In this document: piece after piece, positions 1 through 64,000 of the stretch | Layout of the letters: every line of letters starts with the position of its first letter | Position numbering within the stretch: position 1 is the first letter of the stretch | Origin: an uncultured bacterium | GTDB taxonomy: Bacteria; Acidobacteriota; Thermoanaerobaculia; Multivoradales; JAHZIX01 | Assembly (NCBI GenBank): GCA_965368975.1 | Contig: CBDUPA010000021.1 | Coordinates: forward strand, 32,001-96,000 | Direction: 5' to 3' | DNA: 64,000 nucleotides | Notes under the pieces: generated by a model | What the model saw: the letters and a program-made list of their open reading frames with translations, nothing else | Told to the model about the DNA's origin: nothing | Database searches by the model: none | Made by a program: the position numbers and the translations under genes

Positions 1-3000
1 TGGCCGCTGTACCCACTCACCGGCGACGTGCGGTTGCCGCCCGCTCACCTGCGCCCGGTGCAGTCCCTGGAAGTCCAGCTGCTGAACAACGAGGGTGTGC
101 GCCCCCTCGACGGCCTCGTACTCGTCTCGCCGCTCGGCAAGGACGCCCGTGCCTGGCTGCCGGCTCCCAACGGCGGCTGGCCCGACGTCGACGGACGCAT
201 CCTGCTCAACGTCGATCGTGATCGCTCCTTGCAGCTCCTCGCCTGGGCACCGGGGCACCAGGAAGTCGAAACCCGCCTCGAAGCTGGCACGAGCTTCCAT
301 CTACAGCGGCTGTCGACCGCGCGCCGCGTGCTGCTCGAAGTGCAACAGGCCGCGCCGCCGGATACTGGGCCGGACACCACGGCAACCGCCACCACGGTAG
401 CAAGCACCAGCGCGGCAACGGACACCAGCGCAAGTGCCCTTGCAGCCTCGTCGGTCGCTGTGCGAGCCGGCAAGACCAGCTGGTTTGTCGGCCACACCAA
501 CCTCGGTGGCCAGCTCCGTGCCGCCGCGGCCCCCGACCACCGAGCGCCCCTGTGGCTCCAAGCCGAGGATGGCTCCGCACTCTCGATCCGGCTCCCTGTC
601 GTCGACCCCCATCGTTCTGCACAGGCCGTGCCCCTCCAACTGCAGCCTCCGTGGCGCGTCCGCGGCCGAACCATTGATGCCAGCAGCAGCACTCCCGTGG
701 CCGGGGCCTGGATCTGGTTCGAAGACGACCCCGGAGCCGCGGTGCAGAGCGGAACGGACGGCAGCTTCGAACTGGTGATCCCGTCCACCGACCAGGCCAC
801 ACGCCGCGTGCGAGTTGGCGCCGACGGCTACACACCGGGGATCGAGGACTTGCGTCAGGCACCGACAGACTGGACCTTGAGCCTGCAGCGCAGCCTGACG
901 TTCGGTGGTCGCGTGGTCGACGCTGGCGGCCAGCCGGTCGCAGGGGTTGACGTCTACGCCGTCGACCCTCAGCACCAGGCGCCGCTGACCTACGCCGAGA
1001 GCGGCGTCGACGGCCGCTTTGCACTTTCCAACCTGGCTGCCAGTACTCGCTACCGTCTCCACGCCAGCCACCGCGAGCACAGCGCCGTCCAGACCGAGTC
1101 CAACACCGGCACTTGGCCACGCGACCTGGTACTGCAGCTCGGACCAGTACGACAGCTGGTCGGTCGTACCCTCGACGCCGCGGGCAACCCGCTCGGCGGG
1201 GTCGAGGTCACGCTCTTCACGCTGCAACCGCGCCTCGTCGGCAGCGATGTCTTCCACGGCGAGTCCGACGCCGACGGCCGCTTCGGGCTGACCAGCATCC
1301 CGGACGGCGAATACCATCTGCGAGCCCAATTACCCGGCTACCTGCCGGCGCAGCGTGAAGGTCTGCACCTGGCGGCAAACAGCGACCCAGAATCCGGCCG
1401 CCGCGACGTCGGCACCCTGGTCCTGCACCCCGCCACCAACCTGTTCGGCCAGATCACCCGCGAGGGCAACAGTCCCGTGCCGGAGGTCGAGATCCTGGTG
1501 GTCGACGACGAGACCGGACGTGAACTCGCCAAGGGCCGCTCCGACACCGGCGGCGGATACGAGATCCTGAGCTTGCCGACCGGCCGCCTGGTCACCGTCG
1601 AGCTGGTGTGCGACGGCTTCCTCCCCGCTCGCTTCACCGGAATTCCCTTGCCCCACGATGGCGCCCTCGACCTGCAGCTGATTCCCGAGAGTCGACTCAG
1701 CGGCTCCGTCATCGACCACCGAGGCCAGGCCCTCCCCGGCGCCTCCGTGCGTCTGCTACCCGCGAACACCGAGACGCCAGCCGCTCGGCTGCGCCGCGGC
1801 TACTTCCAGCGCCCGCGAGAGCAGACCTCGAATGCCGAGGGCAACTTCCGCTTCGTCAACCTGCTTCCGGGCTCCTACCGGTTGCAGGTACGCCTGCGCG
1901 GTTACAAGCCCTTCGAGGGCAACGTGGTACTAGCACCCGGCGTACACCGCGAGGACGTGCGCCTACCCTTGGAAACCGGTGCCGTGCTCGAGGGCCGGGT
2001 CCTCTCAGCAGACGGTCAGCCGATCGAATCGGCGGAACTGCAAGTCGTCCCCGGCCGCGCGGACCTCGTAGCCGCCGCGAACTCCTTGGTCACCTACAGC
2101 GGCCCCGGCGGCATCTATCGCTTCGACGAGTTGCCCATCAACCGCGTCGCCGTCACAGTGCAGCATCCAGAGCACCCGCCCCTGACCGAGATCATCGAAC
2201 TAGCCGGTGAGGCCCAGACCCACGATTTCGTCATGGGCGAGGTGCTGCACATCAGCGGCACCGTGCTGCTGCCCGACGGTAGCCCAGCCATCGGCGCCAA
2301 CGTCCTGGCCGCCAATCGACGGCTCGAACGGGCAGCGACCTCCGGAAGTCCAGACGGCCGTTTCCGCGTCGACGCGCTGGGTGCAGGCACCTACGAACTC
2401 GTCGCTTCCCTGCCCGGCTACCCGCTGGCACGCCTGGAGGATCCCGTGGAACTGCTCGGCAACTCGGAGGAGGGTGTGCTACTGCGCCTCAGCGCCAGCA
2501 CGCGGGTGAGCGGACGCATCTTCGGCCTGCAGCCGGAAGAACTGTCCGCTCTGCGCATCCATGCCAGCTCCGGCGTCCTCCATGCCGAAGGTCGTTTGGG
2601 TGCGGACGGCAACTACGAGATCGAAGACCTGACCACCGGTACCTGGCGTATCGAAGCGTGGCAGATGGAAGACGGCCGGCGCGTCCACGAAGACCTTGAC
2701 CTCTTCGAGGGCGACGACAAGACCCTCGACTTGACCTTCCCCGCAGCCTACAGCATCTCCGGACGCGTGCTCTACCGCGGAGAACCAGTGCCCGCGGCCC
2801 TGGTCGGCGTGCTCGGCTCCGAGACGCGTACCGAGACCGACTACCTGGGCCAGTTCCACCTGCCCAAGGTGCCGGAAGGCGAGCGTGCACTGACCGTCTT
2901 TGCACCCGCACGGGGTCTCGAGCACCGAGAAGAACTTCAGGTCGACCGCGACCTCCAGGTGCAGGTAGTTCTGGCTTCGCAGCAGGTCATCGGCCAGGTT

Positions 3001-3267
3001 CTCGACGCCACCACGGGTGAACCGCTCCGCGGTTTCCCGGTCTACCTGCAGTGGAACGGCGACCCGTCGTCACCGTGGAACGAGGTACGACCCAGCGCCA
3101 CGACCAACGCCGCCGGCAACTTCCGGATCACCGGTGTACCTCCTGGCTCCTGGGGCGTCGTCGGCTGGCATCCAGCGTATCTGCCGGAGGTGCTGCAGAT
3201 CGAAGTACGGCGAGGCAACGATGTTTCGGGTTTGACGCTCCAGATGCGCCAACCTGCACAGCGCTGA
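1..3267 (+). CDS. Large protein with multiple carboxypeptidase-regulatory-like (CarboxypepD_reg) beta-sandwich repeats, 5'-partial
   Basis: Frame is open from base 1. Repeated GRVVD..G.PV.G..V and ..SD.DG.F...L..G.Y.L modules are typical of this domain. Confidence 0.8.
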   Translation, partial: WPLYPLTGDVRLPPAHLRPVQSLEVQLLNNEGVRPLDGLVLVSPLGKDARAWLPAPNGGWPDVDGRILLNVDRDRSLQLLAWAPGHQEVETRLEAGTSFHLQRLSTARRVLLEVQQAAPPDTGPDTTATATTVASTSAATDTSASALAASSVAVRAGKTSWFVGHTNLGGQLRAAAAPDHRAPLWLQAEDGSALSIRLPVVDPHRSAQAVPLQLQPPWRVRGRTIDASSSTPVAGAWIWFEDDPGAAVQSGTDGSFELVIPSTDQATRRVRVGADGYTPGIEDLRQAPTDWTLSLQRSLTFGGRVVDAGGQPVAGVDVYAVDPQHQAPLTYAESGVDGRFALSNLAASTRYRLHASHREHSAVQTESNTGTWPRDLVLQLGPVRQLVGRTLDAAGNPLGGVEVTLFTLQPRLVGSDVFHGESDADGRFGLTSIPDGEYHLRAQLPGYLPAQREGLHLAANSDPESGRRDVGTLVLHPATNLFGQITREGNSPVPEVEILVVDDETGRELAKGRSDTGGGYEILSLPTGRLVTVELVCDGFLPARFTGIPLPHDGALDLQLIPESRLSGSVIDHRGQALPGASVRLLPANTETPAARLRRGYFQRPREQTSNAEGNFRFVNLLPGSYRLQVRLRGYKPFEGNVVLAPGVHREDVRLPLETGAVLEGRVLSADGQPIESAELQVVPGRADLVAAANSLVTYSGPGGIYRFDELPINRVAVTVQHPEHPPLTEIIELAGEAQTHDFVMGEVLHISGTVLLPDGSPAIGANVLAANRRLERAATSGSPDGRFRVDALGAGTYELVASLPGYPLARLEDPVELLGNSEEGVLLRLSASTRVSGRIFGLQPEELSALRIHASSGVLHAEGRLGADGNYEIEDLTTGTWRIEAWQMEDGRRVHEDLDLFEGDDKTLDLTFPAAYSISGRVLYRGEPVPAALVGVLGSETRTETDYLGQFHLPKVPEGERALTVFAPARGLEHREELQVDRDLQVQVVLASQQVIGQVLDATTGEPLRGFPVYLQWNGDPSSPWNEVRPSATTNAAGNFRITGVPPGSWGVVGWHPAYLPEVLQIEVRRGNDVSGLTLQMRQPAQR

Positions 3268-3361
3268 CGGTCGCCCTTGGAAGAGCACCCCTATGTAGTC
3301 TGGAGTGGTCCCGGCCTCGGAATTACTTGACCAGAAATCATATCTATTCTAGTCTCATTTC

Positions 3362-3769
3362 ATGGACATGAAAGATCGACCCTATGATCTGACCCCACCC
3401 AAGGCCAACCTGGTGAGCGACGCGCGCTCTGGTTCTTCCTCCGGCGTTCGTCCAGCTGCTCCGACCTGGAAGGAAGACACGAGCTGGCAGGAAAACACCG
3501 CCTGGAAGGTCGGGCAGGCCAAGCAGCACTTGCCGGAACTGCTGCGCCGTGTCGAGGAGGAACCCCAAGTGATCTGTAAACGAACCACTCCTGTTGCCGC
3601 CGTCGTGCGCTATGACGACTTCCTGGAGTTCCAAACCTGGAAGCAGAAGCACCAGAAGCGCCCCCTGGCCGCGATCATTGAGGGCCTGACCGCCGCTTGC
3701 GCCGAAGCGGACTTCACGCTGGAAATCCCCGAGCGCCGCAACCGACTGACACCCTTCGACGAGCTATGA
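3362..3769 (+). CDS. Phd/YefM-family antitoxin
   Basis: WKVGQAKQHLPELLRRVEEEPQVICKRTTPVAAVV is a Phd-like N-terminal motif. Its stop overlaps the PIN gene start (ATGA). Confidence 0.8.
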   Translation: MDMKDRPYDLTPPKANLVSDARSGSSSGVRPAAPTWKEDTSWQENTAWKVGQAKQHLPELLRRVEEEPQVICKRTTPVAAVVRYDDFLEFQTWKQKHQKRPLAAIIEGLTAACAEADFTLEIPERRNRLTPFDEL

Positions 3770-4170
3770 GCTTCCTTTGTGACACCAACGTGGTCAGTGA
3801 GCTGGCCAAGCCACGACCGCATGCCGGCGTGGTGCGCTGGATGCAGGACTTGCCCGTCCTTTTCCTGAGCGCCATCAGCGTCGAAGAAATGAGCTACGGC
3901 CTGCAGCGACTGCCCGCAGGTAACTCGAGCCAGCGCATCCGCGTCTGGCTCGAACAGCTCCTCGACGCCGCCGAGATCCTCCCGATCACCGCCGACATCG
4001 CCCGCCGTGCCGGTCACCTACGCGGCCGCTTCGCCGCCCAAGGCCAGACCCGCAGTCAAGCCGACCTGCTGATCGCCGCCACCGCCCAACTCGGCTCGAT
4101 GACCGTCGTAACCCGCAACACTCGGGACTTCGAAGGCTGTCAGGTGCCGGTGTTCGATCCCTTCGACTGA
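3766..4170 (+). CDS. vapC: VapC-family PIN-domain toxin
   Basis: MSFLCDTNVVSEL...ADLLIAATA...VVTRNTRDF carries the PIN signature. ATG at 3766 is coupled to the antitoxin stop. Confidence 0.9.
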   Translation: MSFLCDTNVVSELAKPRPHAGVVRWMQDLPVLFLSAISVEEMSYGLQRLPAGNSSQRIRVWLEQLLDAAEILPITADIARRAGHLRGRFAAQGQTRSQADLLIAATAQLGSMTVVTRNTRDFEGCQVPVFDPFD

Positions 4171-4199
4171 CTCACGAACCCGTTCAAGTCAAAACTGGC

Positions 4200-4850
4200 T
4201 CAGCGGCTCCGCATTCCGACCACATAGACACCGGCAGCAGCCAAATCCTCGTGCGCCCGCAGTTCCCTCGACTGCTGCTGATGCCGGTAGCGGTAGCCCA
4301 GACTCGGTAGGCGATCTCCGGCCAGCTGCAAGTAGACGGGCTCCGCAGTGTCTTCCAGCGCTGCGGCCAGCAAGTGCAGGCCATCGTATAAGTCCTGAGT
4401 GTCTTCGAGGGCTTGTGCATCCGGCAGCAACTCCCGTAAAAGAACGGTGCCATCCCCCGGTACCGAATCGGACGTCTTGCCGAGATGAGAGCGCTCGACG
4501 GCTTCCCACAGTGAGTCAGGGTCGCGGGTGAAATCCTGCACCAGCTCCAGATGGCCGCGGAAGGCCAAGACAGCGATCCGCTCGTCCTCTTTGAGGCCAC
4601 CGATCATGCCCAGCCAGCGATCGCGCTGGCGCTGGAAGGCTCGAATGCGCTCCTCGCTGACGGGACCGTCTTGGACGACCAAGACGATCACGTGTTTGGC
4701 TTCCGGAATCCCGTCGGCACGCACCGGTACATCCTCGGTATCCTGATCTGCGCTCACCACCGACGCCAGGGCCAAACCGAGCCCCAGACCAAAACACACC
4801 AGTGCATGACGCGCGAGGCGGCGAAAACGAGGTCCGAGGTGCTTGTGCAT
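4200..4850 (-). CDS. Exported protein, VWA-like domain
   Basis: N-terminal signal-like segment. ERIAVLAFRGHLELVQDFTRD resembles acidobacterial VWA-domain proteins. Confidence 0.5.
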   Translation of the reverse strand: MHKHLGPRFRRLARHALVCFGLGLGLALASVVSADQDTEDVPVRADGIPEAKHVIVLVVQDGPVSEERIRAFQRQRDRWLGMIGGLKEDERIAVLAFRGHLELVQDFTRDPDSLWEAVERSHLGKTSDSVPGDGTVLLRELLPDAQALEDTQDLYDGLHLLAAALEDTAEPVYLQLAGDRLPSLGYRYRHQQQSRELRAHEDLAAAGVYVVGMRSR

Positions 4851-4894
4851 GTTCGATTCCCTTTCGTACCGCCTCGAAAACGTCGCGGCGGCGG

Positions 4895-6286
4895 TTACAG
4901 GCGCCAGCGGAGGGTGGTGAGGAACTCATCGAGTTCGAACTCTCCACCTTTAGGGGTGATCGTGGTGACATCCGCATACTCGACGGTGATGTCGATACCT
5001 TCGATGACTGTCAAGCGCAGGCCGTAGTCCAGCTTCTCCCAGTCCCAGCGAAGGACTATCGCCGGATTGGGACGGTTCGATATGGCTGTGCCGATCGGGC
5101 CGACATCCATCTCCGAGTAGCGCAGCGTTGGCGCCAAGAACGGAAACAGCTGGCGGCCAGCCAGAGACCACCGTAGCGGGAACTCGAATCGGTAGCTCAG
5201 CTCAACTTCCCAGCCGTCACGTTCGATGCCAGCGACTTCCTGATCAGCATACTGACCGAAGAAAGTCAGCTGGTCCCAGTACAACCAGAGATTGACCCCG
5301 GTTTCTTCCTTCTCATCGCTAGTGAGCAGGAATGAGAACGGAATCCCGGTGTCATCCAATTCCGGACCATCGAGCAGATCGAGGTCACCGCCGTAGAAGG
5401 TCCCCTTCAAGGGCACCGTCTCGGCAAGATTTCGCTCGTAGTGCCACAGCAGGAAATCTCCCGTACGGCGGCCATCGGAGCTACCGAACCTCACTCCCAG
5501 CCCGTAGCCGACTTCCAGATCGCCATCGACATCGAGGTTCTCGACTTCGGCATCGTAGAGAAAGTGAAAGCCCGAACCCAAGGCATCTTCCGTCTCATCT
5601 TCAAGACCATTGTCACCGGCAAGAGCGTTGACATCACGGAAAAACAGCGGGTTTCCCTGCGTCAGCGAGACCTTGGCGTAGAGGTACCGGCCCAGGTCGG
5701 CACCCACTTCGAGCCCCGTGTCCTCGAGCCGATTGAACGCCGTGGAGATTAGGCCATAGCTCTCCAGATGGCGATCATCCTGACGTTCGAAGTGAGCGAA
5801 CTTGCCGATCTTCACGTAGTAGCCAGGACGCTCTGGAATCACCGCCGGTTCCGTCTCCCGCCCAAAGCGTAGCCATAGCTCATCGACATCGACCTCACGG
5901 TCACCAGAGGTCGGATTGCGCTCGTAAAGGTCGATGACGTCCACCTTGGCATGAGCCGTCACCGTGTCGGCCCACTCCGCGGTGAACAACAAGGAGAGCA
6001 ACGAAACCTCGAAACTACTGCCTGGGTCGACGGTCTCGATGGGTAGCGCTCTACCAGCTAGATCCGAGGGGGCGTCGCTGGGAAAGACAAAGGCGGCCGA
6101 CTCGGCCTCGCTATCCCGGAAGTGTGTTTTCGCTTCCACCCCCCAGGTCAGCCGCACCTCCGAGGCTCCCTCGGCCGAAGCACCCTCACCCTCTTGGAAG
6201 TACTCCGGCTCCTGCGCGACGGCGGCCAATACCGTCAGCGCCATGACCACGACGCTTACAATCCAACTGCGCATGCAGATCATCAT
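4895..6286 (-). CDS. Putative outer-membrane beta-barrel/porin
   Basis: RBS GAGAGGA precedes ATG 6286. Signal peptide, alternating amphipathic strands (VDELWLRFG, YVKIGKF) and C-terminal LRWRL. Confidence 0.65.
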   Translation of the reverse strand: MMICMRSWIVSVVVMALTVLAAVAQEPEYFQEGEGASAEGASEVRLTWGVEAKTHFRDSEAESAAFVFPSDAPSDLAGRALPIETVDPGSSFEVSLLSLLFTAEWADTVTAHAKVDVIDLYERNPTSGDREVDVDELWLRFGRETEPAVIPERPGYYVKIGKFAHFERQDDRHLESYGLISTAFNRLEDTGLEVGADLGRYLYAKVSLTQGNPLFFRDVNALAGDNGLEDETEDALGSGFHFLYDAEVENLDVDGDLEVGYGLGVRFGSSDGRRTGDFLLWHYERNLAETVPLKGTFYGGDLDLLDGPELDDTGIPFSFLLTSDEKEETGVNLWLYWDQLTFFGQYADQEVAGIERDGWEVELSYRFEFPLRWSLAGRQLFPFLAPTLRYSEMDVGPIGTAISNRPNPAIVLRWDWEKLDYGLRLTVIEGIDITVEYADVTTITPKGGEFELDEFLTTLRWRL

Positions 6287-6347
6287 TGAATCCTCTCTCT
6301 CCGTACCGTTTCCCGAGCGCTCGGACCTATCTGACCAGTGGATCCGC

Positions 6348-7199
6348 TCAGCGCCCGGTGAGCACGAACTGCAGCGCCCGATCCGGGTTGCTCCACTGTC
6401 CACGCTCCAGCCGGCCAACTTCCTTGCCGCGCACGTAGACAATACCGGTCGGAACTCCGGTGATACCGTTCTTCTTGGCTTCCGGCTCGTCCGTGAAGCC
6501 CTGCGGCAAGCCGTAATAGTCAATGTCGATGTTGGGGTTGTTCAGCTCGTCCTCTACCTTCAGCAGGCGCGGCACGAAGCGTTTGCAGAAGTCGCACCAA
6601 GAGCCGAAGTACACGACCACGCGTACCTCGTAGTCGAAGCTCTCCAGCACCGGCAACGCCGACGGATCTGGCGTGTAGTCTTCAGCCGTGCGGCCGTAGG
6701 CCGGGTTGTACGACAGCAGATCCGAACGCTCCTGCAGACCCAGCAAGGGCGGCTTCTCGCGCAGCAGCACGGTACGGCCACCAGCGGTGAAAGTGATGCC
6801 CCCCTCACCAAAGTCGAAGGCCCCGACCGGGATCAACTGTGCTTCGGCAAGCACGTCGATCGAGCCCGTGGGACGCACGGCCAAGTTCATGAAGCTGACC
6901 GACGACACGCTGCCCGTGCGCGGACTGACGATCATCGGTGCTTCGAGACTGGGGGACTGCACCATGAGGGCACCCGCGGAACGTGAGCTGAAGACCTTGG
7001 CCGCCGAGTCGGCCTGGCCGTCGATCAACACGTCGAAGTCACCGATCGGCACGAAGTCGCGCAGCACCGGGTCGGCTTCCCCCTGGGCGAGGACCGGGGA
7101 AGCACTCGACAGAGCGACGGCCAGAGCAAGGGCGGCCAAGCCGAGAAGAGCGGCAGCAGAGAGAGAGAGAAGGGAGGCGGAAACGGAACGAGGAGTCAT
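6348..7199 (-). CDS. Exported thioredoxin-family protein
   Basis: Signal peptide, FGSWCDFC active site and GVPT cis-Pro motif. Confidence 0.85.
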   Translation of the reverse strand: MTPRSVSASLLSLSAAALLGLAALALAVALSSASPVLAQGEADPVLRDFVPIGDFDVLIDGQADSAAKVFSSRSAGALMVQSPSLEAPMIVSPRTGSVSSVSFMNLAVRPTGSIDVLAEAQLIPVGAFDFGEGGITFTAGGRTVLLREKPPLLGLQERSDLLSYNPAYGRTAEDYTPDPSALPVLESFDYEVRVVVYFGSWCDFCKRFVPRLLKVEDELNNPNIDIDYYGLPQGFTDEPEAKKNGITGVPTGIVYVRGKEVGRLERGQWSNPDRALQFVLTGR

Positions 7200-7241
7200 G
7201 GCATCTCCTATCGATGAGATGGTTCGGTTCAGCTGGAGGGA

Positions 7242-8282
7242 TTAGCCCTGAGGAACCGGCGTGCCGGATTCCGAGGCCAGATGGTCCAAGGGTGGCAGGC
7301 CAGACCAGGTCTTGACGACGCGGCCGTCCTCGACCAGGAAAGATCTCGGCAGGCGCCGGTACAGCGGTGTCAACAACGCGGACGGCGCTTCGCGAATTTC
7401 GAACGCGGGTCCCCAGCTCCAGAAGAAGGTGCGCTTCTGTTCGGGCGTCGCGGCCGAGACCACCCAAGGGTGTGGCGGCGCTGGGTCCTGCACTTCTTGC
7501 AGCAAGGCGTAGTCGTTGAGCGCCTCGACGCCGGCCTCGAAGGCCGGATCCTCGAGCTCGGCCAGGATCACCACGTGTCGGCCGGACGCCAGTTCCGGGA
7601 CGACCAGGTCGAAGCAGATCTCTTCACCTTCGCTGCCGGCACAGATGGAGGCGGTCTCGACCCCGGGCTTGAGACGGGTGGCGAGATCGTCGAGTGGCAG
7701 GTCGGGAGCTTTCCAGGCGAGCAGCAGCACCGCGACGGTCAGCACGGCGACCGCAACGGTCCGCGGCGATTGCCAGCGCTGCGAGCCCCAGCGCCAGGCG
7801 AGACAGGCGAGTAGGAAGGGCGGCAGCAAGAGCAGCAAGTCTTGCCAGAAAGCCTCGGCCGGCGTGCGCTGCACCAGAGCACCGAAGCAGCCGCACTCGG
7901 CGTCATCTTCGAGCAGCCCTTGGGTCCAGCGCCAGTAGTTGCGACCGTTCAGATAGAGAAAGAAGGCCACCAGCAGTCCCGACGGCCACAGCACCCAGGG
8001 CCGGCGCAAGCCGAGCACCAGGGCGGCCCCCAGGGCGACTTCGAGCGCAAGCGCGATCATCGCCACGGTCGGCGCCGAAAGCAGGAAGTCCAGACCCTCG
8101 CGCGCGATCTGCTCGCTGAAGGCTACCGGATGGATCGCCTTGGCCCAGGCCGCGACGAGCAGTACCAGGCCGAGGATCAGCCCTCCTAGGTAGCCCAGCC
8201 ATCCCAACCAACGCGGCGTCTCGCGCGGTGGCGGCGTGTCTGGAACTTGGGTGGAGTCGGGAGTCGTGGCAGCGTCCTTCAT
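7242..8282 (-). CDS. MauE/DoxX-family redox-associated membrane protein
   Basis: Multiple TM helices, AAWAKAIHP, conserved ECGCFG motif and a soluble C-terminal domain. Confidence 0.8.
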   Translation of the reverse strand: MKDAATTPDSTQVPDTPPPRETPRWLGWLGYLGGLILGLVLLVAAWAKAIHPVAFSEQIAREGLDFLLSAPTVAMIALALEVALGAALVLGLRRPWVLWPSGLLVAFFLYLNGRNYWRWTQGLLEDDAECGCFGALVQRTPAEAFWQDLLLLLPPFLLACLAWRWGSQRWQSPRTVAVAVLTVAVLLLAWKAPDLPLDDLATRLKPGVETASICAGSEGEEICFDLVVPELASGRHVVILAELEDPAFEAGVEALNDYALLQEVQDPAPPHPWVVSAATPEQKRTFFWSWGPAFEIREAPSALLTPLYRRLPRSFLVEDGRVVKTWSGLPPLDHLASESGTPVPQG

Positions 8283-8394
8283 TGCACGCGCATCCTAGCA
8301 GCTTGCGAAGCCCCAGGCACCCAGCCCCAGTAGCACTGGCAGAGCGCAACACCAAGAGCACGACGATAGAATCGAGCGCAAGGAGAAACCCGAG

Positions 8395-8853
8395 ATGACA
8401 TCGCGCAAGCAGAAGACCCTGATCGCCCTGGCCGTCCTGGGCCTCACCCTGCAATTCGTCCCCTACGGCCATGGCCGCGACAACCCGCCGGTGACGCAAG
8501 AGCCCCCTTGGGACTCGCCACGCACGCGTGAGCTGGCTGTGCGCGCCTGTTTCGACTGCCACAGCAATGAGACGCGCTGGCCCTGGTACGGCTACGTCGC
8601 ACCCATCTCGTGGCTGCTCGTCCACGACGTCGAGGACGGCCGGCGTCACCTCAATTTCTCCGAGTGGCAACGCCCACAGCGCCATGCACACGAGGCTGCC
8701 GAGGAGGTCGTCGAGGGCGAGATGCCGCTGTGGCAGTACGAGTTGCTGCACGGCGAAGCACGCTTGACGGAAGCTGAACGGGGAGAGTTGGTGCGCGGTC
8801 TGCAAAGGACCTTGAGCCTCCGTTCCCGACGGAGCGGCGAGTCAACAGACTGA
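8395..8853 (+). CDS. Monoheme cytochrome c (Haem_bd domain)
   Basis: RACFDCHSNETRWPWYGYVAP...LNFSEW...GEMPLWQY matches the Haem_bd family pattern. Confidence 0.85.
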   Translation: MTSRKQKTLIALAVLGLTLQFVPYGHGRDNPPVTQEPPWDSPRTRELAVRACFDCHSNETRWPWYGYVAPISWLLVHDVEDGRRHLNFSEWQRPQRHAHEAAEEVVEGEMPLWQYELLHGEARLTEAERGELVRGLQRTLSLRSRRSGESTD

Positions 8854-11738
8854 TGCCGGACGGAGGTGCCGCGACCACGGACTCGACCGGTAGCTCGATC
8901 GGCGCGCTACTGCGCTTCTTCGAGCGCTGCTACCACGCCGACAACCGCGAGACCTCGCTGCTCGACATCTTCGCGCGCCGCGTCGAGTTCCGGCAGTTTC
9001 TGGCCGGCACCCAGGATCTGCTGCAAGGCGACTATCCGCAGATGCCGGTGGCGGCGAACCCGGAGCACATCACCGCGATTGGACAGATCGCCCGCTACCA
9101 GCGCACCGAGAAAGCGTTGCTCCTGGCAGCGGTACTGGTCATCGGACGGTGCACCGACGAAGAGGGCAAGGCACACCGTCTGTGCGCTCCCGTGTTCCTC
9201 TTGCCGGCGCACATCGAGAGCAACGAGTACGCGCCCATGCTGCGGGTCGAGCTGGAGCGCTCACGCGTCAACTATCCACTGTTGCAAGCTCTCGGCGACC
9301 AGCACGATCTCGACGCCGAGCAGGTCCAGGATCTGGCAGAAGAGCTGCCCGCACCGCCTTGGCACCTGGGTCATCTCAGCCGCATCGCCGACCTCCTGGA
9401 GACGAGCTTTCTCGGTCTCGACGCTAGCGGCTTGCGGCTCTTCCCACGGCAAGAAGACGAGAAGAACATCGAGCGCTGGCGCCGCAGCAAAGCCTTGCGG
9501 GCCATCGTCGCGACACCGCTGGTGTTGCTCCCTCGCTCGCCGGATACCCGCGGCGTGCTCACCGAGTTGCATCGGCTCAGCAGCACTGGCGATGGCGGCG
9601 GCCCGACACCGGAGCTCTCCGCTCCGCTGCGCCTGCTGCTGCGCGACGAGACCGCCGGCGCGGCATCGCGACCGCCCTCAGCCTCTTCCCACGAAGCTGC
9701 TTTTGAAGAGCACGTCCCGGCCCTGCTCAGCGACGCGCAACACCGCGTCCTCGTCAACTCCGTCCGGCAACCGCTGAGCGTCGTCATCGGCCCGCCGGGG
9801 ACGGGGAAGTCTTTCACCATCGCCGCCATCGCGCTGGAAGCCGTCTACCGTGGCGAGTCGGTGTTGGTGGCGGCCCAGCGCGACCAAGCCGTGGACGTCG
9901 TCGCCGACAAGATCGAGCAACTCGGCGGACCTCACGAACTGATCCTGCGCACCGGCCGCAGCGAGTACCGACGGCAACTGCGGCAGACCTTGCGGCAGCT
10001 GCAGCGCGGTGTCCTGCCCTTTCCCCCGCTGCCACTCAACGCGCGGCAGGCCAAGGAGCGCGAACGCGACGACCTGCGCAGGCGCCTGCAGCAACGCGAA
10101 CAAGAGCTGACGGGGCGCAGCGAGCGTGAGCAGCGCTGGGGTCGCTGGCAGGTCGAGGCCGAGAATGCCCCGTGGTGGCAGCGCTGGCCACGGCGCACCG
10201 CCACCTGGACGCTTGGCCAGACGCTCACCGGCCCGCTCGCAACACCGTACTGGCAGCTGATGGACGGCTACCAGCAGCTCACCGAACGTTACCTGGAAGT
10301 GACGCTCGAACTGCTGCGCGACGCCTTCGTGCAGCGACTCGAACGCCATCGACCGCTGGTGGCCCAGCTGGACAAGGTGCTGCGCACGGTCGTCGAGAGC
10401 TTGCGCCGCGAGCGCTTCGATCAGCTCGACAGCGAGACGCTCTTCCGAGTGTTTCCGATCTGGATGTGCCGCCTGGCCAACCTGAACCTGACCTTGCCGA
10501 TGCACCCCGAGATGGTCGATCTGCTGATCCTCGACGAAGCCACACAATGCGACATCGCCAGCTGCCTACCCGCCTTCCAGCGCGCGCGGCGCGTCGTGGT
10601 GGTCGGCGATCCGGAACAGCTCCGGCACCTGAGCTTCCTGTCTCGGCATCGCCAGGAAGGCATCGCCCGCGAGTTGGGTCTGGAACCCAGGACCGTCGAA
10701 CGCTTCGACTACGCCCGGCACAGCATCCTCGACCTCGCCGAGGATCAGCTAGATGGGCAAGCAGGGGTGTTTCTGGACGAGCACTTCCGCAGCACACCCG
10801 AGATCATCGGCTTCAGTAATCAGAATATCTACGGCGGCACACTGAAGGTGATGCGCGAGCGCCCGCCACTGAGGGAACCCGAGTCGGCACAGGCCGAGTC
10901 GACACAGGCCGAGTCGACACAGCCGGCGCTCGAACTGCGACGCGTCGAGGGCCGGCGCGAGGACAGCGGCGCCAACCCGGCCGAAGCCGAAGCCCTGGTC
11001 GAGGCCCTGCTGTCGCTGGTGCGACCCGCGGAGCCGCTCAGGGCATCGATCGGTGTCCTGTCACCGTTTCGCGCCCAGGTCGACCTGCTCAGCGAGCTGC
11101 TGAGCCGCCGGCTGACGCCCGACGAACAAGAGCGCCACGACCTCCTGGTCGGTACGCCCTACGCCTTCCAGGGCGAGGAGCGCGACGTGATGCTGCTCAG
11201 CCTGGTGGTAGACGATGCCGTGCACGCCGGCTCCCTGCGCTTCCTGGCGCGCCGGGACGTGCTCAACGTCGCGGTCACCCGCGCGCGCAATCGGCAGATC
11301 GTCTTCAGCTCGCTCACCGCGGGTGGCGCTCGGCGCCTGCCGGACTTGCTGCGCGCCTACCTGCGCTACCTGGAAGCTCCGCCCGTGCCGCCCGTCGTTG
11401 CCACCTCCTCCCCTCATGCGACCACCGGGGCATGGCGACAGGAGACCTTCTTGCACCAGGTCAGCCGCGCCTTGCACGAGCGCGGCTGGCAGGTGTGGCC
11501 AGCGCAGCCGATCGCCGGCTTCACGGTCGACTTGGTGGTGCGCCGGGGCACGACCACGCTCGGCCTCGACCTGGTTGGACACCCGGGCCGCTACGCCGGC
11601 AGCTTCGCGACCGAGCGCTATCGCCTGTTCCGGCGCGCCGGGCTGCACATCCTGCCGCTGCCCTGCTCTGCCTGGGTTCGCTCGCCCGAAGCCTGCCTCG
11701 AGGCTGTTGAGCGGGTAGGGAGACTGGCGAGCGGGTAA
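8853..11738 (+). CDS. Superfamily I (UPF1-like, AAA_11/AAA_12) helicase with C-terminal Vsr/REase-like domain
   Basis: Walker A GPPGTGKS, LILDEATQ, VVGDPEQL, LDEHFRS, FQGEERD and LNVAVTRAR. The C-terminus has GFTVDLVV. Confidence 0.85.
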   Translation: MPDGGAATTDSTGSSIGALLRFFERCYHADNRETSLLDIFARRVEFRQFLAGTQDLLQGDYPQMPVAANPEHITAIGQIARYQRTEKALLLAAVLVIGRCTDEEGKAHRLCAPVFLLPAHIESNEYAPMLRVELERSRVNYPLLQALGDQHDLDAEQVQDLAEELPAPPWHLGHLSRIADLLETSFLGLDASGLRLFPRQEDEKNIERWRRSKALRAIVATPLVLLPRSPDTRGVLTELHRLSSTGDGGGPTPELSAPLRLLLRDETAGAASRPPSASSHEAAFEEHVPALLSDAQHRVLVNSVRQPLSVVIGPPGTGKSFTIAAIALEAVYRGESVLVAAQRDQAVDVVADKIEQLGGPHELILRTGRSEYRRQLRQTLRQLQRGVLPFPPLPLNARQAKERERDDLRRRLQQREQELTGRSEREQRWGRWQVEAENAPWWQRWPRRTATWTLGQTLTGPLATPYWQLMDGYQQLTERYLEVTLELLRDAFVQRLERHRPLVAQLDKVLRTVVESLRRERFDQLDSETLFRVFPIWMCRLANLNLTLPMHPEMVDLLILDEATQCDIASCLPAFQRARRVVVVGDPEQLRHLSFLSRHRQEGIARELGLEPRTVERFDYARHSILDLAEDQLDGQAGVFLDEHFRSTPEIIGFSNQNIYGGTLKVMRERPPLREPESAQAESTQAESTQPALELRRVEGRREDSGANPAEAEALVEALLSLVRPAEPLRASIGVLSPFRAQVDLLSELLSRRLTPDEQERHDLLVGTPYAFQGEERDVMLLSLVVDDAVHAGSLRFLARRDVLNVAVTRARNRQIVFSSLTAGGARRLPDLLRAYLRYLEAPPVPPVVATSSPHATTGAWRQETFLHQVSRALHERGWQVWPAQPIAGFTVDLVVRRGTTTLGLDLVGHPGRYAGSFATERYRLFRRAGLHILPLPCSAWVRSPEACLEAVERVGRLASG

Positions 11739-11747
11739 GATAGCCCC

Positions 11748-13079
11748 ATGTCCAAAGGCCGCCTGCTCGTCGTCGAGGACCGCGACTCGCTGCGCAAGAT
11801 GCTGTGCCATGCCCTGCAAGCTGACGGTTTCGACGCCGAAGCCGCGGCCGATGGTACGCAAGGCATGCGCCTGGTACGTGAGCGCGCCTATGACCTGGTG
11901 TTGACCGACCTGCAGCTACCCGGCGCTTCAGGCCTGGAGGTGCTGGCCGCCAGCCGGGAGGCCGATCGCATGCGGCCGGTGCTGGTACTCACCGGCTACG
12001 GCACCGTGGCACGCGCCGTCGAGGCGATGAAGCTGGGCGCTTTCGACTTCCTGGAAAAGCCGGTGGAGATCGACGATCTGCTACGCCTGATCCAGACGGC
12101 GATTGGCAGCGCCCGTGCCGGCAACGGCAGCGACGCCGTCTTCCAGCCGCCCGGCGACGCACCCGTCATTGTCGGCCGCCACCCCAGCCTGCGCGCCGCG
12201 CTGCGCCTGCTGCAACGCGTCGCCGTCACCGACAGCACCGTGCTGTTGACCGGCGAGAGCGGCACCGGCAAGGAGCTCTTCGCGCGCGCGCTGCACGCCC
12301 TGTCCAAGCGCCAGGCAGGTCCCTTCGTGGCGGTCAACTGCGCCGCCATCCCCGAATCCCTGATCGAGAATGAGCTGTTCGGCCACGAGCGCGGCGCCTT
12401 CACCGGTGCCGACCGGCGCCAGACCGGCCGCTTCGAAATGGCGGGCGGTGGCACCCTGCTACTCGACGAGGTCGGCGAGCTGCCGCTGAGCGTCCAGAGC
12501 AAGGTGCTCCGCGTGCTCGAAGACCGCCGCTACGAGCGGGTCGGCGGTAGCCAGACACTCGACGCCAACGCCCGCGTGGTCGCGGCGACCAACCGGCCGC
12601 TGCAACAGATGGTCGACAACGGCACCTTCCGCGCTGACCTCTACTTCCGTCTCGACGTCTTCCCCATCGAACTGCCCTCTCTGCGCGACCGCGCCTCGGA
12701 TGTACCGTTGCTGGCGCACCACCTGCTGCACCGCCTGGCCGCGCGTCACAATCTCGACGCCCCGCAACTGACGCCGGACACCGAGGAGTGGCTGCGCGAA
12801 CAACCGTGGCCAGGCAACGTGCGCGAGCTGTCCAACCTGCTGGAGCGCGCCGTCATCGTCGCCGATCGTGGCCAGTTGCGGCCCGCCGACCTGCACGCTC
12901 TGCAGCGGCGGGAATCCTCACCCGACCTCAACAGCGATGAGCTGACCGAACTGCGTCGCGCGCTGATCAAGACCGACGGCGACAAGAAGCAGGCGGCGAA
13001 GATGCTCGGCATCAGCTATAGCACGCTCCAACGTCGCATCCGCCAGCACGACCTCGAAGGCTTTCCGCGCTACCGATGA
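11748..13079 (+). CDS. Sigma54-dependent NtrC-family response regulator
   Basis: Receiver domain, GESGTGKE, GAFTGA, WPGNVREL and Fis-type HTH. Confidence 0.95.
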   Translation: MSKGRLLVVEDRDSLRKMLCHALQADGFDAEAAADGTQGMRLVRERAYDLVLTDLQLPGASGLEVLAASREADRMRPVLVLTGYGTVARAVEAMKLGAFDFLEKPVEIDDLLRLIQTAIGSARAGNGSDAVFQPPGDAPVIVGRHPSLRAALRLLQRVAVTDSTVLLTGESGTGKELFARALHALSKRQAGPFVAVNCAAIPESLIENELFGHERGAFTGADRRQTGRFEMAGGGTLLLDEVGELPLSVQSKVLRVLEDRRYERVGGSQTLDANARVVAATNRPLQQMVDNGTFRADLYFRLDVFPIELPSLRDRASDVPLLAHHLLHRLAARHNLDAPQLTPDTEEWLREQPWPGNVRELSNLLERAVIVADRGQLRPADLHALQRRESSPDLNSDELTELRRALIKTDGDKKQAAKMLGISYSTLQRRIRQHDLEGFPRYR

Positions 13080-15712
13080 CCTCCGAGACACCGCCCGCCG
13101 AGACCCAGCGCGTCTTCCGTGGCCTGCTACTGCTACTCCCGCTGCTCGGCGTCGCCGCCTGGATGCTGCTGCTCCGGCAACCCGAGATGCCTTATCTCGA
13201 CGGCGGCCCCGGTCCCTGGATCACCGCGCCGCTGGCCCCGCGCGCCGAGGCCCGCATCTCCGGCACTCTGGAAGCCACTTTCGAACACACCTTCACCCTC
13301 GACGGCGCGCCCGGCCGCGCCGAACTCTTCGTGCGCCTCTTCGAAACAGGCGAGGTGCGGCTCAACGGTCAGCCCGTGGCACGATCCGAACAGCCAGCCC
13401 ACTGGAAAGACATGCAGACCGCCAAAGTCGGCAACCTGCTGCTCGATGGCCCCAACGTGCTGCAGGTCGATGTCCGACGCCACGCCGGTCCCCCCCCGCT
13501 CAGCCTCGCTCTGCGCACCGGTGGCCGGCCCTTGGTGACGACCGGCGTCGACTGGACGGTGCGCTTGGTCGGTTCGACGCCAGCCCCGGTGCAACTGGCG
13601 GCCGACCGCCCGCACCGGGACCCCGCACGCATACGCCCTGGCGCTATCGACCCTGCCGCCATCCGCGTCGGCACGGCACTGGAGGCCAGCCTGCCCGCGC
13701 TCCTTCTGATGCTGCTGGTTGCCGTCGTGCTCGTCGCTGCTCCCCGTCTTCGACCTCTGGCCCAGTACCTGGCCCCTCGCAAACATCTCGAGATTTGGGG
13801 AGTGACCGGCCTGCTCACCGTGCTCTGGATCGCGCTCTACCTCAACAATGCCGGCCGCTTTCCCCTGACGATCGGCTTCGACGCCCGAGGCCACCTGGAG
13901 TACATCGACTTCCTGCTGCGCGAAGGACACCTACCCAAAGCCGGCGACGGCTGGCAGATGTACCAGCCGCCCCTCTTCTATCTACTCTGCGCACTGCCCC
14001 TGAAGCTGTTGGGCTGGACGGCGAGCGCCCCTGACTCCAGCGCGGTCTGGGTGGTGCGTGCCATTACCTTCTCCGCCGGCCTGACACAAACACTGCTGAT
14101 CTACGCCGTCGCGCGCCAGCTGTGGCCCGCGCACCCCGCGCGGCAACGCCTGGCCCTGCTGCTGGCCGCCGGCCTACCGGTGCATCTCTACCTCTTCCAC
14201 TACGCGAGCAACGAGACCGTCGCGACAGCCTTGTCGGCAGCCGTCGTGTGGGCAGTGGTCCGCTGGCTGCGCGATGGCAGCGACAAGAACCTGATTCTCG
14301 TCGGTCTCCTGCTCGGCCTGGCGCTGCTGGCCAAGGTCACGGCGGTGCTACTCCTTGTCGCTGTCGTCGGTATCTTGCTCGGGAGAGCGTGGCTGGTCGC
14401 GCCTTCCGGGGAAAGAGTCACGCGTGCGTCAGCCCTGCGTGCAGCAAGCCTTGTCGCGGTCGTCGCCCTGCTCGTCGGCGGCTGGCACTACGGCCGCGCG
14501 GCGCTCGAATACGGCAATCCACTGATCGGCAACTGGGAGCCAGAACTCGGCTTCGCCTGGTGGCAAGACCCCGGCTACCGGAGCCTCGCCGATCTCAGCG
14601 ACTTGCCGACTCTCGGCCTCGGCACAACAATGACCGAACCCTGGTTCGCTGGCTTTGCTGGCACCGGCGCCGGTCTCACCTCGACCCTCTTCGGCGACGC
14701 CCTGGCCGGCGGCGAGGCCGAACTGCGCCTCGGTCCGCCCTGGAACCACACCTGGATGGCCGCCGGTTACGTTTTCGTGCCGCTGTGGTTGCTGCTCGCC
14801 GGCATCGGCCTGGTGAAGGTCTGCACCTTTCTCCTGGACCACGACGCCGTGCGTCACTCCCAGCGCTCCCGCAGCTTGGCTGCGGCCTGGATCTTCCTGC
14901 TCGGCACTGGCGCCCTGGTGCTCGCCGCGCTGCTCTACATGGCGCTCAAAGTACCGTCCTACGCGCAGGCCAAGGCCTTCTATGGCCAGCCTGCACTGCC
15001 CCTCTTCGTGCTCCTGGCGGCGCTAGGAGCCGAGAGCGCCTACCACTTCCTGCGGCGCCCAGCGGCACGTGCCTCGCTGGTGACCGTCCTGCTGCTCGTG
15101 TCGGGCTGGTCGTGGGCGGCCGTTTGGATCCGTCCCGACGCCCCCGCAACACAGGTGATGCGGGGCCTACAACTACTGCAAGCCACGCAGCCGGACGCTG
15201 CCGACCAGCTCTTCGAACGAGCCGCGGCGGCACGTCCCGACTGGGCCGAGCCACACCTGGGACACTACTGGGTCGCAACCGCGAGAGGTGAGACCGGCAC
15301 GCCGCGGCAAGCAGCCCGCCTCGCCCTCGACGCCGCCCCGGATCATCCCGAAGCGCTGATGGCCATGGCGCGTGAGACCAGAAATACCGACCCCGCGCGC
15401 GCCGAGCGCTGGTTGCACCGCGCCATCGACCTCGACCCGACCGATCCGCGTGGCCCGGCGCTGCTCGTCGACCTGCTGCTCTCTCAACGACGCCTGCCCG
15501 ACGCCATCAACGTCCTGCGTGGGCAGCTGCTCGCCACCCCCGACGATTCCGAAGTCCACCTGCGCCTGGCCGCCCTCTACCACGCCGCCGGCCGCGTCGA
15601 CACCGCGCGCCGTCAGCTGCAGTGGCTGGCCGACGCCCGTCCCGACGATCCCCGTGCACGCCAAGCCCTCGACGCCCTTGCCCGCAGCCCCAACGGAGAC
15701 CCCCCGTCATGA
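13076..15712 (+). CDS. GT-C (PMT_2/ArnT-like) membrane glycosyltransferase with C-terminal TPRs
   Basis: GFDARGHLEYI...YQPPLFY motif, many TM helices, GLALLAK and TPR-like C-terminal repeats. Confidence 0.7.
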   Translation: MTSETPPAETQRVFRGLLLLLPLLGVAAWMLLLRQPEMPYLDGGPGPWITAPLAPRAEARISGTLEATFEHTFTLDGAPGRAELFVRLFETGEVRLNGQPVARSEQPAHWKDMQTAKVGNLLLDGPNVLQVDVRRHAGPPPLSLALRTGGRPLVTTGVDWTVRLVGSTPAPVQLAADRPHRDPARIRPGAIDPAAIRVGTALEASLPALLLMLLVAVVLVAAPRLRPLAQYLAPRKHLEIWGVTGLLTVLWIALYLNNAGRFPLTIGFDARGHLEYIDFLLREGHLPKAGDGWQMYQPPLFYLLCALPLKLLGWTASAPDSSAVWVVRAITFSAGLTQTLLIYAVARQLWPAHPARQRLALLLAAGLPVHLYLFHYASNETVATALSAAVVWAVVRWLRDGSDKNLILVGLLLGLALLAKVTAVLLLVAVVGILLGRAWLVAPSGERVTRASALRAASLVAVVALLVGGWHYGRAALEYGNPLIGNWEPELGFAWWQDPGYRSLADLSDLPTLGLGTTMTEPWFAGFAGTGAGLTSTLFGDALAGGEAELRLGPPWNHTWMAAGYVFVPLWLLLAGIGLVKVCTFLLDHDAVRHSQRSRSLAAAWIFLLGTGALVLAALLYMALKVPSYAQAKAFYGQPALPLFVLLAALGAESAYHFLRRPAARASLVTVLLLVSGWSWAAVWIRPDAPATQVMRGLQLLQATQPDAADQLFERAAAARPDWAEPHLGHYWVATARGETGTPRQAARLALDAAPDHPEALMAMARETRNTDPARAERWLHRAIDLDPTDPRGPALLVDLLLSQRRLPDAINVLRGQLLATPDDSEVHLRLAALYHAAGRVDTARRQLQWLADARPDDPRARQALDALARSPNGDPPS

Positions 15713-16752
15713 CCCTCGACCCCACCCTCAACCGTCGCGACCTCCTCTCCTGCATCGCCGCCGGCATGCTCGGTTCCAGCGCCCTCACGGCGGGCACGTC
15801 CGCTGCCGCGACGACGGAAGAGACGGCTGCTCGCGGCCTGGCCCGCTTCACACAGCCGACCGTGCGCGTCATCGGCACCGTCCAGGATGGCGGCCTGCCA
15901 CACGCCGGCTGTAGCTGCGAACGCTGCGACGCCGCCCGCGCCGACCCTGCACGTCGTCGCTACATCGCGTCGCTGGCGCTTATCCTGCCCGATGGTTCGG
16001 GCAAGGCACCGCAGATCTACCTGCTCGACGTCACTCCCGACATCCGCCCGCAGCTCGACGCCCTCGCCGACGTGCGCGACGACCCCGACGATCGCGTCGA
16101 CCGCGCCCCCATCGACGGCGTCCTGCTCACCCACGCCCACATTGGCCACTACCTTGGCCTCGCTTTCTTCGGCTACGAAGCCATCCACACCCGCGGTCTG
16201 CCCGTCCACTGCACGCCGCGCATGGCCGACTTCCTGCGCCAGAATGCGCCGTGGAGCCAGCTCGTCGAGTTCGGCAACCTCAGCCTGCGTCCCAGCGCAC
16301 CTGCCAACAGCCAGCAAGGCGCCAGCTTCCAGCTCGGCGACGTCACCGTCACCCTACTGCCCGTCCCCCACCGCGATGAATTCTCCGACACCGTCGCTAT
16401 CCGCCTGCGCGGTCCCGACAAGACCCTGCTCTACGTTCCCGACACCGACGCCTGGGCCAAGTGGCCGACCCCGTTGACCGAAGCCCTCGCCGATGTCGAC
16501 GTCGCGTTGCTCGACGGCACCTTCTACTCGCTCGAAGAACTGCCCGGCCGCGATGTGTCGAGCGTGCCACACCCGCTGATCACACAGAGCATGGACCTGC
16601 TCGAGCCGCTGGTGCGGGATGGCAAGAAGCAGATCCTCTTCACCCACCTCAACCACTCCAATCCCGCCCTCGACCCCGCCAGCGAGGCGTACCGTCAAAT
16701 CGGGGCGCGTGGTTTCCAGGTGGCGGCGGAGGGGATGGAGTTCGCGTTGTAA
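15709..16752 (+). CDS. PqqB-related metallo-beta-lactamase-fold hydrolase with Tat signal
   Basis: NRRDLL Tat-like motif, GTVQDGGLPHAGCSCERC, LTHAHIGHY, VPHRDE and THLNHSNP. Confidence 0.8.
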   Translation: MTLDPTLNRRDLLSCIAAGMLGSSALTAGTSAAATTEETAARGLARFTQPTVRVIGTVQDGGLPHAGCSCERCDAARADPARRRYIASLALILPDGSGKAPQIYLLDVTPDIRPQLDALADVRDDPDDRVDRAPIDGVLLTHAHIGHYLGLAFFGYEAIHTRGLPVHCTPRMADFLRQNAPWSQLVEFGNLSLRPSAPANSQQGASFQLGDVTVTLLPVPHRDEFSDTVAIRLRGPDKTLLYVPDTDAWAKWPTPLTEALADVDVALLDGTFYSLEELPGRDVSSVPHPLITQSMDLLEPLVRDGKKQILFTHLNHSNPALDPASEAYRQIGARGFQVAAEGMEFAL

Positions 16753-16782
16753 GGGATCCCGCGGAACCTATTCGACCTCTGG

Positions 16783-16873
16783 GTAGGGGCAGGCCCATGT
16801 GCCTGCCCTGGGTGGGGGGCAGGGAATCCGGAGGCGGCCGCGCCGCAGGGCGGCCACATGGGGCCGCCCCTAC
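16783..16873. repeat. GTAG-type REP doublet (REPIN-like)
   Basis: GTAGGGGCAGGCCCATGTGCCTGCCC at the left end and inverted GGGCGGCCACATGGGGCCGCCCCTAC at the right end. Each has an internal palindrome and the element is intergenic. Confidence 0.75.
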
Positions 16874-16992
16874 ACGGAGATCCCGACGGCTTCGCAACCG
16901 CGCAGTCTGGTACGCTTGTCGCCGCCAGGAGCCTGCGCTCCATCTTCACACCGCACCCCAACTGCCATCCCAATCAGACCAGGAACCACACC

Positions 16993-18348
16993 ATGTCCGG
17001 AATCTTCAAGGCCTACGATGTACGCGGTCTCTACCCCGAGCAGCTCAACGAAAACCTCGCCCGCCAGATCGGCCTGGCCTTCCAGTTCGTCCTCGACGAC
17101 GAAGACCGCGCCCTCGGTAACACCGTCGTCGTCAGCCGTGACATGCGCTCGCATAGTGAGCCTCTGAGCAAGGCTTTGATCGAAGGTCTGCGAGCCGCCG
17201 GCCTCGACGTCCTCGACATCGGCCTCGCCACCACGCCGATGAACTACTTCGCCGTCGGCCATCTCAAAGCCATCGGCGGCGTCCAGGTCACCGCGTCGCA
17301 CAACCCCGCGCGCTACAACGGCCTCAAATTCAGCAAGCACGGTGCGCGCCCGGTCTCCGGCGACCATGGCATCCCACTGATGGAAGAGAAAGTCCACAGC
17401 GGCGACCTGCCCACCGCCGCCAGCGAAGGCACCCTGCGGCAAGGCGAGATCTTCGACGCCTACCAGCAGCACGTGCTCTCCTTCCTGAACCGCCCCGAAG
17501 GCGCGCGCCGCCTCAAGGTCGTCGTCGACGCCGCCAACGGGATGGGCACCATCTACCAGCCCATCCTCGAACAGCTAGGCATCGAACTGATCCCGCTCTA
17601 CTTCGAACTCGACGGCAGCTTCCCCAACCACGAAGCCAACCCGCTCAAGCTCGAGAACCTGCGCGATCTGAGCAAGAAAGTCCTAGAGACCGGCGCCGAC
17701 CTCGGCGTCTCCTTCGACGGCGACGCCGACCGCTCCGCCTTCGTCGACGAGAAGGGCGAGCCCATCGGCAGCGACCTGATCACCGCCCTCATCGGCGGCG
17801 AACTGCTCGACCGCGAACCCGGCAAGGCCGTCCTCTACGACCTGCGCTCCTCGCGCGCCGTCGCCGAATACATCCAGGAACACGGCGGCGAACCCGTCCG
17901 CGAGCGCGTCGGCCACAGCTTCATGAAGGCCACGATGCGCCAGAAAGACGGCATCTTCGGCGGCGAGCTCGCTGGCCACTACTACTTCCGCGACCACTAC
18001 ACCGCCGACTGCGCGGTCCTGGCCGTGGTCGAGATCCTGAACCTGCTGTGGCAAACCGGCAAGTCCATGTCCGAAGTCGCGGCCCCGCTCTACCGCTACT
18101 TCAAGACCGAGGAGATCAACTTCGAGGTCGAAGACAAGGACGGCAAGATCCGCGAACTGGCCGAGAAGTACAGCGACGCCGAGATCGACTACCTGGATGG
18201 CATCACCTTCGCGTATCCCACTTGGTGGGCCAATGTGCGACCGTCGAACACTGAGCCGTACCTGCGCCTGGTGCTGGAAGCGTCGACGCAGGAAGAGATG
18301 GAAGCGCGTCGAGGGGAGATCGTCGGGTTGTTGGGGGAACCGGTGTAG
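16993..18348 (+). CDS. Phosphomannomutase/phosphoglucomutase
   Basis: IFKAYDVRG, TASHNP phosphoserine loop, FDGDADR metal loop and RPSNTEP. Confidence 0.95.
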   Translation: MSGIFKAYDVRGLYPEQLNENLARQIGLAFQFVLDDEDRALGNTVVVSRDMRSHSEPLSKALIEGLRAAGLDVLDIGLATTPMNYFAVGHLKAIGGVQVTASHNPARYNGLKFSKHGARPVSGDHGIPLMEEKVHSGDLPTAASEGTLRQGEIFDAYQQHVLSFLNRPEGARRLKVVVDAANGMGTIYQPILEQLGIELIPLYFELDGSFPNHEANPLKLENLRDLSKKVLETGADLGVSFDGDADRSAFVDEKGEPIGSDLITALIGGELLDREPGKAVLYDLRSSRAVAEYIQEHGGEPVRERVGHSFMKATMRQKDGIFGGELAGHYYFRDHYTADCAVLAVVEILNLLWQTGKSMSEVAAPLYRYFKTEEINFEVEDKDGKIRELAEKYSDAEIDYLDGITFAYPTWWANVRPSNTEPYLRLVLEASTQEEMEARRGEIVGLLGEPV

Positions 18349-18367
18349 GTCAAGACTGAGGGAGCGG

Positions 18368-18757
18368 CTACAAGTACCGCTCCCCCACCACCTCGACGTC
18401 GAGCGAAAACTCGTACAGCCGCATTCCACCATACAACGCCCGCACGTTCTCGTACCCCGCCTGTCGCCAAGCCCGCGCCGCTTCCGTCGCGGCACTGCCG
18501 TCCTCGTCTATCAGCACCACCTCGACTCCCGGCGTAGGGCTCCAGTGGACGTCCCCCTTCTTGCCCTCCGGCAACGGCTCCGCACCGCGTAGCCGCGTCT
18601 CGACTTCACCGGTGCGCATGTCGAACACCTGCAGAGACGCCCCCTTCTTCGCAAAGACACAGCGCAGCTTGTGCAGCAGCGCGGCGGGGGCGATGTGGAG
18701 ATCTGGGTCGAAGTCAGGGACGTCGAGGTCTCGCGGCGCGTCCACGACTTCGCTCAT
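18368..18757 (-). CDS. Rhodanese-like domain protein
   Basis: VFDMR...AARAWRQAGYENVRALYGG fits the rhodanese fold. No catalytic Cys is evident (LIDEDG). Confidence 0.7.
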   Translation of the reverse strand: MSEVVDAPRDLDVPDFDPDLHIAPAALLHKLRCVFAKKGASLQVFDMRTGEVETRLRGAEPLPEGKKGDVHWSPTPGVEVVLIDEDGSAATEAARAWRQAGYENVRALYGGMRLYEFSLDVEVVGERYL

Positions 18758-18790
18758 GGTTCGGCTAGCTACCACCCAAGTAGGGCCAGC

Positions 18791-20029
18791 TCAGGCTACC
18801 TGACCATCGTGCCCCGACCACACCAGGCCCGACACCAGCTTGGGCAGGAAGCGGGTAGCCTTGGCCGGGAGTAGATCGCCCTTGGAGATCGCTTCGCCGA
18901 AGTCGAGGGCGCTCATCGGCGGCAGGTAGACACCCCAGGTGAAGGTGCCGTCCGTGACCTGGTTGTAGAGCATGTCCGGGTTGGCGCGGTAAGTAGTGGT
19001 GCCGTCGAGGGCGGCTTCGGGGGGCATGCCGAGTTCGGGCAGCAGGTGGAAGTGCAGGTGCGCGACGGCGAGGCGCTCCGACGCCGGGGGGTTGCCAGCG
19101 GGCATCTTGGCGGGATCGAGCAGCCACAGCTCAGTACCTTGACCGTACACCTGGACGGCCAGGGCTGGTTGCTCCGCGTTGGCGACAGCGGCCGCGATGT
19201 CAGGGCCGCTCGACGCTTCCAGGTGACGGACTTCGCGCGCCAGCGGACGTAGCTTGTCGAGATCCTGCGCGGCGGCGAAGGCGCGGTGGATGGGGTCGAT
19301 CACCATGTCTTCGTCGCGCATGCTGAACAGGACGGCCATCTTGCAGCCGGCGGCGGTGCTCTGGCCAGCGTGGCCTTCCTGCTCGGCGTAGGTGCGACCC
19401 ACCTTGTAGCGATGGTGGCCGTCGGCGATGGCGGCCGTGCAGGGGCCAAGGAGTTGCTGGTATTGCTGCACGCGCGCCGGCTCATGGACGCGATAGAGAC
19501 GATGGACGTTGCCGGCATCGTCGGTGTGGGCGACCAGGGGGTCACTCGCCGTGTCTTCGGAAATCATCGCCGCCATGGAGCCGGGCTCGTCGGCCAGGAA
19601 CATGACCGGCTCGTAGTCGGTGCGCGTGGCCTTGAGCAGGTTCAGACGATCGGCGAAGGGCTTGTCGAGCGTCTTCTCGTGCGGCCGGATGACGCCGGAG
19701 CTTTCGGGCTCGACACCGACCAGCACGCAGATACCGACGCGCTGGCCTCCGCCCGCGAGGTCGACGACATACGGGTAGAGCGACGGTTCCTCGTCGCGCT
19801 GAACGGTCCCGTCGCCGCGCCACTGCTGGTGTAGGGCAGCACTATGCTGGTAGACATCGCCCTCGGGGCCGGGCACCGGCTTGGTGAGGTGGGCGAAATG
19901 GTGCGGCTGGGTCCGCTGCAGGCGGTCGCGCAGTTGGTCGTCGATCTGATCGAAGGGCGGTGCGGCCAGGGTCGCAGGATCGTTGCCCTGGGCGCTATAG
20001 CGAAGGCCTTGGAAGGCGTGGATGCGCAT
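18791..20029 (-). CDS. DUF1015 family protein
   Basis: MRIHAFQGLRY, APPFD, IRPHEKT, IADGHHRY and KATRFLPKLVSGL. Confidence 0.9.
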   Translation of the reverse strand: MRIHAFQGLRYSAQGNDPATLAAPPFDQIDDQLRDRLQRTQPHHFAHLTKPVPGPEGDVYQHSAALHQQWRGDGTVQRDEEPSLYPYVVDLAGGGQRVGICVLVGVEPESSGVIRPHEKTLDKPFADRLNLLKATRTDYEPVMFLADEPGSMAAMISEDTASDPLVAHTDDAGNVHRLYRVHEPARVQQYQQLLGPCTAAIADGHHRYKVGRTYAEQEGHAGQSTAAGCKMAVLFSMRDEDMVIDPIHRAFAAAQDLDKLRPLAREVRHLEASSGPDIAAAVANAEQPALAVQVYGQGTELWLLDPAKMPAGNPPASERLAVAHLHFHLLPELGMPPEAALDGTTTYRANPDMLYNQVTDGTFTWGVYLPPMSALDFGEAISKGDLLPAKATRFLPKLVSGLVWSGHDGQVA

Positions 20030-20251
20030 GGGATCTCCTCGGTGGGTCGAGTCAGGTAGGTCTATCTGAGGCGACGCCGTGGAGTGCTGGATGAGCGCCG
20101 CGCCCTGATTGTACTCGGGTGTCGATCCGGATTCATCCGAGCGCCAACCAGAACCCGGCCCCCGAGAGCCGGGAGCCGGGCTGTGGGAAGTGAAGCCCTT
20201 CTGAGTGCAGCGCTCGAGAGCGCCGTTCAGAAGCTTGTAGATCTTCGAAAG

Positions 20252-22390
20252 CTAGAAGCTGTAGGCCAGCCCCAAGCTATAGAAGCTGACTTCGCCAGAC
20301 GTGTCGTAGAGGTACGGCGTGTCGTCCTGGAAGTCGAGATAGCGATACCCGCCGGTGACGGCCAGCTGCGCGGTGGCCTGATAGCGCAAGCGCAGCGCCA
20401 GCTCCAAGCGGGAGAGATCGAGATCGGAGTTGGTGTGGGTCAGGGTGAAGTCGTAACTCTGGTTGGGGTTGAGCAGAGTGCCGGGGACCTCGAAGTCGAA
20501 GGGCGCGAGGGCGGCTTCAGCCTCGGTCCACGCCAGATCCAATCCCAGTTCGAGTTCGTTCGTGGGCTGCCACTCGAGACCGGTGGCGATCACGCTGTCG
20601 TTGGTGTCGTAGTTGAGCAGAGTGCGTGCCGAGCCAGACTGGCCCGAAAGGATCGAGCCTGCTCAGCCATCGAAGATGGGGATGAACGATGGATACTTCA
20701 GCTCGGTATCGTGCCAGGCATAGGAGCCGTACCACTGCCAGGTCTCCGCCGGCGCCCACCAGAGAGTCGCAGTGAAGCTCTGGTGCGTGCGCGACCAGTC
20801 GGTGAAGTCGAGGTCTTCCGAGCCGTCGTTGTCACCGTCCCACCAGGTGTAGGAGGCGCTGAAGTTGCTCTTGCCGGTGGCGTACGTGCCCCCCAGCTTG
20901 ACCTCGTCCCAGCTCTCGGCGGCCGCCGTCGTGTCCGCGACGCGCGCGTCCTGGAACTCGTAGTATTGCGCCGCAGTCGGTGCGAAGGGGCTGGGAGCAG
21001 CACTCGAGACCAGGGTCGAGAAGGCACCGTCGACCGTCGCGAAGGGATGGTCGACCTGGCCGTGGCGATAGCCCGCGGACAGGCGCAGACCTTGGCGCGG
21101 CCTGGCCCACCAGCGCAGCCCCAGGACATTCTCGGTGGTGTCGGTCTCACCGAGCGCGACCTCGTAGTGATCCCGTCGTAGATCCTCGTACTCCCAGAGC
21201 AGCCGCACTCGCCCCGCCTTGCCGGGAAGCTTGGTGGTCAAGTCGAGCTTGGAGTCGAAGATCTCGCGGTCGAGGGCCGACTGTCGCAGGTAGTCTGGAT
21301 CGAAGCCGTAGACGTCACGGAAGGTACGACCAGCATGCGGCCCCGCAATGCCAGGCGGCTCGGCGATGTCGACGAAGATGTCGTCGCTGTCGATCTGCGT
21401 GTAGCGGCCACGCCAGCGCAGTTTCCAGCGCTCGTGGAAGGTGTGCACCGCGTTCACCGCATAGCCATCGTAGTGCGCCGACAACCCCGTGAGTTCGTTC
21501 TCGGTCTGCGACCAGACGCCACTGGCATCCAGGGCCAGGCCGCCGGGACGCGCGAAGCTGAGGGTCAGCTTGGCGATGTCCTTGCTGGTGTCTGGGCGCT
21601 GGTGCACCGGCTGCGGACCCTGAGCCGAGTCCCACTGCAGGCGGTTGTCGAACACCGGGACGCGCAACTCGGGTTGCAGGGCGTCGTCGAACAGAAGGTC
21701 GATATCACGCACACCTTCGCGCAGCTCGCGCCGGACATAGCTGGCGCGCAGCTGGGTGTGTTGCCAGGCATAGGAAACCTCGACACCGACGTCTTCCGTG
21801 CTCTCGTCGAGCGGCCGACTCTGACTGTAGACATGGCAGGAGTCGCAGTGCGAGATGGTGAGCGCCTGGTATTGCCCTTCGCGTTCCTGGCGACGGTAGA
21901 GCAAGGCCAGGGTGAGAGCATCCCAGTCGCGAGGTTGGAACTCGGTGCGATGCCGCAGGTCACTGTAGGTGAGCTCGTAGTCGGCAGCCGGATCCAGGTC
22001 GGTGTGATGGACGTAGCGGCCGTGATTGGTAGCCGCTTCGAGATTGGACAGTGGATCGTGACCCAAACGATGGAAGAGCTTCAGGAACTCGGTGCTCGAG
22101 CGCAGCTGACGCCCCCCCAAGTCGAACGCCAAGCGGTGCATCTGGTCGTCGTCGTCGCGCCAGTCGAGGTCGAGATCGAGAAAGCCCGCCTCCAGTGCGC
22201 TGGTGAAGCGTAGTTGCAGATCGACACCGCCATCGGTTGTCTCGTATTCACTGACCACATCGGGGGAGCCATCGACATCCGCATCCCAGACACCAACTTG
22301 CAGCTCACCTTCCTGGGTCTCCTCGGTGAAGCCCACTGCCGGCAGGACGAGCAGCATGCCCAGCAGCAAAGGGCAGAACAAGCGTTTCAT
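20252..22390 (-). CDS. MtrB/PioB-like outer-membrane beta-barrel with CXXCH, probable selenoprotein (in-frame UGA at 20663-20665, 712 aa)
   Basis: ORFs 20663..22390 and 20252..20593 are in the same frame, separated only by TGA plus 23 sense codons. The read-through product ends SLGLAYSF (beta-signal). It has a signal peptide, HCDSCH, a SECIS-like hairpin and an upstream decaheme gene. Confidence 0.85.
20630..20646 (-). promoter_or_regulatory. Putative bacterial SECIS element
   Basis: Minus-strand CGGGCC-AGUCU-GGCUCG hairpin at +17..+33 after UGA, with GU in the apical loop at +24/+25. Confidence 0.75.
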
Positions 22391-22405
22391 GATCTTCCTC
22401 CTCGC

Positions 22406-23359
22406 TTACCAGGTCAGGCCGCGACCCTGGCCGGGAACCGTCTGCGACGGCAGGTCCGAACCATGGACTCGGGAGTGGCACTGAGTGCAGCTGGTGGTGA
22501 AGGCGATGTTCATGCCGCGAGGGCCAAACGGGTTCTCACGCTCAAAACCGCCGATCTCCACTTCGTCACCTTCGCCGCCGCGATAGCCGGAGTGGAAGTG
22601 TGGCTCGTGGCACTGCAGGCACAGCGCCGGTTCGTTCGCCACCAGCAGGTTGTCCGCCACTGATCCATGCGGATTGTGGCAGCTCGAGCAGTCTTCTTGC
22701 ACCGGTTCGTGCTCGAAGACGAAGGGGCCTTCTTTGTCCTGGTGGCAGTCGTAGCACAGGTCGTTACTGCGCAGCGCGGTCCGTAGCTGTCCCTCGCGTG
22801 CGTTGTGCACGTCATGGCAGCTGGCGCAGTCCATCTTGCCTTCACGCAATGGATGGTGCGACGGCAGCCGGAAGCTGGCGACCACGGCGCCATGGCAATC
22901 CTGGCAACTGTCGAGTGATGCCACTCTCGTCTCGGCGCGGTGGACCGAGTGGCAGTCGGTGCAACCCACATCTTCAAGGGCGTGCGTCGAAGCGTGCCAC
23001 TGGCCCAGCCCTTTGACCTGGTGACACGAGAGGCAGGTCTTGTCGCCCCAGGTCGTATCACCAAAGCCGCCGATGCTCTCGGGCGTCATCTCATCAATGT
23101 GCACCGAGCCCGGGCCATGGCAACCCTCGCAGCCGGTCGCACGGCCTTGCACTTCAAAGGGCTGGATGCGCGCATGAATCTGCGCCAAGCCGAGCTGCAG
23201 GTCTTCGTGACAGGTTAGGCAGGTTTCGTCGCCGACGTACTCGGCGGGTATGCCATCGAGCGAGGCGCTTCCCGCCGGGGAGAGATCGGCAGGATGACGC
23301 GCCGCGACGGTCCCGAGTAGCACCAGCGACACTGAGCAGAAGAGCAGTGTGCCTCTCAC
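22406..23359 (-). CDS. DmsE/MtrA-type periplasmic decaheme cytochrome c
   Basis: Ten CXXCH motifs counted. CEGCHGPGSVH, GPFVFEHEPV and CHSRVHGSD. AGGAGG RBS precedes GTG 23359, followed by a signal peptide. Confidence 0.92.
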   Translation of the reverse strand: MRGTLLFCSVSLVLLGTVAARHPADLSPAGSASLDGIPAEYVGDETCLTCHEDLQLGLAQIHARIQPFEVQGRATGCEGCHGPGSVHIDEMTPESIGGFGDTTWGDKTCLSCHQVKGLGQWHASTHALEDVGCTDCHSVHRAETRVASLDSCQDCHGAVVASFRLPSHHPLREGKMDCASCHDVHNAREGQLRTALRSNDLCYDCHQDKEGPFVFEHEPVQEDCSSCHNPHGSVADNLLVANEPALCLQCHEPHFHSGYRGGEGDEVEIGGFERENPFGPRGMNIAFTTSCTQCHSRVHGSDLPSQTVPGQGRGLTW

Positions 23360-23541
23360 GGCGGGACCTCCTTCCCTTGCTCCGCAAGTGCGAATCGCGC
23401 TCGGGAGCGAATTCATCGTCATCCCGAATTTAGCGCGACAGCGAACTACAGGCATCCACCGAGAGGAGAGTTAGTCCGCCGTCTGATCGGAGTGGTGGAC
23501 TGCCCGAAAGGGTAGCAAGAGGCGCTGCGGACTGTACCTTG

Positions 23542-24896
23542 CTACGTCACCGCGGTCTGCTGCCGGAACTCTCCTCTCCGCCACTCCTCGTCGATCATGA
23601 CCCGCCGCAGAGCTTCGACCGCATCCCACATGTCGACGTAGCGCAGGTAGAGCGGTGCCAAGCCGAAGCGCAGGACGTCTGGAGCGCGGAAGTCGCCGAT
23701 CACGCCTCGGGCGATGAGCGCTTGCACGATGGCGTATCCCTCGGGGTGGCGCAGGCAGACCTGACTGCCGCGCTGCTGGGCACCTTCAGGGCACGCCAGC
23801 TCGAGAGCGAAGTCTGCGCACCGCTCGGCAACGAGCCGCAAGAAGAGATCGCCCAACCGCATCGACTTGCGGCGCACCGCGTGCAGGTCGACGCCGTCCC
23901 AGACATCGAGAGCGGCGTCGAGAGCGGCCAGGCTGAGGATGGGGGGCGTGCCGCAGACGAAGCGCTGAATGCCGTCGGCGGGACGGTAGTCGAGGTCGAA
24001 GGCGAAGGGAGCTTCGTGGCCGAGCCAGCCACTGAGCGGTGAATGGACCCACGGCTGCAAGCGCTCGGCGACGTAGAGGAAGGCCGGAGCACCAGGCCCC
24101 CCGTTGAGATACTTGTAACCACAGCCGACGGCGAGATCGACGTTGCAGGCGTCCAGTTCGACGGGCAGTGCACCAGCGCTGTGGGCCAGGTCCCAGAGCA
24201 TCAAGGCACCCGCATCGTGGACAGCCCGGGTGACGGCTTGCATGTCGTGCTGGGCCCCGGTCCTGAAGTCGACGTGGGTCAGAGCGACGACCGCGACGGC
24301 ATCACCATGCTCGCGCAGGGCAGCGCTCAGACCTTCTGCGACAGGCTCGCGGCTGCACGGGGCGGCGTCGATCACCTGCACGCGGCATCGATCCTCCCCC
24401 AGAAGCCTTGCATGATGTAGAGGTCGGAAGGGAAATTGCCGCGTTCGGACAGGATGAGTGATAGGCCCCCTGGCTTGCCTGCGGCCCCCTTTGGCTTGCC
24501 AACAGCCCTCCCCGGCTTGCCAACAGCCCTCCCCGGCTTACCAACAGTAAAGTCGAGAGCAGCGGCGAGCAGTTTGAACAAATTGGCGGACGTAGAGTCC
24601 GCGACCATCACCTGGCCAGGTTTCGCCCCGACGAGCCGGGCGATCTTGTCGCCGGTACGGCGAGCCAGATCGATCCAGCCATGCTGATTCCAAGAGCGGA
24701 TGAGATCGTGCCCCCACTCCTGCGTGACCACCTGCTGCAGGCGCTCGGGGACCCCGAGCGGCAGGGCGCCGAGGGAGTTGCCGTCGAGGTAGAGAACACC
24801 TTCGGGCAAGGAAAACTCGAGGCGCAGGGATGCCAGGGGATCGTCGTGGTCGAGAGCGGCGCAAGCGTCGCGGCTAGCCAGGGCAGAAGCAGGCAT
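23542..24896 (-). pseudogene. kynU: Kynureninase, frameshifted near 24400
   Basis: The N-half (YLDGNSLGALP, DSTSANLFK, NFPSDLY) and C-half (WDLAHSAGA, GCGYKYLNGGPG) lie in different frames. Confidence 0.85.
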
Positions 24897-25023
24897 GGGT
24901 GATATGGTTACATACTACGAACCGTAGCAAACGGTTCCTCTGAAGCGAGTCTTGCATTGACGTCTGACGCTTTGATGTCGACTACGTCGAAGCACCCCAC
25001 CAGCAGGAGGATCTCCCAGCACC

Positions 25024-25362
25024 GTGAGCAAGTATCTGTACGTCCAGCTGTGGCGAATGAACACCGAGTGGCTGGGCCTGTCGGAGCAAGAGCGACTGGA
25101 ATTCGTCTACCAGATCGGCATCGTGATCAAGGATCTGATCAAAGAAGGCTCGGAGCTGGTGGGCTTCAGCCTCAACGATCACGACACACCGGAGCGCATC
25201 GAGTACCGCTACATGGCGGTGTGGAAGACGACGAAGGAGAACGTACAGCGCATCGACAACGCCTTCAAGGAAGCCGGCTGGAACGAGTACTTCTCTCACG
25301 TCAACGCCCGCGGTGAAGTGGTGCAGCCGCAAGAGTTCTTGCGGCACATGATCCACATCTAG
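25024..25362 (+). CDS. DUF6616-like hypothetical protein
   Basis: LYVQLW...WLGLSEQER...YRYMAVW...AGWNEYF pattern, recalled from this family. AGGAGG RBS upstream. Confidence 0.65.
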   Translation: MSKYLYVQLWRMNTEWLGLSEQERLEFVYQIGIVIKDLIKEGSELVGFSLNDHDTPERIEYRYMAVWKTTKENVQRIDNAFKEAGWNEYFSHVNARGEVVQPQEFLRHMIHI

Positions 25363-25387
25363 CGGATACGGTGGAGGCTGACTCAGG

Positions 25388-27451
25388 ATGACCGCCCTGC
25401 CCTTCGAGTCGATTTACCGTCACGGCCTCGTGCGCGCCGCGGTCGCGATTCCGCGGGTGCGACTCGGGGACCCGTGCGCCAATCTCGACCACACATCGGC
25501 GTTGATCGAACGCGCGGCGGCGCAGCACGCAGCGCTGGTGATGTTCCCGGAGCTGGGGTTGTCGGCGTATTCGCTGGAGGATCTCTTCCACCAGCAAGCC
25601 CTGCTCGACGCGAGCGAGCAAGCCCTACGCGATTTGTTGATGGCCAGCCGTGCGTGGCTGCCGGTGGTGGTGGTCGGTGCGCCACTGCGGCATTGGGGAC
25701 GCCTCTACAACTGCGCCTTCGTGCTGCACCGTGGCCAGATGCTCGGAGTGGTCCCCAAGAGCTACCTGCCCAACTACCGAGAATTCTACGAAGGACGTCA
25801 CTTCACGGCAGGGGTCCGAGCGCCCGAGGAGAACGTACGCTTGTTCGGCCAGGACGTGCCCTTTGGCAACGACCTGCTGTTCTCCGCCGTCGACCTGCCG
25901 CTGTTCTGCCTGCACACCGAAATCTGCGAGGACTTCTGGGTTCCCCTGCCGCCAAGCACCATGGCGGCGATGGCCGGAGCGACGGTGCTGTGCAACCTGT
26001 CGGCGAGCAACATTACGATCGGCAAGGCCAGCTACCGTCACACGCTGTGCGCCAGCCAGAGCGGGCGCTGCGTCGCGGCCTATCTGTACGCAGCCGCGGG
26101 TGCCGGCGAATCGACCACCGACCTGGCCTGGGACGGGCACGCCATGATCTACGAGAACGGTGAGCTGTTGGCGGAGTCGGAGCGATTTGGACACGAAGAA
26201 CAGTTGATCTACGCCGATCTCGACCTGGAGCGCCTCGAGCAGGATCGCCTGCGCCTGACCAGTTTCCACGACTGCGCCGTCGAGCACGCCGAGGCGGTCA
26301 AAAAGCTACGCCGCATCGACTTCGGCTTCGGCCAGCTGCCGACCGACGCCCGTGGCCTGCGGCGTCCGCAGGAGCGCTTCCCGTATGTGCCCAAGGACAC
26401 CGCCGAACGCGACGCGCGCTGCTACGAGGCGTACAACATCCAGGTCCATGGCCTGATACAGCGCTTGCGCGCCACCGGTATCAACAAGCTGGTGATCGGT
26501 GTCTCGGGTGGCCTGGACTCGACGCAGGCACTACTCGTGGCGGTGCGCGCCATGGACCAGCTCGGTCTACCACGGCGGAACGTGCTGGCCTACACCATGC
26601 CGGGCTTCGCCACCTCGGACCGCACCTACGACAACGCCTGGGCGCTGATGCGAGCACTCGGTGTAAGCGGCGAGGAGGTCGACATCCGCCCGTCGTGCCG
26701 CCAGATGCTCGAAGACATCGACCATCCGTTCAGCGATGGCGAGCCGGTCTACGACGTCACCTTCGAGAACGTCCAAGCCGGCGAGCGCACGTCGCACCTG
26801 TTCCGCCTGGCCAACCACCACGGCGCGCTGGTGCTGGGCACGGGTGACCTGTCCGAGCTGGCACTGGGCTGGAACACCTACGGCGTCGGCGATCAGATGA
26901 GCCACTACAACGTCAACGCATCGGTGCCCAAGACGTTGATCCAGTTTCTGATCCGCTGGCTGATCGCGCGCGGCGATTATGGCAACGAGACCAACGTCGT
27001 GCTGCAATCGATCCTCGACACCGAGATCTCTCCCGAGCTGGTACCCACCAGCGACAACGACAAAGCCCAGCAACCCGCCCAGAGCACGCAAGAGGTCATC
27101 GGCCCCTACGAGCTGCAGGACTTTCACCTCTACTTCGTCAGCCGCTACGGCTTCCGTCCCAGCAAGGTCGCCTTCCTCGCCCACCACGCCTGGGGCGACC
27201 GCGATCAAGGCGCCTGGCCGCGCGAATTGCCGGACGACGAACGCCGAGAGTACGACCTGGCGTCGATCAAGAAGTGGCTGCGCATCTTCCTCGACCGCTT
27301 CTTCCGCACCAGCCAGTTCAAGCGGTCGGCGATGCCCAATGGACCCAAGGTGGGCTCCGGCGGCTCACTCTCCCCGCGCGGTGACTGGCGCGCACCCAGC
27401 GATGGGAACTCCGTGGTGTGGCTGGAAGAGTTGGAGAAGAACGTGCCCTGA
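25388..27451 (+). CDS. nadE: Glutamine-dependent NAD+ synthetase
   Basis: Nitrilase domain ([23 protein letters not shown]) plus synthetase domain ([27 protein letters not shown]). Confidence 0.97.
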
Positions 27452-27460
27452 ACGCACTAT

Positions 27461-27721
27461 TCAGTCGAGAGGGGCGATCTTTCCCGGAGCTTCCAAATTC
27501 TCGGCGTGGTGCCAGGCGTCGAGAAGATCGCGTTGGTGCAGCGAGGCCCACTCCGAGACCAGGCCCATCGCCCGCGGCGGCAACTTGCCGGCCAAGACCG
27601 CCAGCGAATGAATCTCGATCAGCACCTCGTGCTTGCCGTAGAACGCATGAAAGTGCGGCGGAGCATGGTCACCGAAGTACATGCGGATGACGATGCCGTA
27701 GAAACGGCACAGTTCAGGCAT
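27461..27721 (-). CDS. DUF4160 domain protein (putative toxin)
   Basis: MPELCRFYGIVIRMYFGDHAPPHFHAFYG signature. Confidence 0.9.
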   Translation of the reverse strand: MPELCRFYGIVIRMYFGDHAPPHFHAFYGKHEVLIEIHSLAVLAGKLPPRAMGLVSEWASLHQRDLLDAWHHAENLEAPGKIAPLD

Positions 27722-27998
27722 GGATGGCTGGCGGTAGACCACATTCGAACAGCACATCCGGCTGCATGCGAGTCAGCTGCAAGTAGAGGCTGTCCGCGCA
27801 CAACTCGACATCGTCTGTCCAGGCGATAGAACCATGATCGCTGACATGAACTTGTTCGAAGCAGGAGCGATCGTCCCAGATGCTGAAGACACCCTTCCCG
27901 GCGAAGGAACTGAGATCGACTTCTCCCACGATATCGTCCGCGTACCGCAACCAAATACGGTAGCCGTCGCGAGCCTCGACTTGGATTGGTCTCACCAT
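27714..27998 (-). CDS. DUF2442 domain protein (putative antitoxin)
   Basis: YRIWLRYAD...GEVDLS...GSIAW...ELCADSLY. Overlaps the DUF4160 gene. Confidence 0.88.
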   Translation of the reverse strand: MVRPIQVEARDGYRIWLRYADDIVGEVDLSSFAGKGVFSIWDDRSCFEQVHVSDHGSIAWTDDVELCADSLYLQLTRMQPDVLFECGLPPAIHA

Positions 27999-28000
27999 AG

Positions 28001-29251
28001 TGCGGCAAGCCTATCATCCTGCTGACCAGCCTGGAGCCGGGACGCGCCTACGACGAGCAACAGCTGCGCGACGCGGTCCATCGCATCCAGCGCCTGCCGT
28101 TCATTCTCGACGCCGAGCTGGCCCTGCGTCGGGGCAGCGTGCGCGGCCAATACCAGCTGGTGATCGAGGTGCAGGAGAGCCTGCTGTGGTTCTTCGGCGT
28201 GCAGCTGCGCGGCTACGTGTTCAACGAGTTCGTGTCGCTGGAAACCGGCTTCCGAACCGAGAACGAATCGAACTGGCTGATCACCGCCGGCATGCGCTAC
28301 TTCGTCGGCACGCGTGGCATGGCCTTCGCCGCCTACGGAGGCGACAGCTTTCTGCAAGCCGGCTACACGCAGTACGACATTCTCGACCGCGGCATCGTCG
28401 GCACCGTCGCCTGGACGCGTCACGAATGCTGCCCAGTGCGAGTGTTCTCGCTCGGCCTCGACCCGACCTTCTCCAGTTGGTCTCTGCGCGATGCCGAGCA
28501 GATCGAGCTCGTGGTCGGTGCACCGCTGCGAGGCAATCAATCGCTCGAGTTCAGCCTGCTGCACCTGCAAGCCGAACACGGCCTGCGTCAACGCGCCGCA
28601 GGTAGCCTGTTCCAGCGCCGGTGGGACATTCGCGACCTCACCTACGAGCGCGCCGAACTGGATTGGGTGCACAACACCACCGACGACAACCTACTGCCTC
28701 GTCAAGGGCAGGAACTGCGCGGCGGGCTCTTTCTGAATCGCCTTCGCGGTGAACTGACACCACTGAGCTCCTTCCTCGACCCAACCGACCTGGCACTGCC
28801 ACCGCCTGTCAGCGTCGACGCCCGCCAGTTCGGCGTCGCTCTGAGCGCCAGCCGCTACTGGCCCCTCACGCAGCGCCAAACACTGTCGCTGGGTGGTCGA
28901 GCCAGCCTCGGCCGCTCGGAGGTCGGCGACCTGCCTCGAGACCAGAACCTGCTCGCGCCCCAGCCGCCCCCAGGGCTCGGGCTCGGCAACACTGACCTCA
29001 CGAGCTACGAGCTGAACCTGCGTCTCGGACATGCTGTCAGCTTGTGGTCACAAGCCACGCAGCGTCGACGGCACGGCGAGCTGCGCTTCGAAACGGCTGT
29101 CGAATGGGCGCACGAGGGAACGTCCCCGGATCTCGATCTGCCTGACAACCCTCTGCAACGTCTCGACATATCGGCCGGCCTAGTGCTGCGCAACCGCTGG
29201 GGCCTGTTCCGACTCAGCTTCTCCTACGTACAGCTGGAGGGCCGGGAATGA
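28001..29251 (+). pseudogene. 5'-truncated Omp85/BamA-TamA-like protein (POTRA remnant plus beta-barrel)
   Basis: The frame is open from 28001 (after TAG 27998-28000) with POTRA-like LEPGRAYDEQQLRDAVHRIQRLPF...LVIEVQE, but there is no upstream start or signal peptide. Confidence 0.6.
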
Positions 29252-29432
29252 GTCGGTTCAGTGCGCCGATGCGCCTGCTCCCGCTGCTCTGGTTGCTCCT
29301 GCTGCTACCTATCGGGTCGTTCGCGGACGAAACGCCGGCTCCTCGCTTGCAATGGGTCGAACAACAAGTACGCCTGAGCGACCTGCCGTCAATCCTGCGG
29401 CGCCCTGAGGTCGAGAAGCAGTTGGGCAGTGG

Positions 29433-29436
<4 letters not shown>
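29248..29436 (+). pseudogene. N-terminal fragment of an exported DUF4390-like protein
   Basis: Signal peptide and EVEKQLGSGL, after which the sequence switches to regulator-coding DNA in another frame. Confidence 0.45.
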
Positions 29437-29837
<401 letters not shown>

Positions 29838-29867
29838 ACGCGGCGGCGAGTAGCCCTGAAGTCAGGC

Positions 29868-30386
29868 TCAGAACCGCCAGCCGAAGCCGACGCTCAACTC
29901 AGTGTGCAGATCGTCTCGAGGCAGCGTCTCGATCCAGCGCACGCGTGCGTCCGGCCGGAAGTAGAAACGCTCCGTGATCGCCAGTTCCACGGCCATTCCA
30001 GCGTGCAGAGTGAACGACGAATCGTAGTCGTCGTCGAGATCACTGACCGCCAGCCAGCCCGGTCCGCCGAAAGCATAGAACCGGTGCCGAGCACCCGGAT
30101 TGAGACGGTATCGCGCCGAACCCTCGACGAACCAGGCCGTCAGGTCGCCTTCGAAGTCGACGTGCGAGAACACCCCTTCGAGCGACCAACGGTCCGACAG
30201 ACCGAACGCCAGGCGCGTCCCGAAGACGTCTTGGCGCAAGTCGCTATCGCCAAAGTCACTGTCGATGTAGAACGCCCCCGCGAACACTTCCACCGACCTT
30301 GGCTCCTCTTTCGCCTGCACCAAGGCAGGCCCCGACAAGAGCGCCAGCAGGGCCAGAATCACCGCGTGCTTGAAATCGTGCCACAT
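29868..30386 (-). CDS. Small outer-membrane beta-barrel protein (OmpA-like TM domain)
   Basis: GGGAGG RBS, signal peptide, amphipathic strands and C-terminal VGFGWRF. Confidence 0.8.
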   Translation of the reverse strand: MWHDFKHAVILALLALLSGPALVQAKEEPRSVEVFAGAFYIDSDFGDSDLRQDVFGTRLAFGLSDRWSLEGVFSHVDFEGDLTAWFVEGSARYRLNPGARHRFYAFGGPGWLAVSDLDDDYDSSFTLHAGMAVELAITERFYFRPDARVRWIETLPRDDLHTELSVGFGWRF

Positions 30387-30687
30387 ATGTACCTCCCGAG
30401 GATTTCTCGTTGTTGCCGGACGGCGGTGTTGCCGGCCGGTACGGGGGTACATCGCAAGAGGCATGCCGACCCAAGTCTGGCGTACCACTGCCGCAAGCCA
30501 CTGCAAGAAGGAGACTTCTGCCAAACCAAAGGACGCAGCACTAGGGAAGAGTGAGTCGTGAGCGTCTGATTCTCCAGACACCTGTCAATGGAAGCTCACA
30601 AATACACCGCGAGCCGGCGACGCACCTCTTGGCAGAGGAACGGGCCGGCTCGGCGCGAAGCGCTTCGAAGTTCGTGGAAGCAGTCCC

Positions 30688-31608
30688 TTACTTGGCCGCC
30701 TTCCAGACGTCGACGCACTCCTTGTAGTTGTCGGCGATGGCGCTGATCGCCTGCGCGTCACTGATCTCGCCAGCCAGGTACTGCGTGAGTGGTTCGCGGA
30801 AGATGGTGCGACCGACTGCGAAGCCGATGTAACCATCGACCGGGGCGGCGACGGCGAGCCACTTGTGGACGCTGGCCTTGTCCGAGCCACGACCGAGCAG
30901 GATGTTGCCGACCTTGGCACGCTCGGCACCGCGACGCGTGGCAGCAGCGACCTCGACGGCTTGCTCGCGGGTTTCGAGACCCTCGATCTTCCAGATGTCG
31001 GGCTCAACGCCAAAATCCTGGATCATGTGGATGGCGGTGACCATGTGCTTGGGGCGCAGCTCCTTGTCGTAGGCGTCGCCCATGGCCTTCTCTTCGTCGG
31101 TGAGCGCCGGTACCAGCAACTCGAACATGAAGTAATGGTCGTTGCCGTCGTGGATGTAATCCGACAACGCCTTGAGCCGTGCCAACTGCTCGCGATTGCC
31201 ACCCTCGTCGTCGTTCGGATGCAGGCGCACCAGGCACTTGACGAACCGTGGCTTGAGGAAGCGCAGGTGGTCTTGCCAGCGGCTGCCGTACTCGAAGTCG
31301 TAGAGAGGCTGACCGCTCTTCTCGGTGCACACCGCCACCGGAATTCCTTGACGCTGGGCGTCCAGGATCACCGGACCGCCGAACTCGGCGTCGACCAGCA
31401 GGCCGAGCTGATCGCGCGGTACGCCCTTGTCGATGGCCTCGAGCAGGCCGCGATAGACCAACATCTTGGCCTGGGTGACGGGCGTGCGCTCGTCCTTGCC
31501 AGCTGAGACGGCTGGCGGCCCCGACAAACCGAAGAAGCCTTTGGTGAAGCTGCCCCGGTGGTCGAAGGGTTGGACGAAAAGTGGCTTGTCGTATCCGATA
31601 TCCTTCAT
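30688..31608 (-). CDS. DUF2090 (IolC C-terminal aldolase-like) domain protein
   Basis: PFDHRGSF, EKSGQ..YDFEYG, FMFELLVP, GVEPDIWKIEG, LGRG and GFAVGRTIF. Confidence 0.85.
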   Translation of the reverse strand: MKDIGYDKPLFVQPFDHRGSFTKGFFGLSGPPAVSAGKDERTPVTQAKMLVYRGLLEAIDKGVPRDQLGLLVDAEFGGPVILDAQRQGIPVAVCTEKSGQPLYDFEYGSRWQDHLRFLKPRFVKCLVRLHPNDDEGGNREQLARLKALSDYIHDGNDHYFMFELLVPALTDEEKAMGDAYDKELRPKHMVTAIHMIQDFGVEPDIWKIEGLETREQAVEVAAATRRGAERAKVGNILLGRGSDKASVHKWLAVAAPVDGYIGFAVGRTIFREPLTQYLAGEISDAQAISAIADNYKECVDVWKAAK

Positions 31609-31693
31609 CTGTCTCCTCCGAGAGAATGGAAGTTGCTTGTGCCGGCGCAAGGCCTGGCAGTCTAGCAGATCGCCGGCGGGCCGCGACGCCGGC

Positions 31694-32854
31694 TCAGCGG
31701 TTCAGCAGCGTGGCGATCTCGGCGCGCCGGGCGTCGGCATCGCGCTCGCCGATGGCGATCAGGCGACGCAGATACTCGGGCTCGAACATCAGCATGCTGA
31801 GAAAGTCCGGGCTCTTGGTCTCGCGCGTGCCGAGGCCGCGGGTGAGGAAGCGGAAGGTCTTGGGCAGCTCCGGTTCGTGCTCGGCGGACAGGCGCCCCAG
31901 GTCTTCGGACGGACGGATCACCAGCGACTCGACGACGCGGAACGCGCCGCGCTCGTCCTCCGGCACCTTGGCGATCAGGTGGTTGATGCGCCGCAGGCGG
32001 GCGACGTCTTGGTCGACCAGGTCGAGAAAGACCGAATTCAGCAGCTTGCCCAGGATCTGCGCTGGCGGCGGGTAGCCATTGATCGTCGGCATCTCGGCCT
32101 CGGCCATCGACGCCTCGTAGCGCGTCGAGATGATTAGCAGCCGGTCCGCACCCAGGTGGATGGCGGGGGACAGCGGCGCGCTGAGCCGGATGCCGCCGTC
32201 ACCATGCCAAGCATCGCCGATGCGAATGGCCGGAAAGACGAGGGGCAAGGCGCTCGACGCCATCACGTGATCGACGCACAGTCGAGTATGGCGGCTGCGT
32301 CGCTTCGGGCGCTCCCAGGTCTGGATCTCGTCGCCCTGGACCCAGGTCACAGTCTGGCCGGTGCTGTAGTTGATGGTGGTCAGCGCAACGGCACGCAGGG
32401 GCGAGTTCTGCAGATTGCGCTCGATACCGATGATCTCGCCGTCGACCACGGTCAGGATGCGTTCGAGCAGACGCCGCAGTGGTGCGGTGTCGACCAGCCC
32501 GCGCACCTTGGGCACCAGTGCGCTGCCACCGGAGATCAGCCGCGTGCCCCAGCGCAGTACGGTGCGACCCAGGTCGAAGGTATCGACGTCGAGCACCTCG
32601 GGAAGCGTCAGGTGGCTCCAGATCTGCGTCAGCTCCTCCATCGCCTCGTCCAGTGGCCCGGGATGCGACGCCAGGTGAACGGCGTTGATGGCGCCGGCGG
32701 AAACCCCGGTGATGATCGGGAAGCAGGCTCCGGGATGCTGCCGTGCCAGCGCCCGCAGCACCCCGACCTGGTACGCCCCGCGCGCGCCACCGCCGGTGAG
32801 CACGATGGCCAGGCTGCCGTCACGGCAGGTGGGATGAGTCTCTGGGGTCTTCAC
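31694..32854 (-). CDS. Patatin-like phospholipase
   Basis: GGGARGAYQVG, GVSAG nucleophile and DGG motif. Confidence 0.92.
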   Translation of the reverse strand: MKTPETHPTCRDGSLAIVLTGGGARGAYQVGVLRALARQHPGACFPIITGVSAGAINAVHLASHPGPLDEAMEELTQIWSHLTLPEVLDVDTFDLGRTVLRWGTRLISGGSALVPKVRGLVDTAPLRRLLERILTVVDGEIIGIERNLQNSPLRAVALTTINYSTGQTVTWVQGDEIQTWERPKRRSRHTRLCVDHVMASSALPLVFPAIRIGDAWHGDGGIRLSAPLSPAIHLGADRLLIISTRYEASMAEAEMPTINGYPPPAQILGKLLNSVFLDLVDQDVARLRRINHLIAKVPEDERGAFRVVESLVIRPSEDLGRLSAEHEPELPKTFRFLTRGLGTRETKSPDFLSMLMFEPEYLRRLIAIGERDADARRAEIATLLNR

Positions 32855-32990
32855 GGCAGTTCCTCCGCGGGGTGGCTGGAATAGAGGGTGGCTCGAATAG
32901 ATGGGCTGTCATTATAAGCAGACCACCAGACACGTGCTCTCGACCCATTCCAGATGATCGGCTATGCTTGCGCCCGCTATGCAATCTGGA

Positions 32991-33854
32991 ATGTCCACCC
33001 AGCTCGGAGACCTCAAGCTCACCCTGGTGCAAGACGGCATCTTCCGTCTCGATGGTGGCGCCATGTTCGGCGTCGTGCCGAAGGCGCTGTGGAGTCGAAT
33101 CAAGCCAGCGGACGAGCTGAACCGCATTGCCATGGTCACCAACTGCCTGTTGGTGGAGCGGGGCGATGACCTGTTGCTGGTAGACACCGCCGTCGGCGAC
33201 AAGGGGGACGAGAAGTTCCGCAAGATCTTCGGCCTCGACGACGACGCGGTGCGCCTACCCCAGGCGATCGAGGCGGCCGGGTACGAGCTGGGAGACGTGA
33301 CGCACGTACTACTCAGTCACCTGCACTTCGACCACTGCGGCTGGAACACCCGTCGCTCTGGGAAGAGACACGACGGCGAGAACTGGGTACCGACTTTCCC
33401 CAAGGCGCGCTACTGGATGCAGCGCGGCGAGGTGGCGCACGCGCGCCAGCCGAACGAGCGCGACGGCGCCTCCTACGATCCGCGCAACTGGGAACCGCTG
33501 TTCGAAGCTGGCGTCGTCGAGTTGTTCGACGAAGACGCCGAGCCGATCGCGGGGATCCAGGCGATCCGCACACCGGGGCACAACGCCGACATGTGCATCG
33601 TGCGACTGGACGGCGGGGGCGAGCACCAGGGCGTCTTCTTCGCCGACCTGATCCCGACCGCCGCGCACGTGCAACTGCCCTGGATCATGGGATACGATCT
33701 CTATCCCTTGCAGACGCTGGCCAACAAGAAGCACTGGCTACCGCAAGCGGTGCACGGCGAGTGGCTGTGCATCTTCGAGCACGACCCGGACCTACCGATG
33801 GGCCGAGTGGTCGAGAGCAAGCCCGGCAAGTTCGGCACGACACCGCTGGGATGA
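32991..33854 (+). CDS. MBL-fold metallohydrolase (YtnP-like)
   Basis: FRLDGGAMFGVVPK, SHLHFDHCG, TPGH and WIMGYDLYP. Confidence 0.9.
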   Translation: MSTQLGDLKLTLVQDGIFRLDGGAMFGVVPKALWSRIKPADELNRIAMVTNCLLVERGDDLLLVDTAVGDKGDEKFRKIFGLDDDAVRLPQAIEAAGYELGDVTHVLLSHLHFDHCGWNTRRSGKRHDGENWVPTFPKARYWMQRGEVAHARQPNERDGASYDPRNWEPLFEAGVVELFDEDAEPIAGIQAIRTPGHNADMCIVRLDGGGEHQGVFFADLIPTAAHVQLPWIMGYDLYPLQTLANKKHWLPQAVHGEWLCIFEHDPDLPMGRVVESKPGKFGTTPLG

Positions 33855-33906
33855 CCATCCGCTAGCATGACCAAGCCGCTAGCAGAACCAGTCCGCTAGG
33901 ATGAAC
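33851..33906. repeat. Three imperfect 17-bp tandem repeats (CCGCTAG core)
   Basis: CCGCTAG at 33859, 33876 and 33893, intergenic and upstream of lpdA. Confidence 0.7.
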
Positions 33907-33973
33907 GTCAGCACTGCGAACACAGCTCCACCCGCCCGCAAACCCTGAATTTACCCGAGAAAGCACGCACGAG

Positions 33974-35389
33974 ATGGCTGATCAAGAGCTGGACCTGATC
34001 GTATTGGGCAGCGGCCCCGGCGGCTACGTGGCCGCGATCCGCGCCACGCAGCTGGGCCTGACCACCGCCGTGGTGGAAAAGGACCCGAAGCTGGGCGGCA
34101 CCTGCCTGCACCGCGGCTGCATTCCCACCAAGGCGCTGCTGCACACCGCCTCGACGCTCGACCAGGTGCGCAAGGCCGGCGACCTGGGGATCGAGGTCGC
34201 GGAACCGACGCTCGACGTCGCCAAGGCGCAGCAGAACAAGCAGAAGGTGGTCGACAAGAACGCCAAGGGCATCGAGTTCCTGTTCAAGAAGAACAAGATC
34301 CAGAAGCTGCACGGCTTCGGCCGTCTGACCGGTGCCCACGAGGTCACAGTCGAGAAGGACGGCACGACGACGACGCATCGTGCTCGCCACATCCTCGTCG
34401 CCACCGGCTCGGTGCCGCGCGACATCCCGATCGCGCCGGCAGACGGTGAGAAGGTGGTCAATTCGGACCACATCCTGAATCTGCAACGCGTGCCCGAAAC
34501 GCTGGTGGTGCTCGGCGCCGGTGCCGTGGGCACCGAGTTCGCCTCGATCTACACCTCCTTCGGCAGCAAGGTGACGCTGGTCGAGATGCTGCCGCGCATC
34601 CTGCCGATCGAGGATGCAGACATCTCCAAGGAGCTGACTCGGGTGCTCAAGAAGCGCGGCATTCAGGTACGCGTCGACACCAAGCTGCAGGCCTGCAAGA
34701 CGACCAAGAAGGGCGTGTCGCTGACGCTCGAGAAGGGCGGCAAGACCGAGACCCTGGACGCCGAGATGCTGCTGGTCGCGGTCGGTCGTGCGCCGGTATC
34801 GGCAGACTTGGGACTCGAAGCGCTGGGTGTGCAGGTGGAGCGTGGCTACATCGGTGTCAACGAGTTCATGCAGACCGCCGTGCCCCACATCTATGCCATC
34901 GGCGATGTGGTCAATACGCCCTGGCTGGCCCACGTCGCTTCGGCCGAGGGCATCCTGGCGGTCGAGCACATGGCCAATCAGAAAGGGGCCCAGGACGTCG
35001 ATCCGCGGCCGATCAACTACGCGCAGATTCCCTCGTGTACCTACTGCGAGCCGGAAGTGGCGAGCGTCGGCTTGACCGAGGCACAGGCCAAGGAAAAGGG
35101 CTACGACGTCCAGGTCGGTCAATTCCCCTTCTCCGCGCTGGCCAAAGCGGCGATCCTGGGCAAGCCCGAGGGCTTCGTCAAGGTGGTGCGCGAGACGCGC
35201 TACGACGAGTTGCTCGGCGTCCACATCGTCGGTGCCCACGCCACCGACCTGATTGCCGAAGCCTGTGTCGCGCTCAAGATCGAGAGCACCAACGAAGAGC
35301 TGCTGCGCACCATCCACGCGCATCCAACGCTATCCGAGGCGGTCGCGGAAGCGGCCCACGCCGCCACCGGCCACGCCATTCATATCTAA
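33974..35389 (+). CDS. lpdA: Dihydrolipoyl dehydrogenase (E3)
   Basis: GSGPGGY, GGTCLHRGCIPTK redox disulfide and HPTLSE. Confidence 0.97.
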   Translation: MADQELDLIVLGSGPGGYVAAIRATQLGLTTAVVEKDPKLGGTCLHRGCIPTKALLHTASTLDQVRKAGDLGIEVAEPTLDVAKAQQNKQKVVDKNAKGIEFLFKKNKIQKLHGFGRLTGAHEVTVEKDGTTTTHRARHILVATGSVPRDIPIAPADGEKVVNSDHILNLQRVPETLVVLGAGAVGTEFASIYTSFGSKVTLVEMLPRILPIEDADISKELTRVLKKRGIQVRVDTKLQACKTTKKGVSLTLEKGGKTETLDAEMLLVAVGRAPVSADLGLEALGVQVERGYIGVNEFMQTAVPHIYAIGDVVNTPWLAHVASAEGILAVEHMANQKGAQDVDPRPINYAQIPSCTYCEPEVASVGLTEAQAKEKGYDVQVGQFPFSALAKAAILGKPEGFVKVVRETRYDELLGVHIVGAHATDLIAEACVALKIESTNEELLRTIHAHPTLSEAVAEAAHAATGHAIHI

Positions 35390-35407
35390 CTCGGAGTCCG
35401 AAAAGCT

Positions 35408-36754
35408 ATGGCCACTGAAGTCGTCATGCCCCAGATGGGCGAGAGCATCGCCGAAGGCACCATCACCCGCTGGCTGATCCAGCCCGGCGAGAAGGTGGAG
35501 CGAGACCAGCCGCTATTCGAGATGTCGACCGACAAGGTCGACGCCGAAATTCCCAGCCCCGCGGACGGCGTCTTGCTGGAAATCGTCCACGGCGATGGCG
35601 AAACGGTCGGAGTCAACGAGGTGGTGGCCTACATCGGCGCCGAGGGCGAAAAGCCTGCGGCAGGTGCCGGCAAGCCCGCGGCGGATGCGGCTCGCTCCGA
35701 GGAGAAGGCCGCCGCTGCCGCGACCCAGCCGGAAACGGCTGGCGGCAACGGTAGCGTGACGCTCGAGGAGCGCCTACGCACCCACTCCAGCCCGCTGGTG
35801 CGCAACATCGCTGCCAAGGAAGGCATCGACCTGACACAGGTCCCTGGCACCGGCATCCACGGCCGCGTCACCAAGAGCGACATCCAGACCTACCTGGAGA
35901 CACCCGCCAGTGAGAGAGCCACCAGTGGGAGAGCCGCAGCCGCCAGCGCCAAGGCAACCCCGGCAGCAGCTTCCGCTCCAGCCCCAGCCGCGCGTCCGGT
36001 CGGCGACTTTCACGTACCTGCGTACACTGCGGGCGAGAACGTCGAGATCGTGCCGATGTCCAAGATCAGGCAGATCACGGCCGCTCACATGGCCTACTCC
36101 AAGGCCACCTCGGCGCACGTCTCGACCGTCTTCCACATCGACATGACGCGCGTCGACAAGGTCCGCAAGCGGGCCAAGAACCGCTTCCTGCAAGCCAACG
36201 GTACCAAGCTGACCTTCATGCCCTTCATCTTCAAGGCGGTCTCCGGCGCGCTGCGTGCCTACCCGCAGATCAACGCCGCCCTCGACGGTACCAACATCGT
36301 CTACAAGAAGGACATCAACCTCGGCATGGCCGTGGCACTCGACCACGGCTTGATCGTGCCGGTGCTGCGCAACGCCGACCAGCTCAGCCTGGCTGGCCTG
36401 GCCAAGGGCGCCAATGACCTGGCAGACCGCGCGCGCTCGAAGAAGCTCAGCCCCGACGAGATCAGGGGCGGCACCTTCACGATCACCAACCCGGGCGTTT
36501 TCGGCAGCCTCTTCGGCACGCCGGTGATCAACCAACCACAGGTGGCGATCTTGGGGATCGGCACGATCGAGAAGCGGCCGGTAGTGGTGACCGACGCCGA
36601 AGGCAACGACAACCTGGCGATCCGCACCATGTCCTACTTCGCCATCACCTTCGATCACCGCCTGATCGACGGTGCCGATGCGGACCACTTCATGATCCAC
36701 ATCAAGAACACGCTGCAAGACGAGACCTGGGACGAGCTGAAGCCCTATCTCTGA
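35408..36754 (+). CDS. sucB: 2-oxoacid dehydrogenase E2 (probably dihydrolipoamide succinyltransferase)
   Basis: Lipoyl domain MPQMGESIAEGT...STDKVDAEIPSP, E3-binding domain and DHRLIDG. Confidence 0.85.
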   Translation: MATEVVMPQMGESIAEGTITRWLIQPGEKVERDQPLFEMSTDKVDAEIPSPADGVLLEIVHGDGETVGVNEVVAYIGAEGEKPAAGAGKPAADAARSEEKAAAAATQPETAGGNGSVTLEERLRTHSSPLVRNIAAKEGIDLTQVPGTGIHGRVTKSDIQTYLETPASERATSGRAAAASAKATPAAASAPAPAARPVGDFHVPAYTAGENVEIVPMSKIRQITAAHMAYSKATSAHVSTVFHIDMTRVDKVRKRAKNRFLQANGTKLTFMPFIFKAVSGALRAYPQINAALDGTNIVYKKDINLGMAVALDHGLIVPVLRNADQLSLAGLAKGANDLADRARSKKLSPDEIRGGTFTITNPGVFGSLFGTPVINQPQVAILGIGTIEKRPVVVTDAEGNDNLAIRTMSYFAITFDHRLIDGADADHFMIHIKNTLQDETWDELKPYL

Positions 36755-36965
36755 GACTCAGCTCCCGTCACCCTCCTTGCCGAAGAGCACCGCCACTCTC
36801 GTGAGAGGGTGGCGAGATGCAGAAATTTCGTCTCGTTTGTCCCGCTTTCGGGGTCGAGCTGCACATAGAAAGTTTCTATCTGTGATTCGATCGACAGCGA
36901 GTCAAAAAATCCAACAAAGTTTGCCCCTCGTGTCACGCTTCGGCGCCGCCGCGCACTCCTACAAC

Positions 36966-37024
36966 GAAAGAAGTGGACCCTTCTGAGTATGCGGCGATCC
37001 AAAAAGGATGCGCCGCCTTTTTTT
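36966..37024 (+). ncRNA. Putative small RNA copy 1 (5' hairpin plus intrinsic terminator)
   Basis: AGAAG-UGGACC-CUUCU hairpin, then GCGGCG-AUCC-AAAAA-GGAU-G-CGCCGC stem followed by a U7 tract. The 5' end is inferred. Confidence 0.6.
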
Positions 37025-37172
37025 GTCTCCAAGACCCCCTCCGGCCCCCCCGCCCTCCGCGACCGTCTTTCTCCCATTTCCGAAAATCTCCCGCCTGACG
37101 GGCACTTCAAAGAAATTTCAGGAAATCTCTCTAGCGGTGTCACGTTTTGGCACCGGGGCGCACTCCTACAAC

Positions 37173-37232
37173 GAAAGAAGTGGACCCTTCTGAGTATGCG
37201 GCGATCCAAAAAGGACACGCCGCCTTTTTTTT
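37173..37232 (+). ncRNA. Putative small RNA copy 2
   Basis: Same conserved core, terminator stem and U-tract as copy 1. Confidence 0.6.
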
Positions 37233-37336
37233 GCCCAGAAAGCGCCCTGCCTTGCCCCCTTATCGCCACCACGGAATCAATCAAAAAATTCTCACCCGGC
37301 TTGTCACGCTTCGGCGGCGAGATGCACTCCTATAAC

Positions 37337-37395
37337 GAAAGAAGTGGACCCTTCTGAGTATGCGGCGATCCAAAAGGACACGCCGCCTTTTTTTT
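37337..37395 (+). ncRNA. Putative small RNA copy 3
   Basis: Same conserved core, terminator stem and U-tract as copy 1. Confidence 0.6.
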
Positions 37396-37448
37396 GCCCG
37401 AAGGCCCCGGGCAGGGGCCACGGCACGACGGCGCTAGAATGGGCGGCC

Positions 37449-38207
37449 ATGTCGGCACCCACCTCTCTCGATCCCGATCCCCGCCCTCTCCGGCTACACC
37501 GCCGTCTCCGGATACACAGGACGGACGGCGGCTTCCTCGGCCGCTTGGCCTACCAAGACGCCAACGCACTACAGACGCATCTGCGCGACGCCGTGCTGGC
37601 GGGCACGACACCCGAGCACCTGCTACTGCTCGAGCACCCGCACGTCTTCACCCTCGGCCGCAACGCCTCGCTCGACGACCTGCGCAGCAGCGAGGCCGAT
37701 CTGCAGCGCGACGGGATCGCCGTGGTCGAGACGGACCGTGGCGGTCAGATGACCTACCACGGCCCCGGTCAGCTGGTCGGCTATCCGATCCTCGATCTCA
37801 AGCCCGACCGGCAAGACATCCGGCGCTACATCCGCGATCTGCAGGAAGTGCTGATCCGGACGCTGGCGGACTTCGGCATCGAGGCCGAACGACGCGATGG
37901 CAAAGGCTTCGTCGGCGTGTGGGTGGGAGACGGCAAGATCGCCTCCCTGGGGGTGCACCTGAAACGCTGGGTGACCACCCACGGATTCGCCCTCAACGTC
38001 AGCACGGATCTCGACTACTTCCACCACATCGTGGCTTGCGGCCTTCCCGGGGTACCGCTGGTGTCGATCGAGCGCTTGACCGGAACACGACCGTCGCTGG
38101 AGCAGGTCGCCGAGCGGCTGAGTGGCCACTTCGCCAACATCTTCGAGCGACAGCTGGAGCCGGCGAACCTCAGCGCCCTAGGAGCGCCAGCGCCGATGCA
38201 TCCATAG
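37449..38207 (+). CDS. lipB: Lipoyl(octanoyl) transferase
   Basis: LLEHPHVFTLGR, TDRGGQMTYHGPGQLVGYP, KIASLG and HGFALNV. Confidence 0.95.
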   Translation: MSAPTSLDPDPRPLRLHRRLRIHRTDGGFLGRLAYQDANALQTHLRDAVLAGTTPEHLLLLEHPHVFTLGRNASLDDLRSSEADLQRDGIAVVETDRGGQMTYHGPGQLVGYPILDLKPDRQDIRRYIRDLQEVLIRTLADFGIEAERRDGKGFVGVWVGDGKIASLGVHLKRWVTTHGFALNVSTDLDYFHHIVACGLPGVPLVSIERLTGTRPSLEQVAERLSGHFANIFERQLEPANLSALGAPAPMHP

Positions 38208-39062
38208 CCACTGCTCCGGCTGGCGACGGATCTCGGCTTCGATCAGGCCCAGCAGTTGCTGGGTGGCGGCGAACTCTCCCTCGCGGCTGGCTTCGTAGTC
38301 GCGCAGGTCGATCGCCGGATCGATGCGCAGAAAGTAGCCGTCACGCCCCTCCGCCACGGCAAACACCGGCACCACCGGCGTGCCGGTACGAATCGCCAGG
38401 AAGGCGACCAGAGGCGTCGTCGGACTGGGATGACCAAAGAAAGGCACGTCGATGCCCCCTTCACGCACCCGCTGGTCGATCAGGATGCCGACACGCCCGC
38501 CCTTGCGCACCACCGTGCGCATGCGCTGGCCGGCGCCGCTCTTGAGGATGGTCTCGATACCGCAACGCTGACGAACGCGGTTGATGTCGCGGTCGACCAG
38601 CGGATTGTTGGGTGGTCGCACCACCAGGTGCAGTGACCCCATGTGATGACTGAGCGCATACGCCATCTGCTCGAAGGCTCCGAAGTGGCCACTGAGCACG
38701 AAGACACCGCGCCCCTGGGCATCGGCGGCGTCCAGGTTCTCCCAGCCCTCGACGCGAAAGCGCTGCTCTACCGTCTCCGGACGCAGATGCTCGGCGGTGG
38801 CGATCTCGCAGAAGGTGATGCCGAAGTTCTGGAAGCAGCCGCGAGCAATCGCGCGGTGCCGTGTTTCGCCCAACGCCGGCAACGCCAGACGCAGGTTGCG
38901 CAGCGCCAGGCGCCGCTTGGGAGCCAGCAGGTAGTAGGTCAAGCCCCCGAGACGGCGGCCGAAGCCACGGATGGAGGCCGGTGACATGGCCAGCAAGGAG
39001 CGCTGTACACCCCGGTAGAGGAGGTATTCGAAGCGGTAGTAGGCGTCGGAGCGGCGCGCCAT
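38178..39062 (-). CDS. Lipid A late acyltransferase (LpxL/HtrB family)
   Basis: SGHFGAFE, LIDQ, VPFFG and PEQWLWMHRRW. Confidence 0.9.
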   Translation of the reverse strand: MARRSDAYYRFEYLLYRGVQRSLLAMSPASIRGFGRRLGGLTYYLLAPKRRLALRNLRLALPALGETRHRAIARGCFQNFGITFCEIATAEHLRPETVEQRFRVEGWENLDAADAQGRGVFVLSGHFGAFEQMAYALSHHMGSLHLVVRPPNNPLVDRDINRVRQRCGIETILKSGAGQRMRTVVRKGGRVGILIDQRVREGGIDVPFFGHPSPTTPLVAFLAIRTGTPVVPVFAVAEGRDGYFLRIDPAIDLRDYEASREGEFAATQQLLGLIEAEIRRQPEQWLWMHRRWRS

Positions 39063-40000
39063 CAGGAAACTCCGGGATCGTCGAGCAACGGCAGCTCAGG
39101 GTAATAATAACCTTCGTGGTAGTCAGTGCGCACGGTATCCAGCGCCAGCACCAGGTCGGGTTCGGATGCGGGCTGAAAGCGGCCCGCCGCCAGGGCTTCC
39201 ATGTCAGCCTTGCCAGCGTCGTGAGCAAAACTTCGGCCGTCGAAGATCGCCAGCCAGCCAGACGGCACCGGCAGGACTTGCAGCGGCGACTCCTTCTCCT
39301 TCGTCTCGTGCCACCAGTCCAGGTAGGTGTCGAAAAGCCGCCGCACCTTCCACTCTGAAGCGGCTTCAGCGTCCAGACGGCCAGCGTCGATCAGACACTC
39401 GACCAGTCGGGGCAGCGGTAGCGGCAGGATACGAAACTGCCGCGGCTGCACCGCCGCGTTGGCATAGAACTGGTAGACCGGCTCGTCGTACTCGGTCAGA
39501 CTCGAGAGTTCGGCGTCAAAATGCAGGTTCTCGGCCTGGATGTCCGCCTCCGGCGCGGTGGTCGAGGCGCGCGCGTCGTCCAGCTTGACGGCGCGCACGA
39601 AGAGATGCGTGCCGGCAAGTCCGGTCTCGACCCGCCGTAGCAACTCGACCAGATACGGGCACGTCTCGCAAACGTGCTGCCGCAGCGCTGCCGGCAACGG
39701 TCGCGGCAGGTCAGTCAGGCGTCCACCGCGCAGGGCCGTCAAATGGCCTTCCGCACGCAACCGCGCCATCTCCGCGATGGCACCGCTGCTCAGCTCCGGC
39801 GTCAGTGGCGACGGCAACGGCAGGATGCGCACCTCCTGGTCGAGGTCATCGAACTCGATGGTCTCGGCGAACGGCTGCACGCGCTCGACCACACCCGTCT
39901 CTTCGAGAAGAGTCGACCCGAAAGCTACCCCAAGAGCAGCCACAACCGTGCCCGCCTGAGGCACGGTGTAAACGGCGCGGGGACGGTCCGATGCAGGCAT
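39062..40000 (-). CDS. Hypothetical protein, possible Kdo-hydroxylase-like Fe(II)/2OG dioxygenase
   Basis: NLHFDAE...QFYANAAVQPRQF...WLAIFDGRSFAHDAG gives an HxD...H facial-triad pattern. Its stop overlaps the acyltransferase start. Confidence 0.5.
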   Translation of the reverse strand: MPASDRPRAVYTVPQAGTVVAALGVAFGSTLLEETGVVERVQPFAETIEFDDLDQEVRILPLPSPLTPELSSGAIAEMARLRAEGHLTALRGGRLTDLPRPLPAALRQHVCETCPYLVELLRRVETGLAGTHLFVRAVKLDDARASTTAPEADIQAENLHFDAELSSLTEYDEPVYQFYANAAVQPRQFRILPLPLPRLVECLIDAGRLDAEAASEWKVRRLFDTYLDWWHETKEKESPLQVLPVPSGWLAIFDGRSFAHDAGKADMEALAAGRFQPASEPDLVLALDTVRTDYHEGYYYPELPLLDDPGVS

Positions 40001-40086
40001 TCGCGGAGGCTAGCACAGCCTCTGCCGTCAGCAGCCGGCCTCAGACGTCAGACGCAGGCGCCCCGGCCTTCAGGGCCCGCAACGGG

Positions 40087-40788
40087 TCAACGTGCATACT
40101 GCAACCACAGGCGATCGAACTCACCCTGGAAATCGCGCAGTAAACGAGCATCGTCGCTGACCACCAGGTTCTCCTCGTTGCTGTCCGCGGCGCTGCGCGT
40201 CCAGTTGTAGCTACCCGTGACCAAGATCTCTCGGTCGAAGATGGCGAACTTGTGGTGCATGTGCTTGTCCGCGGCGTCGAAGCGCACGTCGATGCCATCC
40301 TGCGCCAGGCGCGAGACGTCGGAGCCGAGATCGCCAGACTTCTCCATGTCGCTCAGGATGCGTACGCTCACTCCCCGCCGATGGGCATCGCGCACCGCTT
40401 CGGACAGGCGGTCGTCCGTGATGGTGAAGACGCAGATGTCGAGCGTGCGTGCGGCCTGGCCGAGCAGATGGCGCAGCCGATTCAGGCACTCTGGACCCGG
40501 GCTGAAGTGCCCTTCGGCACATGTCGGCGGCGCCAGGGACTCACGCTCGTAGGCACGCAGCGCAGCAGTCAATTCTTCCAGCCATTTCAACACCTGTCTA
40601 TCGCGCGTCGAGGTCAGATTCTCCGCCGCCAGGTCGAATATCCTGTTACGCATGTAGCCCAGCCGCTGACTGTCTGGTGCTTGCTCTTCGAGCCATCCCT
40701 TGAATGCCTTGCGTTCGCCGCGCGATAGACGAGAGTCCTCGAGCGTGGCGCGCAGGATATCTTCGATTCCGGGAGTTCCCATGTTCAT
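40087..40788 (-). CDS. Phospholipase D-like (single HKD, Nuc-type) protein
   Basis: LDICVFTITD, HMHHKFAIFD and TGSYNWTRSA...NEEN. Confidence 0.9.
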   Translation of the reverse strand: MNMGTPGIEDILRATLEDSRLSRGERKAFKGWLEEQAPDSQRLGYMRNRIFDLAAENLTSTRDRQVLKWLEELTAALRAYERESLAPPTCAEGHFSPGPECLNRLRHLLGQAARTLDICVFTITDDRLSEAVRDAHRRGVSVRILSDMEKSGDLGSDVSRLAQDGIDVRFDAADKHMHHKFAIFDREILVTGSYNWTRSAADSNEENLVVSDDARLLRDFQGEFDRLWLQYAR

Positions 40789-40789
40789 G

Positions 40790-41833
40790 ATGTCCTCACA
40801 TTCTCCTAGTGTCGCGAATAGCCCTACCTCCTCTGGCCCCACCCAAAGACGCGAGTTCCACGGTCAGAACAGACCGTACGAAGTTACCCCACGCATCTGC
40901 GACCTCGGCATCGACGCCACGACCTGCATGTACGGCGTCTACGCCCTGCCGACCCCCGAGGGCGGCTTCGTCCTGATCGAGACCGGCCCGAGCAGCGGCC
41001 TGTCTCGGCTACGGCACTGGCTTTCGGAGCAAGGCCTGGCACTGCAGGATCTGCGCGCCATCTTCCTCACCCACGTCCACCTGGACCACTCCGGAGCCTG
41101 CGGCACCCTGCTACGCCAGCGTGAGGTGCCAGTGTACTGCCACCCGCAAGCAGTCGACCACTTGGTGGATCCGAGCCGGCTCAAGGTCGGCAGTGATTCG
41201 CTCTTCCGCGCCAACCTCGACCAGATGTGGGGCAACGTCGAGGCCGTGGCCCCCAAGCAGCTCCACGGCATGGCTGACGGCGAGTCGATCACTGTCGGTG
41301 GCCTACACCTGCGCGCCTGGCATACGCCGGGACATGCCAGCAACCACGTCGCCTGGCAGTGGCTGAACGCCCCCGCGGCTGAGCGCAATGGTGGCAGATG
41401 CTCGATCTTCGCCGGCGATGTCGCCGGAATCTGCTTACCCGGCGCCTCCTACGTCTGGCCGCCCACTCCCTCGCCCGACTTCGATCTCGACGGCTGGCTC
41501 TACAGCCTCGACCGGCTACGCCAGTTGCAGGCCGGACGCCTCTACCTGAGTCACTTCGGTGCCGTCGATGAAGTCACGGCACACCTCGACCAGCTGCAGG
41601 CACGCCTGTTGCGCTGGGTCGAGCTGGCCGAACGCGTGATGGCCGAAAGTTCGTCCAGCGGACGCGTCGCCGCTGAACTCAAACTCCTCGACGATGGCGA
41701 AGTCGCCTCCGCGGGCGTACCCCCCGAAGTCTTCGCCACTTTCGACCGCAACAACCCCCACCGCCTCAACGCTGCGGGACTGGTCCGTTACCTGGTTCAG
41801 CGCGAAGCCCAGCTCACCCGCCGGGCGGGATGA
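40790..41833 (+). CDS. MBL-fold metallohydrolase (start uncertain)
   Basis: LIETGP, THVHLDHSG, HTPGHA and FAGD. Confidence 0.85.
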   Translation: MSSHSPSVANSPTSSGPTQRREFHGQNRPYEVTPRICDLGIDATTCMYGVYALPTPEGGFVLIETGPSSGLSRLRHWLSEQGLALQDLRAIFLTHVHLDHSGACGTLLRQREVPVYCHPQAVDHLVDPSRLKVGSDSLFRANLDQMWGNVEAVAPKQLHGMADGESITVGGLHLRAWHTPGHASNHVAWQWLNAPAAERNGGRCSIFAGDVAGICLPGASYVWPPTPSPDFDLDGWLYSLDRLRQLQAGRLYLSHFGAVDEVTAHLDQLQARLLRWVELAERVMAESSSSGRVAAELKLLDDGEVASAGVPPEVFATFDRNNPHRLNAAGLVRYLVQREAQLTRRAG

Positions 41834-41857
41834 GCCCGCTCCGGCGGAGCCTAACTC

Positions 41858-42931
41858 CTACGACGCGTCTTCGATCAGGTCCGCCTTGCGCAGCTGAAGG
41901 CGTTCCGCGACGCGCTCGCTGACTTCGTAGACCCAGGAGCCGTGCAGGCGATTGAAGTCTTCCAGCTCGTCCAGGCGCAACCGCAGGTCGGCTTTTTCCT
42001 GTAGCTCTTCGTCCGCTTCTTCGGTCGAGAAGGTGATCTGGTCGACGGTGTGGAAGGAACGTACCTGTAGGAAGTGACGGCCGTCGCGTTCGGCGCCGAG
42101 GAGTTCGTAGCCGGTCTGCTCGTCGAGCCAGAACTTCAGGTGCTGGTCGAAGTTCAGGCCGGCGACTTCTGGGGCGTTGGCCAGGAAGACCTGGTCGAAG
42201 GTGAGGTAGCTGAGCGCGGACTTGACCTTGTTGACCTCGGAAGCCTTCGCCTGACGGCCAGCTGGCACCTCCAGGAGTTGCAGTCCACTGCTCTCTTCGG
42301 GGATTTCGAAGGCGAAGTCGGCACCTTCGATGCGCGCCAGATCGCTTTGCTGGATGTCGAGGATGTCCTTGTCCAAAAAGCCCTCGACATCGCTGGCGAC
42401 GTTGAGCGCCTGCTCGGTGAGGTAGACGGGCTGAGCGTCATCGCTGTCTGCGGCTTCGTCCTCGGCAGGCAAACGCTGCACGGCGACGCCGGCGCCTTCG
42501 GAGTCGACATAGCGGAAGCGCACCATGGTGTCACCGCTGGCGTCGAGCAAGTGGATCTGCCGCGCGCCACTGGTGGTGAGCCCCGCGGCTTCGGCGGTGC
42601 TGTCGCCCTTGCCGAGTTGGCGCTCGAGGCTGAGATCGAGAAGGTCGCGCAGCAGGCGGTTGACGGTCTCGTTGCGCGCCGGGTACCCCTCGGCTTCGAC
42701 GATCAAGAAGGTGCCCTCGCCGCGACGCAGGGTCACGGACGTGTCCTCTTCGCCCTCGGTCTCCGTACCGCGCAGCTGGATGGTGGCGATCTGATCGACG
42801 TCGAGCGCTTCCAGGAACTTCTGGCCGCGCTCGAAGCGGTCGGCCCGCGTGACACTGTCGCGGTAGGTCCACAAGGACAACAACAACAAGACGGCGGCGA
42901 CCGTCGCCAGGGTGGTGTTCAGTTTACGCAT
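41858..42931 (-). CDS. DUF4340 domain protein (GldAFG-like ABC-associated)
   Basis: N-terminal TM helix and EGYPARNETVNRLL. Last gene of the ABC/GldG operon. Confidence 0.75.
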   Translation of the reverse strand: MRKLNTTLATVAAVLLLLSLWTYRDSVTRADRFERGQKFLEALDVDQIATIQLRGTETEGEEDTSVTLRRGEGTFLIVEAEGYPARNETVNRLLRDLLDLSLERQLGKGDSTAEAAGLTTSGARQIHLLDASGDTMVRFRYVDSEGAGVAVQRLPAEDEAADSDDAQPVYLTEQALNVASDVEGFLDKDILDIQQSDLARIEGADFAFEIPEESSGLQLLEVPAGRQAKASEVNKVKSALSYLTFDQVFLANAPEVAGLNFDQHLKFWLDEQTGYELLGAERDGRHFLQVRSFHTVDQITFSTEEADEELQEKADLRLRLDELEDFNRLHGSWVYEVSERVAERLQLRKADLIEDAS

Positions 42932-45071
42932 CGTCACTCTTCTCCTTTGCAACCTCGACCTCGTTCCCTGCGGCAGGCGCACCTGCGGCTGGCGTACCCG
43001 CGGCTGGCGTACCCGCTCGACGGGCCAGAGCTTCACTCAGCATGGCGCGGCGGCGCCAAGCGACGCCGATGCCGGCGAGCAGCACCAGCAGCGGCATCCA
43101 CACCAGCACACTGAAGCGCACGCTCGCCTCCTCGCGTTCCAGCGCCTGACGCCGCTCCTTGCGGATCTCGCGCAGCTCGCGCTCACGCTCGGTCAGCGTC
43201 GTATTGACGCGCTCGACCTCGTCGCGCAGCTGCTTCTCCATCAGCGCCGCGTTGCGCTGCGTCATCTCGCTCTGCTTCTGGCTCAGCTCTTCCTGGAATC
43301 GCTGGATGTCTTCGCGCAGCTGACGCTCACGCTCCAACGTTTCCGCCGCCGCCGAGGCTTCGATCTCGTCGAAGCGCAGGAAGGGACGATCGATGCTGTG
43401 CTTGGCGCGCACTTGCATCAGCTCTTCCGAGCCGAGCAGGTAGTCGACGGCGTTGAGCAGCACCTTGTGGTTGTCGTTGGCCGCTTGCAGCAGGTTGAAG
43501 ACGTTGCTGGCGAAGGCGATCTGGTCGGACAGCAGGTCGACGTCGGCGAACACCAAGACCGTCGCGTCGTCCCGCTGCTCCTCGGCCACCGGCTCGCGCC
43601 GCACCATCTCGGCATCGGCGGGCGGTGGCAGCTCGATCCCCGGGGGCAAACCGGGTGGCGGGGCTGGTGTCTCGGCGGGGAACTCGACGCCCTGCGGGAA
43701 GGCGGACGGCAGGCGGCCGCTCAGCTGGTAGGCGAGCACGACTTTCTCGGTACCCGGGCTGTAGCGATCGCGCAGCTTGGCCGGATCGCCGAGGTCCATG
43801 TAGTGCAGTCCCTCGGCACCGAAGCCGGGCTGGATCTCCAGCGTCGTGCCGGCGACGGTGGTGGTGATCAGCGGCGTGTACTCGACGCCGGCCGTATCGT
43901 TGTCCACGCCGTCCACCCGCTCCAGCGCGCCAGCCAGCACCAGGCGCAGGTCGGTCAGCCCCTGGAACACGGGATGATCAGGCGCCAGCGTCTGCTCCAG
44001 CATCGAACCGTCGAGCAGCAGGTCGATCAGGAACAGCTCGGTCCCACCCGTGCGCGTCGGCCGCTGCACGGCCAGGTCGAGATCGACGGCGAACTGGTTC
44101 TCGGGGCGCTGCAGGCCCCAGGCCGCGAGCAGCGGCTCCAGGTTGGATGCCGGCTGGTACTGCATCGCCTCCAGCTGTTGCTGCGGCGACTGTAGGAAGG
44201 CGGGCTGATCGTCGATGGCATAGGGATCGAGGAAGATCAGCGCGTTGCCGCCGGTGGTCACCCACTGGTCGATCGCCCACTGGGTCTTGACCGGCAGGCT
44301 CTTCGGGTGGATCACCAGCAGCAGGTCATACACGTCCCGCGAGATCTCGTCGACATCGGTGCCCAGGCTCTCGACCTGGTACAGCTCGCGCAGCAGGTCC
44401 AGGACGACCCACGGCTGCTGCGGCTGCCGTCCCTGGGCTGCCAGCATCTGCTGCATGTAGGGGTTGTCGGCGCCGGAACCCAACACTTCCAGGCTCGAAA
44501 TCACGCCGATGCGGCCGCCGACCGGCCACTGCAAACGGTAGAGCGTCTTGGAGATCTCGTACTCCAGATTCTCTTGCTGGTCTGGCCACAGAAACTCGAC
44601 CACCTCGCGGCTGCCGGTCTGGGTCTCGAACAAGAGGCCGAAGAAGAAGCGATCGCCCTCCTGGTTGATCACCTTGCCGTCGAGCCCGGCTTCCAGGGCG
44701 TCTTGTTCTTCGTCACTGTCCGGCAGCGGATCGACGAACTCGACGCGCAACCGCCCTTCGGACGCCCGCTCGTACTCGCGCAACAGGCTGCGCACATAGC
44801 GCTCATAGGTCAGGAAGTTCTTGATGAAGCGAGGCAGCGTCTTGCCGGTGGTCTCGGAAAAGTAGAGCGTGATGTCGACCGGCTTCTTACCCTCCTGGCG
44901 CATCTTGGCCAGCAAGCCTTCGCTACCCGGGGTCAAGGAATAGAGGTCGTCCTCGGTGAGGTCGACACGCACCCCCTCGGCCTGGCGTTGGAAGATGTGG
45001 ACGGCGAACACGACACACAGCACCACCAGGATCACGGTGGTGGCGCGGGACTGCAGGATCCGTTGCAACAT
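42924..45071 (-). CDS. GldG-family ABC auxiliary protein
   Basis: RVDLTEDDLYSLT, LEYEIS, IDQWV..GG and LLNAVDYLLG, with a C-terminal coiled coil and TM helix. Confidence 0.88.
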   Translation of the reverse strand: MLQRILQSRATTVILVVLCVVFAVHIFQRQAEGVRVDLTEDDLYSLTPGSEGLLAKMRQEGKKPVDITLYFSETTGKTLPRFIKNFLTYERYVRSLLREYERASEGRLRVEFVDPLPDSDEEQDALEAGLDGKVINQEGDRFFFGLLFETQTGSREVVEFLWPDQQENLEYEISKTLYRLQWPVGGRIGVISSLEVLGSGADNPYMQQMLAAQGRQPQQPWVVLDLLRELYQVESLGTDVDEISRDVYDLLLVIHPKSLPVKTQWAIDQWVTTGGNALIFLDPYAIDDQPAFLQSPQQQLEAMQYQPASNLEPLLAAWGLQRPENQFAVDLDLAVQRPTRTGGTELFLIDLLLDGSMLEQTLAPDHPVFQGLTDLRLVLAGALERVDGVDNDTAGVEYTPLITTTVAGTTLEIQPGFGAEGLHYMDLGDPAKLRDRYSPGTEKVVLAYQLSGRLPSAFPQGVEFPAETPAPPPGLPPGIELPPPADAEMVRREPVAEEQRDDATVLVFADVDLLSDQIAFASNVFNLLQAANDNHKVLLNAVDYLLGSEELMQVRAKHSIDRPFLRFDEIEASAAAETLERERQLREDIQRFQEELSQKQSEMTQRNAALMEKQLRDEVERVNTTLTERERELREIRKERRQALEREEASVRFSVLVWMPLLVLLAGIGVAWRRRAMLSEALARRAGTPAAGTPAAGAPAAGNEVEVAKEKSDDA

Positions 45072-45097
45072 AGTGAAACTCTCCTTGGTCGACGTGG

Positions 45098-45856
45098 TCA
45101 GTTGGCTTTCGTCTGGCGCAGCACCAGCGCGCCACAGACCAACCAGCTGGCGGTGAACAGGAGGAAGAAAGCGAGGGAGCCGAGTTCGAGCAGACCGCGG
45201 CTGAAGGTGGCGAGATGGTCGAGCAGGCTCAGGGACGCGACCAGCTGTTCGGCATACGAGCCCAGGATGTCGCCGACACCTTGCTGTGTCTCGGGTAGGC
45301 CGAGAAGCAGGAAGAGCACCGACGCCGCGACGCCGAGGATGAAGGCAACCACCTGGTTCTTGCTCGACGCCGAGAACAGCATGCCGATGGCCAGGAAGAC
45401 CCCGCCGGTGAGCCCACAGCCCAGGTAGCCAGCGAAGATCACGCCCCAGTCGGGATCGCCGAGTCGCGCCACCTGGTAGACCATCGGCCAGGTGCACAGC
45501 AGCGAGATACACAGGAAGCACCAACCCGCCAGGAACTTGCCGGCATAGGCGCCTTCCAGCGTCACCGGCAGGGTGAGCAGCAGCTCGACGGTGCCGCTCT
45601 TGCGCTCCTCGGCCCACAGCCGCATGGCCACCGCCGGTACCAGCACGACGAAGATCCACGGGATGTACTGGAAGAAGGGCGTCAGGTCGGCCTGCCGCAG
45701 CTCCAGGAAACGGCCGAAGTCGCGCGAGATGGCGAGATAGCCACTGGCGACCAGGAAGATGACGATGAAGATGTAGCCGAGCGGCGAGGAGAAGTAGCTC
45801 TTGAGCTCGCGCCGGAAGACCGCCTTCCAGCCTTGGAGATCGATTCGGTTGCTCAT
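45098..45856 (-). CDS. ABC-2 permease (GldF-like)
   Basis: RELKSYFSSPLGY and MRLWAEERKSGTVELLLTLP. Confidence 0.92.
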   Translation of the reverse strand: MSNRIDLQGWKAVFRRELKSYFSSPLGYIFIVIFLVASGYLAISRDFGRFLELRQADLTPFFQYIPWIFVVLVPAVAMRLWAEERKSGTVELLLTLPVTLEGAYAGKFLAGWCFLCISLLCTWPMVYQVARLGDPDWGVIFAGYLGCGLTGGVFLAIGMLFSASSKNQVVAFILGVAASVLFLLLGLPETQQGVGDILGSYAEQLVASLSLLDHLATFSRGLLELGSLAFFLLFTASWLVCGALVLRQTKAN

Positions 45857-46608
45857 GCTGCCACCCCCTGCGTCACGTCACGGAAGAGTTCGTCGAGACG
45901 GCCGCCCGGTGCCTGCGCGCGCAGCTCCTGCGGCGTCGAATCGACCAGGATGCGACCACGCGAGATGATCAAGGCGCGATTGCACACCCGCTCGACCTCG
46001 TCGAGGATATGGGTTGACAGCAGGATCGCCTTGTCCGCCGCCAGCTCTTCGATCAGCTGGTGCACCATGAATTTCTGGTTCGGGTCGAGACCATCGGTGG
46101 GTTCGTCGAGGATCAGCACCGGCGGGTCGTGGATCAACGCCTGCGCCAGGCCGACACGCCGCTTGTAGCCTTTGGACAGCGTTTCGACCGTCTGCTGCTG
46201 CACCGACTCCAGGCCGGTCATCGCCACCACCCGGCGCACTGCCGCCGAGCGGTCGTCGAGTTCGCGCGCCTCGGCGATGAAGTCGAGAAAGCCGGTGACC
46301 GTCATCTCGCCGTAGGCCGGGGCATTCTCCGGCAGATAGCCGATCTCGCGCCGTGCCGCCAATGCGTCCACCGCGACGTCGTGGCCGCCGACGTGGATAC
46401 TGCCGGCGTCCGGTTCGAGAAAGCCGGTGATCATCTTCATCGCGGTCGTCTTGCCGGCACCGTTGGGTCCGAGGAAGCCGAGCACATCACCGCGGCACAT
46501 CTCGAAGTCGATGCCGTCCACGGCGACGATGGGACCGTAGCTCTTACGCAATCCACGGACCTCGATACCGTGCCCGTCTGAAGGTGTCGTCGTCTGGGTT
46601 TCATCCAT
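45853..46608 (-). CDS. ABC ATP-binding protein (GldA-like)
   Basis: GPNGAGKT, LSKGYKRR and ILDEPTDGLDP. Confidence 0.95.
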   Translation of the reverse strand: MDETQTTTPSDGHGIEVRGLRKSYGPIVAVDGIDFEMCRGDVLGFLGPNGAGKTTAMKMITGFLEPDAGSIHVGGHDVAVDALAARREIGYLPENAPAYGEMTVTGFLDFIAEARELDDRSAAVRRVVAMTGLESVQQQTVETLSKGYKRRVGLAQALIHDPPVLILDEPTDGLDPNQKFMVHQLIEELAADKAILLSTHILDEVERVCNRALIISRGRILVDSTPQELRAQAPGGRLDELFRDVTQGVAA

Positions 46609-46891
46609 CGTTCCACCACCTCATCGTCAGCAATCGTCTTGACTCTGCGTGCAACGCGGGTCGGGCCGGCCAAAAACTGAGTCGGCCCGCCGCAGACCGT
46701 GCCACTTTGGCACGCAGTTGTTTCATGAAAAGGTCGTCACGGCGGAGTTTCGCCGTGGATACGGCAGGGAACCAGCAAATTCTGTGCCGCCCTCGGAACC
46801 GCACGAAACACGACTCTCGCGTCGTGGCGCTCGTGATAAGTTCCCTTCCGTTCGTCCTTTCGACGGACACCCCACGAACGACACCCGAACC

Positions 46892-48016
46892 ATGCGCGTA
46901 TCTTCACTCCTCCCCGGCCTCGCCGCCGCCGTCGCCGTTGCCCTCACGGCCCGCTTCGCCCACGGCCTGCTTCCGCTCGGACTCCAGCCCGTGTTGGGGG
47001 AGGTCGTGCTGGCGGTGCTGCTCGGCTTGATCATCGCCAATGTCTGGACGCTGCCAGAGACCCTGCGGCCGGGCGTCAAGTTCAGCTTTCAGACACTGCT
47101 GCGCGTCGCCATCGTGCTGCTCGGCGCCCGCCTCAGCTTGCAGCAAGTTGCTTCCATCGGTGGCAAGGCGTTGATCCTGATCGCCATCCTGATGACGCTG
47201 GCGTTGACCCTCGCCCACCATGTCGGCCGTGCCGCCGGCATCCCGCCACGGCTGGCAGCGCTGATCGGCGTCGGCACCGCGGTGTGCGGCAACTCGGCGA
47301 TCTCGGCGACGGCTCCCGTGATCGGCGCCAACGACGAAGAAGTCAGCTTCGCGGTCGCCACCAACACGCTGTTCGGTACGCTGGCCGTCTTTCTCTACCC
47401 GCTACTCGGCCACCTGCTGCAGCTCAGCGACGCCGCCTTCGGTACCTGGGCGGGTTCTGCAGTCAACGACACCTCGCAGGTCGTCGCGGCCGGCTTCGCC
47501 TTCAGTGACCCTGCCGGCGAGATCGCCACCGCCGTCAAGCTGACCCGCAATGCCCTCATGGGGATCGTCATCGTGCTGATGGGGTTCTTGTATGGTGGCT
47601 CGGATCCGACCGGCAGCTCTGACCGGGACGACGGCAGGGCCAGCGAGACAACACGTCGCGGCAAGGCGTCGAGCTTCCTGCGCCGTCTGCACCAGTCGCT
47701 GCCAGCCTTCGTTCTCGGCTTTCTGGCACTCGCGGTGCTCAATAGCCTCGGCGTGCTGAACGCCGTTTCCGACCTCGCCGGTATCGATCTGCGCACCCTG
47801 TTCACCCAGGCCTCGAAGTTCCTCATCCTCGTCGCGCTCGCCGGGGTCGGTCTCGGTACGCGCCTGGCACAGATGCGACGGATCGGCTTCAAGCCCTTCC
47901 TGCTCGGCCTGGCCGTGGCCACCGTCACCGCCGTCACCAGCTTGATCTTGATCCAGCTGCTGGGCCCCGCAACCCTCTCGACGGCACCAGTCCCGACAGG
48001 AGGCATTGCACCTTGA
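46892..48016 (+). CDS. YeiH/UPF0324 putative sulfate exporter family membrane protein
   Basis: LLRVAIVLLG, GTAVCGNSAISA, AVNDTSQVVAAG and VKLTRN. Confidence 0.9.
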   Translation: MRVSSLLPGLAAAVAVALTARFAHGLLPLGLQPVLGEVVLAVLLGLIIANVWTLPETLRPGVKFSFQTLLRVAIVLLGARLSLQQVASIGGKALILIAILMTLALTLAHHVGRAAGIPPRLAALIGVGTAVCGNSAISATAPVIGANDEEVSFAVATNTLFGTLAVFLYPLLGHLLQLSDAAFGTWAGSAVNDTSQVVAAGFAFSDPAGEIATAVKLTRNALMGIVIVLMGFLYGGSDPTGSSDRDDGRASETTRRGKASSFLRRLHQSLPAFVLGFLALAVLNSLGVLNAVSDLAGIDLRTLFTQASKFLILVALAGVGLGTRLAQMRRIGFKPFLLGLAVATVTAVTSLILIQLLGPATLSTAPVPTGGIAP

Positions 48017-49911
48017 CCGCCATCCTCGGAATCTCTGCCTTCTACCATGATTCCGCCGCCGCCCTGGTGGTGGACGGGGAGATCGTCGCGGCAGCCCAGG
48101 AGGAGCGGTTCACGCGCAAGAAGCACGACTTCGAATTCCCCACCAACGCCATCCGCTACTGCCTGGAAGAAGCCGGCCTGACGCCCGAGCAGCTCGACTA
48201 CGTCGGCTTCTACGACAAGCCCTACCTCAAATTCGATCGCCTGCTCGAGACCTACCTGGCCTACGCACCGGCCGGCTTCCGCTCCTTCCTGCAGGCCATG
48301 CCACTGTGGCTGCACCAGAAGCTGCACCTGCCGCGCGAGATGCGCAAAGGGCTCGATTGGGGAGACGCTGGAGGCAAGTACAGCAAGCGTTTCGTGTTCA
48401 CCGAGCATCACGAGTCGCACGCCGCCTCCGCCTTCTTCGCCTCGCCCTTCGAGAAGGCCGCCATCCTGACCCTCGACGGCGTCGGCGAATGGGCCACGGC
48501 CAGCTTTGGGCAGGGCTCCGGCAACCGCATCGAGCTGACGCACGAGCTGCACTTCCCGCATTCGCTCGGTTTGCTCTACTCCGCCTTCACCTACTACTGC
48601 GGCTTCAAGGTGAACTCGGGCGAGTACAAGCTGATGGGCCTGGCGCCCTACGGTGAGCCCAAGTACAAGGACCTCATCCTCGACCGCCTGCTCGACCTCA
48701 AGGACGACGGTTCCTTCCGCATGGATATGGCGTACTTCAACTACTGCCAGGGCCTGACCATGACGTCGAGCCGCTTCCACGACCTGTTCGGCGGGCCACC
48801 GCGGCAGCCAGAAACGCCGCTCAGCGAGCGCCAGATGGACCTGGCGGCCTCGATCCAGGCGGTGACCGAAGAGATCATGCTACGCGCCGCGCGCCATGTG
48901 CACGCACAGACCGGCCTCGACAAGCTGGTCCTGGCCGGCGGCGTCGCGCTCAACTGCGTCGGCAACGGTCGGTTGCTGCGCGAAGGGCCATTCTCCGAGA
49001 TCTGGGTACAGCCGGCCGCCGGTGACGCTGGTGGCGCGCTGGGCACCGCCCTGTTCATCTGGCACCAGCTGCTCGACAAGCCGCGGCAGCCTCCCGCCGC
49101 CGACCCCGACGGCCGACACCGGCGCGACCTGATGCGCGGCTCGCTGCTCGGCCCCGCCTTTCGGGTCGAGGAGATCCAGGCGTTCCTCGACCAGCAAGGC
49201 GCTAGCTACCAGCTCTACGACAGCGACCAGGCCCTGTGCGACGCCGTCGCCGGCCTGCTGGCCGAGGAGAACGTGGTCGGCTGGTTCCAGGGCCGCATGG
49301 AATTTGGCCCGCGTGCCCTCGGGAGTCGCAGCATCTTGGGCGACGCGCGAAGCCGCCAGATGCAGTCGGTGATGAACCTGAAGATCAAGTTCCGCGAGTC
49401 CTTCCGCCCGTTCGCACCCGTGGTGCTACGCGAGCGCGTCGCGGACTATTTCGATGCCCGGCAGGAAGAGGACAGCCCCTACATGCTGCTGGTCACCACC
49501 GTGCGTGAAGACCGGCGGCTGTCGGTTCCCGACCTGCTGCCGGACGGCTCCCCCGCCAAGGGTCTCGACCTGCTCAAGTTGCCGCGCTCCCAAGTACCGG
49601 CGATCACCCACGTCGACGACTCGGCGCGCCTGCAAACCGCCGACGCCGAGCGTCACGGCCGCTACCATCAACTGTTGCGTGCCTTCGAAGCGCGTACCGG
49701 CTGCCCGGTGCTGATCAACACCAGCTTCAACGTGCGCGGTGAGCCGATCGTGTGCAGCCCGCAGGAGGCCTACCACTGCTTCCTGGCCACCAACATGGAT
49801 GTCCTCGTGCTCGATCGCTGCGTCCTGCTCAGGAACGCCCAGCCGCAAGCCCACCTCGACGGACCGTCCGTCGACCGCGACGCCTACCTGGCGCAGTTCG
49901 AACTGGACTGA
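48013..49911 (+). CDS. O-carbamoyltransferase (NodU/CmcH family)
   Basis: ILGISAFYHDSAA, HHESHAASAF, GEYKLMGLAPYG, KFRESFRPFAP and NTSFNVRGEP. Confidence 0.95.
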   Translation: MTAILGISAFYHDSAAALVVDGEIVAAAQEERFTRKKHDFEFPTNAIRYCLEEAGLTPEQLDYVGFYDKPYLKFDRLLETYLAYAPAGFRSFLQAMPLWLHQKLHLPREMRKGLDWGDAGGKYSKRFVFTEHHESHAASAFFASPFEKAAILTLDGVGEWATASFGQGSGNRIELTHELHFPHSLGLLYSAFTYYCGFKVNSGEYKLMGLAPYGEPKYKDLILDRLLDLKDDGSFRMDMAYFNYCQGLTMTSSRFHDLFGGPPRQPETPLSERQMDLAASIQAVTEEIMLRAARHVHAQTGLDKLVLAGGVALNCVGNGRLLREGPFSEIWVQPAAGDAGGALGTALFIWHQLLDKPRQPPAADPDGRHRRDLMRGSLLGPAFRVEEIQAFLDQQGASYQLYDSDQALCDAVAGLLAEENVVGWFQGRMEFGPRALGSRSILGDARSRQMQSVMNLKIKFRESFRPFAPVVLRERVADYFDARQEEDSPYMLLVTTVREDRRLSVPDLLPDGSPAKGLDLLKLPRSQVPAITHVDDSARLQTADAERHGRYHQLLRAFEARTGCPVLINTSFNVRGEPIVCSPQEAYHCFLATNMDVLVLDRCVLLRNAQPQAHLDGPSVDRDAYLAQFELD

Positions 49912-49955
49912 TGAGTAATTGAGCTGATGCGTAAGCTGGACGAAGGAGCGGCACC

Positions 49956-50378
49956 ATGATTCAAATCAATCGTAATCTCAGCGCGCGTCAGCTGCGCACC
50001 TTCGGCCTGCTGTGGCTGCTGTTCTTCGGCTTCTTCGCCTACCGCCTGTGGCACGCTGGCTGGCAGACCACGGGCTCGGCGCTCGCCGCCGCTGCCCTGC
50101 TGGTACCCTTGATCGGCTGGTGGTGGCTGCCGCTGCTACGGTGGGCCTACATCGGCCTCAGCTACGCCGTCTTCCCGATCGGCTGGCTGGTCTCGCACTT
50201 GCTGCTGGCCATCGTTTACTATGGGGTCTTGACCCCGATCGGCCTCAGCCTGCGCCTGTTCGGCAAAGACCTGCTGCAGCGGCGCCTCGATCCCAAGACG
50301 CAGGGCAGCAGCGGCGCCAGTTACTGGATCGAACGTCCACCACCGCCACGGGCCGAGCGCTACTTCCGACAGTTCTGA
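49956..50378 (+). CDS. SxtJ-family membrane protein
   Basis: QLRTFG...PIGWLVS...VLTPIG...SYWI...YFRQF. Follows the carbamoyltransferase. Confidence 0.85.
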   Translation: MIQINRNLSARQLRTFGLLWLLFFGFFAYRLWHAGWQTTGSALAAAALLVPLIGWWWLPLLRWAYIGLSYAVFPIGWLVSHLLLAIVYYGVLTPIGLSLRLFGKDLLQRRLDPKTQGSSGASYWIERPPPPRAERYFRQF

Positions 50379-50435
50379 CCGCGCCTTTCCCAGCGCACCC
50401 ATCACACAACCGTCGCCGTTCCAGCAAGGAGCCGC

Positions 50436-50720
50436 ATGATGCCTGCACCCGAGAGCCAGGATTCGCCCGCCACCTCCCAGCAGCCCGCTTCTACGCAGAC
50501 GGGTGCTCAGCAGACGGGTGCTCAGCGGACGGGCGTCGAGAGCGAGTTCGAGCGTGCTGCCACGGGCAAGCAAGCCGGCCTGTTGCAAGAGCTGTGGGGC
50601 TTCGTCTGGGAAAGCAAGAAGTGGTGGTTGACGCCGATCCTACTGGTGCTGCTCCTGCTCGCGGCGTTCGTCCTCTTCGGTGGCGGCTCCGCCGCGCCTT
50701 TCATCTACACCCTTTTCTGA
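50436..50720 (+). CDS. DUF5989 family small membrane protein
   Basis: ELWGFVWESKKWWLTPI...AAPFIYTLF. Confidence 0.88.
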   Translation: MMPAPESQDSPATSQQPASTQTGAQQTGAQRTGVESEFERAATGKQAGLLQELWGFVWESKKWWLTPILLVLLLLAAFVLFGGGSAAPFIYTLF

Positions 50721-50735
50721 GTCTCCGGAGTCCGC

Positions 50736-52373
50736 ATGAGCCTTGAAATCAATCAAATCCCGCACCGCGTGCTGCGCAAGTTGCACGCCAACCAGGCCGT
50801 CGTGCTGACTACCGGCCACCTGGGCGACAAGGTTCTGGTCTCCACCAGCCTCGACCCCGGCGACCTCTACGAGACGTCCGAGCTGAGCAGCTTCGCCGAG
50901 TGCCGGCGGCAGGAGAACGTGCACTCGATCACCATGACCATCCTCAAGGTCGACCGCGAGGTGATCCTGGAGTCGACCAGCCACCTGGAGAGCCGCTACC
51001 GCATCATCTCCGAGCTGGACACCCTCCTGCAGTACAACCAGGACGTCTACGTGGTCTACGTGATCACCCACTACAACCCAGCTCAGAAGCCCTTCGGCCC
51101 CCTGACCATCAACATCGGCGGCGACTGCCACCGCACCGGCCGGCACATCCGCGACCTGCAGTCCATCCTGACGCGCACGCGCGACCTGGCCGAGGCGATG
51201 CTCAAGAAGTCCGTGATGATCTTCCCCGACATCCCGGCACTGCACGGCGGCAAGAAGGGCGAGTGGATCATCCTCGACCGTCACGGTGACAAGATCGATG
51301 GCCTGTCCGAAGAAGCCATCATCGCGCTCGGCTCGGCGATCATCCCCAAGGGTATTGGCTTCCTCAACCGCTACAAAGAGATGCAAGCGCGCGACATGGG
51401 GATCTGCGAACGCTTCCCGCGGCAAAACTACATCATGCCCGACAGCGGCTCACCGGACGTCCTCTCCGGCGTCTTCTGGCGCGGCGAGCGCAAAGACAAG
51501 TACATCAATATGTGCGACGCCTGGTACCAGCGCGGCACCAACATGGCACAGTTCACCTGCCTGCCCGCCAACCTCGGCGGCACCATCGACTCGTCGGCCC
51601 GGCCCACCGGCTACGGCGTCAGCACCACCACGGTCGAGCTGGCCAAGCGTTATTTCGAGCCGCGTGGTCGCGACCTGCAGTCGTTGCAGTTTCTGCTCGA
51701 GGCCGCCGGCAACGTCGGGCAGAACACCATCGAGTCCCTGATCCAGCAGTACGGCGTGCCGCCCGAGAACATCACCGTCTTCGACCGCGCCGACCCGGCG
51801 ACCAAGGCGGCGATGGAAAAGTACCGCGTCAACGGCATCACCCTGCGCCACGGCGACTTCTACGAAGTCCGCCTGCCCGAAGAGGTACGTCAAGGTAAGA
51901 GCTACGACGTGTGGGTGAACAACGGCGAGGGCGACAACACCACGCCCAGCTACGTCGACAATCTGCTGGCGGCCGGCGTCAAGGTCTTCGCCGGTGGCGC
52001 CAACAACCTGCTACAGGTACGCACCGAGACCGAGTCCCGCCAGCGCATCTTCGACGCCGGCGGTTGGATCTGGCCCGATCCCGCGACCAGCGGTGGCGGC
52101 TGGACCCTGGCGGTGATCGACATCATGACCCGCTGCCAGAACCGCAAGACCAACACCCCGGAGATCCAGCAGCGCATCCTCGACATCATCACCAGCCGCA
52201 ACCGCCGCCTGGTCGAGGACGTGCTCGACGGCAACTCCGAACTCAGCGGCAGCGACATCTGGAAGCGCGTCGACCGCCTGATCGAGGCACGCGTGCAGAA
52301 GACCCTGTCCCTGGATCTCTCGCCACGCGAGATCTTCGACGGCGCCGATACAACCAAGTGGGCGTTGGTCTGA
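50736..52373 (+). CDS. Divergent Glu/Leu/Phe/Val dehydrogenase-like protein with N-terminal extension
   Basis: LAEAMLKK, HGGKKG, DSSARPTGYGV, AAGNVG, AGGANN and WPDPATSGGG line up with ELFV dehydrogenase motifs. Confidence 0.65.
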   Translation: MSLEINQIPHRVLRKLHANQAVVLTTGHLGDKVLVSTSLDPGDLYETSELSSFAECRRQENVHSITMTILKVDREVILESTSHLESRYRIISELDTLLQYNQDVYVVYVITHYNPAQKPFGPLTINIGGDCHRTGRHIRDLQSILTRTRDLAEAMLKKSVMIFPDIPALHGGKKGEWIILDRHGDKIDGLSEEAIIALGSAIIPKGIGFLNRYKEMQARDMGICERFPRQNYIMPDSGSPDVLSGVFWRGERKDKYINMCDAWYQRGTNMAQFTCLPANLGGTIDSSARPTGYGVSTTTVELAKRYFEPRGRDLQSLQFLLEAAGNVGQNTIESLIQQYGVPPENITVFDRADPATKAAMEKYRVNGITLRHGDFYEVRLPEEVRQGKSYDVWVNNGEGDNTTPSYVDNLLAAGVKVFAGGANNLLQVRTETESRQRIFDAGGWIWPDPATSGGGWTLAVIDIMTRCQNRKTNTPEIQQRILDIITSRNRRLVEDVLDGNSELSGSDIWKRVDRLIEARVQKTLSLDLSPREIFDGADTTKWALV

Positions 52374-52473
52374 CGACCAACCGCACTTGATCGTATCCTT
52401 CGTTTGCTAGGGGCCCTCGGCGACCCCCCTCCTATTCGCGGCTCCGCCGCGGGGACCAAGTGGGCGTTGGTCT
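52353..52473. repeat. 19-bp direct repeat (ACCAAGTGGGCGTTGGTCT at 52353-52371 and 52455-52473) duplicating a gene 3' end
   Basis: Exact match seen in the sequence. Confidence 0.85.
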
Positions 52474-52495
52474 AGAACCAGGTCCGCATTCCGGT

Positions 52496-52521
52496 GTAGG
52501 GACAGGCCAATGTGCCTGCCC
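52496..52521 (+). repeat. Single GTAG-type REP copy
   Basis: GTAGGGACAGGCCAATGTGCCTGCCC is nearly identical to the REP at 16783. Confidence 0.7.
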
Positions 52522-52675
52522 TGCGGCGTAGCCGCATCCGGATCCCGTAACCTGGAAAAGGCGAATGCCACCAGGCTCAGGGCTCGGTGGCATTCTCTTC
52601 TCGGTCTCCGCCAGGTCAACTCAAAGCAAACAACAAGGCATTACTTCTGCTCGGCGCGCTTGTGCTGGGTGCGGC

Positions 52676-54007
52676 TCACTTCTGCTGCACACGGCTGAGC
52701 GCGCCAGAGAGCTCTTCGATCAGGGTTGCGGACACCTGCTCCATGTGGGCCGCCTTCTGGAACACGATGAGCGCGGCCATGGCCTCGCGGTGCAATTCCA
52801 GTGACTGGAAGATGGGCAGGGTCTCTTCGGCCAGCTGACGCATGGCGGTGACGCGGCCCTGGCGAGCGTAGATGCTGGCCAGGTCGAGCGACACCCAGGC
52901 GGCGTCGTAGCCGATTTCGTGGTCGATGAACGCACGCCGGACATCCACCAGGGCGGATTCGGCATCGTCGATCTGACCAGCGGCGATGGAAATGCGACCT
53001 TCCAGCCAGCGCAGGCGGACCAGGTCCAGCTCGTTGGCGAACTGACGGTGCAGGTCGCGGGTCTCTTCGAGCAGGTTCAGCGCTTCCTGCTGCTGCCCCT
53101 TCTCGCTCAGGTAGAAGCACAGGTTGTGGGTCGCCACCAGCATCAGGCGCGGTTCCTGCTCGGGCTCGATCCAGGCCAGGCCCCTGCGCAGCAGACGAAC
53201 CGCCTCCTCGGTGTGGTCCTGCTTGCCGGCCAGCAGGCCCTGTCCGATCAGCACGCGACCTTCCAGGTGGCGATCCTCCAGCTTGCGGTACAGAAGGGCA
53301 GCACGCTGCAGGCAATGGGTCGCGTCCTTGAGCCGGTGGTTGTCGCGGAACAGCGACGCCTTCAGCTCGAAGATACGGCCCTTCTCCAGTGGATCACCGC
53401 TCCCCTTCTGGATCAGCGATTCGGCCAGGTCGAACGCCTTCTCGGCACCGTGCAGGTCCGAGCGGATACGGCGGGCATTGCCCAGCATTGCCCAGGCGCG
53501 CGCCTTGATGTCGTACGCCAGGGGTGCCGAGCAGGTCTCGACATCCAGCTCATAGGCCATGCTCACCGCCACCTCGGCCAGCTGTAGCGCTCGGTGCGGA
53601 TCCTGCACGCACGCGTGCCAGGAGCGCTCCAGAATCAGCTCGCACAGCGACCAGCTGCGGAAGCGGGAGTCGTTGCACACCATCAGGCGCTGCTGCTCCA
53701 GCGGCCGCCGGGTCAGCTCTTCGAACAGGTGCTCGGCGGTTTCCGTGTCGGCGCTCAGCTGGCTTTCCCAATCGAAAGCACGGCTGGTCATGCGCATCCA
53801 GGACGCCGTGTACAGGTGCTCGAAATCTTCGTCCAGACCTGCCATGTCAGTCAGATCAGACGTCATTTCGGTGCCTTCGGTCGCTTCGTACCAGGCAGTG
53901 TCGTCGTCACGCCTCAGCGCGGCACGCACCATCGAGCAAGCCTCTTCCGGCGTTAGATCGAAATCCAGTTTCCAGAGTTGCGACCGATCCAAACTGCTCG
54001 AAGTCAT
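52676..54007 (-). CDS. Tetratricopeptide-repeat-like protein
   Basis: GGGAGG RBS and helical repeats (ARAWAMLGNARRI, RLRWLEGRI, YDAAWVSLDLA). Paralogous to 62481..63725. Confidence 0.8.
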   Translation of the reverse strand: MTSSSLDRSQLWKLDFDLTPEEACSMVRAALRRDDDTAWYEATEGTEMTSDLTDMAGLDEDFEHLYTASWMRMTSRAFDWESQLSADTETAEHLFEELTRRPLEQQRLMVCNDSRFRSWSLCELILERSWHACVQDPHRALQLAEVAVSMAYELDVETCSAPLAYDIKARAWAMLGNARRIRSDLHGAEKAFDLAESLIQKGSGDPLEKGRIFELKASLFRDNHRLKDATHCLQRAALLYRKLEDRHLEGRVLIGQGLLAGKQDHTEEAVRLLRRGLAWIEPEQEPRLMLVATHNLCFYLSEKGQQQEALNLLEETRDLHRQFANELDLVRLRWLEGRISIAAGQIDDAESALVDVRRAFIDHEIGYDAAWVSLDLASIYARQGRVTAMRQLAEETLPIFQSLELHREAMAALIVFQKAAHMEQVSATLIEELSGALSRVQQK

Positions 54008-54333
54008 CACCAGACCTCCCCCCGTGTTTATCGGACATCTCATACGGGGCTTCGATCGAGATGAACCGGGCTGGTTTTCCGAAATGGAAAACCTTCAACC
54101 TAATATCACATGCTTATCAAAGAAGTCTCACGACTCTGGGCCGCTGACTGTCCTCTTTCTTGGGGCTCTTGTCGCCCTTCGCCATGATCAGCTCGCTCTA
54201 GGCTCTGAGATTCAGGTGAGCTGAGATCAGCCGCACTAGATCGAGCTGTGGCAATTATCCATTTGGGTCAAGTGTCGGGCCGGCGTCGAGACAACCTTCG
54301 ATCACCGCGTGACGCTGAGCACAAACACTGACT

Positions 54334-54387
54334 GGGCTGTTCCGGTGCACTGGAATGTTCCGGTGCATTAGGCTGTTTCGGTGCGTC
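54334..54387. repeat. Three 18-bp tandem repeats
   Basis: GGGCTGTTCCGGTGCACT / GGAATGTTCCGGTGCATT / AGGCTGTTTCGGTGCGTC. Confidence 0.75.
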
Positions 54388-54598
54388 GGCTTTTGGACTT
54401 TCATCGCTTTTGCATCCGATCCGAGACCATCCATGAGGTTTGCGTCACATCCAAGAGCTGAAGGGAAGTCTCCGCCCGGCCTTGGATCTTCACGTCGGCG
54501 GTGAGGTCGTCCTGCACCTGCCTTCAGTAGATCTAGTGCATACGACCCTGCAGAGTGGGACAAGATTTTCCGATTTGGTTCGCTTTTCAAGATACGGA

Positions 54599-55336
54599 CT
54601 ACCAATATATGCCTAGATCTGCCAGCTGCTGCTCGAAGAGCGGGGCCCAGCCAGCGTTGGCCTGAGGGTTCGCGGGACTGGGATGCAACACCCGTCCAAC
54701 GTTGTCCGCAACACGCGGTGGCAGCGCTGCCTGGGCACGGGTTTCGGCGAAGCGGCCGATGCCGATCACCCGTCGCGGCTCCAGCACCTCGACGAGCGCG
54801 GCCAGGGCCCGGTCGCAGGCTTCGTAGAGAGCAGCGCGCTCCTCCGCCTTCAGGCGGTCCGGCGTACGGTTGCGGCCAGTGTCCTCGAGGAAGATCAGTG
54901 GACAGTAGTTGGCGATGAAGAAGTGTTCGAAGAAGCGGTCCGGCGTGCCGAAGGTGTCGTGCGCCCACCCCCACAATCGCTTGCCGCTCGGCTCGCGTCG
55001 AGTGCAGGCAAAGCCCAGGACAGGGCGCTTGGGGTGCTCGTCGGGCGGCTTGGCGACCGGCGCCTCAATGCCGAGCCAGTCGCGCACCAGTTCGACTTCA
55101 CCGAAGGGCACACCGGTCTGCGCCATGCCCCACGGCCCCGGGTTCATACCCAGCAGCAACACCCGATCTCGACCGGCCCGCGAACCCAGACCGGCGAAGC
55201 GGCGCAGATACTCGGCGAAGGGCACGGCAGCATAGACCAGGGGGTTGTAGACGTGCGTCACCGGTGCGGCGAAGCGCATGCGATCGAGCTCGCCGATCAA
55301 CTGCTCGTGGATGGACTGAATTCGCTCGAGCATCAC
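54599..55336 (-). CDS. SMUG1-type uracil-DNA glycosylase
   Basis: YNPLVYA, GMNPGPWGMAQTGVPFG, NYCPL and HPSPANP. Confidence 0.93.
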   Translation of the reverse strand: MMLERIQSIHEQLIGELDRMRFAAPVTHVYNPLVYAAVPFAEYLRRFAGLGSRAGRDRVLLLGMNPGPWGMAQTGVPFGEVELVRDWLGIEAPVAKPPDEHPKRPVLGFACTRREPSGKRLWGWAHDTFGTPDRFFEHFFIANYCPLIFLEDTGRNRTPDRLKAEERAALYEACDRALAALVEVLEPRRVIGIGRFAETRAQAALPPRVADNVGRVLHPSPANPQANAGWAPLFEQQLADLGIYW

Positions 55337-56676
55337 TTCACTTTCATGACCACCAGGGTGACGTCATCGGCCTGCTCGGCGTCCCCTTTGAAGTTCCACA
55401 GATCCGCCAGGATGCCATCGCGGATGTCGCGTGGACCCCGACCATCGGCCGCCAGCGTGCGGAAGCGCCGCACCAGGCGCTCGTCCCCGAACAGGTCCCC
55501 GCGCCTGTCGCGCAGCTCGGTGATGCCGTCCGAGTAGAAGAGCAGCACGTCCCCCGGGGCCAGCTCGACTTCCGCCTGACTGTAGCGTGCGTTGGCGAGG
55601 CAGCCCAACGGCAGCGCCGGCAAAGCATGCTCGGCAACACCACCGGTAGCCGCGACGTAGTGCATCGGTGGCAGGTGGCCGGCACTCGACAACACCATGC
55701 GGCCGGCACCGCGGTCGACCACGGCACACAGGAGAGTGATGAACAGACGGCGGTCCGTGGTCGCTTTGACCATGCGGTTGAGCCGCTGCATCACTTCCAC
55801 CGGCAACGGCAGGCTCTCGCGCAGCAGGTACAGACAGCTACGGACACCCGAGATCAGCAAGCCGGCCGCCACCCCGTGTCCGGCGACGTCTCCGACCACG
55901 ATACTGAGTCGACCGTCGGGCAGCCGTAGATAGTCGTAGTAGTCGCCCCCCACCTCCGTCGCCGGCAGCGACGCACTGCTCAGTTCCAGGCCCGGCACCG
56001 CCGGATCGCTGCCCGGCAGCATGCTCAGCTGGATACGGCGCGCGTACTCGAGTTCCTGCCGCATGCGCGTGCGCTCCCGGTGCTGACGCACCTCGCGCGC
56101 CCACTCGCTGACGAAACGCCGGCGCATCCGCTGCGTCCAGCTCATGCCCGCCACCAAGGCGATCAGGGTCACGATGCCGAAGACGATGAAAGCCCGCGTC
56201 TGCACCAACTCCTCGAGCGGTTGCGGGAAGAGCAGGTAGCGCGCCAGTGCACCAGCCCACAGCACACCGCCGCTGAGCAGCAGGACTTCCATGGTCGCCA
56301 GCCGGAACGCCAACAAGGCGATCGGCACCAGGTACTCCCAGAACACCATCCCCTGCCCGAGGTACAGCGTCAGGCCCAGCGCCAGCAGGTACTCCGCCAG
56401 CACGAAGCCGAGAATGGCGTAGCGCAAGAAGCGATCGAAGGTCGGCCGTTCGATCAGCAGCGACAAACCGCGCAGCAGCAGTAGGTTGAGCACCGGCGGC
56501 ACGAGCAGTGTCCAGCGCTCGGTGCCGAGGAAGAGCAGCAGCGCCAACGCCGACACCCCAGCCAGCAGGAACATGAGGTGCTCTAGCACCCAGACGTTCC
56601 ACGCGTCCAGGTGCCGCCGCACCGCCTTGTCCTCAGGCAGGTGGATCAGCTCGTCCATAGAAGGGGTCGGCGCCAT
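55333..56676 (-). CDS. Membrane-bound PP2C/SpoIIE (RsbU-like) phosphatase
   Basis: N-terminal TM helices, ARRIQLSMLP, EVGGDYYD, GDVAGHG, YSDGITE and DDVTLVV. Confidence 0.92.
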   Translation of the reverse strand: MAPTPSMDELIHLPEDKAVRRHLDAWNVWVLEHLMFLLAGVSALALLLFLGTERWTLLVPPVLNLLLLRGLSLLIERPTFDRFLRYAILGFVLAEYLLALGLTLYLGQGMVFWEYLVPIALLAFRLATMEVLLLSGGVLWAGALARYLLFPQPLEELVQTRAFIVFGIVTLIALVAGMSWTQRMRRRFVSEWAREVRQHRERTRMRQELEYARRIQLSMLPGSDPAVPGLELSSASLPATEVGGDYYDYLRLPDGRLSIVVGDVAGHGVAAGLLISGVRSCLYLLRESLPLPVEVMQRLNRMVKATTDRRLFITLLCAVVDRGAGRMVLSSAGHLPPMHYVAATGGVAEHALPALPLGCLANARYSQAEVELAPGDVLLFYSDGITELRDRRGDLFGDERLVRRFRTLAADGRGPRDIRDGILADLWNFKGDAEQADDVTLVVMKVK

Positions 56677-56698
56677 AGGAAGCCAAAGACTAGCAGGT

Positions 56699-59209
<2,511 letters not shown>

Positions 59210-59338
59210 GACGAAGTCAGTGTAGCAGGCGTCCATTCGAAGCTGAGCGACGAAGAAGATAGCATCGGCACGATCGCACCTCGGACAGCCGAGCCAATCC
59301 CCTCACCCTCAGAACCCAGACACCAACGGAGGTCCCCC

Positions 59339-60103
59339 GTGCACCGATTCTTCGCCTCACACCTCGCCAGCATCCTGCTCGCGACCGCCCTGCTGCCCAC
59401 CGCGGCAACCGCCGTCGAGCCCGGCTCCGATCCCAAGGCCATCGCCCTCGCCGAGGCCACCGTCGAAGCCATGGGCGGACAAGCCGCCTGGGACGCCACG
59501 CGTCACATCTGCTTCACCTTCGTCCACCGCCGCCACCACTGCTGGGACAAGTACACCGGCGACCACCGTATGAGCCTGGAAGACGACGGCAAGTCTGTCG
59601 TCGTACTGCACAACATCGACAGCCGCGAAGGTGAGGTCTACATCGACGGCCAGGCACAGAGCGGGGACACCCAGCAAGAGTGGCTGGACAACGCCTACGG
59701 CGCCTGGATCAACGACACCTACTGGCTGGTGATGCCCTACAAGCTGCTCGACCCCGGTGTCACGCTCACCTATGACCGCGCCGAGGAACTCGGCGGCACC
59801 CTCTACGATGTCCTCGAGCTCCAGTTCCAGAACGTCGGCCTGACGCCGGGCGACACTTACTGGGCCTTCCTGGACCGCGAGACCGGCCTGATGGGTCGCT
59901 GGGAGTACCATCTGCAGAGCTACGGCGCCGACGATCCACCGACCGGCTGGAACTGGACCGGTTGGGCTCCCCATGGCAACATCCTGCTCGCCCCCGGCCG
60001 CAAGAACGACGCCGGCCGTGAACTCCCCCTGACCGACATCGCGGTGTATGACGAGCTGCCGGAAGCGGTGTATGCGTCGGTGGCGGGGGCGGACTTGCCC
60101 TGA
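59339..60103 (+). CDS. Exported hypothetical protein
   Basis: GGAGG RBS, signal peptide, AMGGQAAWD...WINDTYWLVMPYKL...VGLTPGD pattern. Confidence 0.75.
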   Translation: MHRFFASHLASILLATALLPTAATAVEPGSDPKAIALAEATVEAMGGQAAWDATRHICFTFVHRRHHCWDKYTGDHRMSLEDDGKSVVVLHNIDSREGEVYIDGQAQSGDTQQEWLDNAYGAWINDTYWLVMPYKLLDPGVTLTYDRAEELGGTLYDVLELQFQNVGLTPGDTYWAFLDRETGLMGRWEYHLQSYGADDPPTGWNWTGWAPHGNILLAPGRKNDAGRELPLTDIAVYDELPEAVYASVAGADLP

Positions 60104-61051
60104 TCACCCCCGGTGGCGCAGCAACCAGTGCAGCACCTGCGCCTCCGCCGACCCTGGCGCCGCGCCCAGCCCCAGGTCGAGGTGGCGCGGAAAGCCGAGA
60201 TGGCCACCGCGGTCCGTCCAGCACACCTCCAGGTGTCTGCTGCCGCGCTCCAGGTACGGCTTCACCGTCTCTGCCAGCACCATCGGGTCCGCCTCGGACC
60301 CCACATACAGCGTCGGCACCCGCAACCGTTCCAGGTGCGGTGCCACGCTGACCTGGCGGTAATAGTCCTCAGCTCCTTCGAAGCCATGGCGTGGTGCCAC
60401 GATGAGGTCGTCCCAGTCCCACAGCGACCTCACCTGCTCCGCCTGCTCCATCGGCACCGGCACCGGCCCCCTCGCCGCCACCTCACGGTAGATGTTGCGC
60501 AGCCCGATCAGCAAGAAGCGCTGGTAGGCCGCCATGTACCACTGCTTGTAGGTCTCTGCCGAGAGCTCCAGGTCGACCGGCGACGCCAGGGTCGCCACCG
60601 CCCGCACCCGCGGATCGTGGGACTCGACGGCCCAGCGCAGTACCACGTGGCCACCCAAGGAGTAGCCGAAGAAGTAGATGTCCTCGTACACCGCCAGCTG
60701 CGGGCAAGCCAGGGGGGCATCGAGATCGGCGATCAGCCCGGCGTGGTAGAAGTCCTCCCCCAGCCGGTCGGCCCCGCGCAGGTTGAGCAGCAAGCACGCT
60801 AGGCCCGCCTCGCGCGCCGCCCATACCGCCCGGGCCAGATAAGGGCTGCGCACCGACCCGCCGAGCCCGTGGATTACCACGAACAGCCCGGTCGCATCCT
60901 GCACCTCGAACAACCTCCCCGTCAGCCGCACCATCCCTTGCCGCGCGTCCGGCACGACCGTCGACCACTCCGTCCACGGCGGCAGCGGCGGCGGCCACAG
61001 GCGGCCGTGGAGGCGAGGCAAGATGGTCCAGAGGTGTCCGCTGACTGCCAT
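60104..61051 (-). CDS. YheT/ABHD-family alpha/beta hydrolase
   Basis: HGLGGS, GYSLGG nucleophile, DPMV and GGHLGF. Confidence 0.9.
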   Translation of the reverse strand: MAVSGHLWTILPRLHGRLWPPPLPPWTEWSTVVPDARQGMVRLTGRLFEVQDATGLFVVIHGLGGSVRSPYLARAVWAAREAGLACLLLNLRGADRLGEDFYHAGLIADLDAPLACPQLAVYEDIYFFGYSLGGHVVLRWAVESHDPRVRAVATLASPVDLELSAETYKQWYMAAYQRFLLIGLRNIYREVAARGPVPVPMEQAEQVRSLWDWDDLIVAPRHGFEGAEDYYRQVSVAPHLERLRVPTLYVGSEADPMVLAETVKPYLERGSRHLEVCWTDRGGHLGFPRHLDLGLGAAPGSAEAQVLHWLLRHRG

Positions 61052-61128
61052 TGAAGGGTCCGTCTCGAGTCGTAGGGCGGGAAGACTTGTGCGGCGGGAA
61101 GAATAGCAGGGCAAGGCGCACACGGAAA

Positions 61129-61158
61129 CAGGCCGCCACACCGAAGCGCGGCGGCCTG
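61129..61158 (-). terminator. Hairpin downstream of peptide gene A
   Basis: CAGGCCGCC/GGCGGCCTG stem followed by TTT on the minus strand. Confidence 0.65.
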
Positions 61159-61191
61159 CATCCTTTCAGAGGGAAGCGAGGAAGGAAGATC

Positions 61192-61395
61192 TCACCAGGT
61201 CGGCGTGAAGGTGGTCGGGCAGCCGACCGACTCGTTGTGCACGCAGTCCGGGGAAATGGTGGTCACAACGCACTTGTAGCCTTCGGTGAAGTCGATTGGA
61301 ATGGCACCACCGACCTGGTGCATTGTATCCTCCTCAAGAGCCAGCAGGGTGTCCTTGCGAAGCCGCAACCTTCGAATACTGATCCGCTTCTTCAT
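61192..61395 (-). CDS. RiPP precursor-like peptide A (double-glycine, lanthipeptide-type leader)
   Basis: GGAG RBS, leader MKKRISIRRLRLRKDTLLAL...QVGG, and a 37-aa Cys/Thr/Ser-rich core. Confidence 0.75.
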   Translation of the reverse strand: MKKRISIRRLRLRKDTLLALEEDTMHQVGGAIPIDFTEGYKCVVTTISPDCVHNESVGCPTTFTPTW

Positions 61396-61580
61396 GATGT
61401 ACTCCAGTTCTCATGGGTATCAGGAACCATCGTCCCGAGAATCTTGCCAAACTCGGCCTTGTCTTAAGTAAGAACTCTAACAGACATATCATAGTAATTC
61501 CCGAACTCTCCATCAGAATTCAGTAAGAAGGCTAGCGCAGTTCATCCGGACAGCAAATCGCCAGCTTGCATGAACACGAA

Positions 61581-61626
61581 GCAAGCTACAGGCCGCCACA
61601 CCGAAGCGCGGCGGCCTGTAGCTTGC
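61581..61626 (-). terminator. 17-bp perfect-stem hairpin downstream of peptide gene B
   Basis: GCAAGCTACAGGCCGCC/GGCGGCCTGTAGCTTGC. Confidence 0.7.
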
Positions 61627-61657
61627 ATCCTCTCAAGGGAAGCGAGGAAGGAGGATT

Positions 61658-61882
61658 TCACCAGGTCGGCGTAAAGGTGGTCGGGCAGCCGACCGACTCG
61701 TTGTGCACGCAGTCCGGGGAAATGGTGGTCGCGATGCACACGGCGTCCTCGGTCCACTGGTCACAGATCGGATGGCCGCTGGTGCCGCCGTTGACACCCG
61801 CCATGCCGTTCTCGGTGATGGCCAGCAGGGTGTCCTTGCGCAGCTGTAGCTTCCGGGCGATGTTCCGCTTCTTCATGGTCAT
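61658..61882 (-). CDS. RiPP precursor-like peptide B (double-glycine, lanthipeptide-type leader)
   Basis: GGAG RBS, leader MKKRNIARKLQLRKDTLLAI...GVNGG, and a 41-aa core with 4 Cys. The start is either 61882 or 61876. Confidence 0.75.
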   Translation of the reverse strand: MTMKKRNIARKLQLRKDTLLAITENGMAGVNGGTSGHPICDQWTEDAVCIATTISPDCVHNESVGCPTTFTPTW

Positions 61883-62310
61883 GTTCTCCAAGTAGCGATG
61901 GGAGTCGAGCTCCCGAATAGGGGGTTACCCTTGGGTGGGTAGTACGACTGACTGGTACGGTTGGCGCAGTGGAAGGTTCTTTGGGATCAGATTTCTTTAC
62001 ATCGGGTAGAGCTGCGCGACAGGTCGTACCGATTCTCCTCGTCCTCGCACATCCTAGGTGGAGCGGGGACCGCATCGCGCATGATGCCGAATGAGGGCGC
62101 CCCGCGGAAAGGAACCGTCGCATGAACAGGTACCTGTCGAACCGAGTGGCCCGTTGGGGGGCCGGTCCGTGGCTGGATCCAGATGGAGGCCGCCCAGGCA
62201 GTGGAGATCTCGGGCCGGGCCTTGGTTGGCTCCAATGGAGAATCACTGCGAAACGTCTAGACGTAGACTGAATGCGTGAACTCCGCCATCAATTAAGCGA
62301 GCCTCACCTC

Positions 62311-62350
62311 TAGTCCTGCAAAGACACGAGTAGTCCTGCAGAGACACTAG
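62311..62350. repeat. 20-bp tandem direct repeat, candidate operator
   Basis: TAGTCCTGCAAAGACACGAG TAGTCCTGCAGAGACACTAG in the divergent intergenic region. Confidence 0.6.
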
Positions 62351-62480
62351 GATCATCTCTCGCAGTAGTCGGTAGCGAGGCACAAGCCTCGCTACTGAAT
62401 TTTTTAGCGTGGATGTCACGATTTCTCGTCTGCTCGCACTTTAGAGGCAACCTAGACGAAAATCCAATCTTGGAGATACC

Positions 62481-63725
62481 ATGTACCATCTTCCTCGCGA
62501 GTTGTTCGAGGCTCATTTGGCAGGCGATATTTCCCCCAGAGAGCTTTCAAGATTCCTGGCTGAACACCTGATAACCCTCTGCCCCTTGTGCGAAGCGGAG
62601 TTACGAGCGGTCCAGCGGAGTCTGGACAATCAAGATCATGGGCAACGAGGGGAGCCGAAGCCAAGTCCCGAGGATTGGCACCAAGCGCGCAAGTGGATGG
62701 AGGAGTTACAGCGGGATCCGATCTCGATCTGGGCGGGCAAGGTTGCCAGAGCGAGGAAGCGTTTTCGCGGCCCTGCATTCGCCGAACTCATGCTAGAGCA
62801 GGCCAGGTTATATCCTGAGAATGCCCTGGAAACTACAACCTGCGCACAGATGGCCCTCCCCCGGCAAGGATTTGCCAGTACACGCATTGATGCTATGGCC
62901 TGCGCACTGCAGATGAACGCCTATCGCGTGCAGGGCAGCTACGACCGGGCACAACAGTACCTGGATCTACTGCCAGCCCTCCTGAATGGAGTCACGAACC
63001 CGGCCTGCCAGGCCGAGGCCGCAAGCCTGATTGGCTCTCTCCTCATCGACCTACGTCATTTCAGCAAGGCGAAGCAGCATCTGAGCTACGCTGCAATTCT
63101 CTCCAAGCACATCCTGCGAGACAGTGAACTCAGCGCCAGGACGGCAATCAAGATATCTGGCATCCACTACTACCAGCGCCAGTGGGACCAGGCTCTGAAC
63201 GCTCTTCTGCCGGCTTTCCAAGATGTGCAGGAAGAAGAAACACCCCGCATTTACTTCATCTTGCGCTACAACCTGGCGATGCTCTTCTGCGCAATGAACC
63301 ATCCAGACGCTGCGCTGGAGCTTCTCCCCGAGGTACAAGCAGGCTTGCGGCAGCATGGCACCACCATCGACCAGAGGTCACTGCAGTGGCTGGAAGGTCG
63401 GATTCACGGGGGTCTGAGCGATCATCATCGCGCTTACCGACTGCTGACAGATCTCCGGGATCAATACCTGCAAGAAGGGCAACATTTCTGTGCGGCGATC
63501 GTCGCCTGCGACATTTGCTGCCTGCATCTGGATCGAAATGAACTGGACGCCGCCGTGGAGATCTTGCAACCAGCCCTGTCGACCATGTGCCGCCACTCGC
63601 TGCACGAGGAAAGCGAACAGGTTGTGCGCGGCTTGCAGAACGCCCTGCTTCGAGGTGTATTGACGCTCACGACACTGAAGGCTGCCCTGCCCCACCTGGA
63701 ACAGGCAGCTCGCGTCGTTCGCTAG
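62481..63725 (+). CDS. TPR-like protein with N-terminal zinc-finger-like (HxxxxCxxC) motif
   Basis: GGAG RBS, HLITLCPLC and helical repeats (QWLEGRI, FCAAIVACD). GC is visibly lower than in flanking genes. Confidence 0.75.
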   Translation: MYHLPRELFEAHLAGDISPRELSRFLAEHLITLCPLCEAELRAVQRSLDNQDHGQRGEPKPSPEDWHQARKWMEELQRDPISIWAGKVARARKRFRGPAFAELMLEQARLYPENALETTTCAQMALPRQGFASTRIDAMACALQMNAYRVQGSYDRAQQYLDLLPALLNGVTNPACQAEAASLIGSLLIDLRHFSKAKQHLSYAAILSKHILRDSELSARTAIKISGIHYYQRQWDQALNALLPAFQDVQEEETPRIYFILRYNLAMLFCAMNHPDAALELLPEVQAGLRQHGTTIDQRSLQWLEGRIHGGLSDHHRAYRLLTDLRDQYLQEGQHFCAAIVACDICCLHLDRNELDAAVEILQPALSTMCRHSLHEESEQVVRGLQNALLRGVLTLTTLKAALPHLEQAARVVR

Positions 63726-64000
63726 TCTTGGCCCAGATCCGCGACGCATCTAGCATTCCGTATCACGGTGACGGAGTCAGGTCCCCGATGGCTTGGTGCA
63801 ACCTTGTTGGACGGAATCACAGATCCTTGATCGGGTAGGAACCCGGCATGGTTCGGAGACGAAGGGTGATTCTGGAGCCGGGGCTGGGGGTGGGGGATGG
63901 GGCTGGGGGGTGGCGATTGGGTGGTTTGTTGTTGGGGCGGATGGGATAGGCGCCGCGGGCGTGTCGACTTGGGATGCGAGGGTTGTGCTACCTCGGCGCG

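Follow-up and report, generated by a model that had tools for sequence, protein, structure and literature searches.

Organization of the locus

The window, by which we mean the whole 64,000-nucleotide stretch of DNA that was analysed, carries on its minus strand a gene for a decahaem c-type cytochrome followed 15 nt downstream by a porin ORF (Table 1). As an uninterrupted frame, the porin ORF (20663..22390, minus strand) encodes 575 aa ending in ...SFIPIFDG and then meets a TGA codon. When this TGA is read through, 136 further open codons (AGSILSGQSGSA...) lead to ...SLGLAYSF and a TAG stop, for a total of 712 aa. The first-pass annotation had described this apparent stop with an open frame running on to a barrel C-terminus, a hairpin with an AGUCU loop at +17..+33 from the UGA, a CDSCH motif within the barrel and a decahaem gene directly upstream, and we recovered all four, the hairpin at the same coordinates and the cytochrome with ten CXXCH motifs. 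That annotation ended its region at 23359, which would mean a later start of the cytochrome than the first ATG at 23455. A promoter scan of positions 20000–23700 returned 0 sites.

Table 1 Features of the porin-cytochrome locus, in positions of the window.
Feature	Position	Strand	Remarks
Decahaem c-type cytochrome gene, MtrA/DmsE-like, GSU2203 family	22406..23455	-	349 aa from first ATG; 10 CXXCH
Complete porin gene: 712 codons, UGA576 taken as Sec, then TAG stop (20252-20254)	20252..22390	-	Read-through translation
CDSCH haem c attachment motif, predicted in turn between strands 7 and 8	21833..21847	-	Residues 182-186
In-frame TGA, proposed Sec576 codon	20663..20665	-	TGA at aligned site in 73/73 loci
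SECIS-like element	20611..20665	-	Lower helix including the UGA (positions 1-8 with 45-52) plus upper hairpin
Upper SECIS-like hairpin, CGGGCC-AGUCU-GGCUCG	20630..20646	-	Loop 20636-20640
C-terminal 136 codons past UGA	20255..20662	-	Predicted barrel strands 22-26, terminal Phe
Terminator-like GC hairpin about 80 nt past the real stop	20154..20173	-	Weak evidence: 1 found versus 1.2 expected from shuffles, thus not above chance

Family assignment and gene neighbourhood

Both proteins score above the cut-offs of curated families. The porin matches NF041027 with 540.1 bits (cut-off 350), with model positions 3–580 of 580 corresponding to residues 11–575, and it has the traits of that family, namely one CXXCH, a UGA where the 'part 1' model ends and the remainder of a barrel after it. 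The cytochrome matches NF041028 with 345.6 bits (cut-off 325), shares with this family the ten CXXCH motifs and the position adjoining the porin, and also matches the DmsE family TIGR03508 (222.8 bits; cut-off 192.2). The resemblance to the GSU2203/GSU2204 families, previously suggested, is thus borne out. Since both proteins pass these cut-offs and a 2026 review lists the GSU2204 family as a predicted selenoprotein that is MtrB/PioB-like (PMC13188914 Table 1), the locus is, by its sequence, a new member of an already catalogued GSU2203/GSU2204-type module, and what is new is the Acidobacteriota-like member. The earlier description of the porin as a 'hidden' selenoprotein holds in that gene callers cut it, and goes too far in that a curated NCBI model for exactly this truncation and the review table both exist, which makes the porin less hidden than had been implied.

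The pairing of the two genes recurs among related loci. A 10-CXXCH ORF lies directly upstream of the porin in 60 of 67 loci (the remaining seven are split or broken by contig ends), and tblastn found a cytochrome homologue in 72 of the 75 loci fetched. Apart from the cytochrome, every ORF of the 64-kb window has at most one CXXCH, and so no MtrC-type surface cytochrome is encoded there; 43 of the 67 related loci likewise lack a further multi-CXXCH ORF. None of five other window neighbours tested recurred (0/75 loci). A rhodanese-like ORF (18368–18775), which recalls ExtH, and a DUF1015 ORF (18791–20029) were discounted as module components because neither occurs in any of the 75 related loci.

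Conservation of the in-frame TGA

After setting aside two of the 75 loci that are broken off by contig ends before the site, we compared the codon at the aligned position and found TGA in 73 of 73, never TAA or TAG. The reading frame is preserved, as are the residues before and after the TGA; where the gene is whole (67 loci), the extension of ~137 codons ends in Phe (61 loci) or Trp (3 loci). The Pfam MtrB_PioB match, which covers residues 315–690, crosses the UGA. Database entries have a different boundary: all 34 aligned relatives terminate at the same D574-G575, 103 relatives reach at most 81% coverage of the read-through protein, with the C-terminal fifth left uncovered in every one, and 123 of the best 150 cluster representatives stop at an aromatic-x-Gly just before the Sec site. 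These results agree with the expectation that standard annotation would cut the gene at this codon. A composition screen of the window for other recoded UGAs retained only the porin site and one at position 50718.

The identity of the residue at position 576 in homologues had been proposed as a check: all 73 related loci have TGA and none has a Cys codon, and nine distant full-length relatives have Gly or another residue at this site. A C is displayed there in 4 of 13 distant full-length representatives; U is displayed as C in these entries, so they may be annotated Sec.

A SECIS-like hairpin downstream of the UGA

Counting the U of the UGA as position 1, C20–C25 pair with G31–G36 around the AGUCU loop, so that the hairpin begins 16 nt past the UGA. 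The published bSECIS criteria are a loop of 3–9 nt with G in the first two loop positions, a stem of 4–16 bp, a distance of 16–37 nt from the UGA and a minimum free energy (MFE) of at most -7.5 kcal/mol (PMC13188914 section 5); the hairpin fits all of these, with its AGUCU loop, a 6-bp stem, a spacing of 22 nt and an MFE of -10.6 kcal/mol. Folded alone, this upper hairpin has a z of -3.18, and 0 of 200 shuffles equalled its energy. The 55-nt element folds at -20.4 kcal/mol (z -1.79), the 76-nt window stretch taken alone is of unremarkable stability (z -0.34; equalled by 66 of 200 shuffles), and the minimum-energy fold of 40 nt favours a competing pairing over the upper hairpin. An Rfam scan of 20400–20800 identified no curated family, with only a sub-threshold chance match (17.4 bits versus 46).

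In an alignment of 71 sequences, 88.6% of cells in the upper helix are paired and 7 of 9 pairs have changed on both sides, versus 73.4% of cells and 2 of 8 pairs in the lower helix. The covariation score of 0.302 was reached by 0 of 500 shuffles (0.141 +/- 0.008) and fell to at most 0.153 when the partners were slid, to be read with the caveat that scoring related sequences in a conserved coding region inflates such values. For instance, a Gly codon and the Tyr/Phe/Ser codon facing it change together, the former at its wobble base and the latter at its second base.

Taken with the constant TGA, the hairpin and its covariation strongly support the earlier proposal that the porin is a selenoprotein, and its sequence is best read as a barrel that would be complete only if UGA576 encodes Sec. 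As for the machinery of selenocysteine insertion, selA, selB and selD had no match among the 45 ORFs scanned within the 64-kb window, which contains no tRNA-Sec and indeed no tRNA gene at all, and a scan of 60 related loci likewise turned up no tRNA-Sec.

Predicted barrel fold and haem motif

The model of the 712-aa read-through protein has 26 long strands (mean pLDDT 85.5, pTM 0.80). By fold comparison, the best match among solved structures is 6r2q_B, the MtrB of an Mtr complex (E 5.9e-24, TM 0.68/0.74), with the next ones at TM ~0.4, and the porin also matches Pfam PF11854 (MtrB/PioB) with 30 bits (cut-off 23). A profile of the read-through alignment had 0 matches to PDB sequences at E <= 1, so that among PDB entries only the fold comparison finds MtrB. 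TIGR03509, an MtrB/PioB subfamily with a cut-off of 240, gave no match to the window porin at E <= 0.01 and scored its relatives at 19–35 bits. Together with the DmsE-family match of the cytochrome, the fold and Pfam matches support the reading, first made from the letters of the DNA, of a porin-cytochrome pair, here a barrel of MtrB type with a decahaem partner of MtrA/DmsE type. Conserved adjacency and homology suggest that the two proteins may form a physical complex.

The haem motif of the barrel lies within HCDSCH (residues 181–186; 21833–21850), and C182, C185 and H186 are invariant in three alignments (A1, 35 sequences; A3, 37; A4, 16). In the model, the CXXCH is placed in the turn of the long hairpin of strands 7/8 and Sec576 in that of strands 21/22. 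These two turns would cap the barrel's two longest hairpins on its long-loop side, conventionally the outside in porins; this topology comes from counting strands rather than from coordinates, in a model built without cofactors. The Sec turn is the least confident part of the model (mean pLDDT 59, residues 571–580), and confidence is also reduced at the haem turn (pLDDT 75, residues 181–190).

Proposed electron path and alternative readings

We consider it likely that the two genes make up a porin-cytochrome module of the kind known from GSU2203/GSU2204, composed of a Sec-recoded, haem-bearing MtrB-like barrel and a decahaem cytochrome. The first gene would encode a periplasmic MtrA/DmsE-like decahaem cytochrome and the second a 712-residue, 26-strand MtrB-like outer-membrane barrel with one invariant CXXCH, with the downstream hairpin recoding UGA576 as selenocysteine. 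By homology with MtrAB, the decahaem chain would thread the barrel from the periplasm, the last haem of the chain would exchange electrons, in either direction, with the haem of the barrel at the outer mouth, and the barrel haem, with Sec576 nearby, would stand in for a separate MtrC-type surface cytochrome. The first-pass annotation had combined Sec576 and the haem into one redox or metal-binding site, a proposal that is conjectural at present. A more far-reaching version, which we regard as improbable, is that the haem and Sec576 meet at the outer pore mouth to form a surface selenium-haem site, possibly His/selenolate-ligated, which would serve as terminal oxidoreductase in a two-gene conduit of 11 haems and replace MtrC-type cytochromes in many uncultured lineages.

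The narrower suggestion that Sec576 supplies the sixth, distal ligand to the c-type haem of the barrel, giving a His/selenolate haem at the outer mouth, seems slightly more doubtful still. A counterpart is found in sulfur-oxidising cytochromes, which have His/Cys haems, and the suggestion would fit the predicted placement of both motifs at hairpin tips on the same face, the invariance of U576, G575 and the CXXCH residues in 37 read-through proteins, and the Cys shown at the site in the four distant representatives mentioned above. On the other hand, strand counting separates the two hairpins by 14 of the 26 strands and puts them on roughly opposite walls of the barrel, and the conserved histidines H111 (>=90%, that is, at least 90%) and H239 are nearer to the haem hairpin and offer alternative ligands. 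The nine distant relatives noted above for their Gly or other residue at this site retain the CXXCH, which indicates that the haem site is independent of Sec. A separate link between His181 and Sec was rejected, as the residue before the CXXCH in the 123 Sec-truncated representatives is His in 68 and Lys in 50, with no motif in 5.

Less probable again than either is that the TGA is a true stop, leaving a barrel truncated at 575 residues (alone or with a small separate protein), a pseudogene or a split gene. Gene callers do report the porin in this form, no Sec machinery turned up in the window, and a GTG-initiated ORF of 113 codons lies downstream (20252..20593). However, the codon is TGA in every locus compared, with frame and flanking residues conserved and a Pfam match spanning it; the barrel would lose strands 22–26 together with its C-terminal aromatic signal; and the 23 codons downstream of the TGA in the window are without any start codon. 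That a reassigned code or leaky termination places Trp, Cys or Gly at the UGA instead of Sec, for which the open frame and the machinery not found in the window could also be cited, is just as implausible, because 17 of the 31 window ORFs end normally at TGA, full-length family matches among them, so that the code is not reassigned, because TGA is also the final stop of the porin itself in many related loci, and because plain read-through would give a conserved, covarying hairpin at SECIS distance no role.

If the porin is a selenoprotein, as we favour, an MtrB-type barrel with its own predicted haem and an almost constant Sec suggests a widespread two-gene conduit with the exit site within the porin, which would link the redox chemistry of minerals or metals to selenium supply in Acidobacteriota and in further lineages from sediment and soil. 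Since most gene callers cut the porin at the UGA, an inventory of extracellular electron transfer genes will either record an incomplete barrel or overlook the porin. The literature searched yielded no functional study of the family, nor of any Sec-containing porin of MtrB type, and other papers may exist; as Geobacter sulfurreducens carries the family, a bench study is possible.

Comparison with known systems

The closest known system is GSU2203/GSU2204 of Geobacter sulfurreducens, with which the locus shares the single CXXCH, the Sec site at the end of the family model and the adjacent decahaem gene. It differs in that the window porin is Acidobacteriota-like, with 55–60% identity to its nearest relatives and 25% identity to full-length P0110, at an equal NF041027 score. 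In G. sulfurreducens on haematite, GSU2203 (OmcK) and GSU2204 are listed as up 2.68-fold and 2.36-fold, respectively, in Table 2 of PMC4070692.

MtrCAB of Shewanella (6r2q) resembles the locus in that the 26-strand barrel is closest to MtrB and stands beside a decahaem gene of the DmsE/MtrA family. In contrast to MtrCAB, the window porin has only 12% identity, leaves TIGR03509 unmatched, is accompanied by no MtrC-type gene in the window, and has a CXXCH and a Sec of its own; to our knowledge, MtrB has neither a CXXCH site nor Sec. The PioAB and MtoAB systems of Fe(II) oxidisers, which consist of a decahaem cytochrome and an MtrB/PioB-type porin without a surface cytochrome, share this two-gene arrangement, and we know of no report of a haem site or Sec in their porins.

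In Cyc2, the haem domain is located ahead of a smaller barrel, unlike the window motif, which is predicted in the hairpin turn (strands 7/8) of a 26-strand barrel that has a separate decahaem partner and Sec. The two are alike in that Cyc2, a fused cytochrome-porin, is described in PMC8406198 and others as an outer-membrane barrel with its own single c-type haem, and the window barrel too has one such motif. ExtKL (GSU2937-2936) of Geobacter, given in parts of PMC5877670 and in PMC13188914 Table 1 as a predicted Sec multihaem cytochrome in an extracellular electron transfer cluster and as split by annotation at the UGA, offers a parallel as a predicted selenoprotein of extracellular electron transfer whose annotation is cut in the same way; it differs in being a 5-haem cytochrome rather than a porin, and ExtI, the porin of its cluster, is unrelated to the window porin.

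Identity of the gene pair

The first-pass annotation had proposed a selenocysteine (Sec)-containing porin with its own haem motif, paired with a decahaem cytochrome gene directly upstream. Both genes and the open frame beyond the porin TGA were found on the minus strand, and translation through the TGA gives a porin product of 712 residues. The span assigned to the pair contained these features, while its upper coordinate, 23359, implies a later cytochrome start than the first ATG.

Features of the porin-cytochrome pair in window coordinates
Feature	Position	Strand	Description
Decahaem cytochrome ORF	22406..23455	minus	349 aa counted from first ATG; ten CXXCH
Porin ORF as called	20663..22390	minus	575 residues, tail ...SFIPIFDG; 15 nt downstream of cytochrome ORF
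HCDSCH of porin	21833-21850	minus	residues 181-186
TGA ending called porin ORF	20663-20665	minus	in frame
Upper SECIS hairpin	20630-20646	minus	U of UGA = 1: C20-C25 paired with G31-G36, loop AGUCU
Porin read-through stop TAG	20252-20254	minus	136 further open codons, tail ...SLGLAYSF

The family names given in the first-pass annotation, GSU2203 and GSU2204, proved correct, with both proteins scoring above curated NCBIfam cut-offs. The porin matched NF041027 ('GSU2204 family CXXCH-containing (seleno)protein', model name 'Se_pt_1'; 540.1 bits, cut-off 350) up to residue 575, the last before the UGA, and the cytochrome matched NF041028 ('GSU2203 family decaheme c-type cytochrome'; 345.6 bits, cut-off 325) as well as the DmsE-family model TIGR03508 (222.8 bits, cut-off 192.2). 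The Pfam model MtrB_PioB spans porin residues 315-690 and so crosses the UGA (30 bits, cut-off 23); the narrower MtrB/PioB model TIGR03509 gave no match to the porin. The feature is real and was correctly recognised. Curated models exist for this kind of pair, which is already catalogued, and the 2026 review PMC13188914 includes the GSU2204 family in its Table 1 as a predicted, MtrB/PioB-like selenoprotein. By sequence similarity the window porin is a new member of the named GSU2204 family, with nearest relatives 55-60% identical.

Probable read-through of the porin UGA

Three independent lines, from protein databases, DNA and the standard code, strongly support the reading that the porin UGA is read through. 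Annotation breaks the porin at this codon, as had been expected: coverage of the read-through protein does not exceed 81% in any of 103 database relatives, and all 34 aligned relatives end at the invariant Asp574-Gly575. When 1.84 billion cluster representatives were searched with a profile, 1136 matched at E <= 0.001. The best 150 of these comprise 123 that end at aromatic-x-Gly exactly at the UGA site, 13 full-length proteins and 14 fragments.

At the DNA level, we scanned one genome per species with patterns from porin parts away from the UGA site and recovered 75 loci, mostly from Acidobacteriota metagenome-assembled genomes (Thermoanaerobaculia, Holophagae and Vicinamibacteria), with one from Calditrichia and a few under other bin labels. 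Two loci end at a contig edge ahead of the site. The proposed check of homologues at residue 576 gave an in-frame TGA in all 73 remaining loci and TAA or TAG in none, with flanking residues conserved on both sides. A C-terminal aromatic residue is the usual signal of barrel proteins; among the 67 whole-gene loci, 61 end in Phe and 3 in Trp, ~137 codons past the TGA. TGA is also the stop of 17 of 31 window ORFs and the porin gene's own final stop in many related loci, which argues that the code is not reassigned.

No tRNA gene was found in the 64-kb window, selA, selB and selD had no match among the 45 window ORFs scanned, and no tRNA-Sec was found in 60 related loci. As the window covers only 64 kb, the absence of sel genes and tRNA-Sec from it says nothing either way.

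A conserved SECIS-like hairpin

The hairpin reported downstream of the UGA was recovered exactly where it had been placed. Bacterial SECIS elements have an apical loop of 3-9 nt on an upper stem of 4-16 bp (PMC13188914, section 5), with a G among the first two loop nucleotides, usually as N1-G-[G/U]-N-N2 with N1 and N2 paired, a UGA-to-loop distance of 16-37 nt and a minimum free energy of <= -7.5 kcal/mol (PMC13188914). The window hairpin falls within all of these limits (loop A-G-U-C-U, 6-bp stem, 22 nt spacing, -10.6 kcal/mol), with a z-score of -3.18 and none of 200 shuffles folding equally well. A lower helix pairs positions 1-8, including the UGA, with 45-52 (55-nt fold, -20.4 kcal/mol, z -1.79); the z-score of a wider 76-nt stretch was -0.34, and a 40-nt fold favours a competing pairing over the SECIS hairpin. 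By themselves these window energies are modest evidence, and it is the comparative evidence that carries weight.

The covariation alignment held the window and 70 of the 73 loci, leaving out one that was too short and two identical to others. Seven of the nine upper-helix pairs had changed at both positions, and pairing was kept in 88.6% of cells, despite six distant sequences out of register. Whole-structure covariation, scored on related sequences in a coding region, was 0.302 versus 0.141 +/- 0.008 when shuffled (reached in 0 of 500) and no higher than 0.153 when partners were slid. One stem pair joins a Gly-codon wobble base to the second base of the facing Tyr/Phe/Ser codon (UA 25, GC 20, AU 17, CG 5), a pattern that constraints on the protein would not readily explain by themselves. 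Curated Rfam families gave no match to the hairpin.

Predicted fold and the haem and Sec positions

A structural model based on 37 aligned read-through proteins predicted 26 long strands (mean pLDDT 85.5, pTM 0.80). Its best solved match was chain B of the Mtr complex 6r2q (E 5.9e-24, TM 0.68/0.74, 12% identity), followed by TonB-dependent receptors at TM about 0.4; searched by sequence alone, the PDB held no match to the porin. In the model, odd-to-even strand connections are long (13, 3, 30, 6, 42, 5, 39, 10, 45, 12, 10, 28 and 9 residues) versus even-to-odd connections of 2-7 residues, so by the usual porin convention the former would be the outer loops. CXXCH forms the turn that joins strand 7 (159-179) to strand 8 (186-209), and the turn joining strand 21 (551-573) to strand 22 (584-607) contains Sec576. 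All four strands are the longest in the model, and both sites would therefore sit at the tips of long outer-face hairpins, a placement suggested by strand counting in a haem-free model. In the model, 14 strands separate the two hairpins, and they stand on walls that roughly face each other. Model confidence is lower at either turn, with a mean pLDDT of 75 at CXXCH and 59 at Sec576.

CXXCH was invariant in all alignments made (35, 37 and 16 sequences). Among the 13 distant full-length representatives, four (P0110, P0116, P0162 and P0199) have an apparent Cys at the Sec position, provisionally, as U was printed as C, and the other nine have Gly or another residue; scores above the NF041027 cut-off were obtained for all four with apparent Cys and for three with Gly. 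On these alignments, the predicted haem site appears ancestral and universal, with Sec dominant and not obligatory. Retention of CXXCH without Sec argues against Sec as a required haem ligand; H111 and H239, conserved His close to the haem hairpin, could fill that role instead. A combined selenium-haem site at the pore mouth is unlikely in our estimate.

Separately, within the protein family (P0105-P0253), 54 of the 123 Sec-truncated representatives have a Cys seven residues ahead of Sec (C-x6-U), which the window protein lacks; in a subfamily this Cys may act as the resolving residue.

Genomic neighbourhood

An ORF with ten CXXCH lies directly upstream of the porin in 60 of 67 loci; the remaining seven are cut by a contig end (4) or have the cytochrome in pieces (3). 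tblastn found a cytochrome homologue in 72 of 75 loci. None of the 75 loci carries the window's rhodanese-like, DUF1015, kynureninase, DUF6616, phosphomannomutase or NAD synthase genes. Of the 67 loci, 24 carry additional multihaem ORFs, commonly one for a 7-haem protein that neighbours a DUF3373 protein, and the DNA examined for the other 43 has none; across the 64 kb, no other window ORF has more than one CXXCH. Together, these patterns indicate that the conserved unit is the two-gene pair.

Several local variations were also observed. In L013, L014 and L059, the decahaem gene ahead of the porin appears divided between two ORFs (CXXCH 4+5, 7, or 6+4), perhaps through frameshifts or assembly errors. 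DUF3373 and a 7-haem Cytochrome_cB (~470 aa) lie upstream of the pair in L007 (3382-6460) and about 20 other loci, and the window lacks both. In a single Thermoanaerobaculia locus (L018, 3761-6943), a 1060-aa ORF with 23 CXXCH comes directly after the Sec-porin gene. Two genes past the window porin, a small rhodanese-like protein (18368-18775, minus) is reminiscent of ExtH of the Geobacter ext cluster.

Elsewhere in the window, kynureninase is split over two overlapping ORFs (23542-24896, minus), with 24372-24896 matching model positions 1-108 and 23542-24381 matching 161-399; within the first piece, GKPGRAV-like units are encoded by a tandem repeat of 21 bp (24493-24547, 2.6 copies). This split may be a frameshift, pseudogene or assembly error. 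A TGA at 50718 (50379-52373, plus) follows 113 open codons of coding-like character that share the frame of a 545-aa ORF (50736-52373) weakly matching ELFV_dehydrog; it could be a second recoding site or merely an upstream open frame. At 8395-8853 (plus), a 152-aa protein with a Haem_bd domain and a single CXXCH immediately precedes a 961-aa helicase-like ORF with partial matches to anti-phage helicase models.

Proposed electron transfer route

By homology with MtrAB, the decahaem cytochrome would form a complex with the porin, threading the barrel from the periplasm. The porin's own haem, if attached at the outer mouth, would carry the chain to the cell surface, taking the position of an MtrC-type cytochrome, with electrons moving either outward or inward. 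Sec576 would lie on the face that bears the haem and may contribute a function based on selenium, whether in redox chemistry, as a ligand or in substrate binding. What the data show is the family assignment, a conserved signal for recoding, the class of fold and the pairing of the two genes; topology, attachment of the haem, assembly of the complex, what Sec does and which way electrons move are inferred. The literature searched contained no functional study of the GSU2204/GSU2203 family or of a Sec-containing MtrB-type porin. The sole experimental hint we saw is in Table 2 of PMC4070692, where GSU2203 (OmcK) and GSU2204 of G. sulfurreducens were up 2.68-fold and 2.36-fold, respectively, with haematite.

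New here are how widespread and nearly fixed the Sec form is, the covariation support for its SECIS, the 26-strand MtrB-like model with CXXCH and Sec576 at predicted outer hairpin tips, and the two-gene core. In contrast to the three-gene set of Mtr-type systems, the unit here is a two-gene pair, as are PioAB and MtoAB.

Follow-up and report, generated by a model that had tools for sequence, protein, structure and literature searches.

Three near-identical cassettes between a 2-oxoacid dehydrogenase E2 gene and lipB in an uncultured Acidobacteriota lineage as candidate sibling small RNA genes with a recurrent promoter-like motif

What do three near-identical repeats encode, if anything, in the intergenic gap between a 2-oxoacid dehydrogenase gene and lipB in an uncultured Acidobacteriota lineage? 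The 64-kb stretch of DNA that we analyzed, referred to here as the window, has a GC content of ~0.65, whereas the 694-bp gap has a GC content of 0.57. On its 5' side the gap is bordered by an E2 gene (35408-36754) whose product matches TIGR02927 (SucB_Actino) with 430 bits against a cutoff of 423, and on its 3' side by LipB (TIGR00214, 164 bits, cutoff 84). An initial annotation, made from the sequence alone, had described an AT-richer gap of ~690 bp between sucB and lipB that holds an array of three small RNA cassettes, each with promoter, RNA and terminator. The gap and its flanks are as described, and a repeat search together with a comparison of segment identities recovered every sequence feature of the array at the coordinates given below.

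The repeat search grouped three direct copies of 95 nt (36930-37024, 37137-37231, and 37301-37395) into a single family, with copies 2 and 3 being 93% and 82% identical to copy 1 (the reference) in ungapped comparison, and with start-to-start distances of 207 and 164 nt. All three units lie in the same gap and in the same orientation, pointing toward lipB, and 54 nt separate the end of unit 3 from the lipB ATG. The order of elements is common to the units: TGTCACG is followed by a 15-nt spacer that has diverged, then by GCACTCCTAYAAC, by a 5' part of the RNA that is invariant over 35 nt, and by a terminator with U7-8. Pairwise identity among units 1-3 is 100% for TGTCACG, 53-67% for the 15-nt spacer, 92-100% from GCAC to AAC, and 100% over the first 35 nt of the RNA, falling to 40-45% in the 40 nt upstream and to 35-47% in the 40 nt 3' of the T-run. 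The sequence between the units is unrelated, as had been claimed (35-47% identity in both 40-nt flanks). A duplication decaying neutrally would not keep precisely the boxes and the RNA body at 92-100% while leaving the spacer and flanks at the lower values, although the identity of the copies could also be attributed to gene conversion. The spacer had been portrayed as variable and of fixed length; the length is indeed constant at 15 nt, but the sequence is not freely variable, with 8/15 positions (TT.GGC..CG) invariant in units 1-3.

All features of the units are on the plus strand. In unit 1, an A/T-rich tract (36899-36925, AT 0.63) that resembles an UP element and lies at ~-67 to -41 from the proposed start precedes the promoter-like boxes at 36931-36956 (TGTCACG 36931-36937, 15-nt spacer, GCAC 36953-36956), and these are followed by proposed sRNA 1 (36966-37024, ~59 nt from the predicted 5' end, T7 at 37018-37024). 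Unit 2 has the A/T-rich tract at 37106-37132 (AT 0.70), the boxes TGTCACG-N15-GCAC at 37138-37163, and proposed sRNA 2 at 37173-37232 (~60 nt, T8 at 37225-37232). The corresponding features of unit 3 are at 37270-37296 (AT 0.63), 37302-37327 (TGTCACG-N15-GCAC) and 37337-37395 (proposed sRNA 3, ~59 nt, with T8 at 37388-37395 and a terminator loop one A shorter). The degenerate promoter-like copy without RNA that had been noticed upstream is real: this fourth cassette, U0 (36838-36872, plus strand), reads TGTCCCG-N16-GCAC at 36838-36864, with homology continuing to ATAGAAAG. It retains the promoter boxes and the first few RNA bases and then diverges, and it has no terminator.

Three exact copies of the 31-nt core are present in the window, which has no other match to it even when 3 mismatches are allowed; 0/100 shuffles gave a match. 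A covariance model run over the window with filters off recovered the three units alone, at 92-96 bits, the next best match being at 13 bits with an E value of 0.21, and no further diverged copies were detected. The possibility, raised at the outset, that the unit might be a high-copy element therefore does not hold within the window. Inverted repeats of at least 12 nt were absent from 36700-37500, and TRF reported no head-to-tail array of the units.

Each RNA is predicted to fold as a 5-bp hairpin (AGAAG/CUUCU, loop UGGACC) and a terminator hairpin, with moderate z-scores of -2.5 to -3.2, in agreement with the proposal of a 5-bp hairpin with a GGA-containing loop plus an intrinsic terminator. 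In sRNA 1 the first hairpin spans 36969-36984 and is joined by the linker GAGUAU to the terminator hairpin at 36991-37016, which is followed by T7. In the alignment of the three RNAs 56/61 columns are invariant, and the paired regions do not differ between the copies, so that they lend the structure no covariation support. The terminators have interrupted stems and were for this reason omitted by an automated terminator scan, but a scan of T-runs caught them. Counting both strands, the 64-kb window contains six runs of T≥6; those of T≥7 number three and are all unit tails, each T7-8 run following a GC-rich hairpin of -14 to -17 kcal/mol. Terminators of Hfq-binding sRNAs typically have at least 7 U, as described in PMC5558911, and the tails of T7, T8, and T8 found here are of the length expected for an Hfq-type base-pairing sRNA.

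Other readings of the repeats were considered and discarded. A coding function was rejected on the grounds that the sole ATG frame reads through the terminator and that a 1-nt indel in the A-run between units shifts the frame. An integron attC site was dismissed for want of the RYYYAAC/GTTRRRY pair, and a CRISPR for the repeat being too long and containing a terminator. ARAGORN reported no tRNA or tmRNA. Rfam 15 gave no match anywhere in the window at gathering thresholds and, with the limit relaxed to E≤10, only three matches of 12-14 bits in 36700-37500, all on the minus strand and to unrelated models; the earlier remark that the RNA was not recognized as an Rfam family is borne out by this covariance search of the window and gap. 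The analysis confirmed, at the level of sequence, that each cassette consists of promoter-like boxes, a short body read as non-coding, and a predicted intrinsic terminator.

The promoter-like motif is not confined to the gap. The window contains six sites of TGTCMC-N16/17-GCAC, all of them intergenic, compared with an expectation of 0.69 (sd 0.91); the largest count in 100 shuffles was 4, and none reached 6. When up to one mismatch was allowed there were nine matches, six of them within the 9.7% of the window that is non-coding. At five of the six motif sites the AT content is 0.59-0.70 at -32..-6, whereas the mean for 27-nt stretches of the window is 0.35 and 1.8% of such stretches reach 0.55. 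The two sites outside the gap are TGTCACG-N15-GCAC at 62414-62439 (plus strand, upstream AT 0.59), 42 nt 5' of the ATG (62481) of a 414-aa TPR protein, and TGTCCCA..N..GCAC at 54536-54562 (minus strand, spacing one longer, upstream AT 0.63), in a 555-bp gap 5' of a 455-aa TPR gene (52676-54043, minus strand). This recurrence supports the view that the boxes would be a genuine alternative-sigma promoter, and the earlier promoter reading is strengthened by finding the same bipartite motif and A/T tract in front of two paralogous protein genes. In the stretch that separates GCAC from the proposed start (TCCTAYAAC), 8/9 bases are conserved in the units but not shared by the two sites in front of protein genes. 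The promoter model does not account for this conservation, so that the true RNA start may lie upstream or downstream of the one proposed here.

Which sigma factor might recognize such a motif? The ECF41 motif is given in PMC3426412 as TGTCACA-n16(±1)-CGTC, with TGTCACA as the ECF41-specific -35 element. Units 1-3 and the 62414 site have TGTCACG, which agrees with it at 6/7 positions, and the -35 boxes of the weaker sites are TGTCCCG and TGTCCCA. The suggestion of an ECF41-type promoter is upheld for the -35 but not for the -10, which is GCAC rather than the published CGTC: in the units GCAC/CACT lies 15-17 nt past the 7-mer, and CGTC/TGTT is absent. Judged by its boxes, the motif is not a canonical ECF41 promoter. 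In S. meliloti an ECF41-type motif lies 9 nt upstream of a mapped start, according to PMC3616915, and with this distance the start of unit 1 would fall at 36965/36966. PMC9276944 describes a CCAC -10 for the ECF sigma factor HrpL.

The housekeeping promoters of the window are different: at five genes, (T/C)GCTAGNNT or GGGTAAGAT ends 6-9 nt upstream of the start codon. A sigma-70 housekeeping promoter for the units was rejected: a consensus scan of the gap gave no match, the 23 nt from TGTCAC to TAYAAC are too many, and a final T is missing from TAYAAC. An RpoH-like promoter, for which the consensus is CTTG..CYTAT, was dismissed on spacing. Among the ORF translations scanned with Pfam (sets of 9, 38, 13, and 41, some twice), which comprised ORFs of at least 60 codons that did not overlap chosen genes, Sigma70_r2/r4 was absent, no Hfq or CsrA family was listed, and the gene context of ECF41, carboxymuconolactone decarboxylase plus a sigma gene, was absent.

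Both motif sites outside the gap lie in front of genes of one TPR family, which has no other members in the window, as judged by a family HMM against the six-frame translation (2 matches). The two proteins share 26% identity over 254 aa (E 2e-17), look cytoplasmic, and belong to a large Acidobacteriota family with 1563 relatives at E≤0.001. The 414-aa protein (62481) has an N-terminal H/H/C/C motif in which H3, H29, C34, and C37 are invariant in 49 sequences. The ZAS domain, a helical anti-sigma domain, has the motif H-x3-C-x2-C plus an upstream His/Cys, whereas the spacing in the TPR N-terminus is H-x4-C-x2-C. Pfam zf-HC2 matched 0/50 members of the family. The best PDB fold matches of a 65-aa N-terminal model were to RsiW (5wuq_D and 5wuq_C), which are weak matches (E 0.26 and 0.9; TM 0.41-0.47), and RsiW was also found weakly by phmmer with the TPR N-terminus (E 0.87). 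The N-terminal domain may be an anti-sigma-like zinc switch. One TPR gene of the pair adjoins two lanthipeptide precursor genes.

It had been suggested that CCCUUCU of the RNA could pair with purine-rich ribosome-binding sites. This was not borne out in the window, where the ribosome-binding sites are GGAGG-like, not AGAAGGG, and where the best duplex of the 26-nt 5' part with 45 initiation regions had an energy of -19.6 kcal/mol, which 95% of 200 shuffled RNAs equaled or bettered. Duplexes with the 5' regions of the two motif-linked TPR genes were no better than shuffles, and complementarity to the neighboring E3, E2, and lipB initiation regions was not above shuffle controls.

What the sequence shows is the anatomy of the cassettes, selective conservation among the paralogs, a motif that recurs, and no match to a known family. 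One reading of the boxes is a sigma-54 promoter as for Qrr, GlmY/Z, and CrcZ, with TT.GGC of the spacer taken as the -24 box and YGCA as the -12 box. Unit 2 reads TTGGCAC-N5-CGCAC, the GG and GC are kept in all units, and the window encodes a sigma-54-dependent response regulator (11748-13079). The sigma-54 consensus is TGGCACG-N4-TTGCW, i.e., GG-N10-GC, whereas all three units have GG-N9-GC, and on this spacing we reject the reading as very unlikely; moreover, the 62414 site has no GG at the matching position, and the invariant TGTCACG would be left unexplained. We also think it unlikely that the cassettes are a selfish or otherwise non-functional repeat (REP/MITE-like, or a mobile remnant) kept alike by gene conversion, with the boxes arising by chance or serving as a site for a DNA-binding protein. 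Such a repeat would fit the failure to find homologs by contig pattern or by blastn of plasmids and phages, and GCAC is not a described -10 consensus for TGTCAC-type promoters. Against it, there are just three copies in 64 kb, in one gap and one orientation, there are neither inverted repeats (≥12 nt, 36700-37500) nor a head-to-tail array reported by TRF, the limits of conservation coincide with the promoter boxes and terminator, and the motif also precedes two paralogous genes. The hallmarks of MITE and REP elements, high copy number, terminal inverted repeats, and dispersed sites, were not found within the 64-kb window.

If the cassettes are transcribed, the RNAs could act otherwise than by pairing. 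They might titrate a protein as decoys of the CsrB/RsmY/RsmZ type, the GGA in UGGACC and that in AAGGA at the terminator binding a CsrA-like dimer and the three copies raising capacity. In each RNA ~31 nt separate two GGA, the first lying in the hexaloop and the second, within AAAAGGA, where loop and stem of the terminator meet, and the searches for base-pairing targets in the window were negative. Known Csr/Rsm decoys carry many more than two GGA, and the loop consensus for CsrA binding is an ANGGA context. Here there are two GGA alone per RNA, the loop is UGGACC and not ANGGA, the second GGA is at a stem edge, and the CsrA family is absent among the Pfam-scanned ORFs; the titration proposed in the initial annotation thus comes out as weak, and we consider it improbable. 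Little probability, too, is given to the units acting in cis, either by gating transcription into lipB (attenuation or read-through) or through a longer functional read-through product. This would suit units that all point to lipB, with unit 3 ending 54 nt before its ATG, and a U0 promoter from which, for want of a terminator in U0, transcription would run on into unit 1; there is also the precedent of PrrH, a read-through transcript that spans prrF1-prrF2 as described in PMC4211561. Set against this, lipB has a housekeeping-type -10 of its own (CGCTAGAAT; plus strand, 37435-37449, with TAGAAT at 37435-37440, 8 nt 5' of the in-frame ATG at 37449), placed as in four other apparently leaderless genes of the window, and lipB is therefore probably independent of the cassettes for its transcription. 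In addition, the folds of the 96-97-nt units show no alternative anti-terminator pairing, and there is no obvious logic for three identical serial attenuators, each with a promoter.

The reading that we favor, and hold to be reasonably probable, is that the cassettes are three paralogous genes for a near-identical ~59-nt non-coding RNA, each with its own alternative-sigma promoter and terminator, which would act in trans and belong to one regulon with the TPR genes. The remainder is inferred: that these RNAs are transcribed and where they begin, which kind of sigma factor and chaperone they depend on, and how and on what targets they act. Each gene would be transcribed from an ECF-like bipartite promoter by an alternative sigma factor of the sigma-70 family, with an A/T tract, a -35 of TGTCAC(G), a 16-nt gap, and a -10 of GCAC. 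Starts would lie near G36966, G37173, and G37337, assuming the -10-to-start distance of published ECF41 promoters, and each transcript would end in the U7-8 tail of a strong intrinsic terminator. Elsewhere in the window the same type of promoter would drive the genes of the two paralogous TPR-domain regulatory proteins, with the RNAs forming the non-coding arm of that regulon and the three copies providing dosage. The most likely mode of action would be base pairing in trans through the invariant 5' 25 nt (loop UGGACC, CCCUUCU, and linker GAGUAU), the terminator hairpin and long U tail being a putative chaperone-binding end of the Hfq type.

Sibling sRNAs with dedicated promoters are a well-established kind of system. 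Tandem siblings include PrrF1/PrrF2 of P. aeruginosa, OmrA/OmrB of E. coli, AbcR1/AbcR2 of Agrobacterium and Sinorhizobium, and the tandem csRNAs, as described in PMC4211561. The gap likewise contains three homologous candidate units side by side, each with promoter-like boxes and a predicted terminator. As in those systems, the short RNA genes, here candidates by their sequence, are homologous and adjacent in one intergenic region, presumably by duplication. Unlike them, the cassettes have no sequence or Rfam relation to these families, number three rather than two, and are shorter at ~59 nt; the mature RNAs would be virtually identical, whereas OmrA/B and AbcR1/2 differ in parts. The Neisseria tandem siblings NmsR/NgncR_162-163 control central metabolism, according to PMC5362039 and PMC9973317, and the array here, also of candidate tandem siblings, is beside 2-oxoacid dehydrogenase and lipoylation genes; it differs in having no sequence relation to them and no complementarity above shuffles to the E3, E2, and lipB initiation regions. 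With CsrB/RsmY/RsmZ the candidates share a short RNA with a terminator and a GGA in a hairpin loop, but they have two GGA per RNA, no ANGGA loop, and no Rfam Csr/Rsm match.

RybB and MicA of E. coli are ECF-sigma-dependent sRNAs. Another is FoxJ of Fusobacterium, as described in PMC11005410. The proposed sRNAs resemble these in a putative dedicated alternative-sigma promoter, a predicted intrinsic terminator, and a regulon that would also hold protein genes, but the promoter motif is another one, no envelope-related targets are known, and the motif-linked genes encode cytoplasmic-looking TPR proteins. Likeness to ECF41 target promoters extends to 6/7 positions of the -35 and a similar spacer length. 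The sole targets published for ECF41 (PMC3426412, PMC3616915) are COE genes next to the sigma gene, whereas here the -10 is GCAC and not CGTC/TGTT, the ORFs scanned include neither a COE nor a sigma gene, and the candidate targets lie at three or more separate loci. The hrp box of HrpL, given in PMC9276944 as GGAACC-N15/16-CCACNNA, is similarly an ECF-type bipartite motif with an xCAC -10 at a similar distance from the -35; it differs in a -35 of GGAACC vs TGTCAC, and the HrpL regulon is one of type III secretion in other organisms.

A pattern scan of genome contigs with RRRRGTGGACCCYYYYGAGTATG, a pattern that demanded the exact loop and linker and was probably too strict, returned one locus, a coding-like chance match without promoter or terminator. 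Searches by blastn returned nothing relevant for unit 1 against plasmids (18 records, ≤28% of the query, E 0.9-3) and no match against phages. Because homologs were not found with the strict contig pattern or in the plasmids and phages, the family is defined here by three paralogs of one genome. Literature on Acidobacteria sRNAs and on TGTCAC promoters in Acidobacteria yielded nothing describing the cassette, and from the sequence it is plausible that the cassettes represent a new RNA family.

Regulatory RNAs of the Acidobacteriota are almost unknown, with Table 1 of PMC9029176 giving four distinct annotated sRNAs for this phylum vs 345 for Proteobacteria. If expressed, the cassettes would provide a clean and easily modeled sRNA family, a candidate promoter signature for an uncharacterized alternative sigma factor, and the first link among that sigma factor, a large phylum-specific TPR-protein family, and non-coding RNA. 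More tentatively, and as a possibility to which we give rather less than even chances, the window may reveal an undescribed alternative-sigma regulon of an uncultured Acidobacteriota lineage, in which an A/T tract and TGTCMC-N16/17-GCAC, with an ECF41-like -35 and an HrpL-like -10, couple a triplicated, sequence-identical ~59-nt sRNA with members of a TPR family carrying a possible anti-sigma-like zinc switch. If that is true, the RNA would be the first sigma-specific sRNA family defined in Acidobacteriota.

The gap between the stop codon of the 2-oxoacid dehydrogenase E2 gene (35408-36754; Pfam 2-oxoacid_dh, Biotin_lipoyl and E3_binding; NCBIfam TIGR02927 SucB_Actino, 430 bits, cutoff 423) and lipB (37449-38207, + strand, from an in-frame ATG at 37449; TIGR00214, 164 bits, cutoff 84) is 694 bp long and has a GC content of 0.57, against about 0.65 for the window. 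A repeat search there found a single family with three direct copies of 95 nt each, units 1 to 3 (36930-37024, 37137-37231, and 37301-37395, + strand). When aligned, each unit consists of TGTCACG, a 15-nt spacer, GCACTCCTA(C/T)AAC, GAAAGAAGTGGACCCTTCTGAGTATGCGGCGATCC, A4-5, GGA(TG/CA)CGCCGCC, and T7-8, confirming the boxes, RNA body, and T-run described in the initial annotation. Pairwise identity is 100% in TGTCACG, 53-67% in the spacer, 92-100% from GCAC to AAC, and 100% in the first 35 nt of the RNA. It is 40-45% in the 40 nt upstream and 35-47% in the 40 nt 3′ of the T-run, as expected from the earlier description of the inter-unit sequence as unrelated. The spacer had been described as variable but of fixed length; the length holds, whereas the variability is partial, with 8 of 15 positions kept (TT.GGC..CG). 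A 31-nt core is present in three exact copies with no further match in the window at up to 3 mismatches, and an unfiltered search with a covariance model built from the unit recovered these copies alone (92-96 bits), the next match scoring 13 bits (E 0.21). Because the inter-unit sequences are unrelated and differ in length, TRF does not report the units as a head-to-tail array. The degenerate promoter-like copy lacking the RNA, U0, is also real: TGTCCCG-N16-GCAC at 36838-36864 is followed by ATAGAAAG, with no likeness beyond. A stable hairpin without a U tract lies about 30 nt past the E2 stop codon (36787-36820, + strand; fold of 36780-36840, -23.8 kcal/mol, z -2.4) and is possibly the end of the E2 transcript; part of it (GGTGGCGAGATGCA) is similar to the unit 3 spacer.

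From GAAAG to the T-run, each unit would encode an RNA of 60-61 nt comprising a 5-bp hairpin (AGAAG/CUUCU, loop UGGACC), the 6-nt linker GAGUAU, and a GC-rich, interrupted terminator hairpin. Folding (-17.9 to -20.6 kcal/mol, z -2.5 to -3.2) predicts the hairpin with a GGA-containing loop and the Rho-independent terminator in all three units, as had been proposed. The RNAs differ only in the terminator, by UG/CA and one A, which slightly changes an internal loop and is not compensatory; the paired positions are identical across copies and therefore offer no covariation to test. There are six runs of at least six T on both strands of the window, and the only three T7-8 runs are all in the units, where they stand out because this 65% GC segment is otherwise devoid of canonical U-rich terminators. 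At least seven U residues are described as typical of Hfq-binding sRNA terminators (PMC5558911). A coding interpretation was rejected: the sole ATG frame does not stop before the terminator but continues beyond it into unrelated DNA, and there is a 1-nt indel between copies. No tRNA or tmRNA was found, and in agreement with the initial annotation no Rfam family matched, whether the whole window was searched at gathering thresholds or the gap at E≤10.

The promoter-like motif recurs outside the gap. TGTCMC-N16/17-GCAC has six sites in the window compared with 0.69 expected from 100 shuffles (sd 0.91, largest 4), none of which reached six. Four are U0 and units 1 to 3. The fifth (62414-62439, TGTCACG-N15-GCAC) lies 42 nt 5′ of the start codon (ATG) of the gene 62481-63725 (+ strand; 414 aa; ribosome-binding site GGAGA), and the sixth (54562-54536, minus strand), with a spacer one base longer, is in the 555 bp of intergenic DNA preceding the gene 52676-54043 (- strand; 455 aa). 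With up to one mismatch allowed there are nine matches, six of them in the non-coding DNA that makes up 9.7% of the window as scored here. At five of the six sites an A/T-rich stretch extends from -32 to -6 relative to TGTC (AT 0.59-0.70; U0 0.48), compared with a mean AT of 0.35 for 27-nt stretches of the window, only 1.8% of which reach 0.55. An UP element would occupy this position if TGTCAC is a -35 element. Both members of the TPR protein family in the window have the motif upstream; among the other 50 genes listed, only lipB does, behind unit 3 and its terminator. Adjoining the 62414 site on its upstream side, the stretch 62311-62405 (+ strand) carries a pair of 20-nt direct repeats (TAGTCCTGCARAGACAC..), a hexamer resembling a -10 box (TAGGAT), a T6 run, and a hairpin of very high predicted stability (-24.7 kcal/mol, z -5.2). 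It may give rise to a tiny transcript, or may serve as an operator region or attenuator.

Which sigma factor might read this motif was considered from its spacing and boxes. The sigma-54 promoter consensus is GG-N10-GC; a sigma-54 reading of unit 2 (TTGGCAC..CGCA) gives the wrong spacing, GG-N9-GC, and is absent from the 62414 site. The organism presumably has sigma-54, since the window encodes a sigma-54-dependent NtrC-type response regulator (11748-13079, + strand, leaderless-looking) and a small Fis-type HTH_8 protein (29493-29837, + strand). No sigma-70-family gene was found among the window ORF translations scanned. The ECF41 signature is TGTCACA-n16(±1)-CGTC, and TGTCACA is called specific to that group in PMC3426412. 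The ECF41-type promoter suggested by the initial annotation is thus matched at 6 of 7 positions of the -35 box and in spacing, but not in the -10 box, which is GCAC rather than CGTC. Furthermore, the adjoining COE gene is given as the sole target of ECF41 factors (PMC3426412), which is not so for the cassettes. The box reported for the ECF sigma factor HrpL, GGAACC-N15/16-CCACNNA (PMC9276944), provides in its xCAC -10 a precedent for GCAC. Because the -35 and spacing are ECF41-like, the -10 is HrpL-like, and the sigma-54 spacing is wrong, we call this a putative alternative-sigma promoter, ECF-like but with no group assigned; judged by its boxes, it combines box types known from different ECF promoters. 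In Sinorhizobium meliloti an ECF41-type motif is reported 9 nt 5′ of a mapped start (PMC3616915), and the same distance in unit 1 gives 36965/36966, agreeing with the 5′ end proposed earlier. However, TCCTAYAAC, from GCAC to the proposed start, is conserved among the units and absent from the sites at the two protein genes; the promoter model does not explain this conservation, so the true 5′ end may differ from 36966.

Housekeeping promoters in the window differ from the cassette motif. Five genes (7242-8282, -; 11748-13079, +; 30688-31650, -; 37449-38207, +; 39062-40000, -) have (T/C)GCTAGNNT or GGGTAAGAT ending 6-9 nt 5′ of the start codon and lack a Shine-Dalgarno sequence, as if the source organism made leaderless mRNAs from promoters of the extended -10 type. 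Since lipB has its own box of this type (CGCTAGAAT), its transcription is probably independent of the cassettes. The N-terminal coding part of lipB contains an 18-nt tandem repeat (37481-37517, + strand; 2.1 copies, 89% matches).

The two TPR proteins are paralogs (26% identity over 254 aa, E 2e-17), and a family HMM matched only their two genes in the six-frame window translation. Searched against 1.84 billion representatives, the 62481 protein yields 1563 relatives at E≤0.001, of which 306 reach E≤1e-10, and the clusters that resemble it in the ESM Atlas consist mostly of TPR proteins from Acidobacteriota, about 440 aa long. Its full-length model (pLDDT 93.9) structurally matches TPR proteins, e.g., LGN and Rap. 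N-terminal to the TPR solenoid, H3, H29, C34, and C37 (H-x25-H-x4-C-x2-C) are invariant in an alignment of 49-50 members; no Pfam model covers this motif, TPR_12 matching 48 of 50 family members and zf-HC2 none. The zinc-binding anti-sigma factor RsiW accounts for the two best PDB matches of the first-65-residue model (pLDDT 88.9), which are non-significant (E 0.26 and 0.9; TM 0.41-0.47); phmmer lists RsiW as well, at E 0.87. The N-terminal part may thus be a zinc domain of anti-sigma type, which would be in keeping with an ECF circuit. The 52676 paralog lacks the H/H/C/C part and matches HMM positions 56-430 only.

Other loci of the window include paralogous small ORFs of 67 and 77 aa (61192-61395 and 61658-61891, both -) that score above the cutoff of 22 bits (23.5 and 25.7) with NF038153, the NCBIfam model for leaders of class I lanthipeptides. 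Their C-terminal cores are identical, and the same 31-nt hairpin lies 3′ of each on its own strand (61128-61158, 61588-61618); no lanthipeptide modification enzymes were seen in the examined part of the window. A Phd/YefM antitoxin-like ORF (3362-3769, +) followed by a PIN-domain ORF (3697-4170, +) is a probable type II toxin-antitoxin pair.

The closest non-self relative of the E2 protein is 74% identical, and its named relatives are MAG proteins labeled Acidobacteriota, Thermoanaerobaculia, or Holophagae. A scan of a 185,579-species genome collection with RRRRGTGGACCCYYYYGAGTATG matched only one locus; it belongs to a MAG of the Syntrophobacteraceae, is coding-looking, lacks promoter and terminator, and was taken as a chance match. 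The scan requires the exact loop and linker, so diverged homologs could escape it, and the source genome was not among the matches. Plasmid and phage collections gave nothing relevant to the unit. The family is currently three paralogs in one genome.

From these sequence features, we consider it likely that each unit gives rise to a small RNA transcript of its own; that it does so and also uses an alternative-sigma promoter has somewhat better than an even chance. Among modes of action, we tentatively rank trans-acting base pairing first, although its chance is somewhat less than even. The invariant 5′ 25 nt, A/U-containing linker, and U7-8 terminator correspond to a chaperone-dependent sRNA architecture, and alternative-sigma regulons commonly include such RNAs, as with RybB and MicA. 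FoxJ is a further sRNA described in such a regulon (PMC11005410), and tandem sibling sRNAs, presented as a recurrent theme in PMC4211561, also favor this mode. The specific proposal that CCCUUCU pairs with purine-rich ribosome-binding sites gained no support: those of the window are GGAGG-like, and pairing of the 26-nt 5′ part with 45 translation-initiation regions of the window reached at best -19.6 kcal/mol, a value equaled or bettered by 95% of 200 shuffled RNAs. Duplexes with the 5′ regions of the two putatively co-regulated TPR genes were likewise no better than shuffles. Protein titration, also raised earlier, fits poorly with only two GGA per RNA, neither in the consensus ANGGA loop context.

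The closest known systems are the tandem siblings PrrF1/2, OmrA/B, and AbcR1/2, as well as ECF-dependent sRNAs; the cassettes are organized similarly but are related to none of them by sequence or model. That the units are almost identical and number three is unusual, yet their kind is not unprecedented. A review table lists 4 distinct annotated sRNAs for the phylum Acidobacteriota versus 345 for Proteobacteria (PMC9029176). The importance of the cassettes would lie mainly in their occurrence in a phylum with few annotated sRNAs, together with the candidate regulon.

What the first reader, a model, noticed from the sequence alone, without database searches (positions are those of the whole stretch)
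61129..61882. Tandem orphan RiPP precursors with identical C-terminal core and variable N-terminal core
Seen: two small genes, each with RBS and terminator hairpin, and leaders with R/K-L-x-L-RKDTLLA and a GG site. The cores are AIPIDFTEGYKCVV- and TSGHPICDQWTEDAVCIA-, each followed by the identical 23-mer TTISPDCVHNESVGCPTTFTPTW. The DNA is near-identical over about 61129-61264 and 61589-61730, while the leaders have diverged. Known: KLxLxKxT-type leaders with GG and Cys/Ser/Thr cores characterise class I lanthipeptide precursors of Gram-negative bacteria. No LanB/C/M, radical SAM or C39 transporter gene is in the window. Inference: a new peptide family matured in trans, with a constant module (possibly kept by gene conversion) and a variable module.
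Basis: partly seen in the sequence, partly recalled or inferred. Interest (0 to 1): 0.75.

Follow-up and report, generated by a model that had tools for sequence, protein, structure and literature searches.

The report
Stray lanthipeptide precursor pair, partly homogenised
These two small genes encode precursors of ring-containing peptides from a known class, but they sit away from their usual modifying enzymes, and their tail ends are identical because of recent recombination between the two copies, not because the tail is a conserved module.

Summary
In detail: two minus-strand genes (72 and 67 aa) share their last 23 residues. Both pass the curated cut-off of NCBIfam NF038153, the class I lanthipeptide leader. 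They belong to a family of 27 precursors; the named ones are acidobacterial. In both genome loci recovered, the precursor lies directly upstream of lanB, lanC and a C39 peptidase exporter. So these are class I lanA genes. No lanB, lanC or C39 gene, or remnant, lies in the window, and the rest of the genome was not visible.

The 'constant and variable module' idea is not supported. Gene A's 'variable' core start is the family consensus, and the shared 23-mer is the least conserved part family-wide. The identity is a recent DNA-level event: synonymous divergence is 0.54 in the 5' part and 0.06 in the 3' part, and the shared tract runs on through the 3' untranslated region and hairpin. An outside homologue is closer to A in the leader, yet A and B are closer in the tail. 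Gene B has cleanly lost predicted ring 1.

Most likely they are stand-alone precursors modified by a LanB/LanC encoded elsewhere; a relic pair is the main rival.

The parts
61658..61876 (-). lanA gene A, 72 aa: 31-aa leader ending in Gly-Gly and a 41-aa acidic core with 4 Cys and 11 Ser/Thr; predicted rings S2-C7, T11-C16, T20-C25, S30-C33 (inferred from spacing)
   Evidence: (NF038153 25.8 bits, cut-off 22, scored with one extra N-terminal residue)
61192..61395 (-). lanA gene B, 67 aa: 30-aa leader ending in Gly-Gly and a 37-aa core with 3 Cys; ring-1 Ser and Cys both absent; predicted rings T7-C12, T16-C21, S26-C29; mosaic of a diverged 5' part and an A-like 3' part
   Evidence: (23.5 bits)
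61817..61849 (-). leader motif of A: LxLxKx5L with Ile in place of the last Leu
61336..61368 (-). leader motif of B: exact LxLxKx5L
61784..61789 (-). Gly-Gly cleavage site of A (C39 peptidase type)
   Evidence: motif described in 10.1101/2020.03.13.990614
61306..61311 (-). Gly-Gly cleavage site of B
61886..61889 (-). GGAG ribosome-binding site of A, 9 nt before the ATG at 61876
61402..61405 (-). GGAG ribosome-binding site of B, 6 nt before its ATG
61588..61730 (-). homogenised tract, copy in A: last 23 codons, stop, 3' UTR and hairpin core
61128..61264 (-). homogenised tract, copy in B; its 5' boundary lies between predicted rings 2 and 3
61581..61626 (-). 3' hairpin after gene A, terminator-like or mRNA-stabilising
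   Evidence: z -7.5
61124..61163 (-). 3' hairpin after gene B
   Evidence: z -4.0
62481..63725 (+). divergent neighbour: 414-aa TPR-like protein, weakly NsdA-like; a homologue also lies divergently upstream of lanA in locus L002; link to the peptides unproven
60104..61051 (-). downstream neighbour, where relatives have lanB: an alpha/beta hydrolase (PRK10985-like, below cut-off); probably unrelated

Best explanation
The two genes are class I lanthipeptide precursors (lanA) of an acidobacterial family with Gly-Gly leaders, lying outside their usual operon. SHOWN: leader family, family membership, the lanA-lanB-lanC-exporter layout of relatives, absence of those genes from this window, and the mosaic 3' end. 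INFERRED, in order: (1) A LanB/LanC pair elsewhere in the genome binds the LxLxK leader. (2) LanB dehydrates Ser/Thr, and LanC links each Cys to the residue five (last ring three) positions before it. This gives four thioether rings in a row in A and three in B. (3) A C39 peptidase ABC exporter with a HlyD-type adaptor cuts after Gly-Gly and secretes two short, acidic, non-cationic peptides. History: a shortened lanA was duplicated long ago; the copies diverged with their leaders under purifying selection; B lost ring 1. A recent conversion or crossover then made rings 3-4, the tail, the UTR and the hairpin identical. The biological activity is not predictable from these data; the acidic cores argue against a nisin-like membrane antibiotic (inference).
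For: NF038153 above cut-off for both genes. 27 relatives, 3 named class I lanthipeptide. 2 of 2 genome loci have LanB (PF04738 + PF14028), LanC (PF05147) and a C39 ABC exporter (PF03412) directly downstream; both LanCs keep the GxAHG, WCYG and CHG motifs (their role as catalytic and zinc ligands is recalled). Ser/Thr is enriched at -5 (0.48 vs 0.25 +/- 0.03) and -3 (0.41 vs 0.25 +/- 0.03) of core Cys (relatives are not independent). It is present at -5 in 22 of 23 and 23 of 23 outside members for the ring-2 and ring-3 Cys. Gene B keeps Thr-x4-Cys although 6 of those 9 residues differ from A. Leader pN 0.29 vs pS 0.60; 5' pS 0.54 vs 3' pS 0.06. Synonymous differences in 6 of 19 same-residue codons outside the tract vs 1 of 22 inside, Fisher p = 0.036. 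Outside homologue P0002: leader 28/31 to A (A-B 18), but tail 20/23 (A-B 23/23). Precursors scattered away from their synthetase are known for class II prochlorosins (PMC10783134, PMC8524650).
Against: No cognate LanB/LanC was seen for this genome. None of the 120 best of 1,679 LanC hits has the 114,351-base longest contig that the two peptides have. The cores are much shorter than most relatives (17 of 24 are 53 aa or more), and A has lost the last Leu of the motif that 23 of 24 keep; both could be signs of decay. No expression or mass-spectrometry data exist. The conversion statistics rest on 62 codons and one outside homologue whose DNA was not seen. Only 2 genome loci were recovered.
Confidence: 0.58

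Rival explanations
1. Relic: the lanB-lanC-exporter genes were lost, or the precursor cassette arrived without them, and the two genes are now unmodified leftovers drifting and recombining.
For: The position downstream of lanA, held by lanB in 2 of 2 relatives, holds an unrelated hydrolase. The region has lower G+C (0.51-0.58 vs 0.65), like an islet. The cores are truncated, gene B is on a long branch, and no LanC hit matches this contig's length.
Against: Both ORFs, RBSs and hairpins are intact; leader pN is below pS; Thr/Cys pairs are kept or lost together. No lanB or lanC fragments remain. A second organism has a gene-A-like copy with the same short tail, 83% identical, so the short form has persisted.
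Confidence: 0.2
2. Not orphan at all: the lanB/lanC/exporter genes lie just beyond the window edge in a rearranged cluster, on the far side of the TPR gene.
For: Only 2.1 kb upstream of gene A is visible, and the contig is 114,351 bases, of which 64,000 are in the window.
Against: Relatives put lanB downstream in the same direction. Only 120 of 1,679 hits were listed.
Confidence: 0.1
3. One reading: a constant C-terminal module kept by selection, combined with an exchangeable N-terminal module.
For: The tract boundary falls between predicted rings 2 and 3. P0002 also keeps the last 15 residues unchanged, and differs from A at 3 of 23 tail positions vs 6 of 18 in the core start.
Against: The tail is the least conserved region of the family (0.36; last 8 residues 0.22) and A's core start is the family consensus. 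Identity extends to synonymous sites and non-coding DNA, which protein-level selection does not explain. The tandem pair in L001 shows no such tract (longest perfect run 20 nt).
Confidence: 0.07
4. The peptides are exported signals sensed by the divergently encoded TPR protein, in the manner of RRNPP peptide-receptor pairs (resemblance recalled). This can coexist with lanthionine modification.
For: A homologous TPR gene lies divergently upstream in the window and in L002 (27% identity over 195 aa, pairwise E 2e-9). The cores are acidic rather than cationic.
Against: L001 has no such gene upstream. Another member of this TPR family lies 9 kb away with no peptide beside it. No DNA-binding domain was found in the protein. 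Binding was not tested.
Confidence: 0.05

Closest known systems
Gly-Gly/LxLxKx5L class I lanthipeptide precursors (NCBIfam NF038153 lant_leader_L1a; described from Bacteroidetes in 10.1101/2020.03.13.990614, passages read)
   Same: Leader motif, Gly-Gly end, Ser/Thr/Cys core; relatives sit with LanB, LanC and a C39 exporter.
   Different: A different core family from Acidobacteriota (that paper's main text has 0 occurrences of 'Acidobacteria'); here no synthetase is beside the precursors.
Viridisins (Vds), thalassomonasins, Ped15 and pinensins: class I lanthipeptides of Gram-negative bacteria (PMC9680876, passages read)
   Same: Several tandem double-glycine precursors served by one LanB/LanC; short non-overlapping rings were assigned by MS in VdsA1.
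   Different: Those precursors lie in the operon. I did not compare core sequences, which are given only in figures.
Prochlorosins/synechococsins (ProcA/SyncA with ProcM/SyncM; PMC10783134 and PMC8524650, passages read)
   Same: Precursor genes found isolated or in tandem away from the synthetase; Gly-Gly leader; indels in cores.
   Different: Class II (LanM), Nif11-type leader, hypervariable cores and tens of precursors; here class I, a conserved ring pattern and two genes.
tha/the and aci clusters of Thermoanaerobaculia and other Acidobacteriota (PMC13083261; section 9 and passages of supplement 1 read)
   Same: Lanthipeptides from the same phylum as the named relatives.
   Different: Class II with mersacidin/lichenicidin-like precursors and a thiazole-forming GMC oxidase, or class III; not this leader or core family.

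Membership tests
Class I lanthipeptide precursor, Gly-Gly/LxLxKx5L type (NF038153) | Leader scores above the curated HMM cut-off | tested here: met
   25.8 and 23.5 bits, cut-off 22
Class I lanthipeptide precursor, Gly-Gly/LxLxKx5L type (NF038153) | LxLxKx5L motif and Gly-Gly at the leader end | tested here: met
   Exact in B; Ile for the last Leu in A; Gly-Gly in both
Class I lanthipeptide precursor, Gly-Gly/LxLxKx5L type (NF038153) | Core with Ser/Thr placed before Cys | tested here: met
   All 7 core Cys have Ser/Thr at -5 or -3; family-wide enrichment
Class I lanthipeptide precursor, Gly-Gly/LxLxKx5L type (NF038153) | Homologous precursors encoded with LanB, LanC and a C39 exporter | tested here: met
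   2 of 2 genome loci
Class I lanthipeptide precursor, Gly-Gly/LxLxKx5L type (NF038153) | Actually dehydrated and cyclised by LanB/LanC | not testable with these tools
   Needs co-expression and mass spectrometry
Class I lanthipeptide gene cluster (the locus as a whole) | lanB and lanC next to lanA | tested here: not met
   None in the window by Pfam or tblastn; only 2.1 kb upstream visible. The locus is not filed as a cluster.
Class I lanthipeptide gene cluster (the locus as a whole) | lanB/lanC somewhere in the host genome | tested here: inconclusive
   No LanC among the best 120 of 1,679 has this contig's length; the host genome was not returned by the genome scan
Prochlorosin-type system | Nif11-type leader and a LanM synthetase | tested here: not met
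   No Nif11 Pfam match; relatives use LanB + LanC
Prochlorosin-type system | Many precursors scattered over the genome | tested here: inconclusive
   Only 2 leader-motif ORFs in the 64-kb window; rest of genome not seen
ThaA/TheA thiazole lanthipeptides | Mersacidin/lichenicidin-like precursor with LanM and a GMC oxidoreductase | tested here: not met
   No such family match for the peptides; no LanM or GMC oxidase among the ORFs scanned in the window or in the two loci
Radical-SAM thioether peptides (ranthi-/sactipeptides) | Radical SAM maturase beside the precursor | tested here: not met
   None among the ORFs scanned in the window or in L001/L002 (20 ORFs scanned in the two loci)
RRNPP-like peptide-TPR signalling pair | Adjacent TPR receptor that binds the peptide | not tested
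   Adjacency in 2 of 3 loci; binding not examined

The most novel reading that the evidence does not exclude
In these Acidobacteriota one class I LanB/LanC serves satellite precursor genes elsewhere in the genome. Because the cores are strings of independent thioether rings, recombination and deletion at ring boundaries add, drop and swap whole rings: loss of ring 1 in B, exchange of rings 3-4, and removal of the C-terminal Cys repeats between two Gly-Cys motifs. That would be a prochlorosin-like diversity generator in class I, working by ring shuffling.
Probability: 0.2. Interest if true: 0.62.

Novelty: new member of a known kind. Interest (0 to 1): 0.33.

Why it matters
Modestly. It points to an uncharacterised acidobacterial class I lanthipeptide family whose full-length members have 9 to 15 Cys in cores of 53 to 76 residues and two complete clusters ready for heterologous expression. 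The window's short 3- and 4-ring versions are convenient minimal substrates. If a remote LanB/LanC modifies them, cluster-based genome mining misses such products, and natural recombination at ring boundaries would show which ring modules can be exchanged. The identical tail itself is an ordinary result of recombination between tandem copies.

Tried and rejected
Three hits (P0004, P0008, P0010) are long repetitive proteins with no leader and were dropped as chance. P0030 was left out of alignment A3, and P0011 and P0030 out of the tree. The tree has few columns; only the split of A, B and P0002 from the rest (97/99) is used. tblastn of gene A's protein against plasmids and phages found nothing. 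Rfam gave no match in 59000-64000. No sigma-70 promoter consensus was found in 59500-64000. The hairpins after lanA in L001 and L002 do not align convincingly with the window's; two fold better than shuffles (z -2.7, -3.7) and one does not (z -0.2), so a shared ancestral hairpin is not claimed. The tblastx output was noise apart from the precursors. The third-position counts printed were off by one codon and are not used. The Atlas look-up with homologue P0015 gave a first hit at 0.90 to a cluster in which 63% carry PF28317 Lant_leader_dom; this agrees but is weak. An assembly artefact was rejected: the copies differ inside the tract (1 coding, 2 UTR changes, an indel), and a misjoin would not make them more alike. 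Thiazole formation at the core's Gly-Cys was considered after reading PMC13083261 and rejected (different precursor family, no such oxidase found). No structure or complex was predicted, since a linear model of a ring-modified peptide would not decide anything. Left unchecked: the rest of the contig and genome, the host's identity (inferred only from relatives), the gene neighbourhoods and taxa of the unnamed homologues including P0002, and metagenome and viral contig collections.

Full report
OBSERVATION. Two short ORFs lie in tandem on the minus strand: gene A at 61658-61876 (72 aa) and gene B at 61192-61395 (67 aa). They are the only ORFs in the window with the leader motif. Each has a GGAG 6 to 9 nt before the start and a strong 3' hairpin (z -7.5 and -4.0). 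The last 23 residues are identical and the DNA there matches at 68 of 69 positions. The perfect run of 57 nt was reached by 2 of 20,000 codon shuffles. The likeness continues for 20 of 22 nt after the stop and, after a short diverged stretch, over a 31-nt hairpin core.

WHAT THE GENES ARE. Both peptides pass the curated cut-off of NCBIfam NF038153, class I lanthipeptide leader (25.8 and 23.5 bits against 22). A single-sequence search found one outside homologue among 3 candidates, P0002, 83% identical to A. The representative library gave 11 hits: gene B, 7 further precursors, and 3 repetitive proteins that I dropped. A profile of 10 sequences then gave 27 proteins among 1,012 candidates: the two window peptides, P0002 and 24 others. 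Three carry the name 'class I lanthipeptide' from Holophagales or Acidobacteriota genomes. The host is therefore probably an acidobacterium; that is inference from relatives, not a test.

WHAT RELATIVES LOOK LIKE. The genome scan returned 2 loci from 45 pattern matches, an Acidobacteriota and a Thermoanaerobaculia genome. In both, the precursor (two in tandem in L001, one in L002) is followed directly by LanB (PF04738 + PF14028), LanC (PF05147), a HlyD-type fusion protein, a C39 peptidase ABC exporter and a second adaptor. This is the arrangement described for LxLxKx5L, Gly-Gly class I precursors (10.1101/2020.03.13.990614, passages) and shown by experiment for viridisins (PMC9680876, passages). 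Comparing tables by eye, 5 of the 9 outside precursors on contigs over 5 kb share a contig length with a listed LanC; the other 4 do not, and all 4 have short cores. That last point is only a lead, since two of those contigs are barely long enough to hold a cluster.

THE WINDOW LACKS THE MACHINERY. Pfam found no RiPP maturase in 51 window ORFs (chosen from the 93 frames of 200 aa or more, plus the two peptides). tblastn with the related LanB, LanC, adaptor and exporter proteins hit only an ABC ATPase at about 46 kb. Where relatives have lanB, the window has an alpha/beta hydrolase. Only 2.1 kb upstream is visible, and the contig is 114,351 bases. The rest of the genome was not seen.

CORE ANATOMY. 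Every core Cys in A and B has Ser or Thr five positions before it, or three for the last Cys. Across 27 cores, Ser/Thr is at -5 for 48% and at -3 for 41% of Cys, against 25% in shuffles (the sequences are related, so this is not a formal probability). Among outside members, 22 of 23 and 23 of 23 keep it for the ring-2 and ring-3 Cys. The simplest reading is rings in a row: four in A, three in B. This is a prediction; ring topology cannot be read safely from sequence (PMC9680876). B lacks both partners of ring 1 and keeps Thr-x4-Cys of ring 2 while 6 of those 9 residues changed. Most relatives are longer (17 of 24 cores are 53 aa or more), with further Cys repeats. In 6 of 24, those repeats lie between Val-Gly-Cys and a later Gly-Cys-Pro/Glu-Thr, so the window's short tail may come from a deletion between the two Gly-Cys motifs (inference). 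The cores are acidic: 5 Asp/Glu and no Lys/Arg in A, 4 and 1 in B.

THE 'CONSTANT MODULE'. Against 23 outside members, mean column identity to A is 0.51 in the leader, 0.49 in the core start and 0.36 in the shared 23-mer, falling to 0.22 in the last 8 residues. A's core start is the family consensus (9 of 24 match it closely), so B is the derived gene. A, B and P0002 form one lineage (97/99; B on a long branch; few columns). P0002 matches A at 28 of 31 leader residues while B matches 18. In the tail B matches A at 23 of 23 and P0002 matches 20, and A and B share tail residues found in none of 23 relatives. Synonymous divergence between A and B is 0.54 in the 5' part and 0.06 in the tail (Fisher p = 0.036 on codon counts). 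So the 5' parts split long ago and the 3' parts recently. Gene conversion or an unequal crossover explains this, and it covered non-coding DNA too. Direction and date are unknown, and the DNA of P0002 was not seen. The tandem pair in L001 has no such tract (longest run 20 nt). One boundary is too little to call a rule.

FUNCTIONAL OR RELIC. Intact frames, ribosome-binding sites and hairpins, leader pN 0.29 against pS 0.60, and paired keeping or loss of Thr and Cys suggest selection after duplication. Against this stand the truncated cores, the Leu-to-Ile change in A's motif, the lower G+C of the region (0.51-0.58 against 0.65) and the unseen synthetase. I put maturation by a remote LanB/LanC at 0.58, a relic at 0.2 and a cluster just past the edge at 0.1.

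THE TPR NEIGHBOUR. A 414-aa TPR-like gene is transcribed divergently from A. A homologue lies in the same position in L002, with one small ORF between, but not in L001. Another copy lies at 52676-54043 with no peptide beside it. A regulatory link is possible and untested.

KNOWN VERSUS NEW. The leader type, class and export route are known. Precursors away from their synthetase, alone or in tandem, are known for class II prochlorosins (PMC10783134 and PMC8524650, passages). Characterised acidobacterial lanthipeptides I found are class II or III with other precursors (PMC13083261; section 9, passages, and passages of supplement 1; supplements 2-4 not read). Ten literature searches (listings and abstract starts only, except the papers named) showed no paper on this core family, on stand-alone class I precursors, or on gene conversion between lanA genes. 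The library lacks most subscription papers, and the precursor tables in the supplement of the 2020 preprint could not be seen. A 2026 review places gene conversion with modular PKS/NRPS genes and does not mention it for RiPP precursors in the passages read (PMC13500794). Passages of PMC12328550 added nothing on this point.

VERDICT. A new member of a known kind: two stand-alone class I lanthipeptide precursors of an uncharacterised acidobacterial core family, with a recently homogenised 3' end. Interest 0.33. The boldest reading, satellite precursors diversified by ring-boundary recombination, has probability about 0.2.

Noticed in passing
L001 10001-20288; L002 9054-19320: Two apparently complete, uncharacterised class I lanthipeptide clusters whose precursors have 9-10 Cys; other family members have up to 15 Cys in a 76-aa core. 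These would be unusually highly cyclised lanthipeptides if all Cys form rings.
   Followed up: partly
L001 15465-17441; L002 14167-16137: A 656-658 aa HlyD-type adaptor with a long N-terminal extension (GAF domain detected in the L001 copy) sits between lanC and the C39 exporter in both clusters, and a second adaptor follows.
   Followed up: no
window 62481-63725 and 52676-54043; L002 6478-7824: Three members of one TPR-like family, weakly NsdA-like and below all cut-offs. The 62481 copy has an N-terminal His/Cys cluster that recalls an anti-sigma zinc finger (recalled, no HMM hit).
   Followed up: partly
window 62311-62350 and 62369-62398: A 20-nt tandem direct repeat (18 of 20 identical) and a hairpin with a T run lie upstream of the TPR gene; possible operator and terminator.
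   Followed up: no
window 61000-63725: G+C is 0.51-0.58 against 0.65 for the first 52 kb; the TPR gene's third-position G+C is 0.66 against 0.82-0.89 for neighbours. It looks like a small acquired islet.
   Followed up: partly
window 20663-23455: A multiheme cytochrome (paired CXXCH, MtrC/MtrF-like match) followed by a porin-like gene, resembling a porin-cytochrome electron conduit.
   Followed up: no
window 48013-52373: A carbamoyltransferase, an unknown ORF and a divergent Glu/Leu/Phe/Val dehydrogenase-like gene in a row; possibly a small tailoring operon.
   Followed up: no
window 59240-60103: A roughly 290-aa ORF with an apparent signal peptide and no Pfam or NCBIfam match, convergent with the hydrolase.
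   Followed up: no
window 8853-11738: A 961-aa superfamily 1 helicase with a C-terminal REase_MTES_1575-like match, possibly defence-related.
   Followed up: no
L001 4567-9719: Two large divergent ORFs upstream of the lanthipeptide cluster (1275 aa with a weak beta-propeller lectin match; 755 aa with no match) next to glycosyltransferases.
   Followed up: no
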